Shown here piece after piece: positions 1-64,000 of a stretch of 64,000 nucleotides of DNA. The position numbers were made by a program, and so were the translations under genes. Location of the stretch: assembly GCA_950097015.1 (NCBI GenBank), contig CATNEN010000001.1, positions 13,888,001 through 13,952,000 on the forward strand, read 5' to 3'. The number at the start of each line of letters is the position of its first letter. The stretch's first letter is position 1. Source of the stretch: Macrostomum hystrix. Its lineage: Eukaryota > Animalia > Platyhelminthes. The notes beneath the pieces were generated by a model. It had not been told where the DNA came from and searched no databases. It was given only the letters and a program-made list of their open reading frames with translations.

Positions 1-532
1 TTATAACTTGGCTTTTGATTTATCATCATATCTTAAACAGAAAATCTGTAGCTTAGGTTTGAAGTTAAAAAAGTATATTCTTGTTTGATTGATGATAGGC
101 TAGGCTACATTGTCATTACCCTAACTGATCATAAAAAACATATTTTTTATAAAGGAGGAATACAAGAAGTGGCTAGAATATCTTCTTGTAGCCAAGAAAG
201 TCACCAATAAAGCTGAGAAAAGGCAACCCTATTGACCCTGATTGGAGAAGAGGTGTACTCAATTCTAAGGAACTCAATTGTGCCAACAATTACAAAGTGC
301 AAGGACAAGTCCAATAAGGAGTAGGCCTACTGATTTCACTCCAATACCAGTTTACCCTGGAATTGAGCTTTATTGTTCAAGAAATTGTTTTTGCTCAACA
401 GAAACAGAAGGATGGCGAGACTGAAGCAGTCTTTGCAGAAGCCTCAGTGCCAGCTGCATGTTTCATGATGTTTGACATTCCTGGATCAAGCGCATTGAGT
501 GATTTTGTCTTTGCCCTCAGAGAGGAGCATGT

Positions 533-606
533 TGAACTTAATTGTAAACTGTAGGCCTAGACTGAACTTAATTGTAAACTGTAGGCCTAGACTGAACTTA
601 ATTGTT
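533..606. repeat. 30-bp tandem repeat, ~2.5 copies
   Basis: tgaacttaattgtaaactgtaggcctagac repeated. Confidence 0.85.
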
Positions 607-629
607 CATTGTGAACTTAAACAGATCCT

Positions 630-1037
630 AGACACTTCGTCATCCACGTGGAAGGTAGGCCTAGGACACTTTGTCATCCAGCCAATTGGCATGCTTTAAA
701 GTTTGGTCAGTTCGTCATCTACTAATAACAAGCAATCAAGTTCGACATCAATAAAGTGAGGGTGGGGTGGTGGGACAGAGGTGTGAACACACTTCACACT
801 CTAAATTGTCAAAAAGAGGTGTCAAAACTGATTTCACTATAAGAGTTGAAAGATAGGTGCCAACATGATGTGAGGAGGGGTGGGGAGGGGTGGTTCTATT
901 CTAACTTTGAAAACTTTTATTTTATAGATGACGAAGTGTCCACAAGTCTAAGTGTCTTTGTCATCCACCCTCTGAGATATTGGACAGATCGTCATCTGGA
1001 TGACGAAGTTGTAAGATGACAAAGTGTCCAGGTACCG
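630..1037. mobile_element. MITE-like / decayed DNA transposon with inverted termini
   Basis: ggacactttgtcatc (664-678) is inverted as gatgacaaagtgtcc (1015-1029); further internal copies of the motif occur in both orientations; no coding capacity. Confidence 0.45.
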
Positions 1038-3150
1038 AATTTAAACTACCTAATAAGAATTTTATAAAGAAAAATCTAAAGAAAAAATTAACCACTTTTA
1101 ACTTTAAGGCCCTTAGGGCCTACTGTTTAAAACCAAAGAAAATCAGAATAAAGCCTTTCAAGTTATAAAAACAAACAATTAACCCTTTCCTTACCTTTCC
1201 AGAGCATTTTCTTGTTTCGATTTTATCAGCTCTCGAAAGGGAGTAACACTTCTGGAGAACAATAAAGAAATCTGATTTATAAGGACATTTAATCTGATTG
1301 CTTCAATTTTCTTTTCAAGAATAATAAAATGAAAATCTAAGGCACTTTTTTCCGCTTTGTCATTTTGCTGTCTTTCCATGTCAAAAACGAGTAATTTTAA
1401 ACTACTTTTTAAATAGTAATAGTAAACTAATTTAAAATATCTGCTAGTGCAGCAGCCAGCAGGGCTCCATGGTCTCGACGACCAGACACAAACTAAAAAA
1501 CTACTCAGTTACACCAAACTTGAACTGGCGCGAAAAAAAAATAAGTTCGTATTAGAAAATTTTCGCTCCAACAATGTACTTGCCAACGGTGGCAAGGCAA
1601 GTACACGCCACGCATGCAAGATACACTTGCATGCAGTTTTACATACAGCCTTTATGTATCATAGGTGTTCGAAAAAAGTAATAATTTTCAAAAGGACATC
1701 ATCAAGGAAAGGACATCATCAGGCATTCCATACTTCAGTGTCATAACTGTTGGAAATCGCAGTTGTCCTGATGCTTACATGCTCATATGAAGTTTTAGGA
1801 CTCTAAGTGCACTGTGTTCTGAATTTCGTCGAAAAATCCCGGGATCGTAGCTAGCTATACTGAGTCAAATTTGAAAATCCAGCGGGATTTTTTAGAAACA
1901 ATTGGGCTACCGTTTTTAAGCTGCCTATATTTGGACAAATCGACGGCATTTTAATATAATTACTAATGCCAATCGTTTTCTTGAATGCCACTCACTCACG
2001 GTTTCAATCTATGTAAGAACTAGTATAGTAGATAATAGCTTGAGTTATGAAAAAGGTTTAAATTTAACGACACGTATGATAATATTGGCTTGTAATTGCT
2101 ATCTGCATTGTTCATATTTTCGCTCAAATCAAATCGGCCTTGCTCGGACGCTTGGGAAACCAATAACTGCCGCAATTAATGCTATAAAAAATGTGACGAC
2201 TACAAAAAACTTATTCAAAATGCACGTAGTAGGTTCCATTTTCCTTCTTATAGACTTCAAATTTTCATATTTCCTAAGCAAAACAAACAATCATTGTTGC
2301 TATGGCCTATGGGGATCGAAAGAAGACCAGTCAGCATACACTCGTATACAGATGTTTTTTTAACAGCTTAATTTGTTGTGAAATGCTAAATCTGTAGTCA
2401 GCACTAGCATGCTTGTATAGCATCGGCTTTATATTTATAATAAATAAAATTTGTAATTGCATGTGTTAAGTAGTAGGCAATCAGAGATTGATCATAACGA
2501 TGTTATCATAACTGTGTTACCGCCTTCTTGTCGTGATTTTGTCAAGAAATCGCTAATTTTAGGCTTGAATAATGGCACCTCCTTGGTTGCGAAATCTCAG
2601 CAATGCATAGGATGAACCATTAACTGCCAAACTGCCAAGAGTACTTCTGCTGGCAGTCAATCCGCAGTCTTTTTGTGGCAGTCGATTATCGCTTGACGTC
2701 ATCCATGCGAGCCAGTTTAATTTAAGCAAATAATTTCTACGATAGGCTTGAGAAATCAAACTCTCCTTAGTAACTGTAGCTGGCCGCAGGTCTTGACAAC
2801 ATTCCGGCCGCACGCAATGTGTGGAAAAACAGCATTCAGTAGCAGAATTAAAATGCAATTAACTATTCTCAAATGGCTTCAGCAGAAAGATGTGTTGCAA
2901 AGTCGATGAATGTTGGCCTTAATTAGCTTCCAGTGATGGAGAGATGACTGACAAATTCACATCCATCCAGGGCTGGAAGGTGAAAGCACGCTCTTAAAAA
3001 ACTTGGCTGTTTCAAATGCGACAGAGTCCTTTAATTTTCAACTGCATTTTCAACTGCAGCTGCATAAATTAGTCCTCAACTGTTGCAGCCACTCCTTCTC
3101 TCGGTCTCAAATACTTTGCCTTAATCGGTCTAAACAGTTGTCTTTTGCGA

Positions 3151-4966
3151 ATGGAAATGCGAATAATAGCAGCAGTTGCTCTTCTGCTTGTTCGCACATT
3201 CGGTGAGTACAGAGCTCTCTCATTTGACGCTCAGTTATAGCTTTTTTATTACTTCAGTAAATTGAAACGTTTCATATTGCCCTTTCATCTCTGACCTGAG
3301 ACAGACACAATGAGTGGTACTGAAAGCAGCAGAGTTTTCAGTCCGGAGACCACCGGCTTCATCGCCATGAATGACTCGGTGAGCAGCAGTCTGGTCAACC
3401 AGTCCGGGTTCCGCTCGGCTGCCGAGTGCCTGTACTGGTGCGATGACAGAGGCTGCGCTGCCGCAGTGCTGAATGAGACCAGCCGCGTCTGCCAGATGCT
3501 CGTCATCAACGATGAGTCATCGGGTCAGCCTGGGCCGAACGGCAGTCACGTGACGAGGCAGCTTGGCTCGCCAACCGACGGAGCCGTGAGGCTGTGGAAG
3601 TCGGATGACTTCGAGCAGCAGCTTCGGCCGCGACTTTTCTGGCGAGTTTTTGGAAGTAAGTAAAAATTCGGTTGCAGGAAGCACTCAGCCAATGAAAAGT
3701 TATCTAAAATTTTCACAGATTCGGACATTAGCTGGTTTCATGTAGTTAGATATTTAGATATTTTCTTTGCTGACATACTGCAAAGGGCTACTGGAAAATT
3801 CCTTGCAAGTACTGCAGTTTAAACTAGCTGCATTCTAGGCGTCGCGAATTGAACCTTAGACATTTAACTACTTGTCCCCACGAAAAGTTTAGAAACACAT
3901 GGAGTTGATTAAGCTTAAAAGTTTAAACACACACGTATAGAATCGCTCGCAGCTGACGCGTTGACACCCGATCTCTCTCACTGTCTCATGCCGCTCCGAC
4001 TCACCAAACAGACAGCAGCTCCGGCCGGAACGGATCGGTTCAGCTCTTCTCCGCGCCTTTCGCTGCCTGCTTCCGCATCGAGGCCTTCGGCGCTGCTGGG
4101 GGCAGAGTGTCTGGCATCTACTCCGGACTAGGCGGCAGGGGCGCATCAGCCGCTGGGAGCTTCTGGCTCGCTGCTGACACACGACTGGACATTGTGGTCG
4201 GACAGGCTGGCGGCGACACAGGCTGCGGATTCGGCGCAGGGGGTGGCGGCGGCAGCTTCGTGTACAACAGCAACGACACCGGCAGTCCTTGGCTGCTCCT
4301 GGCTGCTGGAGGAGGCGGAGGGGCATCTTGGAATTATGTTAAGTGAACTAAATAACTGCTTGTGAATCCAGTTAATCACTGTTGCTTAAATCGAGTCCCT
4401 TTGAATCGCATTGGAATCTCCTGTCTGATGAGCACGCCAAGTTGATGATACCGTGTCAAATTTCAGGCGGCTTGAATGGTTCAAGCGGAACCAATGGCAC
4501 GGACAGCTGGCCAAAGGGCAGCTGCTCCGGCTTTGGCGGATCCGACGGTCAGCCGGGGCGGGTGTCGCCAACTCGCGATGCCAGCAACAGTCTCGCTTCA
4601 TGCGGCGCGGCAGGAGCCGGCTGGAGAGGCCCAGCCAAGCCCAGCAACGAGTCCTTCGAATTTCCCGGAGGTCCCGGGCTCAGCCGCACGGATGGTTGGC
4701 GTGGTGGAGCTCGCAGCGTCTCCTGTCCCACTGGCGACGGCGGCTTCGGTGGGGGTGGCGCTGGCGGCGGCTGCTGCACCGGCGGTCGCGATGGCGCCAG
4801 CGGCGGAGGAGGCGGCTTCAGTGGCGGCGGCGCTGGCACCGCAGTGACCCAGGTCGGAGGTGGCGGCGGCTCTTTCTGCAGCGGCTTCGGCTGCGTCACG
4901 GCCACCGGCGCCAACCCGGAGCTGCAGGGCCGCGTGCTGCTGAGCATATCTGCGGCCTGCGGCTGA
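3151..4966 (+). CDS. Secreted PAN/apple-like + ALK/LTK-like glycine-rich protein, paralog 1; exons 3151-3202, 3305-3655, 4012-~4338, 4467-4966
   Basis: Signal-peptide exon MEMRIIAAVALLLVRTF|gtgagt. Cys-patterned PAN-like exon (AAECLYWCDDRGCAAAVLNETSRVCQM). Gly-rich domain motifs IEAFGAAGG, GGRGA, LDIVVGQAG, GGGGGSFV, LLAAGGGGG, GGFGGGG. Phase-1 GT-AG introns match paralogs 2 and 3, except the exon-3 donor, which reads ttaagt. Confidence 0.8.
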
Positions 4967-6192
4967 CAGAAATCTTGCTGCAGGAGTCAGCGAATGAAAC
5001 AGAGACCGAATTTAGCAACAATCCGTCCTTACTTTTTGTTTAGATGTCAAGTTTTCTAATGGCCACAAAATCGAGTAAATCAAACTGTCGAAATTCGCAA
5101 TTTTCTCGTGAAATTTAAGTTTTCTGAGCTTTTCAACATCCTAGTTTAGTTGTTAGAAATTAAATTACAGACTTCCTTTAAAAAATGACAATTGACATTC
5201 GAACCCTGGTGTCAAAATCTCTCGATATCGACATTTGAAACGCACTCGTAGCTACAAAATCTGTTTTCGACTTTTCGTTATGGTTCTGCCTAAATGAAAT
5301 TCAATTATATTGAGTAAAACGTTGAGGCATGGATGAATGAATAGAATGGATTGCTACTCGTATTCTGGCTCTGGCTATTTTCATTTTTGACTCTTTTGCA
5401 TCCGGTTCCATCCATTTTGCATCCATGCGTTGAGGTCTTTGGCCTACTTTTCTCAACTCCAGGGTGGTACCATAGGGACTCTCCGGGAATATGAGGTCAT
5501 TTATTTCACTAACCCTTGGGGACCGACTCGCCGTGATGGACGAATTGCTGGTGTCGCCCAGGGAGGTCCGTCGGATTTGCCAGCAGCTATGTTGCTCCCA
5601 AGAAGTGCTCAGCGGTTTCGTCGCCCGAGTTACCGAAACTGCTGGCGGCATTTGGGATATCGGCCTGAATAAATTGGTGCCTGGAGAAGCAGCAATGTCC
5701 AGACAGGATCCCAGCGGCAGCACAGATTTCTCTCTGACTGGTGGGCTGTGGGACAGCGCCTATGGATGGCTTGTCGTTCGCCCATGTAGAGCGTTGCTGG
5801 GTTTTGCCTAACGATTTTATACTCGAGTTTTATAACACCGACCTCAATCGGGACGAGAGGCTCAGACACCAGTTTGGTCAGACAACATGTTGAGGAGGGC
5901 ATGTAGTTGAATGTAGTCGAGTTGACTCTGCTGCTACAGATGGCCTTCAGTTTGGCTATCAGAGTTAAAAAAGATGTCCCTGCTGGACACAGAGCTGGAG
6001 CTGATTGCGAGGACCTCTGATAGTGGGGTCTCTTGATGAATGCTCAAACAGAAGATGAGCTTCAGCTTTCTTCTATCTACGAGTACATTTCCAGCCCGAA
6101 GAAAATTCATTGAGCGTTGATTCCTAGCTCAAGGATCTTTCTATGGCATCAGCAGATCAACAGGACGACAATAGGGGATAAGGACTCTGTCA

Positions 6193-6545
6193 AAGATGAT
6201 AAATTGGCATCTGCTTGGACACATTCAAGATGATAAATTGGCGTCTGCTTGGACACATTCAAGATTATAAATTGGCATCTGCTTGGACACATTCAAGATT
6301 ATAAATTGGCATCTGCTTGGACACATTCAAGATTATAAATTGGCATCTGCTTGGACACATTCAAGATTATAAATTGGCATCTGCTTGGACACATTCAAGA
6401 TTATAAATTGGCATCTGCTTGGACACATTCAAGATGATAAATTGGCATCTGCTTGGACACATTCAAGATGATAAATTGGCATCTGCTTGGACACATTCAA
6501 GATGATAAATTGGCATCTGCTTGGACACATTCAAGATTATAAATT
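6193..6545. repeat. 34-bp minisatellite, ~10 copies
   Basis: aagat(g/t)ataaattggcatctgcttggacacattc head-to-tail, no spacers. Confidence 0.95.
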
Positions 6546-7253
6546 GTGTCATCGAAAAGACGATACGAAAATTTACTGTCAATAAACGCTCGAGTTGAAT
6601 GGTACAAAGCAAATGGAATACTGCTGTCCCCTTCATTCTGGGATTTCTTGGTGAGTGTAAATCTAGGCTTTTGGAAAATATCTGCAGATCAACACTTTGC
6701 AATTGTCTTCTCGAAGGCCTGGCTCCGGCTAGCGAACAGTCGAGCCAAGACTCGAAGAGCAGATCCGAAAGAAGCGAAGGCAACTACGACTTCAATTTCA
6801 TGGCTGTTTAACCAGCTCATAACTCTACTATGTCCTATCAAACATTGACTGCTTGCGAATCTGGGAGTAGCGAATAGTTAAAAATGGAAGTCAAACAGCA
6901 GCTACTTTCAGTGCTGTTTGCTGCTGCCTGTCGGAATTCTCCTTTGACGGTTCTGCCTTGCGAGGGCCGCTGGGCCCGCTCCGCTCAAACAGAAGGCAAT
7001 CACGCCACTGCAAAGCATTGTTTCAGTGGCAGAAAATGTAGAACTGTTCCAGATTTGCTCAGAAGGCTTGCAAATAAAGTTCCATTAACTTTCAGCGGTT
7101 CCTATTTCGCAGATGAAATTCAAATCCATTTGATGCTGGGACCCCGACAACTCAAGGCTATTTAATGCGTATAGCAGAGACCGCTTACCTGCCTTCATGC
7201 AGTCGAACTCTGACACCACCAGAGTCCGATTTGAGCTGACTGCGAAATTCACA

Positions 7254-7299
7254 ATGGGATTGACGGTGTTGGCTGCTCTGCTGCTTGTTTGCACCACCG
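7254..7299 (+). other. Additional signal-peptide exon upstream of paralog 2 (identical to exon 1 of paralog 3)
   Basis: MGLTVLAALLLVCTT + G|gtgagt, phase 1; same sequence at 30845-30890. Confidence 0.65.
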
Positions 7300-7337
7300 G
7301 TGAGTACTGCTGCTGCTGCTTTCGTAACTTCCAGCAA

Positions 7338-7568
7338 ATCGACTCAAGCCCTATCACCTCGACTCAAACCCTAGCAACTCGACTCAAACCCCAGCAACTC
7401 GACTCAAACCCCAGCAACTCGACTCAAACCCCAGCAACTCGACTCAAACCCTAGCAACTCGACTCAAACCCCAGCAACTCGACTCAAACCCCAGCAACAC
7501 GACTCAAACCCTAGCAACTCGACTCAAACCCTAGCAGCTCGACTCAAACCCTAGCAGCTCGACTCAAA
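7338..7568. repeat. 20-bp minisatellite (ctcgactcaaacc[c/t]agcaa-type)
   Basis: About 11 tandem units; the same family recurs at 30155-30357. Confidence 0.9.
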
Positions 7569-7591
7569 GTGACTTCACTGTGAGACTTGCA

Positions 7592-10500
7592 ATGCGACTA
7601 ATAACACTTTTAGCCCTGCTCATTGTTCGCACTGCAGAAGGTGAGTCCCAGTTGGCATTTGAGCAATCCAGTCAATCCACCAGATGCTCCGGACGCGGAT
7701 CTTTCTGCATGCGTAGCATTGTGCCGCAGCATTTGCATGCTTCATTCTTCATTCACTGTTCGCAAATCATTTTCCATGATTTTGCACCTGAATCCACTTC
7801 CTCAGTGACGGCCTCGAGTGTGACGGTGTTCCGTCGAGATGCCAGCGGCTCCATCACTCTGAATGAGTCGGTGAGCAGCAGCCTGAGCAGTGAGTCCGGC
7901 TGCGACTCCGACATCAAGTGCGTGACATTGTGCGAAAAGAGAGGCTGCTCTGCCGCAGTGCTGAATGAGACCAGCCGCGTCTGCCAGATCGTAGTCATCA
8001 ACGATGAGTCATCGGGTGCAGCGGGTCCGAACGGCAGTCACGTGACGAGGCAGCTGGGCTCGCCAACCGACGGAGCCGTGAGGCTGTGGAAGGCGGATGA
8101 CTTCGAGCAGCAGCTTCGGTCCAAGAGCTTTCGACTCGCCGTCACAAGTGAGAAATAAACCAATGAATTTTGAATTTGGGATTCGGGTTGGAATCATTCC
8201 TTTACGAATTTGAAATAATCCTATCCAATTCTATTCCTGTGACTCATCCTTTGCGAAAGACCTCGTTTCTAGAACTGACCAGGACACCCAGTAGATGCCC
8301 GCATACAGTGCCTCTATCAGCCGTTTAGTATAGAAAATATAAAATTAATAATTTAAATATATTAAAAAAATCTGGTAAAGAAAAATCCCAGCGGGTGGCT
8401 GTGGCTCCATAGAAGACCAGAAGCAATTCACAGCTGATACTGGGATTGGGATTGTGGAATGGAGTTTGGGTTCTGGGAAAATGACGTGTGTTTGACAAGG
8501 CGCGTTTATGGTGCGTATTTATTGATTAGCAAGTTCAAAGGTTCTAAACGAAACTGAAAGTAGGCTCGAGGTCTTAAGACATCGCCGTTGGCGCGCAACC
8601 ATGAGGTGAGTGGGTCTGCTATAAACTCGGGTGCGTTGTCCGACACTACTGTCTCCGGAACGCCAAATCGTGTGAATACGGTTCTGAGGCAATGTATGAT
8701 GGAATCGGTTGCCCGGTCGCGGCATGGGAAGGCCTCTATCCAACGTGAGAAAGAGTCCAGGATGACAAAATGTTATCAGTGTTATTTACGTAGGCCCAAT
8801 CCATATGAATGCGCGCTGGAATGGGGTAGCCTGACGGTGACCAAAGATCACTGTCTTGACCATTATGTGGGTGTAGCTGATTGCAGCCGGGGCAACACAA
8901 AAGCTCCCAAACCGAATGACAGTCTAGCATCTGAATAAAAATTCACACCCTTTACGATGAACTAACTAACTGAACAAGATATTCATCAAGTCTTGTCGAA
9001 GACCCTGATGACAAGGACAACTAACATTGTTCTGTGTGAACCTCTACAGCGAATCCCTACTAGTTAAAAAAATAAACACAATACAATATAGTGAGCATTA
9101 ATAACCGGCATGGTTTCATGATGAAATTTTGTGAGCAGAAAAATGCTGCCTATATTGTTGGTTTTTGCCACCAGAATCTTCGACGAGAATTCTGGAATTT
9201 GTGAGTCTAGAAGTTGTTTCATCAGCTAGAGTGCCGTGTTCTGGATTACCAAGGCGATTGGTTATATATTTTAGGAGATGCAGAAGGAAGAAAAATCTGG
9301 GTATTTGAAATACCCCATGTCTTTCGAATGTTAAAGGAAACGGGAAGATTAATTAATTAACGCCCTTGACCCAACTGTAACAGCTTGAGCTTGTTGAGAG
9401 AACGTTGGCACTTGAAAAGTTTGCAGTTGAAACCATAGCAAACGAACTTGTAGGGAAAAGTACAACAGAGAGGGATCGACCGATAACAATAATACGAGTA
9501 TAAAATGAGACCAGCGCTAAAACTGGGTTTCAAAGCACAGCAGAAAAGGAGAGTGGGATTCCTTTGGTGGCAGTCCCGAATCCCAAGGATTAAAAAGAAC
9601 AAGCGAATTTAGTAAAGTGATCAGCGAGCAATATTGCAAAACAACGCTGACACAAGCGTGAATAAATATGGTAAATTATTAGCGAGATAAACGAAAAGAA
9701 ACATAACTAATAAATTCAGTTGGCGCAGAAAAAGAAGATTGCGAGTTGAGCACAAGAACGGTTGAAAAAGGGGGCTAAAGATAAAAACCATTGAGAAGAA
9801 AGAAGACAGGCTGAAAAGGACGGACCAGGAGAGATAAAGATAACAGAAACAGAACAGAAGGACCAAAATAAAATTTTCATCTTACTTCAACTTAACTCAA
9901 ATTGCTCTTTTTAAGCAATTTTTCAAAGCAAAGCAAAGCAATTTCACTTTGCCGATTAGCTTCTCACACCTGGCTCGTTACATGTGAGCAGCTAATCTCT
10001 CACACTGCCGCATCACTATTCGACTCACCAAACAGACAGCAGCTCCGGCCGGAACGGATCGGTTCAGCTCTTCTCCATGCCGTTCGCTGCCTGCTTCCGC
10101 ATCGAGGCCTTCGGAGCTGCTGGGGGCAACACAACACAACCGAGCCGCGGCGGCAGAGGCGCCTCATCAGCTGGGAGCTTCTGGCTCGCCGATGGCACCC
10201 GACTGGACATTGTGGTCGGACAGGCCGGTGGCAACTCGGCGTGTGGTTATGGCGCAGGTGGTGGCGGTGGCAGCTTCGTGTACATCAACAACGGCACTGG
10301 CAGTCCTCGGCTGCTCCTGGCTGCTGGAGGAGGCGGAGGGACATCTTGGAATTGGGGTAAGTGCACTGAAGCTCAGAAGAGAGTGCGCCATTCGAAAATA
10401 TTTGTTTCTCTCTTAGCAGTCACTGAGAGCTTAAAGTTTATAGTTGTTAGTGATTGGAATGGTTTAGGCTGTTGAGTCAGGGCTCATAATGCAGCCTTTG

Positions 10501-11725
10501 TAGGCCCAGAGCTCAAGCATTCACTGAATGAGCCTCAGCGACTGGTGCAGTCCCTCCAGGTTCAGCCAGGGTCACAGATAGCAGAGCAGGATAAGCGTCT
10601 GAGGCCAGGAGTTGCTGGGCAGGAAGGACCATCGATGTCGAGGGCTCTGATTGGCAGGCGTCACATTCAATGGACTTGAACTTTCAAAGCTGCAGTGCAG
10701 CAGATTTAGACAGAAGCAACATGGAGGGCAAATCCTGGCTGACAAGCGATTAATCGGTAAATTTAATTCTCTTCATTAGCCATCCAAAGCAGTTTGACGA
10801 AAAATTGCCAATCAAGAATATAGGAACATGGATTTCATCGCGCAAAAACTTGGCTGTTTAAAACATTTTCATTGAACACAGACAAAGTACACTCCCTTCC
10901 AGCTACTCAGTCCATCGTTAGTATTGAGTAGCTCGTATCAGCAGGGTTTTAGCAGACAGATTCGAGGCAGTTGGAGGACAGATCTGCGCATGCTCGAGGA
11001 ACTCGGAGATCCGCAGATAGGTTGTGAAATTCATGAGATAAAGAATTGAGCAGCTCATATTCGTACTAGCGTAGATTATTTTAGAACTACTGAAAGTGAA
11101 AATTGGCTTGTCCGCCAGTTTTACAGACTTTCAGCAATAAATTAGGAAACTGGCAGCTCACCGAGCGGTGTGCCACCTGAGCTGATTGACAGAAACCATG
11201 CAAACCCATGGAATATTCGCTGAAATCCCAGATGGCGTGAGTGGTGATGGCGGCATCAACGGCTCGGACAGCTGGCCGAAGAACAAATGGACTGGCGCTG
11301 GAGGAGCTGCCGGTCAGCCGGGTCTGGTGGCGCCCTATCGCTACAACTCCATCTTCTCGTGCGGCGGTGCCGGCGCCGGCTGGCTCGGCTCGGCCCAGCC
11401 CAGCAACTTGTCCTTCCCTGATCCCGGAGGTCCCGGTCTGAGCCGCATCGACGGCTGGCTCGGCGGAGCTCGCAACTCCTCCTGCCCCACTGGCGACGGC
11501 GGCTTCGGTGGAGGCGGGGCTGGCGGCGGCTGCTGCGCTGGCGAACGCATCGGTGCTAGCGGCGGAGGCGGCGGATTCAGCGGTGGAGGTGCAGGCACAC
11601 GCGACGGACAGGCTGGAGGTGGGGGCGGCTCCTTCTGCAGCGGCTTCGGCTGCGCCACCGCCACCGGCGCCAACTCGGAGCCGCAGGGCCGCGTGCTGCT
11701 GAGCGCGTCTGCGGCCTGCGGCTGA
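7592..11725 (+). CDS. Secreted PAN/apple-like + ALK/LTK-like glycine-rich protein, paralog 2; exons 7592-7640, 7806-8147, 10036-10356, 11232-11725
   Basis: All three introns are GT-AG, phase 1, and the frame is continuous; same motifs and C-terminus (GRVLLSASAACG) as the other paralogs. Confidence 0.88.
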
Positions 11726-11760
11726 CGCTCAGAGCGAGGGGAGCCGCCAATCTGTGCCTC

Positions 11761-12010
11761 AGGTGGCGACAGTTGGTGACAGGTGGTGACAGGTGGTGAC
11801 AGGTGGTGACAGGTGGTGACAGGTGGTGACAGGTGGTGACAGGTGGTGACAGGTGGTCACAGGTGGTGACAGGAGGTGACAGGTGGTGACAGGTGATAAC
11901 AGGTGGTGACAGGTAGTGATCCGTGATGACAGGTGGTGACAGGTGGTGACAGGTGATGACAGGTGGTGACAGGTGGTGACAGGTAGTGATCTGTGATGAC
12001 AGGAGTGACT
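11761..12010. repeat. 10-bp tandem repeat (aggtggtgac)n
   Basis: Direct reading. Confidence 0.95.
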
Positions 12011-12219
12011 GGAAGCAGTGATTCAGTGATGCCCAGAAACATTGACAATAAGACTGCAGAAGATCGGATCAATTGAAATTATTTACCGGACTCAGTGTCA
12101 AATGGTTTTGACACTTTGACAATCCAAAATAGTTTTTTGGATTGCAAGCGAAAAGCAGCACAAGAATTCAAAATTTTCCCATGTCAAGTTGCTAATTTAT
12201 TTATTACTTCTGCACTCGT

Positions 12220-12428
12220 TTATTCGACACAAATACTGTTTATTCACCACATATACAGTTTATTCAACACAAATACAGTTTATTCAACACAAATACAGTT
12301 TATTCAACACAAATACTGTTTATGCAACACAAATACTGTTTATTGAACACAGATACTGTTTATTCAACACAAATACTGTTTATGCAACACAAATACAGTT
12401 TATTCAACACAAATGCTGTTTATTCAAC
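12220..12428. repeat. 20-bp minisatellite (tttattcaacacaaatactg)n
   Basis: About 10 units. Confidence 0.95.
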
Positions 12429-12921
12429 GCTGGTTTGACGCTGGCTTAGGACAGTGAAGGGTTGATTGGAAGTCACAGTTTGCAGCAATGGCATTTCACA
12501 CGAGTCGCGATTGCGACATCCTATGAAAACCATTGGTTCAAATGTCCATCAACCCCAGTGTGACTTCAGTGACAAGATTCGACTGCGATAGACGTGGAAG
12601 GCATCGATAGCCAGCTAATACCAGCTCCTTAGCTGTCATGCTAGTTTATTGCTGGGTTCGAGCATTGCTTGGGGTAGGCACAACAATTCTGTTCGTGACC
12701 TGTGGGACGAGTGTGACTGGGCTGGCATGAGGCCAATAGAATCACTCCCTTCTTTCACAGACTCCACTCCCCTTTCTCCCCTGTCATCTTCTCTGGTAGC
12801 TGCTTTCCCCTATCCTCTCCCCCGACATTTCCTCTCTCATTTGTCCCCTTCCTCCGCACAGGCGAGCCTCTCAGCCAACCCTTTCAGCATCGGCAGCTGC
12901 TTAGAGTTGATTTCTCATGAC

Positions 12922-13541
12922 GAGTTTTGGCGTGTTGATCAGACACACGAAACTCCCACTTCTAGACAATGGGGAACAATTGCCTAGGAATTTATAACAG
13001 TCACTTGAGACTTACTGCAATTGCTTCTTGTTCCTTGAGTAGTTTGTAGTCTTCTGGTCTTCGAAAGCCGGCGGTTCTTATTATCCTTGTTCTGGTCGAC
13101 CGTGAGGTTTCGAGTCTGTGTTTCTTGAGTCTTTGTAGTCTTGTCTTCTTTGTCTTCTTGGCAGCTGCTTGAGTTTGTCTGTTGGCCAATAAATGACGAG
13201 AGCGAATCAGATTACTTTTCGGTTTCCTCGAGCTCGGAATTCACAATAGAAACGTGCGCCCTAGTGAACAATTGAAATCTCTCGTGTATATCTCTAATAG
13301 GTCCTCCTGAAGAGCGTCTTCTTCGTTACCTCCGAAAGATAACGGATAACTCAAATCAAATCAATCAATAATCCTCTAGGAATGTATCCTAGGAAACAAG
13401 GAGGCTAGTAATCTATTAGTAATCTATTAGTAATCTATTTAACTCATTCCTAAAAATAGATTAAACGTTGTAGCTATGGTTTCCTTGTGACATTACTTTA
13501 AGCAGCGTGTTAAGCAAAAGCACATTTTACAACTCTCTACA
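12922..13541 (-). repeat. 3' LTR (620 bp, internally deleted)
   Basis: Matches 26904-27930 except that 443 bp are replaced by a 36-bp filler (13406-13441); one SNP noticed; begins TGTAGAG on the minus strand. Confidence 0.95.
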
Positions 13542-13556
13542 ATATCTCCTTTTTTT
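13542..13556 (-). promoter_or_regulatory. Polypurine tract
   Basis: aaaaaaaggagatat immediately precedes the 3' LTR TG on the minus strand. Confidence 0.8.
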
Positions 13557-13949
13557 ACGAAAAAATTCGTCCCGAATTTATTATTGACAAATAAAATTTT
13601 GGTATAAAGATGTAGGAGAATATACTGATATGCAACTTATTGTTGAAATAGTTGATAATTCGATTTAAAACTCACACCTAAAGCGTGAGAGTTAATAGCT
13701 CGTACCATCACCGAGCAGTAGCAATAATTGTCATTATGTATATCTATATATCCGCTACGAACGTATTAGTTAGTGGTAATTGTAGGCAAAATTGTAATTA
13801 AGAGGCGATAGTGAATGTAAGAAAAGTGTTGGATTTTCATTCACCCATAGATGATGTTGTTTAGGTGTGTTGGGTGTTGTCGCCTTATTTTTTCGACCAT
13901 CTTGCTTATCGGCCAAAAAAGTTTTTGCAGTTGTGTGTAGGTTATTAGT

Positions 13950-14462
13950 TTATTCGGTCCGTTCCATCAACATGAGGAAGGTGTCGAACGCCGTTGGTTC
14001 TCCTGGACTTTCAGCAATATTGTGGGCGAGCAGTAAGAGCCTTTGACGATGCGCTTTTAAACGCCATGGTATTGGCCATGATTTTATGTTACTCGTTAAG
14101 TCGTTTATGCTGGCCTCCTCGCAGTTATTTTCGTCTAGTAGGAGGTCTAGGTGTATGGGCGTCATGTAGGTGATCTTTGTAGTATTGTCCAACATCTTCT
14201 CTAAACAGTCTGGGCAGGAAGTGCTGTTTCTTCTTGCCATTGATTGTAAGCAGCTAAAACAACTCCAATATCGATTTTCGCACAATCGTATGTTGGGTTG
14301 TTCGTTGCATAGGACGCACCATACTCGGCTCCTGCGACACAGCGGACATGTAGGTAGTGGGCCCTGGCTTGTGCAGTTTAGACAGACTTTATGCCCCCAT
14401 TCGCATACTGGAACCAGATCTAGGCGTTCGTCGAGGCAGATGGGGCACAACTCTCGATTCAT
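13950..14462 (-). CDS. Accessory protein with two tandem RING-like fingers (copy B)
   Basis: CPICLD...CEWGHKVCLNC...CPLCR, then CVLC...CENRYWSCFSC...CPDC; acceptor tttcaacag directly precedes the ATG. Confidence 0.8.
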   Translation of the reverse strand: MNRELCPICLDERLDLVPVCEWGHKVCLNCTSQGPLPTCPLCRRSRVWCVLCNEQPNIRLCENRYWSCFSCLQSMARRNSTSCPDCLEKMLDNTTKITYMTPIHLDLLLDENNCEEASINDLTSNIKSWPIPWRLKAHRQRLLLLAHNIAESPGEPTAFDTFLMLMERTE

Positions 14463-14756
14463 CTGTTGAAATATTTTAATAATATTCTGATTCAGAGTTA
14501 TTATACTGGTATGTTTCTTGAGATGGTAGTATATATGATAGATCCTCGTTTCGCAAAATTAGTGTGGGAAGAATTGTACAGAAAATGGGACAGGGATGAA
14601 GATTCATGTCATAGACAAGATTAAACAGTTTTTGTGCAATATCATGTATGGACAATTGTCTAAGCTTAGGGCCGTATTGCAATGAGTATCGTACGCTCGT
14701 ACAATGTTTTTACGCGTTTTGTGAGCAATTCGTGGTATAGGCCATGGTTTTAGAAG

Positions 14757-15134
14757 TTAAATTATCTTATTAGAGGAAAAAAGAGTATAGGTTAATGGAT
14801 GAAGTTGGCAACCATAATTTGGTTTAATACGCGCAAGTTTGTTATAAATCATGAATAGTGGGGTATTATTGCAAACAGGACATTGGAAAATGGCTCGATA
14901 GGCAAACTTCTTCATGCATTGCGGACACATAAAATGTTGGTTTTGACAGTATTGTACTGTTCGCCATGAGTTACATATCATACATTGGCGGAGATTTCCA
15001 CGGCACAGAGGACAGTTTTTTAATGGTTTTTTGTAGTGTGCGAGGCTTAAGCAAGAACCGCAAACATGGTGTTTATTGACACATATACATGGTAGTTTAC
15101 ATGAGAATTCTGTAAGACAGACAGGACAGTCCAT
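14757..15134 (-). CDS. Accessory protein with two tandem RING-like fingers (copy A; probable premature stop)
   Basis: CPVC...CVNKHHVCGSC...CPLCR and CMIC...CQNQHFMCPQC...CPVC; the frame continues past the stop as LLKPWPIPR, matching SWPIPW of copy B. Confidence 0.8.
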   Translation of the reverse strand: MDCPVCLTEFSCKLPCICVNKHHVCGSCLSLAHYKKPLKNCPLCRGNLRQCMICNSWRTVQYCQNQHFMCPQCMKKFAYRAIFQCPVCNNTPLFMIYNKLARIKPNYGCQLHPLTYTLFSSNKII

Positions 15135-15264
15135 GGTAGTGTTCGCGAAAATTTTGTGGGCGTTTGCAGAGAGCAGAGGTTTAGTCGCCTTTTACGACAA
15201 GCTTGAGAAGCTGTAGTGCTATTCTTAATCCCGGTCACTACACGGGGAACAATAAACGAGTAAT

Positions 15265-18200
15265 TTAACGAGAACGTAGGTTATACGTCTGCTTATTTGG
15301 TGGTGTGTTTGTGGTTTGTGTCTCGGCATGTGCTGTTGCAATGTGCGTGTTTGTTGTTTTTGTGTGTTCTGGATTCTGTAACGTTGGAAGGAATGTAGTG
15401 TCCTTAGTGATGCGTTTTAAACGTTAAATGTGAACATAGAACTGAGGTTGATGTGGATCCTGGATATTTGCAAGGCGTGCTGTTGTTGCGGATATCAGTG
15501 CTGTTACACGGAAAGGTCCTTTGTATTTGAAGGCATGTTTGTGCGTATGCTGTGCCGGGTAGTGTAGGTAGACGATATCTCCCACTTGTAAAGTAAAGAT
15601 GCATGATTACTTGTTGTAGGTACGGTAGATTGATTGTCGAGATTATGTTTTGCAATTTGCCATGCTAGGTGTAATTGAGAAGTGAACTTTTGTAGTGTCG
15701 TTGGCGTGTCAACATATTGAGATGGCAGTAATTTCTGAACTAATAGGTTCGGTGGTTGAAAGTCTCTAGAGAACATCAGAATGAATGGTGTGTTCTCTGT
15801 TGAGCGATGAACTGCGCTGTTGTAGGCCATTGTCACTGATTGTATGTAAATAATCCAATCTTCAGGTTGCTTATAGACAAAGTGTGTCAACATTTCATGT
15901 AGGTTTCTGTGAAATCTTTCGACGAGGTTTGCTTTTGGATTATATGTCGAGGTGAATATCTGTTGAATATTCAGTAGTTTGGCGGCCTGTTGAAATAATT
16001 GTAATGTGAATTGTGTGCCATTGTCAGATGTTAGCGTCTTCGGGTTCCGAATTTGCAGATAATTTCATTATAGAAGGCCATTGCTACTGTTGTCGCTGTG
16101 ATGTCAGGTATCGGAATGGCAACGGCGAATTTCGAGAAAACATCCAAGGCTGTAAAAATGTAGTTGTAGTCGATAGAGTGTTGTCGAGCCGGTGGTAGTG
16201 GTCCGGTAATGTCAATTGACACTGTGTCCCATGTAGTTGTCTTCGGCACTGATTGGAGTTCAGGTTTTTGTCGTCTTTCGATTTTTGTTGAAGCACATGA
16301 GTGACATTGTATGCAGTACTTGCGAATGTCTAAATTCATTGTTGGCCAAAAATAGAATTAGACTACTCTATGGATTGTTTTCTTGGCGGATAAGTGTCCG
16401 GCTAATGGACTATCATGGAGTTCGTGTAGGATCGCTGAACGGAATGTGTATGGTAGGTACAGTCGCGGAATATTGTTGTACACCCAGTAGAGTGCGAGTT
16501 CTCTGAAAACTAGACTAGTTTTGTGCTTTCGTAAGAATTGTTTTTCGATTTTTGTAAGTTATTTTTCCGTTTCTTCATTATCTTCTTGTATGGCTTTGTA
16601 AAAGGAATCGTCTTGTTGTGCTTTCAACAAGTCTTTTATGGTTGGAATTGGATGAACTGCATTGATCTCGTATGTTCTGGACAGTGCATCAGCGGCTTTA
16701 CTCATTGGCCCTGGTTTGTAAACCAGGTGAAAGTTGTAGTCCTGTATTTGAGGACCATTCGGATAAGTCTATTGTTCGTCTGTCCTTTTGTTTTAACAAC
16801 GTGAGTCAGCGGTGCATGATCTGTGCGAATGATACGCTCGTAGTTGGCAGTGGTGATCCATAGATGTAGTAATGGAATTGTCGAAGAGCAAACAGAACAG
16901 CTAGTAGTTCTCGTTCAGTGGCTGACCATTTTGTTTCGTTTGTTCTTAGAGCTCTGCTGATGTAAGCAATCGGTTTTTCTTTCTTTGGTTCCATTTCCTG
17001 AAGTAGTACTGCTCCTAATCCACTTCCTGATGCGTCTGTTTCTATGATAAAAGGTTTGTGGAAGTTCGGGTGTTTGAGAAGAGCATCACTAGTTAGTTGT
17101 TGTTTGATTCTATCGAAACTTTCCTGTTGTTCCGCTTTGCAGTTGTCTTCTTTCCACTTTGGAATTTTTAGTAGTTCGTACAATGGTTTAGCCGTTTGTG
17201 CAAAGTTAGGTAGGAATTTTCGGAAATATTGTGCTAGTCCAAGGAATGACTGCAGTTTGGTAATTGACGTAGGTTTCGGGAACTTCTTGACCTTGTCGAC
17301 GTTATTTGGGTCTGGTGATATGCCTCGTGATGAAACGTGATGTCCAAGATATCGGACCGAATCTCTGCAGAATTTACATTTTGTTGGTTGCAGTTTTAGA
17401 CCTTGTTGTCGGAGTAAGAAGAGAGCTTGTTCCATGACTTTTACTAGTTGTTCAAAGTTATTTCCAGAGGCAAGGATATCATCAACATAGTGAAGCAGAT
17501 TTGTACATCCGGCTAGCATATAGGCTGTAAGACGGCTCATTGTTGCTGGTGAGTTGGAGATTCCCATTGGACTTCTCTGATACGCGAAAACTTCTCCTTT
17601 GTAAGTTTTGAAGGCAGTGTATTGTTTTGAGTCTTCTTCAAGTTCGATTTGCCAGAATCCATGTCGTAGGTCAAACACAGTGAAGAGTGTTGCCGTATTG
17701 AGTCGTGCTAGCAGTTCTGAGATTTTTGGTAGACTTTGTTGATCGGTGGGAATGTACTTATTTAGGACTCGGAAATCACAGACGAGTCGTCTTTCGTTTG
17801 TTTCTTTCTTTTCGACAAGAAGGCAAGGTGAAGAATATGCTGAGACGGTTCGTTTTATGATCCCTGCTTTAAGCATTTTTTCTATGATTTCATCGAAATG
17901 TTGTTGTAGGTGTTTAGCAACTGGATATGGTTTACATTGGATTGGTTCTTGATGAGGTAGTAGTTCAATCTTTTGCTTGATATCACGAGCACATCCGATG
18001 TCGTAATCGTGATGACAGAAGACGTCGTTATACTTCCACAATAGATCTTTAACTTGTGCTTTTTGTCCTTCGGTGATTGGACTTTGAGAAAGATCAATTT
18101 GTTGTAGGAATTTTTGTTTAGACATTTTTGTTGTTGTGTCTGGTTGGATGAGCATTACTGAAGCTTGTGTGTTGAGATGTCCCATGCATGTTCCTGCATA

Positions 18201-18947
18201 GATTTTTACTGGATGTTGATTTGGATTTATAATTTGTACTGGGATGTTTCTTTCCTTTGTGATAAGGACTAGAGCCGTTGGTATTAAAACTTCTTTTGTT
18301 GTGAGGATCTTCTTTCTTGGTTCAAATATCATAGCTTCTTCGACATCGTCATGATTGGCGAGGTATGCTTTAACCCAACATGTACTTTCCGGTTGTATGA
18401 AAACATCTTGTTTAATATGTACTTTTGGTTGAAGGTGAACTTGGCTGACTAAGGGATGTTCCACATTGTCCAGTTTGAATGTTTGTTTGTTGAAATCAAA
18501 TGTTAATGGTGGATTCATCTGCCGAAATGTGTCGATTCCAATAATAACATCTTGACTTGGAAGATGGTCAATAACAAATTCTTGTACTAGAAGTTGCTTG
18601 TTTGCAAGTTTAAGTGATATATTCACTTGTCCTAGGATATTAAGTGCATGTCCTCCGGCTCCGGCGACAGCGATTGAAGAAGGTCGCATATGAAGTTGCA
18701 ATTTGTCGTAGAGTCTTTTTGTGATGACTGTGATTGAACTTCCTGAGTCGAGAAGTGCTTTACTGGGCATGTTGTTTATAAATACTTGAGCCATCGCTCT
18801 ACCCATATTGGCTTGCAAGGTGCAAATGTAATTTGCTGGCCATTTTGGATCCGTTGGTAGACGAGGAGATGTCGGCGGTGGTCTCGCTGTCCTGATTTTA
18901 ATTTTTGGGTAAATATTTAATCGTTCTGGTTCTGGTGCTGTTGGCAA
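15265..18947 (-). pseudogene. pol: pol: aspartic protease, RT, RNase H, integrase (several frameshifts/stops after ~16830)
   Basis: LLDSGS, YVDD, ETDASG..GAVL, TDHAPL, ADALSR, HHCC zinc finger (HDSP..GH...CIQCHSC), DITGP / DVFSKF / SDNG / VERF, GPF motif, ends YNLRSR*. Confidence 0.95.
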
Positions 18948-20884
18948 TAATTGTTTTCCTTGATCTTGTAGTAGAGTTTCTTCATTTTTTCGTTGGGTGT
19001 AGTAGTTTCTTGTTGTTTGTCAATTTGGAAAATCCGTTGTTTTGCTGGATAGGCTCGTGCTACACATCGTACTGCTGTGATAAAGATCATTAGTGCAAGG
19101 TGAATCCATACAATGCATGCACTGGAGAAGATGAATCCCTGATAGTAACTTCCTTTTCCTTGGAGTAAATCGAGAAAGCTATTCGACCAAAAGGATCCTA
19201 TTGCGTTATGTATGATGAATCCTGTCGAAAAGGATTGTTCTTTGTCCTGTTGGTTGTTTTGGGTAAAGAGCTTTTTCATCATCTGTCGTTGGGCGATAAA
19301 AACTTGAAGAAAATCATTAATTGTCCATCCTAGTGTGATTTCGTCAAGTTTGATGTCACTAAATGGTTTATAGGTGGTCTTATTTATCTTGAGCTGTAGG
19401 TCCGCTAGTTCGTATGTTTCGTCGATAATAGCTTGCATACCAGTGATGTTTGTAATGTGCCCAGTTGTTGAGACCTTGTGTAGTTTATTATTAATGTTGA
19501 AATAGTTGGCTGCGTCAGCGCAGGGTCTCGGGATTACAGTTCCAACAATTATATTGTGCACAGTATCTAGAAATCCTTGAATTCGTTTCCCATTGTAGTA
19601 AGCTTCGATTCGGGGTTTATCGTAGCACGTAGTTGATGTGTTTGATGGCAAGATATTAAAATGATGTAGTGGCACACATTTGTAGATCAACAGATGGCCA
19701 TAGATGGGGATAGCTAGAACATCTCGAATGCCTGTGATTTTTCTGAATGTAGACGTTGGATTGACATAATAATTTTGTCGTGCATAGTTAAGTGCAGTTT
19801 CGTGCATTCTACAAGTCAGTTGGATCAGGGATTTGTGCAAGTAGTTGAGTTCTTTATGTAGGTTATGTTCCATTGCTGCGAGTTTTGCCGCTAGTAGTCG
19901 TGCAGAAACCATTGATGGTCTTTGTATTTCTCTCCTTTTCCGAGCTGTGTTGGTTCTTGTTGAATAAGTACCATTTACCAGTCTCATAAAGGTATCCTCA
20001 TCCATATCACGTAATTCGAGCGGTATCTCTTGTTCAGACACTAGAAGTTTTTTGGAGTTATCCTTACCGTTAATTCGGAGATACTTGGGTTTTTTGGAAA
20101 CGTTAGAGCAAAATCCGACGTACTCGCAAGGAAAGTATTTGACAGTAGATTTCCTTTTATTGTATGGTACTTCTGGAATTTACAATCAATATTTGGTTCA
20201 ACTTTCCATGCAACGAAGTACTGTCGTTGGTATTCTGTAATCTCATAGTGTGGGTTTTGTCGATGTTCAATTTGCCATTTGTAATTTTGATGATATGTTG
20301 GAGCCAGCGGTACTTGCCATACGAGCGTACTGCTTCGTTCCAGAGTTTTGCTGTTTCGCAGAACCCTGTGTTGTACTTACAGTCTTCAAGTGATAATTGT
20401 AGAGATTCCATGTTTTCAAACGGATTGTGGTAAAACAAGACTTTCCGGATCAAGTAACTGTTTGTCGTGGTGTAACGTGGCTATATGTATTCGTTCCAAT
20501 GGACATATCTACCGTTCGCACTGTTCTTGGTTCTGAAGAGTTGAGAGTTATCAATCTTTTCATCGGCATGAAGTTCTCCATCTTTAGAAAATAATGTTTG
20601 GTTCCACTGAAGGCATTCTTCTTGTGTGACAGGCAGTGCTGTTTGCCAGAATCGGATGCGATTCCATTGGATGTACCAAACCTTTTCTAGTTCATGTTTA
20701 TCTCGGAAACAGACAATACCATATTGTCTATGTTTCTTTGTGTTTGCTTTGTAGACATCGATCGTTAATGGAATAGGTTTTGTTTGATTAGTTTTAAAGT
20801 AACTGCACTTGATTTCCGTTGGTATGTTGTAAATGACTGGTTGGATGTTGGCATCAGTAGGGCATATCATGGGCACTGAAGATA
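18917..20884 (-). pseudogene. env: env-like glycoprotein ectodomain + TM (class III fusogen-like by motif recall); one stop (20481-20483) and about two frameshifts (~20225, ~20080)
   Basis: Cys-rich (PMIC, EEC, CKYNTGFC, W..E...CKF, YKC, CY..P, GFLD...II...PC), N-x-S/T sites, furin RKRR (19942-19931), C-terminal hydrophobic segment FIFSSACIVWIHLALMIFITAV. Confidence 0.8.
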
Positions 20885-22188
20885 CGAGGAGCGTACTGAA
20901 AGTTTTGAGATACGTCTGACTTATAAGTTGCAGCTGCGCGCCTTTTAATGTACATACTGTACCACCTTAAAAATGAATGAGTATAAATTTTCAGCCTTTG
21001 CGCTCTTGTCAATTTTTCACAATCACTCTTCAAAGTCAATACCCCCTACCAAACTGTACTCGCTCCAATGGAGTTGACAAACCGCGACTTTCGTGCCATG
21101 ATTGTTTATGACCAGCGTAAAGGTCTCACGCAAGAGCAATGCGTTGAAAGTTTACGTGCTGCCTTTGGAGACCAAGCCCCTTCACGTGCCACCGTTTTTC
21201 GGTGGTACAGTGAATGCAAGTGGGGCCGGAGCAGCCTTGATGACGAGCCTCGGTCGGGACGTCCAGTTTCCGCTGTCACGGACGAAAACATCGCTGCCGT
21301 CCGGAGAATGATCGACGAAGACCGGCGAGTGACCTGTGCCGAGATCAGGGAGGCTCTTGGCATTGGATCGGCAGCGGTTACGACCATCCTACACGACAAG
21401 CTGGGAGCCTCCAAGCGATGTGCCCGATGGGTGCCCCACAACCTGACGGAGGACCAGAAAGCGGAGAGGGTGCGTTGGTGCGAATTCATGCTTGAAACGA
21501 CTCTGGCACCTCGAAGCGATGCTGGGAGATTGTCACAGGTGATGAGACCTGGGTCTACCAGTACGACCCGGAAACCAAGCAGCAGTCGGCAGTTTGGCTC
21601 CTTCCGGATGATGCCACTCCAACGAAGGTCAAGCGGGCCCGCAGCGTCGGGAAGCAGATGGTGGCGACTTTCTTCAGCCAGGCTGGCCACCTGGCGACTG
21701 TAGCGCTCCAAGACAGGCGTACAGTCAATGCCGACTGGTACATCAACCAGTGCCTGCCGCTGGTGTTTGATGCGTGGCGCAGACGCCGGCCGCGCACCGG
21801 ACTTCGTGGCCTGCTGCTGCACCACGACAATGCCAGTGCGCACACGGCTGCTGCAACATTGGCATTTCTGACCGAGAATGGAGTCCAGCTGGTGACGCAT
21901 CCTGCATATTCGCCGGACCTGGCACCCTGCGACTTCTTTCTCTTCCCTTTGGTGAAGAACCAACTGCGCGGGACTCGGTTTGAGAGCCCTGAAGCAGCAA
22001 GAATCGAGTTCGAGCGGGTGGTTTCAGCAGTGCCTGAAGAACAGTGGGCTGGAGCCTGGACGCAGTGGTTTCACCGAATGAGGAAATGTGCACAAGCTGG
22101 TGGCAACTACTTTGAAAAATTGTGACAGAGAATTTACCTCAGACACTTTTGGTTTTGGTGCATCTCAAAACTTTCAGTACACCCCTCG
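20885..22188 (+). mobile_element. mariner transposon (1304 bp) inserted in env
   Basis: 27-bp TIRs cgagg(a/g)g(c/t)gtactgaaagttttgagat with 2 mismatches; TA duplication at 20883-20884 and 22189-22190. Confidence 0.97.
21068..22125 (+). pseudogene. mariner DD34D transposase, frameshift near 21495
   Basis: HTH N-terminus, WVPHNL, GDETW, HHDNA, YSPDLAPCDF motifs split over two frames. Confidence 0.95.
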
Positions 22189-22190
22189 TA

Positions 22191-22932
22191 GTACAACTGT
22201 CGGGAGAAGTAACATCACGATGGCTGAAAACAACCATCTTATCAGTATGTGCCTTTTCTTTTTCTTCACTTTGGTTGGTGGTTTATTGGTGTTTATTGAA
22301 TATCGTTGGTCTTCTGTCTCTCCAATTGGTGGAGTAAGGCGCATAGAAAAGTGCCATGGGTTGTTGCATCCTGATGGTCTGGTTTGTTGGTTATACCAGG
22401 TTGGTTTTTTCATATCGAATGTTAATGGTGTATTGAGAGTTTGCGGTACGGTACTTGTAGTATCCGTTCTCATGTCGATCCACGTTGTTGGTTCATCATA
22501 GACATGATCGTCATCCTTTTCCATCGACGTACCGTAGTCACTTTTAGTCTGAGAAGATCTATCGTGCTTCGAGTAGTACGATTCGGTATTCACTGCTTTA
22601 TTGTGTCCATTCTGTCCTTCCGATAAATTGACAGGGGTTATGTTTTCGTATTCGAGATCAGGTTTGTACTTGGGTGTCGAAGGCGGTGTCTCTGTCAAGT
22701 CGATGTCATCGACTAAAATTTGTAGCATGCTGATGCTTTCTTCAGACGTGTTGTGTGAATTTGTCGCACTGTGGTCCTCATTACTCCTTTCTGTGGATGT
22801 GGACAATTCATCTATGCCTTCTTTGTTTTGCAGAACTTTTGAAAGATCGCTCATCGTTGGAATTTTGAATAATCCTTTGATTTGTTGTTGTAATTGCTTT
22901 CGTTCAATGTGTTGACAGGTGTTGAAGATTAT
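22191..22932 (-). CDS. Gag-Env linker ending in basic residues + internal signal sequence (segment between the two nested insertions)
   Basis: Open frame ending KVKKKKRHILIRWLFSAIVMLLLPTVVL; in frame with gag upstream and env downstream after removal of the insertions. Confidence 0.8.
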
Positions 22933-25124
22933 TAATTATTAAAATTATTAAATAAGATTATTATTATTATTATCAAAAAGATTATTGTTTACCGATTGTA
23001 CCATATGACTAAGCTTATTGTTACTGTGGTTTGGCATACTCGACTTGAAGCATTATTTAACGCTGAAGCATTGTTTAACGCCGATTGTTTAATCCCGATT
23101 GTTTAACGATGCCTCATCGAATCAGAAACGTTCTAGACTTCACTGAGTGTGTATTGTCTATGGCTACAACTGTGCCATATGGAGTGAAAAGCAGTAGAGG
23201 AATACATAGGTTGGACTCTGCTAAGCTGTGCCATAGACTATTGGAGCGAAAAGGAGTAGAGAAATGCAAAGGGTTTGCGTTTAAAAATACAAGTTATAAG
23301 TTTCACTGTCTGCACTGATTCCAAAAATGCATCTAATACATTGGAAAAACTTGCCGACCGACTCTTTTAACGGAGTATCTGCTAGCGAAATGGATTTTCT
23401 TTCAATGCTGAGTGCAACGGACCACTCGGAGGACGCTGATCTACTGGAATTTGTCAACTTCTTAGAAGATCCCGCCCGTGAAGATCAGTCGGTGCTGGAC
23501 ATATCATTACCGGATCTACCTGGTGACGCACCACTGTCGGTTGACGATCTCGATCGCATTGAAATCGATTCGCTACCCAAGAATACGCGAGAACAGATGT
23601 TCCAACATGGAAAAGCATTTGTGGAGTTTCTACGAAGACAAACTGAAGTGTCCCCTGAGACGATTTCGCAGACCATGCTGAATGAGTTTCTATGTTTCTA
23701 CTACTTTTCGTTAAAGAAAGCTGACGGAGGAAGGTACGCACCTGCGTCCTTGGTTTGCATCCGTGCCGGCATTCAGCGCTACTTTTGCATCGTTCTTAAG
23801 CGTTCTGTGGATATCATTTCTGGAGGAGAGTTTGCTGCCGCTAACAGAATGCTACGCGTCAAAGTACGCGAATACAATGGATCTGGTGCTTTCAGAAGAC
23901 AATATCCGCCAATTGAGGAAGGAGACCTAGAGCGATTGCGGAAATACTTTGATAGAAGCACAGCAGAACGTGTTCAGGATGAAGTGCTCTTCACATTACT
24001 CTATACATTAGGTGAGCGCGGCCAAGAACATCTTAAATATCTCAAGAAGAAGGGCACCTTGGTAGAAGGAATAGATGCTGATAGCCAACCATATCTGAGC
24101 CTGCCAGATCTGCCAACGAAGAATCAATCGACTGATCCAACGCGTGCTAAGAACAACTCAGCAAAGCAAGCTCGCCTCTATGGACAGCAGCGAGATCTTG
24201 TCGTCGACTACTTAAAGCTGCTACCGGAGAACACAAAAGATTCATCCTTCTTTCCACGCCCACTGGCAAACGATGGAAGCGGTAACCTTCGTTTTTCAAG
24301 TAACCAGGTTAGAGGCATTAATTGGCTAGCTAACTTCAAGCGTCACCTGAGCGAGATCTGCAAGTTGTCAAAAATGTACACTAATCATTGCATCCGGGTC
24401 ACGCGTATTTCGGATTTGCATGAATGTGGACACAAGCTGGACGAAATCATGACTATTACTGGGCAGAGGGCCAAGTCGACTGTCCGGCGTTACTTGTCGA
24501 GAAGACGCGATCGGTCCATTAAACAAGTTTCGATTGCTCTAAGTAAAGCGCTGGAGCGACCACTAGCAACTACAAGTAACTTGAATACCGATGTCAAGCC
24601 GTTATGCGATGGGGCTGCCGAAGGTGCTGACGATGTTGTAGCGCCAATGATGGTAATCGAGTCTAGCGTCGGAGCCTCTGCCACTAGTGCTGAGGCGGCG
24701 GAGCCGGGGATTGTGCATGTGACAGCCAACGACAGCGAGAAAAAAACAACAGTCGTCCTAAATTTCAACGGAAAATTCGAAAACTGCAGCTTCCAAATCA
24801 AAGGGACGTAAGTCGCCAAGTTTCGTCATTTCAATATAGGGAATAAACTATATCGAGGTCCCATAACAATGTGAACGGAATAGTAATATTTATTGCTTGT
24901 ATTGTAAAACACGTTATTAGTTTTGTTAATGCGAAATGTTGTTTTGATTTGTTTTAATTCCAAAATATAACTCAATATAGCTAACCAATAGTCTATGGTT
25001 AAATCTGCGAAACATCGTTAAACAATCAACTTCTCTGTGAAACGTTGTTAGTATGCTAAACCATAGCAACAATACTTTCTCTTGGCGAGGGAGTCGATAA
25101 CTCTTCAAACAATGAACCCATTAT
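22933..25124 (+). mobile_element. Crypton-type tyrosine-recombinase DNA transposon (2192 bp including one attat copy)
   Basis: Flanked by direct attat (22928-22932, 25120-25124); removal restores the host frame; subterminal inverted blocks; YR ORF. Confidence 0.85.
23327..24811 (+). CDS. Crypton tyrosine recombinase (DUF3504-like)
   Basis: FYYFSLKKADG..YAPASL..IRAGIQRY, GERGQEH, YTNHCIR, ITGQR...RRY; intronless 494 aa. Confidence 0.9.
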   Translation: MHLIHWKNLPTDSFNGVSASEMDFLSMLSATDHSEDADLLEFVNFLEDPAREDQSVLDISLPDLPGDAPLSVDDLDRIEIDSLPKNTREQMFQHGKAFVEFLRRQTEVSPETISQTMLNEFLCFYYFSLKKADGGRYAPASLVCIRAGIQRYFCIVLKRSVDIISGGEFAAANRMLRVKVREYNGSGAFRRQYPPIEEGDLERLRKYFDRSTAERVQDEVLFTLLYTLGERGQEHLKYLKKKGTLVEGIDADSQPYLSLPDLPTKNQSTDPTRAKNNSAKQARLYGQQRDLVVDYLKLLPENTKDSSFFPRPLANDGSGNLRFSSNQVRGINWLANFKRHLSEICKLSKMYTNHCIRVTRISDLHECGHKLDEIMTITGQRAKSTVRRYLSRRRDRSIKQVSIALSKALERPLATTSNLNTDVKPLCDGAAEGADDVVAPMMVIESSVGASATSAEAAEPGIVHVTANDSEKKTTVVLNFNGKFENCSFQIKGT

Positions 25125-26381
25125 GCAGCTACTGTCGTTGCTTATGTTGTCGTTCTGTATTTTCTGTGTTGACTCATTGATAAGGTAAACATTTTTATCT
25201 TCTGTATCCTCTGTTTCCTTTTGTGGCATGGGCGGCTCTTTCGAATGGTCGCTTTCGATTATAGTAACATAGGCTGCACCATCGTTGTCCAGATGAAGGT
25301 CATTGATTTCTTGCTCCTTCTTTTGTTTCTCAAGTTCATCAAGAACATTGACGGAAAAGTCTGGCATAAGATCTTCAATCTTGAACTTTGGTTCAATAGT
25401 TTGAGTGTATTCAGGCTCAATAGCTTGAGTGTATTGTCGACGGACTTGCGTTGGTTGTCTTGGAGGTGGAGGATTTCTTTGTTGACGATAAGGTACGATG
25501 GCATTAGATGGTCTGCTATCTTGTTGTCGACTATTTGTCCAATTACGGTTTGAAAGCTGTCTTGGAGGACGAGTCCAATTGGTCTGTCGATTGTCATTGT
25601 ATGAACGTGGGTTGCCACGTGATCTGCAGTCTCTAGCATAATGACCGATCCTTCCACAGGTATAGCAAGTTGATGTGTGTAAGTATCTTTGTTGTGGTTG
25701 TGGATAGGAATACCTCTGCTGTTGTGGTACAATAGCAGAAGTTTGGTGTTGCTGCATGAGTTTGCTTAATTGTTCTGCTAGTTGTGTCGTGTCACTATTA
25801 TGAGTAGTCATAAGATGCATTCCACAACGGAGCAATTGTTCCTCTGTGTTAATAGTTTCTCTCAGCAGTCTATCTCGCAAAGTAGGCTGTGCGTTGTTAA
25901 TCACATGAAGTATTAAGCTTTGTTCCCGGTCTTCAAGACGTTGTCTTTCTCGTGCAGCTGATTCGGCAGGTCCTATAGGTTGAGCTCCTTGATCCAATGG
26001 TGGAGGCTGATGTAATGCTTTGACGATCTTACGGATGTCATCAACAAAGGTGAGAAAACTCTCAGTGGAACTCATTTTTCGATTATGAAGTTTATGAAGG
26101 AGTACCGATCTGTTTGTTCCACATCGTGCGAATTGTGCTCTCAGTTGGGTAACTAGAGCTTGATAATCTTGTTGTACTGCAGCTGTCAATTTTCCATAGA
26201 TTTCTCGGGCTGTTCCTTGTAACAGTGGAGGTAGGAGGAGTGCTTTCTCTGCATTCTGTAATCCATATTCGCGTGAGACCAAATCAAAGTGATCAATGAA
26301 TTTGTTGAAATCTTTATCCATTGTATACATTCCGACCGTTTCCCTAATGTCACGATGGACCTGATAGTTTCTTCGTGCCAT
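25125..26381 (-). CDS. gag: gag (capsid + CCHC zinc knuckle), interrupted at its 3' end by the Crypton
   Basis: Retrotransposon gag-like helical region (LLPPLLQGTAREIY), CYTCGRIGHYARDC; first ATG at 26381. Confidence 0.92.
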
Positions 26382-26880
26382 ATTCGCAACTGGGTACGGA
26401 AATAATTCAAGTTCTGGATCGATGTTCAAGGGTTCGTCCAGATTGACTTCTCTGACAAGATTTAGTGTGAATAAAAAGTGTGTGTGTGCGTGTGCGTGTG
26501 TATCAACAAAATGAAAATGGTTTACACGGGGGAATTATTTACTCAGGACAAGGGAGAAAATTTTATACAAGGCAGGGAACGTATGCCGCTTTCAACGCTG
26601 AAAAGGGGTTATTGAAATGAGAGCCGGTGAGTTCAGTCGCGCGATTCCCAGGTGTGCAAACAATAGAGCGAAGTGACGCATGTGGCTTATGTGCAAACAA
26701 TATCCGGTAGGGACAGCAAAATTTTTCAGAGAGATGACGCAACAAAACTTTTATGAAACGGTGGATCAAAGGCAATAATGATGAGTTGCAAAAATTTTTT
26801 CTTTTTACTTTTTTGTTAAAACGATTCGAAAGTTGTAACGCAAAAAAATTTAGTATCTCGGCCTGGGCTTGATTGCAAGG

Positions 26881-26897
26881 CCTGGGCGAGATCACCA
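26881..26897 (-). promoter_or_regulatory. Primer-binding site, probably tRNA-Val
   Basis: TGGTGATCTCGCCCAGG 6 nt inside the 5' LTR match; resembles the complement of eukaryotic tRNA-Val 3' ends (from memory). Confidence 0.75.
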
Positions 26898-26903
26898 GTT
26901 AAA

Positions 26904-27930
26904 GAGTTTTGGCGTGTTGATCAGACACACGAAACTCCCACTTCTAGACAATGGGGAACAATTGCCTAGGAATTTATAACAGTCACTTGAGACTTACTGC
27001 AATTGCTTCTTGTTCCTTGAGTAGTTTGTAGTCTTCTGGTCTTCGAAAGCCGGCGGTTCTTATTATCCTTGTTCTGGTCGACCGTGAGGTTTCGAGTCTG
27101 TGTTTCTTGAGTCTTTGTAGTCTTGTCTTCTTTGTCTTCTTGGCAGCTGCTTGAGTTTGTCTGTTGGCCAATAAATGACGAGAGCGAATCAGATTACTTT
27201 TCGGTTTCCTCGAGCTCGGAATTCACAATAGAAACGTGCGCCCTAGTGAACAATTGAAATCTCTCGTGTATATCTCTAATAGGTCCTCCTGAAGAGCGTC
27301 TTCTTCGTTACCTCCGAAAGATAACGGATAACTCAAATCAAATCAATCAATAATCCTCTAGGAATGTATCCTAGGAAACAAGGAGGCCTTTCTCAAATGT
27401 ATCGACGATATGTGGCTCTCGTAAACTTAGTTCAATTCAACAACTATTGCTAGCAATAAATTACTCTGTCTAGTAAAGCGCTCACCACTTGTCTTTGCCT
27501 CAGAGATGAGTCCTCTTCTTCGTAAGATGTTTTGAAGTCCGGTGGACCGCTCCGAGTCTGAATTTTCAGCTCAGATTTTCGCTTGTATTTATAGTAAAAT
27601 TTTGGAAAAAACCGGTTCTACTACCGGGTGTTTACTTAGGTCACACATATTTGTTTAGTGAGTCATGATTGTGAGTTTTACCATATTTGGAATATTGTGT
27701 AAATACAGATACAGAAACCGATGAGTCATAATTGTTTGTTTTACCATATTTGGAATTCAAGCAAATACAGCTGTCAAGAACCGGTTCTCCGGTTTCATGT
27801 CACATGACTTTTTTCTAAAAATAGCGAATGACTCATTCCTAAAAATAGATTAAACGTTGTAGCTATGGTTTCCTTGTGACATTACTTTAAGTAGCGTGTT
27901 AAGCAAAAGCACATTTTACAACTCTCTACA
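26904..27930 (-). repeat. 5' LTR (1027 bp)
   Basis: Direct repeat of 12922-13541; starts TGT on the minus strand. Confidence 0.95.
27586..27835 (-). promoter_or_regulatory. Putative U3 promoter: TATA + two CArG boxes + three AP-1 motifs
   Basis: TATAAATA (27593-27586); ccatatttgg at 27681 and 27744; tga(g/c)tca at 27659, 27722, 27829. Confidence 0.55.
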
Positions 27931-29304
27931 CTCTGTCATAGAGCTTTGAGTCAAGAAACTGCTCAGACAACTCCCCGCCAAACCCCCACTGACCAGAATG
28001 TTCCCCATTTTCTTTCTAAATGCTTTTTTTTCTTAGAAAGATGAATAAATTCTCAATATTTTAGTTGCAGCTTGTGCGTCCACCTGTTTCAGCTACTGAG
28101 CAGTGCTTAAATAAAGTTTAAGGAACTTTAAGGTCCTGCAGATACGTCTAGATAAAGGTAGGTGACCACCGAAGACGGAGATGATGCAGGCACATTCGGG
28201 TGACATGCTGATCAATTTTGAAGGCCTGACAAGGCCGCACTGAGGCGCAGTGCTAATTCATGTAGAGGGGGATATGAAATGGACTAGCGCTTATGGGAAA
28301 AGTCTGACTTTCGGCCAGAACCATTGAATTTCTCGACGGTCTGAAGAGCTGGCAGCTTGATTATTGTTTCAGAAGATGCGCGACAAACAGTTGGCCCGCG
28401 TTCTAGAGTTTCGTGTGCATGCGTTGCTCCGTTCGGGTGCAGCACAAAAAACTGTCGGGTTCTCCTGCAGAAAATTTTCAAATTTTCTTATTTTGAAAAG
28501 TTTATTACTTCACTCTATAGGTATTCACGTTTTCTACAATTAAGCTTCATTTCGCTGACACTGTACTAAGCTTGTAGGCACGATAAGCAGCTCTCACAGC
28601 GCGAGAAGTAGACCGGTGAGATCAGGTGCTTCGATGTATCTGTCTATCTTTACAACATTGTCTAGCTAGAGCATGGCTCCCAAACAGTAATTTTCTTCGA
28701 TATTCTACAAACTCAAAAAGTTAATTGACAAGCTTCCGTCAGACCTTGCAGCAACAGAGCCGCGGCATCCACCCCGCTGTGAAACGGAGCTAAATTGAGA
28801 AGTTCTAGCATCTGCTCACAAAGGAAGCCGGGCCACCTGGGTGAAGTGTCAATTGACATGACATGCTGACATTGTGCTGACAATGAGAACACGTCAATAA
28901 TCAGTTGGCAGTCAAATCAATTGAATAGTCCTGTTAGCAGTGCACTGGGCTCATTGGGGCAGCTAGCGGGCAAAGAATGCACTTCAAGCAACACAAGACT
29001 GTCTGGCCTGGCTTGCTTTGTGTATTGGGTACTCATGATGATTAGCAAGAAGCATTGCTGATTTTTGACCCATGAGACTTCTGATCGGCTGCATAAGGCT
29101 GCGTGGGTCACCTGAGAAGATTGTGCTGCATTTCTTCATGCAGAGATCGGTCAGGTCAGGAGCAACTTTTGAGATGTCTCAGACATCACCAACGCACAGC
29201 CAGGTGAGGCGTGTGGTGCTTTTGGACCTGAAATACTGGCTAGAAGTAGGTGGAAATCAACAAAACAATAGGTTTTAGGGCATTTTTGCTGCCATGTTTC
29301 TTAA

Positions 29305-29948
29305 CACTCACTGTTCTCACACACCCACTGTTCTCACACACTCACTGTTCTCACATAATCACTGTTCTCACATAATCACTGTTCTCACACACTCACTGTT
29401 CTCAGACACTCACTGTTCTCACACACTCACTGTTCTCAGACACTCACTGTTCTCACATAATCACTGTTCTCACATAATCACTGTTCTCACACACTCACTG
29501 TTCTCAGACACTCACTGTTCTCACACACTCACTGTTCTCAGACACTCACTGTTCTCACATAATCACTGTTCTCACATAATCACTGTTCTCACACACTCAC
29601 TGTTCTCAGACACTCACTGTTCTCACACACTCACTGTTCTCACACACTCACTGTTCTCAGACACTCACTGTTCTCACACACTCACTGTTCTCACACACTC
29701 ACTGTTCTCACACACTCACTGTTCTCAGACACTCACTGTTCTCACACACTCACTGTTCTCACACACTCACTGTTCTCAGACACTCACTGTTCTCACACAC
29801 TCACTGTTCTCACACACTCACTGTTCTCACACACTCACTGTTCTCACACACTTACTGTTCTCACATAATCACTGTTCTCAGACACTCACTGTTCTCACAC
29901 ACTCACTGTTCTCACACACTCACTGCATTCAGACACTCACTGTTCTCA
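29305..29948. repeat. 17-bp minisatellite (cactgttctcacacact)n
   Basis: Direct reading. Confidence 0.95.
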
Positions 29949-30154
29949 AGACTTTGTTTTCAGAGAGTGTTTTGTTTTGTCCAGTCCATAGCAACAGGTC
30001 ATCGGTAACAGATTCGACTAGAACTGAGTGGGTGGATACAATGATGAAGGCGAGAATGCATCAGAGCTGCTTGGATTGGACAGTGTCAGGTGAGAGGCGG
30101 AACTCTGCCTTTCCTTATAAATTTCAGCTGAGCAGCAACCACTGTCAGCGCATG

Positions 30155-30357
30155 AAACCCTAGCAACTCGTCTCAAACCCTAGCAACTCGACTCAAACCC
30201 TAGCAACTCGACTCGAACCCTAGCAACTCGACTGAAACCCTAGCAACTCGACTCGAACCCTAGCAACTCGACTGAAACCCTAGCAACTCGACTCGAACCC
30301 TAGCAACTCGACTCGAAACCTAGCAACTCGACTCAAACCCCAGCAACTGGACTCAAA
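30155..30357. repeat. 20-bp minisatellite, same family as 7338-7568
   Basis: aaaccctagcaactcgactc units. Confidence 0.9.
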
Positions 30358-30844
30358 GGCTCCGGCTAGCGAACAGTCGAGCCAAGACTCGAGGAGCAGA
30401 TCCGAAAGAAGCGAAGGCAACTACGACTTCTAGGCGTGATTGCCTTCTGTTTGAGCAGAGCGGGCCCAGAGGCCCTCGCAAGGCAGAACCGTCAAAGGAG
30501 AATTCCCACAGGCAGCAGCAAACAGCACTGAAAGTAGCTGCTGTTTGACTTCCATTTTTAACTATTCGCTACTCCCAGATTCGCAAGCAATCACGCCACT
30601 GCAATGCATTGTTTCAGTGGCAGAAAATGTAGGACTGTTCCAGATTTGCTCAGAAGGCTTGCAAATAAAGTTCCATTCACTTTCAGCGGTTCCAATTTCG
30701 CAGATGAAATTCAACTCCATTTGATGCAGGGACCCCGACAACTCAAGGCTATTTAATGCGTATAGCAGAGACCGCTTACCTGTCTTCATGCAGTCGCACT
30801 CTTACTCCACCAGAGTCCGATTTGAGCTGACTGCGAAATTCACA

Positions 30845-32951
30845 ATGGGATTGACGGTGTTGGCTGCTCTGCTGCTTGTTTGCACCACCGGTGAGTACTG
30901 CTGCTGCTGCTTTCGTCTGGGGGAAAATCTTTAGCCAGTACTGCCACTGCACAATAAGGCTACTGCAGTGTGGATCCCTGACCAGCTCAGAACAGGTAGT
31001 GAAGTAGCTGCTTCTGAAGCTCGTAGGTGCTTCACCAACCGTATTCTCTGGATGGCTTCCATCGATTAACAAGAAAAATACAAATTGCAGGAGGGCTGCG
31101 GGCAATGGCACATCATTTGGTGACAGTAGACCCAGAGCCAGCGAGGAGGCAATTCTGCCCGTTTCGCTGGCTCTTGAGTACACAAGCACACAGTTACCGT
31201 ACGCAGGCACACACTCACACAGGATGTGTACATCTGCCAAATTTCTTTCATCGTCAGGCAGTGTACACACTCACTGTGTCTTGGAGCATGGAATGTGGCG
31301 AATGGTGCCCAGGACCTTGGTGCGAAGGGCATGCGTGTTAGACAGCATGCCTCTCAGCCCCCGGCTTCCATCTCAAGAGAGTTATTTTTAAGGGCTCGGA
31401 ATTTGTTACTGCTGACAAATCTGCTATCCACGAGTTCCTATAAATTTTGGCAATGTCTCTCGAAGAAGCGCAGCTTATCGAGTTTCATACGTGTTCTTTC
31501 ACCCCCACAATGTGATGCAGTGACGCAAGCTGCTACCGGAAGGCGATTCGAACTTGAGACCAGTGGCTTCATCGCTCTGAATGACTCGGTGAGCAGCAGT
31601 CTGGTCAACCAGTCCGGGTTCCGCTCGGCTGCCGAGTGCCTGTACTGGTGCGATGACAGAGGCTGCGCTGCCGCAGTGCTGAATGAGACCAGCCGCGTCT
31701 GCCAGATGCTCGTCATCAACGACGAGTCGTCGGGTCAGCCTGGGCCGAACGGCAGTCACGTGACGAGGCAACTGGGCTCGCCAACAGACGGAGCCGTGAG
31801 GCTGTGGAAGTCGGAGGATTTTGAATTTCAGATTCGGTCAAAAGCTTTTCAACTGACGTTTCGTAGTGAGCGAGCTGAAAACCATATAATTATTATCGAA
31901 TAAGTTTGACTGAATAAGGCATTTGAGATTGCAGAAGTAGCCTGAGTAAGTACATGAAAACGGCAAAATGCCGAAACCCGAATTACCAAACAGACAGCAG
32001 CTCCGGCCGGAACGGATCGGTTCAGTTCTTCTCCGTGCCGTTCGCTGCCTGCTTCCGCATCGAAGCCTTCGGAGCTGCTGGGGGCAACACGCCACGGTGG
32101 AGCCGTGGCGGCAGGGGCGCCTCAGCCACTGGGAGCTTCTGGCTCGCAGCTGGCGCCCGACTGGACATTGTGGTTGGACAAGCTGGCGGCGACTCTGAAT
32201 GCCCTTATGGCGCTGGTGGCGGCGGTGGCAGCTTCGTGTACGTCAGAAATGGCACTGGCAGTCCTCGGCTGTTTTTGGCCGCCGGAGGTGGCGGCGGTAC
32301 TTCTGGTCGGGTCGGTGAGGGACAGCTGTACTTACTGAGGCCAATGCTTAGTTATGGACTGAGAGGTCTGAATGCGGAGGAGGAAAGGAAAAGATGGGGC
32401 ACACAAATTAACAACAGCATTTCTGCCATCGGAGTTCCCGCACTGAAATCGCAGGCATGAACGGCGTCGGCGTCAGCAACGGCACAGACAGCTCACCTGT
32501 GCAGAGCTGCTCCGGCACTGGAGGAGCTGCCGGTCAGCCGGGTCAGGTGTCAGAGAAGCGGTACGCGCCCAACAGCCTCGCGTCCTCTGGTGGACCCGGA
32601 GCCGGCTGGCTGGGCTCGGCCAAGCCCAGCAATGAGTCCTTCGCTGATCCCGGAGGTCCCGGTCTGAGCCGCATCGATGGCTGGCTCGGCGGAGCTCGCA
32701 ACTCCTCCTGCCCCACTGGCGACGGCGGCTTCGGCGGAGGGGGCGCTGGCGGCGGCTGCTGCTCTGGAAGTCGCAACGGCGCTGGCGGCGGAGGCGGCGG
32801 ATTCAGCGGGGGAGGCGCCGGATCATATGGACTGCAGGCCGGAGGCGGCGGTGGCTCCATCTGCAGCGGCTTCGGCTGCGACGCCACCACCGGCGCCAAC
32901 TCGGAGCTTCAGGGCCGCGTGCTGCTGAGCATTTCTGCGGCCTGCGGCTGA
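30845..32951 (+). CDS. Secreted PAN/apple-like + ALK/LTK-like glycine-rich protein, paralog 3; exons 30845-30890, 31521-31865, 31994-32314, 32455-32951
   Basis: Three phase-1 GT-AG introns, continuous frame, same domain motifs. Confidence 0.88.
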
Positions 32952-33004
32952 CGCTCAGTCTGAAGGGAACCGCATCAGAGCCAGGGAGATAATTGTGATG
33001 GGCT

Positions 33005-34170
33005 TTTATGCTCTCTGCATCCTGTTTATGCTCTCTGCATCCTGTTTATGCTCTCTGCATCCTGTTTATGCTCTCTGCATCCTGTTTATGCTCTCTGCAT
33101 ACTGTTTATGCTCTCTGCATCCTGTTTATGCTCTCTGCATCCTGTTTATGCTCTCTGCATACTGTTTATGCTCTCTGCATACTGTTAATGCTCTCTGCAT
33201 CCTGTTTATGCTCTCTGCATCCTGTTTATGCTCTCTGCATCCTGTTTATGCTCTCTGCATACTGTTTATGCTCTCTGCATCCTGTTTATGCTCTCTGCAT
33301 CCTGTTTATGCTCTCTGCATCCTGTTTATGCTCTCTGCATACTGTTTATGCTCTCTGCATCCTGTTTATGCTCTCTGCATACTGTTTATGCTCTCTGCAT
33401 CCTGTTTATGCTCTCTGCATACTGTTTATGCTCTCTGCATCCTGTTTATGCTCTCTGCATCCTGTTTATGCTCTCTGCATACTGTTTATGCTCTCTGCAT
33501 CCTGTTTATGCTCTCTGCATACTGTTTATGCTCTCTGCATCCTGTTTATGCTCTCTGCATCCTGTTTATGCTCTCTGCATCCTGTTTATGCTCTCTGCAT
33601 ACTGTTTATGCTCTCTGCATACTGTTTATGCTCTCTGCATACTGTTTATGCTCTCTGCATCCTGTTTATGCTCTCTGCATACTGTTTATGCTCTCTGCAT
33701 CCTTTTTATGCTCTCTGCATCCTGTTTATGCTCTCTTCATCCTGTTTATGCTCTCTTCATACTGTTTATGCTCTCTGCATCCTGTTTATGCTCTCTGCAT
33801 CCTGTTTATGCTCTCTGCATACTGTTTATGCTCTCTGCATACTGTTTATGCTCTCTGCATCCTGTTTATGCTCTCTTCATACTGTTTATGCTCTCTGCAT
33901 CCTGTTTATGCTCTCTGCATACTGTTTATGCTCTCTGCATCCTGTTTATGCTCTCTGCATCCTGTTTATGCTCTCTGCATCCTGTTTATGCTCTCTGCAT
34001 CCTGTTTATGCTCTCTGTATCCTGTTTATGCTCTCTGCATACTGTTTATGCTCTCTGCATCCTGTTTATGCTCTCTGCATCCTGTTTATGCTCTCTGCAT
34101 CCTGTTTATGCTCTCTGCATCCTGTTTATGCTCTCTGCATCCTGTTTATGCTCTCTGCATGCTGTTTATG
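33005..34170. repeat. 20-bp minisatellite (tttatgctctctgcat[c/a]ctg)n, ~58 copies
   Basis: Direct reading. Confidence 0.97.
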
Positions 34171-34439
34171 CTGTTCAGTATAACTTTCTCGAAGAGTAAC
34201 GAGTTGCTGAGAAAGCCAGGAGCCGCAGTACGACTTTGTTTTACTGCAATCAAGTAAAGTTCGCAAAGTTCAATTTTCAGGTTCAATATTTCTGTGTAAT
34301 CTTGCCACCACTCTCGACTCATCAGTGAGACTGAAATCTTAGATTCACCATGAATGAAAACAAACTGTAGAACATGATACAGTGTTAGCAGCGAGTAGTG
34401 GACGGAGCAGAATGAAATTTTCACTTGACTCTTGACACC

Positions 34440-35150
34440 CAACCGACCCCAAACACCGACCCGTCATACCCCACCGACCCCTCATACCCCACCGACCCCT
34501 CATACCCACCGACCCCTCATACCCCACCGACCCCTCATACCCCACCGACCCCTCATACCCCACCGACCCTTCATACCCCACCGACCCCTCATAACCCACC
34601 GACCCCTCATACCCCACCGACCCCTCATACCCCACCGACCCCTCATACCCCACCGACCCTTCATACCCCACCGACCCCTCATAACCCACCGACCCCTCAT
34701 ACCCCACCGACCCCTCATACCCCACAGACCCCTCGTACCCCACCGACCCTTATACACCACCGACCCCTCATACCCCACCGACCCCTCATACCCCACCGAC
34801 CCCTCATACCCCAGCGACCCGTCAAACCCCACTGACCCCTCATACCCAACCGACCTTCATACCCCACCGACCTCTCATACCCCAACGACCTCTCATACCC
34901 CACCGACCCCTCATACCCCACCAACCCCTCATACCCCACCGAACCCTCATACCCCACCGACCCCTCATACCTCACCGACCCCTCATACCCCACCGACCCC
35001 TCATACCCCACCGAACCCTCATACCCCACCGACCCCAAACACCGACCCTTCATACCCCACCGACCCTTCATACCCCACCGACCCTTCATACCCCACCGAC
35101 CCTTCATACCCCCCCCGACCCCAAACACCTAGCCCTCATACCCCACCGAC
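34440..35150. repeat. 18-bp C-rich minisatellite (ccccaccgacccctcata)n
   Basis: Direct reading. Confidence 0.95.
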
Positions 35151-35955
35151 CCATCAACGCCGAATCAATACCGATGCACTTTCTCTCCTTTACCAAGTAT
35201 CAGCAGCCTGCATATCGTCGAATGTACAGACACTTGGAATCAACAAAGCTGGACGAATTATTAGTTTGCTTAGCTCAGCGAAATCCAACCGAAAAATTGG
35301 ACATTTATTAGTAGCTGTTTGAAAAAAAAGAATTTAAAAGGCTTTGTACAATGGATGGTTAGCCGTCAGTGAGCGTTTAGGAGAATTGGCCAACTCATGA
35401 GTGCCCATGCGACTACGTGTATTGTCTAACTTAAGAAGGGAGACATAAGAAGGGAGAGAAGGACCGTTTATTGGGAGGATTTGGCCATAGACATTGATGT
35501 TGGAAAAAGGTGAAGGGAAGAGAGAAAGCTCAAGCAACTTACGAATCGTCTGGCTAACCCAATTGGATCTCGAATCTCTCTTTTCGTCCGAGAAGGGGTA
35601 CGAAGGACAACGAATATTTTGTGAACCTCTTGCACCTTCTGGAGAATGGTGATGCTACCGAAGATTTGACTCTACTACATTCTAAAGATAAACCTGAGGA
35701 GGAGGAATAAGTTAATTAACCAACACGAGTGCTTCTGGATATTCAAGAGGCGGTAAAAATGATAAAATTATCCGCCTACCAACAAAGAAGCGAGTGGAGA
35801 TCCTTGTGCAACGTTGCTTTTATGCTGTAGCAACTTATGCGGGAGCAACTAATAAATAAATAATACTTGATTCTTAAAATTGCTACTCTTAGTTACGGCA
35901 TTTAACAAATTCATTATCCTAAGCTGAGATTTTGTACAATGCATCTATTCTCTTT

Positions 35956-38779
35956 TTAAGCCATCGTTTCATGTGAGACACTGGCATTTGAATATCGATC
36001 ATGTTCAGCAGTTTTAAACGGTGTCATCTCAGCTGCCTCGACTTCCGGCTTGTCTGAGTCATCGGGCTGACTGTTGGCCTCCGCATGACGTTCGCCGTCC
36101 CCGCTGGAGCCAGTTCTGTGAGAGCACTTCGCCTTGACTGCGATCGCAACTTTCGCGTACAGCATCTCGACAAACTCGCACAGAGTAAGCACACTGCAGC
36201 CCAGGTAAAGGCCCATGAGACCGCCAATGTCAGACAGGTAGGATGTGCTCGAGTAGGACGCCGTCATCAGCACCCGCCCGGCCAGAGGGCTGTCAACCCG
36301 GATGCTGACCTCAAGCATCGACTCAGAGATGAAGTGGCGCAGGGCCGCCTCAGAGTGAGTCGAATGAATGCCTGCAATCGTGACCAAGATTGTGTAGAGA
36401 CGCATACCGTAGGCTGTCAAAGCAGGCATGGAAGATACAACTCAAGCCAGATTAGTTTGATGATAGCAGAGTTCCTTAGTTTGACTCACCTTCGTCCAAC
36501 TGCCTTGCAATCTTGGCCAGCTGGTAAATCGCCGGCTGCTCCACGGGGTCGGCCTGTTGAAAAGCCACCGAGTAGGACCCCCCGATGGTGGGCCAGTTGT
36601 GAAAAGAAAACGTGGCCAAGTACTTCTGCTGGACGCACGGCTGCTGCCTACTGCAGACTCTGACGGGATCACCAATTTCGTAGGCCTTCGTCAAGTCCTC
36701 CCCGTAGCCCATTGTGCTGCGGTTAATCCTGGCATTCTCTGACAGGTTGCCCCATCGCGGACTGTCTCGAAGTTGCCAGCTGACTGGAAATCCCTGCTGC
36801 AAGTAGCCGCTAACTTTGTGCAGGTGTCGTGCGAACTCGGTGTAGTAGCAAGCGTCGTAGCTGTAGTTGTACTCCGACCTCTGACCAGTGAGATGGTCGA
36901 CAAACTCGGCAGTTTTCAGCAACGGTGAGCAGTGCGTGTTCCACAATTCGTCGCTGTACTTGTGCTCCTCCATGTGCAGGTCAATGTCGTAGGACTTGCC
37001 CGGCGCAAGCAGGAACTTGTTCTCGTGCTCCATTGAGGGGTAAACCCCTTTTGGCACTACCAACATAGTGTAGCCGGAGGCTAATGTCTTGATTACGCCA
37101 GATGGGTACCACAGTCGGAAAGGAATGCTTTCGTTGGTGTTGGGGTTGAAAATCGGTTTGATTGGCACTCCGGTGTATTTGAAGTCCGGAAACACCGGGT
37201 CCGTGAACAGCGCCAGCCGAAGCGTCTCCTGGTTCTGCCTGCGGATCAGTACCTTCCTTTCCAGCTCAGTCAGCACAACCTTGAAGCAGATAATGCTGCC
37301 TGGGAGTACTATCGTTTCGTAGCTGACATCGCCGAAGCTCGATATCATCGGTGTGTAAAATAGTGACTGCTTAGGTCGGTGCATGATGAAGTCCTTCAGT
37401 AGACGAGGTGACAGCGACTGCTGGATAGACCAAACCTTGGTTTTGGAGGACTCGTCAAGACCACTGGCCGAGTACTGTTCATCGAACAGCCTGCTCAGTC
37501 GTTCCACTTCTCGATTGACAATGTCAGCCTTAGTCTGGTTCAGTGCATACGGGAAACTCCCAGAATACGAATTTTTTGGGCAAAAGTACAGATCAGGAAA
37601 CAGGAAAGGCACTTTGTCCATCTGGTACATTCTGACCACTTGAACAGTTCTGACTTTAGCTGTGAGATTCAAAGCGCCCTTGATAAACATGCCAATAGAG
37701 ATGAGCACCATCAGAATCCAAAATATCTTCATGGGAATGCTCTTGGCTTCGGCTGCTCGACGAAGGCCTTGAACAGCACTGCAGGCCACCGTGCTGAGCA
37801 CTGGGTTTGCACCTGCCGGCTCCTCAGGCTGAGCTCCCCCGGCTGCTGGGGGCCTCTGACCGCCTCCGCCCGCGAAACCTCCAAGCTGTCCCAACAGGGA
37901 ACCACCTTGCTGACCTCCTCCCAGCTGTCCGAGCAGTGAGCTACCGAGCTGTCCAGCGAGTGACCCACCTTGCTGACCTCCTCCCAGCTGTCCGAGCAGT
38001 GAGCTACCGAGCTGTCCAGCGAGTGACCCACCTTGCTGACCTCCTCCCAGCTGTCCGAGCAGTGAGCTACCGAGCTGTCCAGCGAGTGACCCACCTTGCT
38101 GACCTCCTCCCAGCTGTCCGAGCAGTGAGCTACCGAGCTGTCCAGCGAGTGACCCGCCTTGCTGACCTCCTCCCAGCTGTCCGAGCAGTGAGCTACCGAG
38201 CTGTCCAGCGAGTGACCCACCTTGCTGACCTCCTCCCAGCTGTCCGAGCAGTGAGCTACCGAGCTGTCCAGCGAGTGACCCGCCTTGCTGACCTCCTCCC
38301 AGCTGTCCGAGCAGTGAGCTGCCGAGCTGTCCAGCCAGGGCACCGCTTTGGTTTTCTTGATCGCCTAGTTGACCAACCAGAGAGCTACCCAACTGTCCAA
38401 CAATGGACGAACCGCCTTGCTTTTTCTTACCTAGCTTTCTAGCCAATGAGCCACCAAACTCTCCCGCCAACGAACAGGTTTGCTGTCCCTGTTGACCACC
38501 GAGTTGACCTGCCAGCGAGCTTCCAAGCTGACCCACTGGAGACCCACCTTGCTCAGCTCCCTGACCCACCAGCGAGCTTCCAAGCTGACCCACTAGAGAA
38601 CCGCAAATCTGACTTTGACCATCGAAGAAGACTCCACCGCCGACCGCCGGCCCACCTGGCTGCTCGTTGGCCAGCCTAGTCAGCTGATCGCTGACAAATT
38701 TCTTCGCGCCCGATGAAATACGCTTGCCGCGACTCCGCTTTGACGATGACGAAGAAGCTTTCTGCTGAGCACTGGACAT
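35956..38779 (-). CDS. DEG/ENaC (ASIC-family) sodium channel, ~915 aa; exons 38779-36490 and 36413-35956
   Basis: TM1 KIFWILMVLISIGMFI, FPDLYFC motif, Cys-rich thumb (YSYDAC...PC), TM2 LSDIGGLMGLYLGCSVLTLCE; 76-bp phase-1 gtgagt..ttgacag intron. Confidence 0.92.
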
Positions 38780-39583
38780 CAGCTGGGCTGTGCAGCACAG
38801 TTTGAGGTAGCTTGCTTATTTCAGTGTTGGCGAATTGAAATGCTTTATACCGTGTTTTAATATGAAACATACCTTTCGAAATACTAAATTTGTATTTACT
38901 CGTAGTTTCAAAATCCAAGAACTTGTGTATTTTGGCCGAGCTCCTGCTTGGATAGTGGTACTTTATAGTACACGAGCCAGAGAGTAACGTATTTAGCAAG
39001 TACTGGTAGGGATATGCTCTATAAGGAATAAAAAATAGCATTTTTTCCCATACAGTTTTTCCCAACTCATTACAGACTTTACAGCTGGTGCAAAAAAGAC
39101 ATTTAGGGTCCGCATTGGCCAGAAAGCACACTGGCCAACTACTTTTCTAAGCAGCTTATAAATATAAAGCTCGTGCGCTTATTGTGTCTCAACTCTATCA
39201 GAACCATAGTGTGCTTTAAGCATAAAATTATTAAACGAGTAGACAAAGCACAACTTAAAAAGGATTAGGGGATTTGGATGGCCGTACAGTAATATCGCTC
39301 GCTTGAATGGAAATGCCAGAAGTACACTCATCTGCACCAGGCTATTGCGAAAATTGGACTGAATGCTCTCCTATTGGTCCAAGAACCATTAAATTGTATG
39401 TCATAATCCCACTGTCTGTTACCGTCTTACAAGTTGCGCGTTGTAGACAGGTTGCGTTGTCTATTGACGGTTGATTATACTGCATGTCTTGCCATGCAGT
39501 GAGCTAACTTATGCATTTTTTGAAACGTCCGTAAGCGCAGTACAGTAGAATTCTTTCGACGGCCAAGATGAAATTATTTCTTA

Positions 39584-39919
39584 ATCTACAAATGGATGGC
39601 ATCAAAGGGCGAGCGTCTACACGTGCACGCATTTAATTTGCGGCATCCGCGGGGCTCCATGAGAGGAGAGGTACAAGGAAACTATCAGAGTCTCACCTGC
39701 CCAAGCCGTAGGAACTGCGAGAGCGTAGTTAACTATAAGAGGGCCGAGGCGAAATGGATCTACAAATGGATGGCATCAAAGGGCGAGCGTCTACACGTGC
39801 ACGCATTTAATTTGCGGCATCCGCGGGGCTCCATGAGAGGAGAGGTACAAGGAAACTATCAGAGTCTCACCTGCCCAAACCGTAGGAACTGCGAGAGCGT
39901 AGTTAACTATAAGAGGGCC
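39584..39919. repeat. 174-bp tandem duplication (~1.9 copies)
   Basis: Second unit starts at 39758; nearly identical. Confidence 0.95.
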
Positions 39920-40940
39920 TGCTCTGCGAGCAGCAAAAACTCTCTTTTAAACCGGCTGCAGAAATATGCTTAGGCATGGATAAGATGACCTGGTTGCTGG
40001 TCACTGGTCTCACTAAGCAATCGATCAGATCAATCCGATATTCAGAATGTTTCTGTCATCCTGTCCATTATTTTGCAAAACTCGTGACTCTTGCATCTTA
40101 TTTAGAGCTCTGCGCCGCAAATAACAAGAAATCTGACAAAGCGTGAATAATTTTCCGGCTTTTCTCAGCCACGTGCTGTTGTCACGTTGTCTAGCCTTCT
40201 ACTATGATACGACATGATAAGACTAAGATTAAGAAAACAGAAATCAGCAGAGCAAGGCTTAGACTCTTCGTTCAGACGAAGATATAAAAAGCTAAGGCAC
40301 CAACCTTAACATTATCTTACATGTCTATTTAATAACCATTTTCAGTCGAATACTCACCAACAAAAGCGAAAGCACTTGAAACGATCTGGGCTTTTAATGT
40401 AAAACAGTAACAGTAGGCCTAATTAATATTTCGCCTCGACCAATATTTATATGCATAGTTACAATGTCAATAGCTAAGTTTGGCTATGGTAACATGGTTT
40501 CCAGCTATATTTTATCTGTATTTCCATGTGCTTGAAGTTGATGTAATAATAGGCCCTAATCTAACATTTTACCTGTTGCATCTTGCATGTAGGCCCTAGT
40601 TAGTATTAGGCCTAATGTGCCAGCACAGTGACACATGCAGGAAAAGCTAGGGCCTAAGATGGCTGGAGTCAGTGACATTGTTTGGCCTAAATATGTGACA
40701 ATAGGCCTATGAGACAGCAGATTTCACAAAGCAAAAATGGGCAATGTTCTACTTCCATTCGTTAGGCCCTATAAATTATTTTTTGCTTGAATTCGTGCCA
40801 CATGTGCATTCTGAGTTTGAAAAAGTTGTGCTGACGTGGCTTTGCTGTGACTTGACACTTGGATCTATGTCTATGGCAAAATCTGGCAAATATGGGGGAA
40901 CAGGAAGCTAAGGCACAGAAATTCTGCAGCTGAAGATTTT

Positions 40941-41076
40941 GCGAAGGCCAAAATGCATCAAATGCATGGCATGATTGCTGCTCTATTCAAAAGCCACCTC
41001 GAAGAATTATTATGGCGCCGTCTATACCCAAAGAATAGCTTCGGTGCCCTCCTCTAATGGATTAGGCACTTACCTG
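40941..41076 (+). pseudogene. Decayed Merlin/IS1595-like transposase C-terminal fragment
   Basis: AKAKMHQMHG...SHLEELLWRR...FGALL*WI...P resembles the ISXO2-like C-terminal motif. Confidence 0.5.
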
Positions 41077-41689
41077 GTTTGAAAGAAGAAAGACTGACCA
41101 AGAATTTTCAGAACTGTCTGACCAAACTACTGACTTTTTGTTACAATTAAACTTGTTTTTTGTCATTATCTGTCATTTGCAAACAAAAAAATAATGTGCT
41201 AGGCCTAGGGCTAATTTAATCCTACTGCTATTACCAAAGTTGTTGTAGTGCTTACAATCGATTCTTGATACTATATTTTATATCAATCTTATGAATGTCT
41301 AAGTTACTTATTTGCTTTATGCACTTCTTATTTCAATTCAAATTGGTAATGTTTATGTATTCAATATGGTAGCGTTTATACTTTTAATATGGCCGGTATC
41401 TGTCCTCTATATTCACTTCTACTTAGGCCCTATAACTTTACTGTATTATTTCTATAAGTACTTTTTATCAGTCTTTATCAGTCTTTTATCACTCTTTTTT
41501 CGTCTTTATCAGTATTTATCACTCTTCAATTACTCTTCAGTTATCTTTAGTTCAATCTTCTATTTAATCTTCAGTCCATCCTTGGGCTTTACCAGTGGAT
41601 CTAGAGTTACAGCTTCTCTTCACTCTATTTACTTCTCTTTCGCAATGTCTCTTTCTCAAATAACTTCAATATGAACATCTTTGAAATAC

Positions 41690-42270
41690 TTCTTTTAGAT
41701 GACTGAGATGTTCTTCAAAAGTCTTAGAGTAAGTCACTATGTTGTCAATGTAAGACATGGCAAACTTATGCTGAATGCCAGTTAAGACTAGATTCATCAA
41801 TCTTTGAAATGTACCGGGCGCATTGGAAGTCCTTGTGCCATAACTTGATATTCAAATTGGCCTCTCGTTAACGTGGGAAATGCTGTCATGTACTTATGTT
41901 CCTCCTTTATGGGAACTTGCCAATAACCTGAATTAAGGTCAAGGCTGCTGAAGTACTGGCTTCCGGTTAGATGTGAGAATGTCTCCTGGATGTTCGGTAG
42001 AGGATATGGATAATAATTCACTCTTGAGTTTAGAACTCGAAAATCACAGACAATTCTGATAGTTCCATCCTTCTTAGGTATGATAACCAATGGTGTTGAA
42101 TAGGTACTATAGCTTGGTCTTATCAAATTCTTAGCGAGCATGTCATCTAATTGATCATCCACTTGTTTTTTGCAAATGCGGTGGAATCTGTCTGGTAGGA
42201 ATCCAAACCGGTGTGGTGTCTGTGTTCTTTTACCAACTCGATAACTTGGTCTTTCTGTTTGTCAGTCAGA
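41690..42270 (-). pseudogene. Degenerate Ty3/gypsy reverse transcriptase fragment
   Basis: IRPSYSTYSTP...KKDGTIRIVCDFRVLN...FSSLDLNSGYWQV...YIDN. Confidence 0.9.
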
Positions 42271-43250
42271 TTAATAATAATAAATATAAAAACCAAAACA
42301 TTAAAAGTTTTACAGGCTTAGTAAGGCAATCAACCTTAGGGTTTGGACTATATCTGTGTGATTATTAATGATTTATTAATAAATTTAACACTAAGATAAA
42401 AAATAAACTAGGAAAAGTTATGATTATGGATATTTAATGTCTGTTTTCTAATGACTAGATAATGATGGGTGCTGGACTGGTCACCGTCAACTGCCATTTT
42501 GTCAAATGGTCATCAACAGGACTCATTCCTGTATTTGGTCACTTCATCAACTAGCCAATTGGGCCATCTCAAACTCTGGTCACTTTGTAAAGTAGCCAGT
42601 TATGTAGTTACTATATAGACACTATATAGGCCCTATTGCTATACATACTATAGGCAGCAGGCTTACTGTATACTTAGTCTGGACATGAGGTGCAAAGTAA
42701 AATGTGGCGGTTTGTAGTTGAGAGCAAAAATGTATAGGCATCAAAGACTTAGATATATATTTGCTTTTGTTTAATTGCATATTAATTGAGTTCATTTATA
42801 GTGCCCACACAATGGGCTAAGATAGATTATAATCAGACATGAACATATATGTCCAATGAGTAATAGCTAAATGTTTAGCTTATTTGGATGGCCCTTAACT
42901 TAGTTAGTTTAATTATATCTTAAATTAATTATTTTTAATTTTTTGTTATAAATAACACCCCTTATATAATTATTTGTTTGCTTTCAAAGGTAGCATTAGC
43001 AAGGGCCACCACTCCAACCCAAATTTCCATATTTTCTAGGACACATTATATTCTATAGGCTAAGATTTTAATTCCCCAATTCTTTAAGTCCAAATTCTTT
43101 ATTAGTAACTAGTTTTTTAAAATATTTTTTATAACAAGAATATTACTTATCAAAGATTGCAAATGAGTTGCTTTGTTTTTTTAAATGATTTAAATGAACT
43201 CTTGTTGAAACAAATTCTAGTTACAAGGATCTACTGTGCAATAAAAGCAA

Positions 43251-46200
43251 ATGGATGCAGATCCATTAGATAGTTCTGCACAGGCAGTGCCGGGCCCTGA
43301 TTCAGATGCGGCATCTACAAAGCCCAAGGGTACAGATAGCCTGATAGCCCGTAAGCGAGCTATGATTGCTAGCCTAGTAGCTAACATACCACCGCCTCGC
43401 CTCAGCACTGGAGATGCCAGCGGCTTCATTGATCTGTCCCTGTCGCCAGACAAAGCAGTTAAGTCAGCATTGGCCAGCTTAGCAGCCAATCCAACTGACG
43501 AGGATCCAGAGGCCAAGGCAAAGGCTGAGTTTATGCATAGATTTCAGCGGCATGCTGCTGTTCCCAATGATCCCCGACAGCTGCAGCACTCACACTCTAG
43601 GGACTTTCAGGTGCGGCATGCTGTGTATTTATTCAATCCTATCTACCCAATTACTGTCTACTCAGCTCCTAATAATATTAATTATAATAGTTGCAGGAGG
43701 GAGTGGGCAATGGCACATCATTTGGGGACACTAGACCCGCAGCCAGCGAGGAGGCAATTCTGCCCATTTTGCTGTCTATATCTCACACGCACACAGATAC
43801 TGTACGCAGGCATACGCTACCCAATTCGCAATCCTACCTGCCCAATTCGCAATTCTACCTACCCAATTCGCAATCCTACCTGCCCAATTCGCAATTCTAC
43901 CTGCCCAATTCGCAATTCTACCTACCCAATTCGCTATCCTATCAACCCAATTCGCAATCCTACCTCCCCAATTCGCAATCCTACCTGCCCAATTCGCAAT
44001 TCTACCTGCCCAATTCGCAATTCTACCTGCCCAATTCGCAATCCTACCTACCCAATTCGCAATCCTACCTACCCAATTCGCAATCCTACCTACCCAATTC
44101 GCTATCCTACCTCCCCAATTCGCAATCCTACCTCCCCAATTCGCAATCCTACCTGCCCAATTCGCAATTCTACCTGCCCAATTCGCAATCCTACCTCCCC
44201 AATTCGCAATCCTACCTGCCCAATTCGCAATCCTACCTCCCCAATTCGCAATCCTACCTGCCCAATTCGCAATTCTACCTGCCCAATTCGCAATTCTACC
44301 TACCCAATTCGCTATCCTATCAACCCAATTCGCAATCCTACCTCCCCAATTCGCAATCCTACCTGCCCAATTCGCAATTCTACCTGCCCAATTCGCAATC
44401 CTACCTACCCAATTCGCAATCCTACCTACCCAATTCGCAATCCTACCTACCCAATTCGCTATCCTACCTCCCCAATTCGCAATCCTACCTCCCCAATTCG
44501 CAATCCTACCTGCCCAATTCGCAATTCTACCTGCCCAATTCGCAATCCTACCTGCCCAATTCGCAATTCTACCTGCCCAATTCGCAATTCTACCTGCCCA
44601 ATTCGCAATTCTACCTACCCAATTCGCTATCCTATCAACCCAATTCGCAATCCTATCAACCCAATTCGCAATCCTACCTGCCCAATTCGCAATCCTACCT
44701 ACCCAATTCGCAATCCTAACTGCCCAATTCGCAATCCTACCTGCCCAATTCGCAATCCTACCTGCCCAATTCGCAATTCTACCTACCCAATTTGCAATCC
44801 TACCTGCCCAATTCGCAATCCTACCTGCCCAATTCGCAATCCTACCTGCCCAATTCGCAAGCCTACCTCCCCAATTCGCAATCCTACCTACCCAATTCAC
44901 AATCCTACCTGCCCAATTCGCAATTCTACCTGCCCAATTCGCAATCCTACCTACCCAATTCGCAATCCTACCTACCCAATTCGCTATCCTATCAACCCAA
45001 TTCGCAATCCTACCTGCCCAATTCGCAATTCTACCTACCCAATTCGCTATCCTATCAACCCAATTCGCAATCCTACCTCCCCAATTCGCAATTCTACCTG
45101 CCCAATTCGCAATCCTACCTGCCCAATTCGCAATCCTACCTACCCAATTCGCAATCCTACCTACCCAATTCGCTATCCTACCTCCCCAATTCGCAATCCT
45201 ACCTCCCCAATTCGCAATCCTACATGCCCAATTCGCAATCCTACCTACCCAATTCGCAATCCTACCTGCCCAATTCGCAATTCTACCTACCCAATTTGCA
45301 ATCCTACCTGCCCAATTCGCAATCCAACCTCCCCAATTCGCATTCCAACCTCCCCAATTCGCAATCCTACCTGCCCAATTCGCAATTCTACCTGCCCAAT
45401 TCGCAATCCTACCTGCCCAATTCGCAATTCTACCTGCCCAATTCGCAATTCTACCTGCCCAATTCGCAATTCTACCTACCCAATTCGCTATCCTATCAAC
45501 CCAATTCGCAATCCTATCAACCCAATTCGCAATCCTACCTGCCCAATTCGCAATTCTACCTGCCCAATTCGCAATTCTAACTGCCCAATTCGCAATCCTA
45601 CCTGCCCAATTCGCAATTCTACCTACCCAATTCGCAATCCTACCTGCCCAATTCGCAATTCTACCTGCCCAATTCGCAATCCTACCTACCCAATTCGCAA
45701 TCCTAACTGCCCAATTCGCAATCCTACCTGCCCAATTCGCAATCCTACCTGCCCAATTCGCAATTCTACCTACCCAATTTGCAATCCTACCTGCCCAATT
45801 CGCAATCCTACCTGCCCAATTCGCAATCCTACCTGCCCAATTCGCAAGCCTACCTCCCCAATTCGCAATCCTACCTACCCAATTCACAATCCTACCTGCC
45901 CAATTCGCAATTCTACCTGCCCAATTCGCAATCCTACCTACCCAATTCGCAATCCTACCTACCCAATTCGCTATCCTATCAACCCAATTCGCAATCCTAC
46001 CTGCCCAATTCGCAATTCTACCTACCCAATTCGCTATCCTATCAACCCAATTCGCAATCCTACCTCCCCAATTCGCAATTCTACCTGCCCAATTCGCAAT
46101 CCTACCTGCCCAATTCGCAATCCTACCTACCCAATTCGCAATCCTACCTACCCAATTCGCTATCCTACCTCCCCAATTCGCAATCCTACCTCCCCAATTC

Positions 46201-49200
46201 GCAATCCTACATGCCCAATTCGCAATCCTACCTACCCAATTCGCAATCCTACCTGCCCAATTCGCAATTCTACCTACCCAATTTGCAATCCTACCTGCCC
46301 AATTCGCAATCCAACCTCCCCAATTCGCATTCCAACCTCCCCAATTCGCAATCCTACCTGCCCAATTCGCAATTCTACCTGCCCAATTCGCAATCCTACC
46401 TGCCCAATTCGCAATTCTACCTGCCCAATTCGCAATTCTACCTGCCCAATTCGCAATTCTACCTACCCAATTCGCTATCCTATCAACCCAATTCGCAATC
46501 CTATCAACCCAATTCGCAATCCTACCTGCCCAATTCGCAATTCTACCTGCCCAATTCGCAATTCTAACTGCCCAATTCGCAATCCTACCTGCCCAATTCG
46601 CAATTCTACCTACCCAATTCGCAATCCTACCTGCCCAATTCGCAATTCTACCTGCCCAATTCGCAATCCTACCTACCCAATTCGCAATCCTAACTGCCCA
46701 ATTCGCAATCCTACCTGCCCAATTCGCAATCCTACCTGCCCAATTCGCAATTCTACCTACCCAATTTGCAATCCTACCTGCCCAATTCGCAATCCTACCT
46801 GCCCAATTCGCAATCCTACCTGCCCAATTCGCAAGCCTACCTCCCCAATTCGCAATCCTACCTACCCAATTCACAATCCTACCTGCCCAATTCGCAATTC
46901 TACCTGCCCAATTCGCAATCCTACCTACCCAATTCGCAATCCTACCTACCCAATTCGCTATCCTATCAACCCAATTCGCAATCCTACCTGCCCAATTCGC
47001 AATTCTACCTACCCAATTCGCTATCCTATCAACCCAATTCGCAATCCTACCTCCCCAATTCGCAATTCTACCTGCCCAATTCGCAATCCTACCTGCCCAA
47101 TTCGCAATCCTACCTACCCAATTCGCAATCCTACCTACCCAATTCGCTATCCTACCTCCCCAATTCGCAATCCTACCTCCCCAATTCGCAATCCTACATG
47201 CCCAATTCGCAATCCTACCTACCCAATTCGCAATCCTACCTGCCCAATTCGCAATCCTACCTCCCCAATTCGCAATCCTACCTCCCCAATTCGCAATCCA
47301 ACCTCCCCAATTCGCTATCCTAACTACCCAATTCGCAATCCTACCTCCCCAATTCGCAATCCAACCTCCCCAATTCGCATTCCAACCTCCCCAATTCGCA
47401 ATCCTACCTACCCAAATCGCTATCCTACCTCCCCAATTCGCAATCCAACCTCCCCAATTCGCTATTCTAACTGTACCCAATTCACAATCCAACCTCCCCA
47501 ATTCGCAATCCTACCTACCCAATTCACAATCCTACCTACCCAATTCGCAATCCTACCTCCCCAATTCGCAATCCAACCTCCCCAATTCGCAATCCTACCT
47601 ACCCAATTCACAATCGTATCTACCCTATCCCCAGATCGCCATCCACCGGTTGGTGTCGCAGGATGACAGCGAGCAGCCGAAGCCCGCTGATTCCAGCTTG
47701 CCAACAGCTTCTTCGACCTCGCCATTGGCAAAGTCAGCAGCCGTCGCCGGGTCGGATGTTGCCCAAGTAGTACAGTCACCGCTGAGGGTGCAGCGGGAGA
47801 CGCTGGTCTATCACCAGGCTGCTGACAGGGACTCGGACCCGAATCAGTGCAGCAGGCGGGCCTATGAAAGATTTCGCAGCAATTTGGAGCTCATGATGGC
47901 GAAGAAGCGAATGCAGGCCTGGCAGGAGCGAACCAAGCGATACGAGGAGTACACCAGGGAGATGGGGATTAAGTCTGGGCCCAAGGCCGCTGACAAGGAT
48001 AAGACTGCCAGATCTGCCGGCAGTAAAAGTGTTGAAGACGACGACGACGATGACGATGAATATGTGCCGGGAGAGGAGAGCGGTGACTGTTCCGGTTCGG
48101 GTTCCGAATCCGAATCCGGTTCCTCCAGCTCAGAAGCGGAAGACAATGCCGACGCTGAAGAAGAAGAAGAAGAAAATGACGAAGATAAAAACGAGAACAA
48201 AGACGACTCCGCTTCTAATAATTCTGGGGGAGAAGAAATAGTCAAAGAAGCTGAAGAGGCAGAAGGGGACGGAACAGGTCTGAGAGGCACCCTAGGCGCG
48301 TTCTCACAGGACTCCCAGCTGGATCTCTTTGCCAACAGTAACACTGCCGGGTCCGCTTCTCTGTTTGCTTCCGGCACGCCCCAGCTCATTGTTAGGGGCG
48401 GCGGACAAAGACTGCCTAGCCAATTGCCTGACAGCCAGCAAGCTACTCAGTACAGGCGGGTGAGTTCGCATCCCTAAATTGGGCCGTTTTAAACTGGCTT
48501 TTTATTATTCTATGCTCAAAGTGTCATAGTCAGCTATTGAAAGTAGTGAGCGTCGAATTCACGAATCGAAGGTCGAGGGTTCGATTCGCAACTCCACCGG
48601 AACGGTTTGCGTACCGTTAGCAAGACACTTGACTCCGCATCTTGGCTGGGGTAATTGAGGGTGGGTGTTCGGGTGAGTGGCAGAGCGGTTAACATGTTTG
48701 CCTCTCGCGCCGAATTCCGAATCTTATTCGTCAATAAATAGGCGAACACATTTCCCTCTATTTTTACAGGAACTCTCCACTGGTGATGATTGGTTCAGGT
48801 CAGTAACTTCATTGGATATTTAAGCCTGAAAACAGGTAGAGAAGATGGCAGATGTTAGCCTAGCAACAGGCAGAGTGCGTGGCAGATTTAGCCTAGCAAC
48901 AGGCAGAGTGCTTGGCAGATTTAGCCTAGCAACAGTCAGAGTGCGTGGCAGATTTAGCCTAGCAACAGGCAGAGTGCGTGGCAGATTTAGCCTAGCAGCA
49001 GCAGTACTAGTAGGTGTACTAATAGGCATGAAGCATGAAGTAGATGGCAGATATTGAGCAGTGCTCAAACTCCGCCTACTCAGCACGCAGGAGTCCCAGC
49101 AGCAGGAGGCGCTGATCCAGTCTCAGCTGTGTTTTGGCGATAGTTCAACAGCCCCTGGCGCAGCCTCAGTCGGCTTCACGCAGCAGCTGTTGGGCTCTGA

Positions 49201-50914
49201 AAGCCCCGGCGTCAGCGGAAGCAACAACAACAACGCCTTCCCGGACTTTGTCACGCAGGCACCTCTGGTGGAAACTCAGCCAGCAGCTGCACCCGCCGCC
49301 GCCGCATTTCCAGACTTCATCACGCAGTCGGCTCCGCTGATTGTCGACGATCGAAAAGACTCGAAGAAGAAGACTAAAGAAGACGATGGCATCGACATTG
49401 CTGCCTACGGTTTGCCCGATAGCGACGACGGCGAGGCTGATGACAGCAGCGACGGCGAGGATGACGACCTGGCCAAAGCGCTGATGCTGAGCGGTGTAGT
49501 CGACAATCTGAATTCACAGGACGACGCTCTGCAGGAGATGCCGACTACTGGTTCATCAAAGGCACCAGCCGTTGGGAATGCGCCCGCTGCCGCCGCTGCT
49601 GTTGCTGACGCCTGCTGTTTAGCGAAGTCGAACAGCGAGAATTCCGTTGACACGGAGTCAGCGGATTCGAAGAGGACGCTGGCCGTTGACCCTGGCGGCG
49701 ACGATTCTGACGATGATGAAATCGGGGCGAAGATCCATTCGGCGAGGGCGAGTGTCCCCGGCGAAGATTCCGAAGCTTCTGATTCGGATGACACTGGCGA
49801 TGACAGTAACAGCAATGACAGACATCGGGACAAGAAGCCGAGAAAGTTTGTTGTTAGCGACGATGAAGAAGACAGCAATCAGGAGGAAGAGGACGGCGAT
49901 AGCGAGGGCGAGGTCGATGATGACGCCGCCGGTCAAAATCAGCCCAAGCGTCGCCTTCGACAAAGCGACTTCCTCGAAGAGGAGGCCGAACTCAGCGGCT
50001 CCGACGACGGCGTTAAAGATGACGACGAGGAAGACGCCAACTCGCACGACATGGCTCTGGCCGCCGAGCTAGAGGGCATGATCGACGACGACGAGGAGGC
50101 TTTGGGCGGCGGCTCGCGTCTCCGGCGCCAAGTGGCTCGAATCCAGCACGCCATGCAGGCCGACGAGGACCGGCGTCAGCTCGACAAGCTCAAGGAGCTC
50201 CTGCTGCCTGACGGCGAGTTCGCCGACGAAGCCGACGGCGACGGTCTAGCCAGGAAGTGGCGATTCAACCGCTGGAAGGAGCTTCAGGAGAGGCGAGACG
50301 CGGCCGAAGCCGCCGCCAGCGCCGGTTTAGGCGACGCCTGCTGGGGCGACGGCGAGGACGAGGAACAGCGACGTCGAGAGGAGGAAGAGCTGGAGGCCGA
50401 GGCCAGGGCTGAGCAGGTTAGATTCACGATAACAGTAGATCTATAGATAAGTTTATCGGAACAGTAGACCTATAGATTCATCAGAACAGTAGATCTATAG
50501 ATTCATCAGAACAGTAGATCTATAGATTCATCAGAACAGTAGATCTATAGATTCATCAGAACAGTAGATCTATAGAATTATAGCGGCCCGCAATTCTTCC
50601 TCCAGGCACTTCGCATTGAGCGTCACAAGCGGGAACAATTTCTAGAGCAGCAGGAGCAACAGAAGCAGCAGCAGATGCTACTGCTAATGAGCCAGGAGTC
50701 TCAAACTGGTTTCAGCCTTGCCAGTTACAACCAGCATCAGCAGCAGCAGCATCACCAACTCCTGGAGGACAGCGGCTCTGAGCAGACTCCATTTTTCCGC
50801 GACATGCAGGCCAGAGTTCTCAGAGAGACATCCAATAGTGCCAGCTTCTCTGGCGTCAGGAGTCGACAAATGCTGCCTCCGAGACCACTGCCGCCTCAGC
50901 AGCAACGGCAGCAT

Positions 50915-50962
<48 letters not shown>

Positions 50963-51427
50963 TCTGCTCCAAATAAGCGCAAGAATTTCGCGCCAATCAA
51001 ACGCACCGGATCGTTCCTAACTAGAAGCAAGGACAGCAGTGCCTCTCTGAGGAATCTGGTTGCCAAGTCAGGCGGCGGTGTCGGCGGCAGCGGCCTCAGA
51101 GCAGCCGTCGCCGCCGCTGTAGAAACCAAAGCTGCCAAGAGTTCCACGGCAGTGGCTTGCTTCTCCGTGCACAGCAGGAAACAGCCGAATTCTTCGGCGG
51201 CCGCCCAGGGTAGGAAACGCCCTGACCATGCCGCATTGAACCCCAGCGAACCCTTGGCTAAGAAAATGCGCAGCGGCCCTACTCAGCAGCAGCAGCAGCA
51301 GAAGCAACAACAAAGGCAGCGCAATTCACTGTTATCGAATTTCTATGCGGTCAACAATGCGGCGGCTGCTGCTGCTGATGCCGCTGCGGCTGCAGCCAAT
51401 CTTGAGCCGCCAGCTTCAGCCACGTGA
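43251..51427 (+). CDS. CLSPN: Claspin/Mrc1-like replication checkpoint protein, ~1110 aa; exons 43251-43610, 47662(or 47635)-48459, 48770-48798, 49084-50416, 50606-51427
   Basis: EFMHRFQRHA, LELMMAKKR..W..R, acidic tracts, FLEEEAELSGSD, LRRQV.RI..D.RQL..L..LL.DG....R.WRF.RW, GSFL; splice phases are consistent only when the 29-nt microexon is included. Confidence 0.8.
43690..43812 (+). mobile_element. Dispersed repeat fragment, homologous to 31085-31209
   Basis: Shared gggcaatggcacatcatttgg...gccagcgaggaggcaattctgccc...tacgcaggca in introns of two unrelated genes. Confidence 0.7.
43818..47613. repeat. Intronic 21-bp satellite (cccaattcgcaatcctacctg), ~180 units, 987-bp higher-order repeat
   Basis: Identical variant patterns start at 44792, 45779 and 46766. 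Confidence 0.97.
48530..48700 (+). mobile_element. tRNA-derived SINE-like element in claspin intron
   Basis: B-box ggttcgattc followed by CORE-like ttagcaagacacttgac. Confidence 0.5.
48855..48997. repeat. 33-bp intronic tandem repeat, ~4 copies
   Basis: ttagcctagcaacaggcagagtgcgtggcagat. Confidence 0.9.
50431..50577. repeat. 25-bp intronic tandem repeat
   Basis: gaacagtagatctatagattcatca. Confidence 0.9.
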
Positions 51428-51464
51428 TCGCCTCCAGTAACACTAGGACATATTGTGTCTTCTC

Positions 51465-51992
51465 TGTGTCTGTCTGTCTTTCCTGGGTGTCTGTCTGTCT
51501 GTCCTGGGTGTCTGTCTGTCCTGGGCGTCTGTCTGTCCTGGGTGTCTGTCTGTCTTTCCTGTCTGTCTGTCTGTCCTGGGTGTCTGTCTGTCTGTCCTGG
51601 GTGTCTGTCTTTCCTGGGTGTTTGTCTGTCTTTCCTGGGTGTCTGTCTGTCTTTCCTGGGTGTCTGTCTGTCTGTCCTGGGTGTCTGTCTGTCTGTCCTG
51701 TGTGTCTGTCTGTCTGTCCTGTGTGTCTGTCTGTCTGTCCTGGGTGTCTGTCTGTCTGTCCTGGGTGTCTGTCTGTCTGTCCTGGGTGTCTGTCTGTCCT
51801 GGGTGTCTGTCTGTCCTGGGTGTCTGTCTGTCCTGGGTGTCTGTCTGTCTGTCTGTCCTGGGTGTCTGTCTGTCTTTCCTGTCTGTCTGTCTTTCCTGTG
51901 TGTGTCTTTCCTGGGTGTCTGTCTTTCCTGGGTGTCTGTCTGTCTTTCCTGGGTGTCTGTCTGTCTTTCCTGGGTGTCTGTCTGTCTGTCTG
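51465..51992. repeat. Compound (tgtc)n / cctgggtg repeat
   Basis: Direct reading. Confidence 0.95.
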
Positions 51993-52522
51993 TTATTGTA
52001 TCGAGCTATCTGCTCATCTATCCTCAGCTCCGGTCTCATACTCCGCGATTTAATCACCCTAAGTTTTTGTACTAAGTTTGTACAGTAACAGTTTCTTATT
52101 GGTTCATTCGTACTTAACTAATAATCAGCTTGTTTTAAGCATAAACATATTTTTAACACTTTACAATTTACAACGTAGGAAGCTATACTATCTTTCAATG
52201 CACTCTACGCAGTCAGCGAGGTCAGTGCTTGTTCTGAAATACGGGAATGCAGTATCGAACAGTTGAAGCATTTCATTATTGTTTGCTTGTCAAATTGTGG
52301 TTCTAAGCAAAAAGCTATCGTTTTTTGCCACCGCTATTAAATTTAATTGTATATTCACTTTATATTTTGCTAGTTTTACAAAGTGCTAACTTCATGCTTT
52401 GTTTTTAAACAACAAAAATGTTTTTTTATTTCAAAGTCCTACTTTTTTTTATTAAACTCAATTTACCTACTTATAAGCTGTTTAAAGGCTGCTACCCCTT
52501 AAGACTAATTCCAGTCGGGTTT

Positions 52523-53492
52523 ATTTAATACACACTCAAAGTGACGGAGTCTGCTCAAGAATCTTCAAAGAAATCCCAATTTAATACACACTCAAAGTGA
52601 CGGAGTCTGCTCAAGAATCTTCCGAGAAATCCCAATTTAATACACACTCAAAGTTACGGAATCTGCTCAATAATCTTCCAAGAAATCCCAATTTAATACA
52701 CACTCAAAGTGACGGAATCTGTTTAAGAATCTTCCAAGAAATCCCAATTTAATACACACAATCCATTTGTGAGAATCTGCTCAAGAATCTTCCCAGAAAT
52801 CCTAATTTAATACACACTCAAAGTGACAGAATCTGCTCAAGAGTCTTCAAAAAAATCCCAATTTAATACACACTCAAAGTGACGGAATCTGTTTAAGAAT
52901 CTTCCAAGAAATCCCAATTTAATACACACAATCCATTTGTGAGAATCTGCTCAAGAATCTTCCGAGAAATCCCAATTTAATGCACACTCAAAGTTACGGA
53001 ATCTGTTCAAGAATCTTCCAAGAAATCCCAATTTAATACACACAATCCATTTGTGAGAATCTGCTCAAGAATCTTCCCAGAAATCCTAATTTAATACACA
53101 CTCAAAGTGACAGAATCTGCTCAAGAGTCTTCAAAAAAATCCCAATTTAATACACACTCAAAGTGACGGAATCTGTTTAAGAACCTTCCAAGAAATCGCA
53201 ATTTAATACACACAATCCATTTGTGAGAATCTGCTCAAGAGTCTTCCAAGAAATCCCAATTTAATACACACAATTCATTTGTGAGAATCTGCTCAAGAGT
53301 CTTCCAAGAAATCCTAATTTAATACACACTCAAAGTGACGGAGTCTGCTCAAGAATCTTCCAAGAAATCCTAATTTAATACACACTCAAAGTGACGGAGT
53401 CTGCTCAAGAGTCTTCCAAGAAATCCTAATTTAATACACACTCAAAGTGACGGAGTCTGCTCAAGAGTCTTCCAAGAAATCTTTATTTAATC
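52523..53492. repeat. 56/57-bp minisatellite, ~17 copies, two unit variants
   Basis: atttaatacacactcaaagtgacggagtctgctcaagaatcttccaagaaatccca. Confidence 0.95.
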
Positions 53493-54400
53493 CACAATCA
53501 ATCAATGGAAATCTAGTTAGAAGTCTTTGAAAAAATCATATTTTTTATATAATTTAGCTATGTTCTACCTGTTAGGAATCTGTTAAAATATCTTGTGTAC
53601 ATCGCTTGAAGAGACAAATGCTTTATTTGCGCTATTGCTATGAGCAATGGGCTTACATTTTTACTACTAACAGCGTAGTGTGTAGCATACATTAAAAGAC
53701 TATTTTGGAATTGTCATGAGTGAAATGTCACAAATAGAAGAAAATATCAAGTAACACACGCTAGTTTTGTCAGTCATTGCCATAGACAATAGCAACTGAA
53801 TCAGCTCTTAAGCATTGATTTTCGATTAGCTATGCTCAAAGAACTCAGACCCAGTGTGAGTTATGAAATAAGCAGCCCAGTCGAGACAAACACATTCGTC
53901 TGTCCAATGAGACGTCGCCGAGAGGATCAGTGCAGAGTTCTGCTCAACCCGGTTAAGGAGCCGGAGGACCCCCATGCCAAGTGTAAGGCTGTTGCGGACA
54001 TGATGGTCAGGCTGGTTTGCCGGGTCCTGCAGGAAATAAATCGCCGAGAAGAGGCCAGGGCTGCAAAGAAGGCTAAAAACGAGGAGTGCCTGGTGGGAAA
54101 CTACTGCCCAATACGGATGAAGCAACTGGCCCAGTTCAACATAGCCACACATCAGACTCGGGCAGTGCCACATTATTATAAGAGGTTCGAGAAATTTGAC
54201 GCAGCAGATCAGCACCTGGACGAACACCAGGTGAGACCGATACTGATGGAACAATTCTCCATGATGTGCTAATACTCGTAGTTTCTGACCATGGAAACCT
54301 CCAAGATGGATTTGGGAGCACTGTCGAGGATTTGGGGCTTAAAGTCCAGGATTTGGGAGCGCTATCTGTTTAAAATGAACAATAATAACAAGCCAGCCTG

Positions 54401-55827
54401 TTCGATTGCGATCGACATTCTATCACCAGTGTACATCTCGTGTGTACAGTCCCAAAGTACGCACTAATGTTGAACAGCGACACAACATTCACCATTCAAT
54501 AAGGAAAAAACAAGCGGACATCACACAAAATTATTGCAAGGGAGTAAAAATCACATCATTAATAATCAAATTCTTAAACATCACTTGCATAAAAATGTAG
54601 TCTCCTTAAAGTATGTGACATTTGGCACTATTGGCATTCAGAAGCCAAAGAACGGCTTCGGGACGCTCACCAGGTTCGAAATCCACTTGGAAGCTTGGAT
54701 CTCTTCAATGATTTAATCCGCGAGTTGGCCTCTAACTTACGGACGATACGGTCTCGCCGATAACATCGATAGCCTTTCCGTTGTACGCAATGAGCTTCTT
54801 GGTTGATGACTGCAGCGGTGACCAGTTTCCCAGCTTTCTGAGGGTTCGCTCCGACAAGATGGACACCTTGGCTCCGGATTTAACGAGCAGGTTGAGCCAG
54901 ATGCCTGCACCGTCAACCAGCAGCGGATTCTCACGACCTCAGCGAATTTGGTGCCCTGTGACCTGCACACCCGGCTGAAGTGATTTGCCTTTCCGCAGGC
55001 GTGACATGTCCTGCCATCAGCCAGAAATCGATCGAAAACCGCTCGGCCCGGCCCTCCAACATTCCTGTCAGGTTGCAGTCGAATTTTCTTGACCTCTTCC
55101 TCCGGTTGGACACTGGCCGCTGTTGCGCCTGCGGTCTCGATTGCGCTGACTTCAGCGTTGCTGGTCTTCCACTGCGGGCTCAGGGTCACCGCGTTCTGGA
55201 GTGTCAGGCCATCCTCGATCAGCAGGCGCTCTTGAAATTCGCCTGTCGCTGACCTTCACCAATCTGGTCCCGGATCATTTCTTCCATCATGCCCCGGAAC
55301 TCACATGAGCCCGCCAGAGTGTACAATGCCGCCACGAAGTCCGCAATCTTCTCACACGGCGAGTGTTGCCTGGAGTTTTGTCGGAGCCGGAGTCCTCGTC
55401 GCAGCCACTGCAGCGAAGATTCCCTGCCCTTTAGCACCCAGGCAGTACAGCAGCAGCGCGCGCCTCTTCGCCTCCGGCAAAGTATCGTAGACGGCTGCCA
55501 GGATGTAGTTCTCCAACAAAACTTTACGGCCTCGCCGGTCGTCCCGGCTGCGGCAGGAATTGATCCGGGGCACTTCTGCTGGGCTGTCACCCACCATGTC
55601 TTGCGACTTGCATCTGCACTTTGCAGTTTTGCGCTGTTGGTTCGGGCTTGGTGTGGCGGTCAGACAGGCCTGCAGTCAGCCTGTTTAGCAGACGAAACTC
55701 TCAATGCCAAGTCGGCTCATCACTTTTATTTTTATATATTCGATTGCGATCGATATTCTATCAGCAGTGTACATCTTTGATGTGTACAGTCACAAAGTAT
55801 GCACTAATATTGAACAGCGACACAACA
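54401..55827 (-). mobile_element. Internally deleted, decayed LTR retrotransposon (gag/protease remnant)
   Basis: Diverged direct repeats 54401-54487 and 55739-55827 ending aca; CHACGKANHFSRVC knuckle; EEMIRDQ gag motif. Confidence 0.7.
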
Positions 55828-56090
55828 CTATCGAGGGTTTGGGGCTTAATATCTAGGTTTTAGGAGCGCTATCAACAATTTCGCGTTGAGCACCCAGGAT
55901 TGGGGATTAGAATTGAGGATATACGGTTAAAAGTTAAGGATTTAGGAGCACTTCTGGTGATTCGAGGAGACCTTGGTAATCAGATCGGGGCCAGCCCCTT
56001 GTTCTGTACTAACGAGAGCTAACCCCTGTATATGTTGAATGCATGGGTCCCAATTTCTACAATTGTTAAAATCATCTATCTCTATTTCAG

Positions 56091-58953
56091 ATTAGACCGA
56101 ATAAAAAGTTAATGTCTTCTTCAACGCAGCAAACTCCGAAGCCCATAATGCTGTCGACACTGCGAAATCAACAGTTGCAGCAGCAGCTACCACAGCCGCA
56201 ACAGCAGCAGCAGCTACAACAGCAGCAACAGCACCTGCTACCACAGCAGCAGCAACAAGAGCAGCAACAGCAGAAGCAGCTACCACAGCAGCTACCACAG
56301 CAGGAACAAGAGCAGCAGCTTCCACAGAAGCGGCAACAGCAGCAGCTAGAACAGAAGCAGCCAAAGCAGCAGCTAGAACAGAAGCAGCCAAAGCAGCAGC
56401 TAGAACAGCAGCAGCCAAAGCAGCAGCTAGAACAGCAGCAGCCAAAGCAGCAGCTAGAACAGAAGCAGCCAAAACAGCAGCTAGAACAGCAGCAGCCAAA
56501 GCAGCAGCTAGAACAGCAGCAGCTAGAACAGCAGCAGCCAAAGCAGCAGCTAAAACAGAAGCAGCCAAAGCAGCAGCTAGAACAAAAGCTGCCAAAGCAG
56601 CAGCTAGAACAGAAGCAGCCAAAGCAGCAGCTAGAACAGAAGCAGCCAAAGCAGCAGCTAGAACAGCAGCAGCCAAAGCAGCAGCTAGAACAGCAGCAGC
56701 CAAAGCATCAGCTAGAACAGCAGCAGCCAAAGCATCAGCTAGAACAGCAGCAGCCAAAGCATCAGCTAGAACAGAAGCAGCCAAAGCATCAGCTAGAACA
56801 GAAGCAGCCAAAGCAGCAGCTAGAAAAGCAGCAGCCAAAGCAGCAGCTTGAACAGAAGCAGCCAAAACAGCAGCTAGAACAGAAGCAGCCAAAGCAGCAG
56901 CTAGAACAGAAGCAGCCAAAGCAGCAGCTAGAACAGAAGCAGCCAAAACAGCAGCTAGAAAAGCAGCAGCCAAAGCATCAGCTAGAACAGAAGCAGCCAA
57001 AGCAGCAGCTAGAACAGAAGCAGCTAAAGCATCAGCTAGAACAGAAGCAGCCAAAGCGGCAGCTAGAACAGCAGCAGCCAAAGCAGCAGCTAGAACAGCA
57101 GCAGCCAAAGCAGCAGCTAGAACAGAAGCAGCCAAAGCAGCAGCTAGAACAGAAGCAGCCAAAGCAGCAGCTAGAACAGAAGCAGCCAAAGCATCAGCTA
57201 GAACAGAAGCAGCCAAAGCAGCAGCTAGAACAGAAGCAGCCAAAGCATCAGCTAGAACAGAAGCAGCCAAAGCAGCAGCTAGAACAGAAGCAGCCAAAAC
57301 AGCAGCTAGAACAGCAGCAGCTAGAACAGCAGCAGCCAAAGCAGCAGCCAAAGCAGCAGCTAGAACAGAAGCAGCCAAAGCAGCAGCTAGAACAGAAGCA
57401 GCCAAAGCAGCTGCTAGAACAGCAGCAGCCAAAGCAGCAGCTAGAACAGCAGCAGCCAAAGCATCAGCTAGAACAGAAGCAGCCAAAACAGCAGCTAGAA
57501 CAGCAGCAGCCAAAGCAGCAGCTAGAACAGAAGCAGCCAAAGCAGCAGCTAGAACAGAAGCAGCCAAAGCATCAGCTAGAACAGAAGCAGCCAAAGCATC
57601 AGCTAGAACAGAAGCAGCCAAAGCATCAGCTAGAACAGAAGCAGCCAAAGCAGCAGCTAGAACAGAAGCAGCCAAAACAGCAGCTAGAACAGCAGCAGCC
57701 AAAGCAGCAGCCAAAGCAGCAGCTAGAACAGAAGCAGCCAAAGCAGCAGCTAGAACAGAAGCAGCCAAAGCAGCTGCTAGAACAGCAGCAGCCAAAGCAG
57801 CAGCTAGAACAGCAGCAGCCAAAGCATCAGCTAGAACAGAAGCAGCCAAAACAGCAGCTAGAACAGCAGCAGCAAAAGCAAGAGCAACAACAGCAAAAGC
57901 AAAAGCAGCAGCTAGAACAGCAGCAGCCAAAGCAGCAGCTAGAACAGAAGCAGCCAAAGCGGCAGCTAGAACAGCAGCAGCCAAAGCAGCAGCTAGAACA
58001 GAAGCAGCCAAAGCAGCAGCTAGAACAGAAGCAGCCAAAGCAGCAGCTAGAACAGAAGCAGCCAAAGCATCAGCTAGAACAGAAGCAGCCAAAGCATCAG
58101 CTAGAACAGAAGCAGCCAAAGCAGCAGCTAGAACAGAAGCAGCCAAAGCAGCAGCTAGAACAGAAGCAGCCAAAGCAGCAGCTAGAACAGAAGCAGCCAA
58201 AGCATCAGCTAGAACAGAAGCAGCCAAAGCAGCAGCTAGAACAGAAGCAGCCAAAACAGCAGCTAGAAAAGCAGCAGCCAAAGCATCAGCTAGAACAGCA
58301 GCAGCCAAAGCAGCAGCTAGAACAGCAGCAGCAAAAGCAAGAGCAACAACAGCAAAAGCAAAAGCAGCAGCTAGAACAGCAGCAGCCAAAGCAGCAGCTA
58401 GAACAGAAGCAGCCAAAGCAGCAGCTTGAACAGAAGCAGCCAAAGCATCAGCTAGAACAGCAGCAGCCAAAGCAGCAGCTAGAACAGCAGCAGCATAAGC
58501 AGCAGCTAGAACAGAAGAAGCAAAAGCAGCAGCAGCAAAAGCAAGAGCTTCAACAGAAGAAGCAAAAGCAGCAGCAGCAAAAGCAAGAGCTACAACAACA
58601 ACAGCAGCAGCAGCAGCAGGAAAAGCAGCAGCTAAAGCAGCAGCTAAAGCAGCAGCAGCAGCAGCAAAAGCAGCAGCAGCAGCAGCAAAAGCAGCAGCAG
58701 CAGCAGGAAAAGCAGCAGCTAAAGCAGCAGCAGCAGCAGCAAAAGCAGCAACAGCAGCAGGAAAAGCAACAGCTACAACAGCAGCAGCTACAACAGAAGA
58801 AGCAAAAGCAGCTGCAAAAGCTGCTGCTAAAACAGCAGCAGCAACAAGCAAAAGTTTCGCATCAGCCCACAGCCGCTGAAGTTGATGAGGCTATCAAGCA
58901 GTCAGCCGACGAAGAGAAGGTTTTGGCAAAGAAGCGGTTGTCCGACAGCAATG
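56091..58953 (+). CDS. Putative large exon encoding QQLEQKQPK repeats (27-bp unit); gene unidentified
   Basis: Acceptor ctatttcag; frame open from 56091 into non-repetitive EVDEAIKQSADEEKVLAKKRL; candidate donor gtagga; possible next exon ~60198-60423. Confidence 0.5.
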
Positions 58954-59169
58954 GTAGGAAAGTAGTCCCCTCTACATCCCTCGGTAGAGGGGATTTGCCA
59001 GGGCACCACGACAATACGGAGACGACGGCCCCCACACAACCACAAGATGGCCCCCAGCCTACACCCACCCGGTCCCAGAACCCCCGCCCGACCCCAAACC
59101 AAGGGCGCCTCCGATCCTTTACCAGACCCCAAATCAAGCACCCCACCGGGTACCAAGACCCACCAAGGC

Positions 59170-60160
59170 CCCCAACGATCCTGCACCCCATCCGATTCCA
59201 GGGCCCCCACCTATCCTGCAACCCATCCGATACCAAGGCCCCCTCCTATACTGTACCCTATCCCATACAAAGGCCCCACCTATCCTGCACCCCATCCGAT
59301 ACCAAGGCCCCCTCCTATACTGTACCCTATCCCATACCAAGGCCCCACCTATCCTGCACCCCATCCGATACCAAGGCCCCCTCCTTTACTGCACCCTATC
59401 CCATACCAAGGCCCCACCTATCCTGCACCCCATCCGATACCAAGGCCCCCTCCTTTACTGCACCCTATCCCATACCAAGGCCCCACCTATCCTGCACCCC
59501 ATCCGACACCAAGGCCCTCCTATCCTGCACCCCATCCGATACCAAGGCCCCCTCCTTTACTGCACCCTATCCCATACCAAGGCCCCACCAATCCTGCACC
59601 CCATCCGATACCAAGGCCCCCTCCTTTACTGCACCCTATCCCATACCAAGGCCCCACCTATCCTGCACCCCATCCGATACCAAGGCCCCCTCCTTTACTG
59701 CACCTTATCCCATACCAAGGCCCCACCAATCCTGCACCCCATCCGATACCAAGGCGCCCTCCTTTACTGCACCCTATCCCATACCAAGGCCCCACCTATC
59801 CTGCACCCCATCCGATACCAAGGCCCCCTCTTATGCTGCACCTTATCCCATACCAAGGCCCCACCTATCCTGCACCCCATCCGACACCAAGGCCCTCCTA
59901 TCCTGCACCCCATCCGACACCAAGGCCCTCCTATCCTGCACCCCATCCCATACCAAGGCCCTCTTATCCTGCACTCCATCCGACACCAAGGCCCTCCTAT
60001 CCTGCACCCCATCTCATACAAAGGCTCCCTCCTATCCTGCACCCCATCCTTTACCACGGCTTCCGCCTATCCTGCACCCCATCCCTTTCCAAGGCTCCCT
60101 CCTATCCTGCACCCCATTCCTTACCAAGGCTCCCTTCTATCCTCCACCCCATCCTACTGA
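59170..60160. repeat. C-rich 69-bp (33+36) minisatellite
   Basis: ctatcctgcaccccatccgataccaaggccc-based units. Confidence 0.9.
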
Positions 60161-60669
60161 TCGACTGAGCCACTGATCGGCGATCCGTGGTGGATAGGAT
60201 ATTACCCTGCGGAGTCTGACGAGTGTGCAGCATTGGCAGCAAGGCTTAAACTCGACCAACTGATGCAAGTATACGACAGGAAGCCGGCGGAGTGGGACGA
60301 ACACTGGGAGGCCTTCAAAGCATTTCAGGCTAAATTTCGAAAGAGATTTGCAGCCGAGACATCGGAGCTAGCTGAAGGCAAGCCAGAGAAGAGCCTACAG
60401 CCTTCATGTCACCAGCAACCAAGGTATTGATCGCGCATTGGATTAAGCAACAACTAATCAATTCCAAAATATACTTTTTAAATGTTGTTTCGAACCATGA
60501 TGCTGCCCAGGCACTTTTGTAAATATTGCTCAAGAAATAGTGGCCATAATATTGCCAATAAAAGAAAAAAATCTTTTTATTTTCATCAGCCTTGTTGCAC
60601 AAACGCTATTAAGTAGCATTTTGGTTTATTTTCATTTTTGAATGCATGAAATTACAGATCAAAATTACA

Positions 60670-61100
60670 ATGAGCCTCAGGCTATTATACTCATACTGCG
60701 GTACGAATGAAAGAGAATTCATTTTACAGAAGCAGAAAACTCGAGCACAACTCCATTAAACAGCTCCGGCTCGAATGTTACCCGATGTGGTCACTTAGAC
60801 TTGACTTCCTCCAACCAAAGTTGATGATGAATGAGGCTGAAAATTCGTCGTAGAGGTAATGGTGTTGATGCGAAACTGGGGCAGACTGGGCAATTGGCAA
60901 GTCCGCAATCAGTCGCACAACCTTCTTCCTCTCCGCGAGAGCTTCCTCCACGCTTCTGGCTCCACGGACAGACACGTGCCCGGTCGGGTACAACAGCGCG
61001 GTCACTCGAAGTTGCCGTGCTCCGCCCTTCATCACCACGGCAAGGGTTCGAGGATGAATCAGGCGATGTTGAATGTTGCTATACTGAGTGAGGCAGATGC
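60670..61100 (-). pseudogene. Divergent TATA-binding-protein-like relic with frameshifts
   Basis: HPRTLAVVMK...VTALLYPTGHVSVRGARSVEEA...KKVVRLI, then FRINTITSTTNF, then TFEPELFNGVV, in TBP order. Confidence 0.75.
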
Positions 61101-63319
61101 AGAGTGATGAAATTCGTCAGCTGAAGCAGGTCCATCCTGGTCGCCAGAATGGCTCCAGTCACGATGTTTGTCACGCGAATTGTCGAGGCCATTTTCAGAC
61201 GGTCGAGCGAAGTGTCGGTGCCTGCTGCAGATAGCTACTTTTATAGCACCATAGCGGCGTGGCGGCAGCCAATCAGCGTAGAGCGCCACCTTGGGCAGGG
61301 CAGTACGTACTTCGTGGCACTGGGAAAGTCCAAGTGAGTTAGGTCATAGACTGGCTGCAGCAATATGCGGGACAGAAATTGGCACTTGACATCCCCTTTG
61401 CTAAAGACCGCGCCTTGGAGGTGAGAGATATCGCTCCAAAGGCAGGAGTAGGGTCAGTAGCCACTTCGGTCCCAGTCGAGGCCATGTCGGTTATTCGTGA
61501 GCCAACGGCAGGTTCGGGGCTGTCCTTTGTCCAAAAAGCTCAAAGCAATGCTGTGGTCGGTAGCAATAGTAATGAGTCATAGTTCTTTAATCACAAAATC
61601 CTCTCTCTTGTACAGGCGCGGAAATCCTTTAAAGCCAATGATAATCATCTTGGCCACTTGATCCAACAAAACTCGCCCAACCATGTTGAGACTGCTTCTT
61701 CTTATCGTCTTGAAGTCGAGGCTATTTCGAGCTCCTCCGGCATAGTATTGTATCTCCTAGGTTGGGTCAGGCCAGAGAGGGTGGATCGGGTGGGGTAGGG
61801 GGGTCGCCCGAAGACACCCAGGTCGTCGACCCACGGGTAGCTAGGGACGGAGAGAGGCGCGAAGTTTCGCAGCCGAGGATTGTGAGGAGTGGTTTCCCCG
61901 CGGCACCCAGAAAATGAAGAAGACTGTAACGACTCGGTCTTACCCGCACAAGTGCGACACAGTGCGTGGCCGGCTATTTACTCGCTCGAAGTACTCGTGA
62001 GAATTGTTGGGTGCCGTAGTTTCGGCTCTTACTGATGTTCAGGGTATTATTCCGGTTCCCGAGCGCCAGATGAGAAAGGCCGCTCGGGCTAAAATACCCC
62101 GGGCCCAGCCAGGGGGGCGGCAGCCTAAGCCGCGGCTAACGCGACACAAAACAGAATACACGCACAAAAAGGGTGGGGTTGAGGCTCAAGGCCTCCCTCA
62201 GCCAGGCCGGCGGAGGGGCGGGTGGCTCGCTCTGACCAAGCGGCTAGCCCACCCCACCTCCCCCGGCCCACGGCCCGCACAGCGCCTGGCCGATCAATAG
62301 GTTCAGAAAAAGGCTCCGCATCATTACCGCCCAGCGGATCAAGCGTTTCTCGCCTCGGTGTGTTGAGAAAAGTAGCAATTTTGTCAAGGTTTTTTTCCTA
62401 ACTTTGCATGAATTGCATATAATTATATGGAAAATTACAACCATTGTTGTGCATGATAATTGACACCCCGTTATCATGCTCTTAAAAATCTGAGCTAGAT
62501 TACTTTGTATATCGACACTCTTGATTTTATGCACAAGTGTTCCTTCACTGTTTATTAGTTGTATGGATTTCAATCTGAGATTTCAGTTTCAGGCTTATGC
62601 AAGAAAACTTCTCCAGTTTGTCGTGACACAATTGTAGTTTCTCGATACTTTACCCTGTATTCTAATGAGCTTGTGTATTTAATTTTCACCTACGTTGTAC
62701 AAGGGCGCGAAAGCTGAATCTGAGATCAAGGTGTGGAAATGTTGTGTCAGTGCGGAAAAATTCTCGGTATTTTACATCATAAAACATGGTGGAGCTGAAT
62801 GTCATGATTTGTTCATGAAATTTCACTCACTAAAGCAGTAGGGTAGTAGCTAAGCTGTTTTGTTTTTATATTCACTCACAACGTACGTAGATTATCACTT
62901 ACCCTTATGGGATTGGAAAAACTAGCCCCTCCTAAACCCACCCATTTTTGCGGATTAGCGTTACTGGCCTCGATTGTGCAAAAATTCACTCGACTGTACA
63001 GGCTGGCAATTCAATGTTTGCTGTTGATTTGTTCAGACTTGAGTTGATAAAAAAATTCTTCGATTTCTTTGAACAAAAAATGGAAGTCAAGCAAATTCTC
63101 AAGCAAAGCAAACGATGCAGGCAGGGGCACTGGTGTGTACTGGCGCCGCAGGCTGGGCGCTGACGTTGCAGGCAAAGCACTGAAGTTGTAGGCTGACCAC
63201 TGACGTCGCAGGCAGAGCACCGACGTCACCAGCAGAGCACCGACGTCGCAGCCAGGGCGCTGATATCGCCAGGCTTTGGCGCTGCGACGATACCCATCGC
63301 CTTAATTGTACCTGCCGAC

Positions 63320-64000
63320 AGAGGCGGCCCATGTCCCCCTCCCAGAATGCCAGGTTAAGTACAAACAAAAAACATACGGCACAAATAAGCCCTACACCAA
63401 AACGAACATACAGTAAAGTACGAGGTAAAAAATACGCAGCTAGTAAGGCTTGGGGCCCCTTCGACCACTTACACCGAACAGTTTGACGCAAATGAAAATC
63501 CGGTGATTCCACCAAGCCTGCTGCTGGATGCCGCTTGCTCGCGTCACTGGCGTCAGTACAGCACAGGCTGGCCATAGCGCTCAGGCTTTCGGCTTGTCCT
63601 GCCGGACCTTCGCGGCTCGAACTCTACCTCCACTTGCTCCTGCTGCTCCCGCGGCTGCTCGCCTTACGCATCTGGGTTAGGCCTCGCTGGGTCTTGCGAC
63701 TGGTGTCCAGGATGCCAGTCTTCCTCAAGTTCTTCCTCATCTGATCTTGCTCGAGATCTTCAGCTTCGGGCTCGACGTCGTCCGGCTCGGTTTCCGGCAC
63801 TTCCTACTCCTGTGCCTGGCACTTCCGGAGGTTGTTGAAGTGGACGACTTTCATTTTTCTCCGGTTTGACGCATTCTCCACATTCAACAGAACCTCGGAG
63901 ATTTTGGAGAGAACTTACACTGGACCACGCCAACTGATGTGGAACTTCGCTGCTTCGTCGGGCTTCAGTGCGGGGCTGTAGATAAAGACGCGGTCGCCCT
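63320..64000 (-). mobile_element. 3' end of another gypsy element: integrase GPY/F tail and PPT
   Basis: GDRVFIY...KFHISWRGP*V...VVHFNNLR; gggagggggac purine tract at ~63333-63345. Confidence 0.75.

Follow-up and report, generated by a model that had tools for sequence, protein, structure and literature searches.

Two anciently diverged double-RING genes behind pol in a decayed gag-env-pol errantivirus of Macrostomum hystrix

A decayed errantivirus of the flatworm Macrostomum hystrix, located within the 64 000-nt stretch of contig CATNEN010000001.1 analysed here (hereafter the window), carries two genes, designated A and B, between its pol gene and its polypurine tract (PPT), and each gene encodes two RING-like fingers. 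There is strong reason to regard A and B as selected accessory genes of the element family. The fuller interpretation, which we favour and hold tentatively, is that they are anciently diverged accessory genes likely to encode RING E3 ubiquitin ligases, which would tag host proteins that restrict the element.

Genes A and B are both encoded on the minus strand, with the pol stop codon (15424–15426) on one side and the PPT (13542–13557) on the other, so that the initial annotation of two same-strand ORFs between these landmarks holds in coordinates and strand. The open part of gene A (14757..15134) runs from an ATG at 15134 to a premature stop at 14757–14759 (125 aa) and takes in RING1 (residues 3–44), RING2 (residues 51–88) and the start of a helical domain. 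Its broken 3′ part (14476..14756, minus strand) contains a WPIP motif immediately behind the stop, a frame break adjoining a mariner-type footprint (14692), and a C-terminal segment in a different frame. The open part of gene B (13950..14462) runs from an ATG at 14462 to a premature stop at 13950–13952 (170 aa) and comprises RING1 (residues 6–42), RING2 (residues 49–86) and a helical domain with WPIP in frame; the common WPIP, lying past an in-frame stop in A, had been claimed at the outset and is seen in the translation of both genes. A probable remnant of the last helix of B lies in a different frame at 13841..13949 (minus strand), where the likeness to the C-terminus of a Macrostomum lignano relative (P0001, described below), noted by eye in three-frame translation, is weak and tblastn gave no match at E≤1. 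The fingers take the form C-x2-C..C-x3-H-x2-C-x2-C..C-x2-C, two per gene at the N-terminal end and only 6–7 residues apart. A-RING1, A-RING2 and B-RING1 are complete; the exception among the four to the C-x3-H spacing is B-RING2, in which Tyr replaces His to leave 7/8 zinc ligands. In the whole window, both strands included, a strict RING pattern finds just three matches, all of them within the 1.86-kb 3′ region, and 2000 shuffles of that region yielded none; the RING patterns of the 3′ region are not due to chance.

Premature ends are present in B as well as in A, and both genes are broken in this copy. With the relative P0002 as tblastn query, residues 8–149 match 15131–14709, spanning the stop of A, and residues 155–206 match 14694–14530 in a different frame (E 7e-4 in the window; pairwise E 4e-7). 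As the matches continue past the stop and in another frame, gene A would once have comprised about 200 codons or more, ending beside the start of B. Both genes are without introns, in sense orientation to the element and closely packed, the last frame of A stopping 14 nt short of the ATG of B. The ATG of B comes directly after a 3′-splice-site-like run ending in CAG, and that of A stands in a strong Kozak context.

Contigs from five (X1–X5) of the eight public sequencing runs listed, representing two studies, were compared with this copy. At the stop of A the contigs differ from the window in all five runs, and at the stop of B in all three runs covering it (X1, X3 and X4). The end of pol is linked to A by an X2 contig (14510–15543), the end of A to the start of B by an X1 contig (14379–14578), and B to the 3′ region by an X3 contig (13645–14175). 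Because both stops read differently in the contigs, which also connect pol, A and B, the RING cassette is clearly part of a multi-copy element family and no private insert. The depth of X1 contigs is about 180–530 on the RING genes versus about 420–430 on pol and env, depth not being copy number. X1 has no coverage at 14825–15004 and X2 and X5 have none over most of B; the records are filtered and such gaps prove nothing. Assembly error was rejected as the whole cause of the breaks, for we judge stops and repeated footprints to be atypical of it; single-base indels may be errors.

The conservation across element copies that had been named as a check was not borne out by these contigs, which mostly sample dead copies. 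Among the differences listed (40 of 92), the 22 sites in the open parts are spread 6/8/8 over codon positions 1/2/3 (A, 4/7/7 at 18 sites; B, 2/1/1 at four sites), a count that excludes differences at the stops or beyond the open parts; these listed differences look neutral-like. Several contigs have frame breaks of their own, so the compared contigs are probably dead copies; within X1–X5 no fully open A or B was seen end to end and no gapless contig extends over a whole gene. Contigs of X2–X5 diverge from the window at 13587, 14175, 14510 and 14748 and then continue unlike it, and as some stop matching within B or just past A, B is not constant in the family. From these departures within B or just after A, sister forms may have the LTR and PPT in common and carry other 3′ regions, the accessory slot being variable. 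Contigs of X2, X3 and X5 (3/4 runs) also join across 15543–20466, revealing a form with an internal deletion that removes most of env and pol; this form retains the gene A region, with its own frame break in A, and its depth is above that of the full interior in X2 and X5.

The element itself (12922–27930, minus strand) has the order gag, nested ORF, env (split by a mariner), pol, A, B, PPT. The gag gene (25056..26534, minus strand) encodes a zf-CCHC zinc knuckle (E 4e-7), and pol (15424..19019, minus strand, in several frames) matches gag-asp_proteas, RVT_1, RT_RNaseH_2, Integrase_H2C2 and rve, in the Ty3/gypsy order PR-RT-RNase H-IN. An env-like gene for a gB/chuvirus-type fusion protein lies between them (18917..22935, minus strand), in several frames and interrupted by the mariner; one broken piece of it matches PF24664 Monjiviricetes_fusion (E 5.5e-6; 25.1 bits, just short of the cut-off, 27), and a search with the env piece gave no PDB sequence match. 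From contigs joining across the mariner we infer that 22935–22190 is the N-terminal part of env. This stretch encodes about 250 hydrophilic, acidic residues that precede the hydrophobic signal-like stretch of env and have no Pfam match, and would be a long leader or a separate domain. On these sequence features the element is a decayed member of the gag-env-pol Ty3/gypsy errantiviruses with gB-type env. The intact continuous ORFs that serve as a criterion in the available part of PMC13524379 are absent, pol, env, A and B all being broken, and it is mainly the env that makes the element retrovirus-like, in a class already published there.

The 5′ LTR (26898..27930, minus strand) adjoins a 12-nt primer-binding site (PBS; 26886..26897, minus strand); the PPT adjoins the 3′ LTR (12922..13541, minus strand), which is missing the final few bases and a stretch of about 440 nt in U3 that is present in the 5′ LTR. 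As the left end is without its last bases, the target-site duplication is unreadable. The LTRs are identical at 484/484 and 99/100 bases and so differ at 1/584, yet the interior contains two nested elements and many breaks and is 2–3% off the commonest X1 contigs. Either recent in-trans retrotransposition of a defective copy or LTR homogenization would account for near-identical LTRs around a decayed interior. The mariner nested in env (20885..22188, plus strand; HTH_48, Transposase_1, termini and TA duplication) is no part of the element family, and contigs of X1, X2, X3 and X5 join across it. The other nested ORF (23300..24811, plus strand), between gag and env, encodes 503 aa with a weak QRICH1 match (E 0.02) and no PDB match, and from its motifs may be a Crypton-like tyrosine recombinase. 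The same TA-flanked 10-mer occurs at 14692–14701, 16833–16842 and 20320–20329, three times in the window against 0.02 expected; all three copies lie within the element and resemble the ends of the nested mariner, and the contigs of other runs differ there. They are likely to be mariner excision footprints, this copy having been hit by mariners at least four times. Elsewhere in the window, the element is flanked by host genes in tandem that encode glycine-rich proteins (GGGGAGGG..C motifs; 3957–4966 and 9996–11725), with no Pfam match for the piece tested; a minus-strand stretch at 8506–8942, which we take from its motifs to be a decayed integrase fragment, belongs to another LTR element; and 43700–47700 is occupied by a strongly GC-skewed tandem array with a 21-nt unit, present in about 175 copies or more.

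A profile built from A and B gave 14 hits among 1.84 billion representatives, five of them at E≤1e-10 (P0001–P0005); the remaining nine (P0006–P0014, E above 1e-6) are single generic RINGs or unrelated and were left out of the family. All five relatives have the double RING, and four have the helical domain with W-P, P0004 (130 aa) being without it. P0001 (UniRef100_A0A1I8G201), a gene model of Macrostomum lignano, contains two full double-RING-plus-helical units in tandem and a portion of another, with 65% identity between units, and may represent a tandem cassette resembling A-B that was merged in the model. P0002–P0005 are Logan proteins on contigs of 1–2 kb. A word-indexed homologue search with B alone gave no match and one with an eight-row alignment gave two, both already in the family; there were no homologues among 5347 longer candidates (weak evidence), no relatives in IMG/VR viral contigs and no match to the family in phage records. 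The metagenome locus L001 was discarded, its match being due to chance and lying antisense to a bacterial ClpP gene.

The proposed paralogy of A and B is confirmed by identity at 31/86 aligned positions (E 4e-15). The nearest relative of gene A is P0002 (54% over 104 aa) and that of B is repeat 1 of P0001 (37% over 174 aa), and the 36% identity of A and B over 86 aa falls below the best relative of each elsewhere; the tree agrees with both affinities, on long branches and with no starred fork. Because each gene is nearer to a relative elsewhere than to its neighbour, the pair is old. Over 85 codons pS is 0.90 (saturated) and pN 0.45, and 15/16 zinc ligands are kept between A and B versus 17/69 other aligned residues (Fisher p 4e-7). 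The retention of 15/16 ligands while synonymous sites became saturated points to long past purifying selection on the zinc ligands. Such old selection, together with the family-level links in the contigs, upholds the claim that the element carries A and B as paralogous accessory genes. A recent host-gene capture, named in advance as a ground for rejecting that claim, was itself rejected: no near-identical host gene was found among the 1.84 billion representatives, and the nearest relatives are just 37–54% identical.

That the fingers are RING-like is agreed by Pfam, PDB and fold matches, all of them weak and local. The commonest Pfam match is Sina_RING, in 6/8 alignment members, and all Pfam RING matches are below curated cut-offs. 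In profile comparison with the PDB, finger 1 matched SIAH1 (E 1e-4), TRIM21 and the protein RING2, and finger 2 matched BRE1 (E 6e-4), Mdm2 and Cbl. A RING1 profile recovers the second finger of all eight sequences, which is consistent with an origin of RING1 and RING2 by internal duplication. An AlphaFold model of the homologue P0003, made with the eight-row alignment (pLDDT 80, pTM 0.68), has two fingers and a four-helix C-terminal part; a model of B from a two-row alignment (pLDDT 39) was too low for use. The P0003 model fits the RINGs of RING1B, BIRC7 and TRIM21 locally, at 2.4–2.7 Å over 47–49 columns, and Foldseek returned nothing at E≤0.001, with RING-local matches of query TM-score 0.25 or less; the cross-brace RING fold is thus seen in the model of a homologue, in local fits with E above 0.001. 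In SIAH/SINA proteins the RING precedes TRAF-type zinc fingers and a substrate-binding domain of beta-sandwich (TRAF-like) form, and RBR ligases have an IBR domain between two RINGs. A SIAH orthologue was rejected on the second RING, the all-helical C-terminus of the model and the Sina_RING match below cut-off, and an RBR ligase on the 6–7 residues between the fingers and the lack of an IBR Pfam match in the eight members.

RING fingers are typically those of E3 ubiquitin ligases. The first finger ends in CPxCR in all eight sequences, which are 25–54% identical in pairs, and the second finger in none; we take the Arg after the last Cys to be the linchpin position. Residues other than Arg are also found there in active E3s. 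The first loop of RING2 has eight residues, one short of the textbook minimum. Given the linchpin Arg in RING1 of 8/8 sequences, the products of A and B are probably RING E3 ubiquitin ligases. The linchpin Arg stabilizes the closed E2~ubiquitin, according to the available part of PMC12326332. A predicted complex of human UBE2D2 with the double RING of P0003, computed without an alignment, scored 0.19 against a mark of 0.34, a value that weighs neither for nor against E2 binding.

It is possible to put these observations together in a working model. As both genes sit behind the pol stop, A and B would be made from subgenomic RNA. RING1, SIAH-like and with its linchpin Arg in CPxCR, would bind and activate E2~ubiquitin, and RING2, which follows after six residues and does not have the Arg, would support it structurally or as a pseudo-dimer partner. 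Choice of the substrate would fall to the divergent four-helix C-terminal domain, and two paralogues so far apart make two host targets the simplest reading. These would be silencing or restriction proteins of the host, whose removal should benefit the element most. DNA viruses deploy RING ligases against host defences, and by analogy with these ligases a host-defence protein is a plausible target, one that we put forward with some reserve. More speculative is the wider proposal that flatworm-type gag-env-pol errantiviruses are complex endogenous viruses, in which a dedicated 3′ cassette of double-RING E3s, a hitherto undescribed family (RING-RING-helical bundle) that diversified by duplication, would destroy host silencing or restriction proteins in the manner of Vif/Vpx; those proteins hijack a host cullin ligase, whereas the E3 would here be self-encoded.

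Alternatively, and in our opinion rather improbably, A and B may be E3s or adaptors for the element's own cycle, acting in Gag or Env ubiquitylation, in ESCRT budding or trafficking, or in export of unspliced RNA. With its env the element would have to bud, and CERV is a gypsy accessory zinc-finger protein serving Cer1 RNA export (PMC10309623, available part). The MIT domain of ULK3, which binds ESCRT-III, can also be superposed on the C-terminal bundle (Z 6.5, rmsd 2.2 Å, 76/87 residues), but this score is tied with those of many unrelated, generic bundles (best Z 6.8), the meaningful level for helical bundles being near 13, and the Atlas gave no usable match for the C-terminal domain. Furthermore, the internally deleted form retains the A region without most of env and pol, although A is frame-broken there, and two paralogues at 36% identity would suit two outside targets better than one self-substrate.

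It is still less likely that A and B are non-catalytic RING adaptors or decoys, whether arenavirus Z-like or dominant-negative SIAH/TRIM mimics, that bind host proteins or E2s. Such a role would suit a second finger that is without the linchpin Arg in 8/8 sequences, has lost one zinc ligand in B and weakly matches arenavirus Z (E 0.08–0.1; rank 38 in the viral fold search), but the first finger keeps its CPxCR throughout the family despite the low pairwise identities, and the best sequence and fold matches are to RINGs of active E3s. Least probable of all is passive cargo, a drifting host or DNA-virus/Polinton RING pair whose selection signal predates capture: it would fit the neutral-like listed differences, the death of both genes here, the nearest Atlas clusters (RING proteins of Preplasmiviricota and Nucleocytoviricota, scoring 0.89 or less and leads only), an interior about 1.1 kb shorter by table-row estimate in the Macrostomum lignano element discussed below and the fact that P0001–P0005 are known only as proteins, but not the lack of any conserved host gene of such architecture among the 1.84 billion representatives (nearest 37–54% identical), the lack of relatives found in IMG/VR contigs, the intronless, sense-oriented genes packed 14 nt apart, or a pol and env equally broken in the same copy.

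The initial annotation had interpreted A and B as anti-silencing or anti-restriction accessory factors that would make this a complex retrovirus-like element. Their accessory status, age and past selection stand, with no near-identical host capture; the RING matches are weak and local, and the neutral-like listed differences and dead genes of this copy weigh against the interpretation. The counter-defence of animal LTR elements against piRNA silencing and restriction factors is a largely open subject, and to our knowledge few counter-defence genes have been described for such elements. If A and B do act on host defences, the substrates of their RING ligases would show which defences are important in an invertebrate that regenerates and has pluripotent stem cells, the genus Macrostomum being open to RNAi and transgenesis, and complex retroviruses with accessory genes would be extended to ancient invertebrate errantiviruses. 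The present value of the cassette is that of a well-founded lead, its function being predicted only and precedents existing for both class and cargo.

With regard to known systems, env between gag and pol is a feature of errantiviruses of Nematoda, Bryozoa and Platyhelminthes with HSV/gB-type ENV (Chary and Hayashi, PMC13524379, as far as available), and the element resembles these in gene order, chuvirus/gB-type env, Ty3/gypsy pol and multiple copies. Mlig_errantivirus_2, a Macrostomum lignano element with 16 copies (PMC13524379), has a 12-nt PBS identical to that described here (supplementary file 2 of the same source); its LTRs (864 nt) and interior (about 8.9 kb) are shorter than those of the present element (about 1030 nt and about 10 kb), as judged by table row only. 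By that table row rather than by sequence, it is a relative of the element. In the available text of PMC13524379 just GAG, ENV and POL are annotated, and the word 'RING' is absent from its main text and from the seven supplementary files searched. The closest precedent in cargo is the Burro/GYPSM1 giant gypsy of planarians, with AIR1 RING-Zn-finger-like, MATH, BIR and Ubi/SUMO-like domains, for which tampering with host systems was proposed by its authors (PMC6431247, available part). Like the element described here it is a flatworm gypsy with env between gag and pol and with cargo linked to ubiquitination or apoptosis; unlike A and B, most of its domains form part of a 4,900-aa polyprotein or of an upstream ORF, and no stand-alone double-RING gene behind pol is described for it in that part of the source.

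Other extra genes behind pol are CERV of Cer1, expressed from a spliced mRNA and with a cysteine-rich loop (PMC10309623), and the bdelloid ORF3, with GDSL and DEDDy (PMC5408684); as far as these sources were available, they share this position with A and B and differ in fold and function. 'RING' occurs 0 times in the available text of PMC5408684 and 0 times in that of the main text of a Macrostomum LTR survey (PMC12801592). SIAH/SINA proteins share with A and B the C-x3-H spacing and CPxCR of RING1, SIAH1 being the best PDB sequence match (E 1e-4), but A and B have a second RING and a helical bundle and are without TRAF-type zinc fingers or a TRAF-like domain. Viral RINGs such as herpesvirus ICP0, the giant-virus SIAH/TRAF-like proteins and the adintovirus oncoid are likewise small and encoded by the virus and populate the viral fold and Atlas results, but the matches are limited to one RING (query TM-score 0.25 or less) and come from DNA viruses, not retroelements. 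No description of stand-alone double-RING genes in any LTR element was found in full-text searches, whose coverage of subscription journals and Repbase is thin. The element class, the presence of extra ORFs and ubiquitin-related cargo are already known, and what appears to be new is the double-RING cassette in an errantivirus.

What the first reader, a model, noticed from the sequence alone, without database searches (positions are those of the whole stretch)
15265..26381. Hidden gag-env-pol polyprotein: an LTR element with its envelope between gag and pol
Seen: deleting the Crypton (22933-25124, attat direct repeat) joins gag in frame to the linker (...NDSSC-I-IFNTCQHIERKQL...). Deleting the mariner plus one TA (20885-22190) joins the linker in frame to the glycoprotein (...KKKKRHILIRWLFSAIVMLLLPTVVL-SSVPMICPT...). 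After the env TM, pol lies in the -1 frame, which is open from ~19020; one extra A in the A6 run near 18990 would read PNEKNEETLLQDQGKQLLPTAPE straight into the protease. Established: env-bearing retroviruses and errantiviruses normally have the order gag-pol-env. Inference: the intact element (~11.9 kb) encodes one ~2,500-aa polyprotein with a flavivirus-like topology: cytosolic Gag, internal signal, lumenal fusogen, TM, then cytosolic PR-RT-RH-IN. That would anchor Gag to the membrane and package Pol through the Env tail at 1:1:1 stoichiometry. I cannot confirm that this layout is unreported.
Basis: partly seen in the sequence, partly recalled or inferred. Interest (0 to 1): 0.95.

Follow-up and report, generated by a model that had tools for sequence, protein, structure and literature searches.

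The report
Broken flatworm-type gag-env-pol enveloped retrotransposon
This is a broken copy of a virus-like jumping gene whose herpes-gB-like envelope gene sits between its capsid and enzyme genes, likely read as one long membrane-spanning protein in undamaged copies; that layout is already published for flatworms and roundworms.

Summary
Real, but known. The minus strand holds one LTR element: gag, linker with a hydrophobic signal, class III (gB-like) envelope with one anchor, PR-RT-RH-IN, two double-RING genes. A mariner and a Crypton-like element interrupt it; contigs of 4 of 4 runs (2 studies) run across both sites. The copy is more damaged than reported: 7 frame changes, 4 internal stops; the Crypton end is about 50 nt off. 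Database proteins labelled Macrostomum lignano carry signal-env-anchor-pol (1,914 aa, RT 81% identical) and gag-env-pol (2,852 aa) as single chains, so one polyprotein is likely. Env in frame between gag and pol was published in 2019 (PMC6431247); GAG-ENV-POL elements of flatworms, nematodes and bryozoans in PMC13524379, one with the same 12-nt primer site. Strict 1:1:1 packaging is doubtful: 540 Pol exceed a Ty3-sized capsid. Not found in print: budding-type motifs on the envelope tail and the double-RING pair. This scan noted the layout, the motifs and the RING pair before, on other genomes.

The parts
26904..27930 (-). 5' LTR (starts TG; inner end a few nt below 26904); holds a 443-nt stretch (27388-27830) with no counterpart in the 3' LTR
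   Evidence: 484/484 and 99/100 nt identical to the 3' LTR
26886..26897 (-). Primer-binding site; its reverse complement equals the 12-nt site listed for Platyhelminthes_Rhabditophora_Mlig_errantivirus_2
   Evidence: against supplement row
25070..26381 (-). gag: capsid-like region, CCHC knuckle (25626-25667), low-complexity tail; no stop
   Evidence: zf-CCHC E 4e-7; 31% to P0011 Gag part, E 7e-25
22928..25069 (+). Crypton-like tyrosine-recombinase element inserted in the gag tail (ORF 23300-24811); family name rests on weak hits
   Evidence: joint in 4 of 4 runs; loose ends near 25074
22191..22927 (-). Acidic low-complexity linker ending in a basic run and a hydrophobic stretch (22192-22248), predicted internal signal or signal-anchor
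   Evidence: no sequence match to P0009
20885..22188 (+). Mariner DNA transposon with TA at both ends, transposase itself split in two frames
   Evidence: (HTH_48, Transposase_1)
19136..20882 (-). Class III (gB / nyamivirus-G-like) envelope ectodomain, with furin-type RKRR at 19931-19942; broken by one stop and two frame changes
   Evidence: (PF24664 E 5.5e-6, below cut-off)
19079..19135 (-). Envelope membrane anchor (hydropathy 2.37), predicted stop-transfer
18900..18944 (-). PTAP and IYPKI motifs between anchor and protease, late-domain-like; in the pol frame just behind the env/pol frame change near 18985
15265..18899 (-). pol: protease, RT, RNase H, integrase in Ty3/gypsy order; four frame changes and three internal stops
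14757..15134 (-). Accessory ORF 1, 125 aa, two RING-like Cys clusters
   Evidence: (weak); a contig links it to the integrase end (table 8)
13950..14462 (-). Accessory ORF 2, 170 aa, two RING-like Cys clusters; paralogue of ORF 1 (36% over 86 aa, E 4e-15)
   Evidence: (Sina_RING E 4e-4, below cut-off)
13545..13556 (-). Polypurine tract
12922..13541 (-). 3' LTR; ends a few nt short of the 5' LTR's inner end; no target-site duplication seen

Best explanation
The region is a decayed copy of a Ty3/gypsy LTR retrotransposon with a gB-like envelope gene between gag and pol, likely translated in undamaged copies as one polyprotein of about 2,550 residues that is predicted to cross the ER membrane twice. 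Shown: gene order, LTRs, primer site, two hydrophobic stretches, gB-like fold, the breaks, and single-chain relatives. Inferred steps: Gag and linker are made in the cytosol; the basic-flanked hydrophobic stretch inserts and sends the envelope into the lumen, where signal peptidase and furin would cut; the second stretch stops transfer and leaves a short tail with PTAP and YPxI motifs and then PR-RT-RH-IN in the cytosol. Because the anchor sits at Gag's C-terminal end, far behind the RNA-binding knuckle, the element's protease would most likely cut Gag and Pol free, as flavivirus capsid is cut from its anchor (recalled); capsids would take only part of the Pol, and budding would be recruited through ESCRT by the envelope tail. 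The two 3' double-RING genes are likely accessory ubiquitin ligases. The host is likely a Macrostomum-like flatworm.
For: Contigs of 4 of 4 runs (2 studies) join across both insertions, and one 5,036-nt contig runs from pol through env and linker into gag. At the 7 frame-change sites the contigs differ in length from the window in 4 of 4 runs at four sites (16043, 16746, 18983, 20320) and in 3 of 4 at three (two with no cover in the fourth run, one covered without the difference listed). P0009 (1,914 aa) is signal-env-anchor-pol in one chain and matches every env piece (55-75%) and RT (81%); one tblastn match spans the env stop. P0001 and P0010 also join env and pol. P0011, P0031, P0032 (2,852-2,859 aa) hold Gag, env and pol. 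P0024 (knuckle-env-protease), P0027 (capsid-knuckle-env) and hookworm P0037 (knuckle-env-pol) show the same order. Models of the window's env piece (pLDDT 68) and of the P0009 ectodomain (pLDDT 73) match herpesvirus gB (best E 7e-7 and 6.5e-19) and nyamivirus-type G (E 5e-22). P[TS]AP plus [LI]YPx[LI] lie between anchor and protease in the window, P0009/P0001 and P0011/P0032; shuffles of those stretches give each motif in 0.3-1.8%.
Against: This copy is not open: 2 insertions, 7 frame changes, 4 stops. Whether other copies share the env stop was not seen (one search lists 40 of 447 letter differences). No close relative joins gag to env: P0009 starts 35 residues before its signal, and the search for longer gag relatives found none among 6,309 candidates; the full-length chains are only about 30% identical (39% in RT). 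P0009 and P0011 are gene models and could hide splicing. Logan contigs merge copies. Signal and anchor rest on hydropathy only. Foldseek TM-scores are below 0.5 and pTM is 0.39-0.40. Of the 10 database proteins scanned, P0027 and P0020 have no late-domain-like motif before the protease, P0024 and P0037 only a YP motif, P0017 and P0026 no P[TS]AP; the motif test followed a lead, so the shuffle rates are optimistic. RING hits are below Pfam cut-offs, and Atlas hits are below 0.9. No processing step was observed.
Confidence: 0.78

Rival explanations
1. One reading: Gag stays tethered to the membrane by the internal signal and Pol enters through the Env tail, all at 1:1:1.
For: One frame gives equal synthesis; two hydrophobic stretches fit the topology; a linker of about 410 low-complexity residues could reach from a capsid to the membrane.
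Against: The anchor is C-terminal, behind the knuckle that faces the capsid interior; 540 Pol chains (8.8e4 nm3) exceed the Ty3 capsid interior (about 5e4 nm3). Capsid size of this element is unknown.
Confidence: 0.15
2. One long frame exists, but spliced or internally started RNAs make Gag and Env-Pol separately and set their ratio.
For: P0009 begins just before its signal and P0001/P0010 inside env; no close gag-env fusion found.
Against: These starts may reflect broken copies or gene-model choices; P0011, P0031, P0032 are full length. It adds to the best explanation more than it replaces it.
Confidence: 0.25
3. The offset between env and pol is a programmed -1 frameshift, so Gag-Env is the main product and Pol a minor extension.
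For: Pol is open in the -1 frame from 19019, overlapping the env end; an A-run lies there.
Against: No slippery heptamer in register with the env frame (the one at 18990 is out of register); contigs of 4 of 4 runs differ in length from the window there; P0001, P0009, P0010, P0011 read env into pol without a shift.
Confidence: 0.04
4. The many breaks are assembly errors and the copy is young and nearly whole apart from the two insertions.
For: LTRs agree at 583 of 584 alignable nt; some frame changes lie at A-runs.
Against: The interior differs from the contigs by 2.1-3.0% with transitions 1.7-2.0 times transversions, the pattern of real mutation; four stops are point changes; long open frames elsewhere in the window are undamaged.
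Confidence: 0.1
5. The envelope is a one-off insertion into an ordinary gag-pol element.
For: None beyond the unusual order.
Against: Same position in contigs of 4 of 4 runs and in relatives at 81% and 39% RT identity.
Confidence: 0.01

Closest known systems
GAG-ENV-POL errantiviruses with HSV/gB-type ENV of Platyhelminthes, Nematoda and Bryozoa (Chary and Hayashi, eLife 2026, PMC13524379), closest entry Platyhelminthes_Rhabditophora_Mlig_errantivirus_2 (16 copies)
   Same: Gene order, gB-type envelope, Ty3/gypsy pol, ectodomain between two hydrophobic stretches, identical 12-nt primer site. By my arithmetic on the table's coordinates its coding room (at most about 2,720 codons) fits a chain of about 2,550.
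   Different: By the same arithmetic it has about 680 nt between pol and the 3' LTR, against 1,723 nt with two RING genes here. LTR 863 nt there, 620 and about 1,030 here. The passages I searched do not say that the three parts are one frame ('polyprotein', 'single ORF', 'in-frame', 'fused': 0 hits). Its sequence was not in the supplement searched, so identity is untested.
Burro / GYPSM1 giant gypsy-like elements of planarians (Arkhipova and Yushenova 2019 by recall of authors; PMC6431247 section 7)
   Same: Env in frame between gag and pol in one polyprotein, with hits to mononegavirus fusion glycoproteins; the text calls it the first such case.
   Different: Burro ORF1 is 4,873-5,140 aa in elements over 30 kb with BIR, BCL2, MATH, ubiquitin-like and dUTPase parts; this element is about 11.6 kb without them.
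Non-canonical nematode endogenous retroviruses (Sacco et al. 2022, doi 10.1099/jgv.0.001739; not held)
   Same: ENV and POL flipped (as cited in PMC13524379); a continuous gag-env-pro-pol frame is my recall of its abstract. Hookworm P0037 shows that order.
   Different: Nematode hosts; RT only 35% identical to P0037.
Database polyproteins labelled Macrostomum lignano: P0009 (PAA64473.1), P0001/P0010 (ALD16272.1, ALD16273.1), P0011 (PAA86625.1)
   Same: Collinear env and pol, RT 81% (P0009, P0001); same two-pass layout and tail motifs.
   Different: Distinct families (env 55-75% to P0009, 25-35% to P0011); their database names do not mention an envelope; their 3' regions could not be seen.
Classical Drosophila errantiviruses (gypsy, ZAM)
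   Same: Ty3/gypsy pol plus an envelope.
   Different: gag-pol-env order and F-type envelope (PMC13524379).

Membership tests
Ty3/gypsy (Metaviridae) | pol order PR-RT-RH-IN | tested here: met
Ty3/gypsy (Metaviridae) | RT closest to Ty3-type enzymes | tested here: met
   Ty3 chains 4ol8/7q5b E 1e-55 to 1e-56, ahead of foamy, caulimovirus-type and MLV chains; no tree built
Ty3/gypsy (Metaviridae) | LTR pair, primer site, polypurine tract | tested here: met
Ty3/gypsy (Metaviridae) | Target-site duplication | tested here: inconclusive
   none seen; the 3' LTR lacks its last few nt
GAG-ENV-POL gB-type errantiviruses (PMC13524379) | Order gag, env, pol | tested here: met
GAG-ENV-POL gB-type errantiviruses (PMC13524379) | HSV/gB-type ectodomain between signal (or TM) and TM | tested here: met
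   window piece; relative P0009
GAG-ENV-POL gB-type errantiviruses (PMC13524379) | Intact reading frames (the paper's entry rule for its catalogue) | tested here: not met
   this copy is broken; a property of the copy, not of the family
GAG-ENV-POL gB-type errantiviruses (PMC13524379) | Place in the paper's RT tree and cysteine-bridge class | not testable with these tools
   reference sequences and figures not on hand
Mlig_errantivirus_2 family | 12-nt primer site | tested here: met
   12 of 12
Mlig_errantivirus_2 family | Length between pol and 3' LTR | tested here: not met
   1,723 nt against about 680 nt inferred; not filed under this family
Burro / GYPSM1 | Env in frame between gag and pol | tested here: inconclusive
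   phase and relatives agree; this copy is not open
Burro / GYPSM1 | Giant ORF with BIR, BCL2, MATH, dUTPase parts | tested here: not met
Classical errantiviruses (gypsy, ZAM) | gag-pol-env order with F-type envelope | tested here: not met

The most novel reading that the evidence does not exclude
These elements bud by an inverted logic: the captured class III envelope was dropped into Gag between the nucleocapsid and its p6-like late-domain segment, so the ESCRT-recruiting motifs now ride on the envelope's cytosolic tail, the capsid is cut free from a C-terminal anchor like a flavivirus capsid, and a pair of element-encoded double-RING ligases supplies the ubiquitin signal or disarms host defence. 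That would be an undescribed assembly route for a reverse-transcribing virus.
Probability: 0.3. Interest if true: 0.62.

Novelty: new member of a known kind. Interest (0 to 1): 0.3.

Why it matters
The headline claim, an unreported gene order, falls: it is in print since 2019 and catalogued across three phyla. What stays open and testable is how a single chain that spans the membrane twice is cut and assembled. If the envelope tail carries the budding signals and the capsid is released from a C-terminal anchor, these elements reach infectivity without a matrix protein, which bears on how retroviruses arose from retrotransposons. The double-RING pair would add a new accessory cargo.

Tried and rejected
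No own genome is held, so copies could not be counted. No RNA holder listed; no evidence on expression. Longer relatives of gag: none among 6,309 candidates. Relatives of RING ORF 2: none among 14 candidates; Atlas gave only RING-type leads under 0.9. Related loci: alignment too divergent for viral contigs; 194 pattern matches in metagenomes, none confirmed. Rfam: 0 matches in 12500-28500. Linker against P0009: no match. VIA-align comparison not run. A second laying of contigs over 20400-28150 gave no result, so the env stop and the usual LTR form in other copies stay unseen. Earlier notes by sequence or place: nothing. Sacco 2022 and Grohme 2018 not held. Paper searches added nothing on this layout (listings only). 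No RT tree was built: too few reference sequences. No complex was predicted. Rejected: programmed frameshift before pol, one-off envelope insertion, Burro membership.
Full report
Anatomy. The finding lies inside one LTR element on the minus strand, 27930 to 12922. The LTRs match at 484 of 484 and 99 of 100 nt; the 5' LTR has a 443-nt stretch where the 3' LTR has about 36 nt. A primer site follows the 5' LTR and a polypurine tract precedes the 3' LTR; no target-site duplication was seen. Inside, in order: gag with a CCHC knuckle, a linker ending in a basic run and a hydrophobic stretch, a glycoprotein with a furin-type site and one anchor, and PR-RT-RH-IN. The RT's best solved relatives are Ty3 chains. 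Two paralogous double-RING-like ORFs (125 and 170 aa, 36% identical over 86 aa) lie between pol and the 3' LTR; a contig links ORF 1 to the integrase end.

Observation check. The mariner is as described. The tyrosine-recombinase element is there, named Crypton-like on weak hits only. I laid 4 of the 8 listed runs (contigs, 2 studies, 0.35-0.44 of the words). The frames on both sides of each insertion are in phase. The contigs differ in length from the window at all 7 sites: in 4 of 4 runs at four sites, in 3 of 4 at three. The stop at 15426 coincides with a difference in 4 of 4 runs; the other three stops could not be judged, as only 40 of 447 letter differences were listed. Contigs merge copies and cannot prove that any one copy is whole.

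One chain? The env piece found 1 longer relative among 2,148 candidates and 20 representatives at E up to 0.001. P0009 (1,914 aa, labelled Macrostomum lignano) is signal, ectodomain, anchor and pol in one chain and matches all env pieces at 55-75% and RT at 81%. P0011, P0031 and P0032 (2,852-2,859 aa, same label) add a Gag that matches the window's gag (31%, E 7e-25). P0024, P0027 and hookworm P0037 show knuckle or capsid, envelope and protease or pol in the same order. Against: no close relative joins gag to env, and several are gene models. I put the single chain at about 0.85 for the family.

Envelope. Pfam gives only a sub-threshold Monjiviricetes fusion hit. A model of the window's open env piece (pLDDT 68, pTM 0.40) has herpesvirus gB in all rows shown, best E 7e-7. 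A model of the P0009 ectodomain (pLDDT 73, pTM 0.39) gives gB at E 6.5e-19 and nyamivirus, rhabdo-like and chuvirus-type G at E down to 3.5e-22. TM-scores stay under 0.5, so the class is secure and the domain arrangement is not.

Mechanism. Shown: two hydrophobic stretches, the first behind net charge +6. I depart on assembly. The anchor is about 410 low-complexity residues C-terminal of the knuckle, the reverse of retroviral Gag (recalled). Equal packaging fails a volume check if the capsid is Ty3-sized: 540 Pol chains of 134 kDa need about 8.8e4 nm3 against about 5e4 nm3 (PMC6525542, passages). Release of Gag and Pol by the element's protease is therefore the likelier route. Following a lead from earlier notes, I found PTAP and IYPKI between anchor and protease; P0009 has its only PTAP, PPxY and YPxI within 19 residues there, and P0011 has PSAP and LYPTL. 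Shuffle rates are 0.3-1.8% for the two main motifs; 5 of the 10 database proteins scanned lack P[TS]AP before the protease in that position or altogether, and P0020 was without any motif. ESCRT use and ligase activity of the RING proteins are untested.

Known work. PMC6431247 (section 7 read whole) describes env in frame between gag and pol in planarian Burro elements as the first such case. PMC13524379 (abstract, section 5 part 1, section 14, passages, rows of supplement files 2, 3, 6, 7; bioRxiv version passages) reports GAG-ENV-POL elements with gB-type envelopes in nematodes, bryozoans and flatworms. Its Macrostomum entry has the same 12-nt primer site but, by my arithmetic, a much shorter 3' region, so I do not file this copy under it. 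Its figures and deposited sequences, and the preprint's supplements, were not visible and may bear on family placement and on whether single frames are noted. Sacco et al. 2022 was seen only as a citation. Not found in print: RING accessory genes (0 papers with all four terms; 'accessory' 0 hits) and late-domain motifs in such elements (6 listings, none on them by title). The library lacks most subscription papers and Repbase. Earlier notes of this scan record the layout, the motifs and a double-RING pair on other genomes; they are leads, not support.

Unexplained. Near-identical LTRs flank an interior 2.1-3.0% away from other copies (chance of at most one LTR difference at 2.4% is 1e-5). A defective copy moved in trans, LTR conversion and assembly collapse were not separated.

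Verdict. A decayed new member of a known kind. Interest 0.3.

Noticed in passing
window 12922-13541 and 26904-27930: LTRs agree at 583 of 584 alignable nt while the interior is 2-3% diverged and broken; the 5' LTR has an extra 443 nt with an internal 50-nt repeat.
   Followed up: partly
window 13950-15134: Two paralogous double-RING-like ORFs in sense orientation between pol and the 3' LTR, with no database relatives found.
   Followed up: partly
window 22928-25069: The Crypton-like element is only 0.6% from contigs of other runs, has loose ends at other sites and several internally deleted forms, so it looks like a young multicopy family.
   Followed up: partly
window 20885-22188: The mariner has a split transposase and mismatched ends; other runs show many internally deleted copies at other sites.
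   Followed up: no
window 3334-4967, 7826-11747, 31556-32973: Three diverged copies (78-94%) of a glycine-rich gene segment, one with a weak ALK/LTK glycine-rich domain hit; the LTR element lies between the second and third.
   Followed up: no
window 36479-38815: Long minus-strand ORF with an amiloride-sensitive sodium channel (ASC) match, E 2e-13, holding a 63-nt tandem repeat in frame.
   Followed up: no
window 41812-42243: Fragment of a second, unrelated gypsy-type RT.
   Followed up: no
window 6846-7325 and 30433-30916: Shared segment in which 161 nt are inverted and the next 330 nt direct.
   Followed up: no
window 43691-47500 and 56070-60170: A 21-nt tandem array of about 175 units and a long CAG-rich array, both giving stop-free frames over 1,200 codons.
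   Followed up: no
P0011 residues about 1010-1170: A long Thr/Ser/Pro-rich, mucin-like insert inside the envelope ectodomain, absent from the window's family.
   Followed up: no

What the first reader, a model, noticed from the sequence alone, without database searches (positions are those of the whole stretch)
18917..20884. Envelope looks like a class III viral fusogen (gB / chuvirus-G-like), not the baculovirus-F type of errantiviruses
Seen: signal sequence, spaced Cys pattern, furin RKRR followed by a long helical stretch (LAAKLAAMEHNLHKELNYLHKSLIQLTC), NPT...A...G.L.IYKC, CY..P, GFLD...II...C, and a C-terminal TM. Inference from recalled motif layout: homologous to the class III glycoproteins captured by some invertebrate LTR elements. 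This would imply a potentially infectious endogenous virus in this host.
Basis: inference. Interest (0 to 1): 0.8.

Follow-up and report, generated by a model that had tools for sequence, protein, structure and literature searches.

The report
Broken gypsy retroelement with herpes-gB-like envelope
This is a broken copy of a gypsy-type jumping gene, likely from a flatworm, that carries a herpesvirus-gB-like protein predicted to fuse membranes, placed between its capsid and enzyme genes; the feature is real, but this kind of element has already been published and this copy cannot make a working envelope.

Summary
All quoted motifs are present, and homologues confirm one in-frame stop and two frameshifts. 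The class III call is supported. A profile including this protein hits herpes gB in 42 of 43 PDB sequences (best E 2e-12). All 39 listed PDB fold matches of its model are gB; viral matches are gB, chuvirus-, nyami- and bornavirus-type glycoproteins. No F-type protein is listed.

Three corrections. The 'signal sequence' is partly read from a mariner inserted into env; the likely anchor lies 1.3 kb upstream. The order is gag-env-pol, likely one polyprotein, as in the best hit (2,852 aa). This copy is dead: env and pol are broken and two insertions are nested in it.

gB-type env in GAG-ENV-POL Ty3/gypsy elements is published for flatworms, nematodes and bryozoans (PMC13524379). Its Macrostomum entry has the same 12-nt primer site. 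Infectivity is untested. The scan noted such elements before on other DNA. A side lead is two paralogous tandem-RING ORFs after pol. New member of a known kind.

The parts
26900..27930 (-). 5' LTR (about 1,031 nt; begins TG; holds about 440 nt that the 3' LTR lacks)
   Evidence: 12918-13404 vs 26900-27386 differ at 2 positions; 13442-13541 vs 27831-27930 at 1
26880..26898 (-). primer-binding site; its 12-mer equals the PBS listed for Platyhelminthes_Rhabditophora_Mlig_errantivirus_2
   Evidence: 12-mer at 26886-26897, once in the window; Supplementary file 1 row
25056..26534 (-). gag ORF with CCHC zinc knuckle; ends where the 2.1-kb insertion begins
   Evidence: zf-CCHC E 4e-7; P0001 gag match E 1.5e-25
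22928..25069 (+). nested 2,142-nt insertion with an open 494-aa ORF (23327-24811) that looks like a tyrosine recombinase (Crypton-like by recalled motifs) and subterminal inverted repeats
   Evidence: contigs join 22927 to 25070 in 3 of 4 runs; 15-nt and 14-nt perfect inverted repeats; weak hits phrog_1 integrase E 0.038 and QRICH1 E 0.02; no PDB hit
22191..22927 (-). likely N-terminal part of env: long polar linker ending in a basic run and a hydrophobic segment (predicted internal signal or anchor)
   Evidence: the same layout precedes the env domain in P0001
20883..22190 (+). mariner transposon inserted in env; TA at both ends; terminal repeats 27 of 29 alike; transposase in two frames
   Evidence: HTH_48, Transposase_1; (contigs join 20883 to 22191 in 4 of 4 runs)
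20358..20882 (-). env ectodomain piece 1 (predicted domains II/I, aromatic hairpin tip like a fusion loop), in-frame stop at 20481-20483
20044..20301 (-). env ectodomain piece 2, in another frame
18917..20080 (-). env piece 3: furin-like RKRR, central helix, gB domain IV-like beta crown, transmembrane helix and tail
15400..18956 (-). pol (protease, RT, RNase H, integrase in Ty3/gypsy order); begins in a frame other than env's; at least 2 stops and 3 frameshifts in its 3' part
14757..15134 (-). accessory ORF 1, two Cys-rich RING-like fingers (125 aa)
   Evidence: (36% identical to ORF 2 over 86 aa, E 4e-15)
13950..14462 (-). accessory ORF 2, two RING-like fingers (170 aa)
   Evidence: Sina_RING E 4e-4, zf-RING_2 E 0.007, below cut-off; no homologue found
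13542..13556 (-). polypurine tract
12918..13541 (-). 3' LTR (624 nt; ends CA); 4-nt flanking duplication matches at 3 of 4 positions

Best explanation
This is the broken envelope gene of a GAG-ENV-POL Ty3/gypsy LTR retroelement, likely of a Macrostomum-type flatworm, and the protein it once encoded is predicted to be a class III membrane fusogen with the herpesvirus gB fold. [quoted passage not shown] Inferred mechanism for intact family members: one Gag-Env-Pol polyprotein is made. An internal signal or anchor after Gag threads the ectodomain into the ER lumen, a second transmembrane helix returns the chain to the cytosol, and Pol follows. Signal peptidase, furin and the element's own protease would release the parts. 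The trimeric gB-like protein would coat budding particles and fuse them with neighbouring or germline cells. This copy cannot do so: env carries a mariner insertion, a stop and two frameshifts, and pol is broken too.
For: Profile of alignment A2 (window ORF plus 10 homologues) against the PDB: 42 of 43 sequences at E<=10 are herpes gB, as are all 11 at E<=1e-3 (best 2.1e-12). The AlphaFold model of the main ORF has mean pLDDT 66, with 78-92 over residues 131-250. All 39 Foldseek PDB rows shown are gB. The top four VIA rows are gB (best Z 8.2, rmsd 3.5 over 142 residues, model 107-250). Viral matches are gB, entomopoxvirus gB-like, chuvirus, nyamivirus and bornavirus glycoproteins. A natural full-length homologue, P0002, which matches all three window pieces, aligns to gB over 644-817 columns in all 35 rows shown (best E 7.5e-18). 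Pfam gives Monjiviricetes_fusion E 5.5e-6 for the window and hits it in 9 of 20 homologues, Glycoprotein_B in 3 of 20. The best hit, P0001, is one 2,852-aa ORF collinear with gag, env and pol; Pfam finds a protease in the same ORF as env in 4 of 20 hits. Published GAG-ENV-POL gB-type elements occur in Platyhelminthes, Nematoda and Bryozoa, and the Macrostomum entry has the same PBS 12-mer.
Against: The window's own Pfam score (25.1 bits) is below the 27-bit cut-off, and single-sequence phmmer against the PDB found nothing. Whole-model TM-scores are low (0.25-0.30 for the window model, 0.18-0.28 for P0002; pTM 0.38-0.39), and VIA's note says Z near 8 can be ordinary. One of 20 homologues has a weak Baculo_F hit (E 2.8e-4, below cut-off, near its C-terminal membrane region). 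The fusion domain was folded only in a homologue, not from the window's own pieces. The single polyprotein is inferred from homologues; in the window env and pol lie in different frames. The host is inferred, since no genome is held. Fusion and infectivity were not tested.
Confidence: 0.9

Rival explanations
1. The env is an F-type (baculovirus F / paramyxovirus F, class I) protein as in Drosophila errantiviruses.
For: A furin-like site followed by a long helix also fits class I. One of 20 homologues has a weak Baculo_F hit. Planarian Burro env, also between gag and pol, was reported as similar to gypsy Env and to fusion proteins of baculo-, retro- and paramyxoviruses (PMC6431247, section 7).
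Against: No F protein appears among the 43 PDB profile hits, the 39 and 35 Foldseek PDB rows shown or the named rows of the 50 viral rows. The conserved C...NPT...C...CY..P...GFLD...C block aligns to gB domains III-IV. No hydrophobic fusion peptide follows RKRR.
Confidence: 0.02
2. The glycoprotein is a recent, separate capture from a chuvirus- or mononegavirus-like RNA virus (an endogenous viral element or fresh recombinant), not an old part of the retroelement.
For: The Pfam family hit is the Monjiviricetes glycoprotein. Chuvirus and rhabdo-like glycoproteins are among the best viral fold matches.
Against: All viral matches have 12-22% identity and near-tied E-values. The closest sequence relatives are mostly retroelement proteins with gag or protease in the same ORF. 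PMC13524379 argues for ancient co-divergence of env and pol. I built no tree, so the donor cannot be named.
Confidence: 0.06
3. The family is currently an infectious virus of its host, and the window shows a young copy whose breaks are partly assembly errors.
For: The LTRs differ at only 3 of 587 aligned positions. Contigs of public runs lack both nested insertions and differ from the window by gaps across the frameshifted stretch. One contig suggests an empty site (30-nt side, weak). The paper lists 16 copies of the Macrostomum element with the same PBS.
Against: Three in-frame stops and two nested insertions are not typical assembly slips. Copy number and intact ORFs show transposition, not cell entry. 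The paper says entry by gB-type env is unknown. My search listing showed no flatworm particle or fusion data.
Confidence: 0.25

Closest known systems
GAG-ENV-POL, HSV/gB-type 'errantiviruses' of Platyhelminthes, Nematoda and Bryozoa (Chary and Hayashi, eLife 2026, PMC13524379), entry Platyhelminthes_Rhabditophora_Mlig_errantivirus_2
   Same: Ty3/gypsy pol; gB-type env between gag and pol; ectodomain between two hydrophobic segments; identical 12-nt PBS.
   Different: The listed element spans 10,591 nt with 863-nt LTRs and about 8.9 kb inside. This copy has LTRs of 624 and about 1,031 nt and about 9.9 kb inside without the two insertions, including two RING ORFs; 'ring' occurs 0 times in the paper's main text. 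Its sequence was not in the supplement I searched, so same family versus sister family is open. This copy is broken; the paper lists intact ones.
Burro / GYPSM1 giant gypsy elements of planarians (PMC6431247)
   Same: Flatworm gypsy elements with env in frame between gag and pol and with ubiquitin-related accessory domains.
   Different: Burro exceeds 30 kb, with a polyprotein of about 4,900-5,100 aa holding BIR, MATH and ankyrin domains, and its env was likened to gypsy Env and mononegavirus glycoproteins. Here the element is about 11.5 kb without insertions and the RING ORFs are separate and follow pol.
Herpesvirus glycoprotein B and Monjiviricetes/chuvirus glycoproteins (class III fusogens)
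   Same: Central helix, domain IV-like beta crown, conserved Cys spacing and C-terminal anchor.
   Different: Identity is only 12-22%; the ectodomain is shorter; it is embedded in a retroelement and has no gH/gL/gD partners in the element.

Membership tests
Ty3/gypsy (Metaviridae-like) LTR retrotransposon | pol order protease-RT-RNase H-integrase | tested here: met
Ty3/gypsy (Metaviridae-like) LTR retrotransposon | LTRs, PBS, PPT, target-site duplication | tested here: met
   the duplication matches at 3 of 4 positions, and the 5' LTR does not end in CA
Ty3/gypsy (Metaviridae-like) LTR retrotransposon | RT phylogeny or GyDB profile places pol in Ty3/gypsy | not tested
   no tree built; BEL/Pao shares the domain order, so this rests on Pfam hits and on homologues (Ty3_capsid in P0017)
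Class III fusogen, gB type | long central helix followed by domain IV beta crown with conserved disulfide Cys | tested here: met
Class III fusogen, gB type | domain I/II beta architecture with fusion loops | tested here: inconclusive
   seen in the model of homologue P0002; the window's pieces align to it but were not folded themselves
Class III fusogen, gB type | type I membrane topology (signal or anchor, ectodomain, C-terminal transmembrane helix) | tested here: met
   hydropathy; the N-terminal segment is separated from the ectodomain by the mariner
Class III fusogen, gB type | trimer formation and membrane fusion activity | not testable with these tools
   no complex job sent; needs experiment
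GAG-ENV-POL HSV/gB-type errantiviruses (PMC13524379) | gene order gag-env-pol with gB-type env | tested here: met
GAG-ENV-POL HSV/gB-type errantiviruses (PMC13524379) | intact, uninterrupted ORFs (the paper's inclusion rule) | tested here: not met
   this copy is broken; this bars it from the intact set, not from the lineage
GAG-ENV-POL HSV/gB-type errantiviruses (PMC13524379) | same family as Mlig_errantivirus_2 | tested here: inconclusive
   PBS 12-mer identical; lengths differ; its sequence was not found in supplementary file 3
F-type env (baculovirus F / gypsy Env) | F fold; hydrophobic fusion peptide right after the furin site | tested here: not met
   no hydrophobic window >=1.5 before residue 347; the sequence after RKRR aligns to the gB central helix

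The most novel reading that the evidence does not exclude
A flatworm gB-enveloped retroelement lineage has gained its own pair of tandem-RING (E3-ligase-like) accessory genes, like the host-modulating genes of complex viruses. It is active enough to re-copy crippled members in trans, so a dead copy carrying a mariner and a tyrosine-recombinase element was recently inserted with near-identical LTRs: an enveloped particle ferrying other transposons between cells.
Probability: 0.12. Interest if true: 0.6.

Novelty: new member of a known kind. Interest (0 to 1): 0.25.

Why it matters
It adds one more, damaged, example to a published class: Ty3/gypsy elements that carry a class III fusogen inside a gag-env-pol unit. 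The open question for that class is whether gB alone, without herpesvirus partner proteins, lets such elements enter cells; this broken copy does not make that easier to test. The part that may be new is the pair of RING-like accessory ORFs, and the contrast between near-identical LTRs and a heavily damaged interior.

Tried and rejected
No genome is held, so other copies in the same assembly could not be counted. Word-seeded protein searches found no homologue of the env ORF (0 of 2,565 candidates), only P0008 with profile A2 (1 of 6,013), and none for RING ORF 2 (0 of 14). phmmer against the PDB found nothing for env or the recombinase-like ORF. tblastn against phages found nothing. The protein atlas did not answer, and a VIA search of the P0002 model was not taken. 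No RNA holder was listed among runs, which says nothing about expression. VSV G and baculovirus gp64 were not among the listed fold matches, and thogotovirus glycoproteins matched only the central helix at Z 5.3-5.5; absence from a list does not exclude them. I looked by eye for an in-frame slippery heptamer in the env/pol overlap (18920-19019) and saw no canonical one, so programmed frameshifting is not favoured but not excluded. Paper searches with no result: Macrostomum + LTR retrotransposon + envelope, gag-env-pol + polyprotein, gypsy + additional ORF + RING finger + flatworm. 'RING' occurs 0 times in PMC5408684. Contig depths were not used as copy numbers. Supplementary figures of PMC13524379 (cysteine-bridge alignments for flatworms) could not be read and bear on family assignment.

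Full report
1. What is there. The finding lies inside a 15.0-kb LTR element on the minus strand (12918-27930). The LTR cores are near-identical, with 3 differences in 587 aligned positions; there is a PBS, a polypurine tract and a 4-nt flanking duplication matching at 3 of 4 positions. [quoted passage not shown] So env lies between gag and pol.

2. Observation check. The cysteine pattern is conserved: four Cys in 15 of 15 or 16 of 16 rows, and four more in 6 of 6 rows with residues there. The furin-like motif is weak alone (11% of shuffles) but sits where several homologues have basic motifs. The 'signal sequence' is misread: the letters above 20884 belong to the mariner's terminal repeat. Contigs in 4 of 4 runs join 20883 to 22191 without the mariner, and in 3 of 4 join 22927 to 25070 without the 2.1-kb insertion. 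Both are therefore secondary insertions, and the likely anchor of env lies upstream of the mariner.

3. What the protein is. Alone, the main ORF gives only a sub-threshold Pfam hit (Monjiviricetes_fusion, 25.1 bits against 27) and no PDB hit. An exhaustive search gave 20 relatives at E<=1e-3. A profile from the window ORF and 10 of these hits herpes gB in 42 of 43 PDB sequences (best 2.1e-12; the other is RACK1 at E 0.099). I left the longer hits out of this profile to avoid gag and protease signal. The AlphaFold model, from the window ORF and 18 of the 20 hits, has mean pLDDT 66. It matches gB in all 39 Foldseek PDB rows shown and in the top four rows of an independent aligner (Z 8.2-7.3; later rows are mostly coiled coils at 5.7 or less). 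In the viral library the matches are herpes gB, entomopoxvirus gB-like, chuvirus, nyamivirus and bornavirus glycoproteins; 5 of 50 rows have no name and 3 are 'uncharacterized'. The N-terminal half is broken, so I folded a natural homologue, P0002, that matches all three pieces; it aligns to gB over the whole ectodomain (best E 7.5e-18). The two upstream window pieces match the family profile (97% and 82%). Against: TM-scores are low (0.18-0.30), the models are only moderately confident, and one homologue has a weak Baculo_F hit. Identities to viral proteins are 12-22% and near-tied, so no donor can be named.

4. How it likely works. The best hit, P0001, is a single 2,852-aa ORF collinear with this element's gag, env and pol. 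Pfam finds a protease in the same ORF as env in 4 of 20 hits, and a zinc knuckle or capsid domain in 5 others or the same (P0009, P0014, P0015, P0017, P0020). I infer that intact members make one Gag-Env-Pol polyprotein crossing the membrane twice, with Gag and Pol in the cytosol and the gB-like ectodomain in the lumen, then cut by host and element proteases. Trimer formation, particle coating and fusion follow from established class III biology and were not tested. This copy cannot do this. Env has an insertion, a stop and two frameshifts; env and pol are out of frame; and pol has at least two stops and three frameshifts.

5. What is known. Chary and Hayashi (PMC13524379) report gB-type env as about as common as F-type in env-carrying Ty3/gypsy elements, and GAG-ENV-POL order with gB-type env in Nematoda, Bryozoa and Platyhelminthes. 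I read the abstract, section 5 part 1, section 6, section 9 part 1, section 14, keyword passages and supplement rows. Their Macrostomum lignano entry (16 copies) has the same PBS 12-mer as this element, which is my basis for inferring a Macrostomum-type host; lengths differ, so it may be a sister family. They state that entry by gB-type env is unknown. Env in frame between gag and pol, with ubiquitin-related accessory domains, was described earlier for planarian Burro elements (PMC6431247, passages and section 7). Sacco et al. 2022 I saw only as cited in the eLife paper. PMC5408684 I saw as passages. After I had reached this reading, the scan's index showed four earlier notes with the same verdict on other DNA; they are not independent support.

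6. What may be new. Two open, paralogous tandem-RING ORFs follow pol and occur in at least some other copies. I found no homologue and no paper on this combination (search listings only), which is a narrow search. The near-identical LTRs around a heavily damaged interior are also unexplained. If LTR divergence matched the 2-3% seen against other copies, 3 or fewer differences would have probability 0.003 to 2e-5; but those contigs may come from other strains, and the breaks were not checked in reads of the source.

7. Verdict. Observation confirmed, with the signal sequence corrected. Class III, gB-type assignment supported (about 0.9). Infectivity not supported for this copy and untested for the family. 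New member of a known kind; interest 0.25.

Noticed in passing
window 13950-14462 and 14757-15134 (-): Two open, paralogous ORFs with two RING-like fingers each lie between pol and the 3' LTR (36% identical). Contigs of other copies cover ORF 1 in 3 of 4 runs and most of ORF 2 in 1 of 4 (X1), and one contig links ORF 1 to the pol end. Some contigs diverge at about 14510, 14175 and 13587, so the 3' region varies among copies. No homologue was found.
   Followed up: partly
window 12918-13541 vs 26900-27930: The LTRs differ at 3 of 587 aligned positions, yet the interior has at least 3 stops, at least 5 frameshifts and two nested insertions, and differs by about 2-3% from contigs of other copies. 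This is unexplained: trans-mobilisation of a dead copy, gene conversion, strain difference or assembly error. The 3' LTR has a 36-nt tandem filler where the 5' LTR has about 440 nt.
   Followed up: partly
window 22928-25069 (+): A 2.1-kb insertion with an open 494-aa recombinase-like ORF and several subterminal inverted repeats. It is a separate mobile unit, since contigs lack it in 3 of 4 runs. The label 'Crypton-like' rests on recalled motifs and weak hits only.
   Followed up: partly
window 20883-22190 (+): Mariner element with TA ends; its transposase is split over two frames.
   Followed up: partly
window 3971-4967, 9995-11732, 31978-32958: Several 79-86% similar copies of a glycine-rich coding-like segment (GAGGG-type) flank the element, apparently a tandem host gene family.
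   Followed up: no
window 8506-8942 (-): Fragment of another gypsy-like integrase.
   Followed up: no
window 43690-47600: Satellite of 175 copies of a 21-nt unit; other short tandem arrays at 6193-6546, 7331-7568, 12214-12428 and 30153-30357.
   Followed up: no
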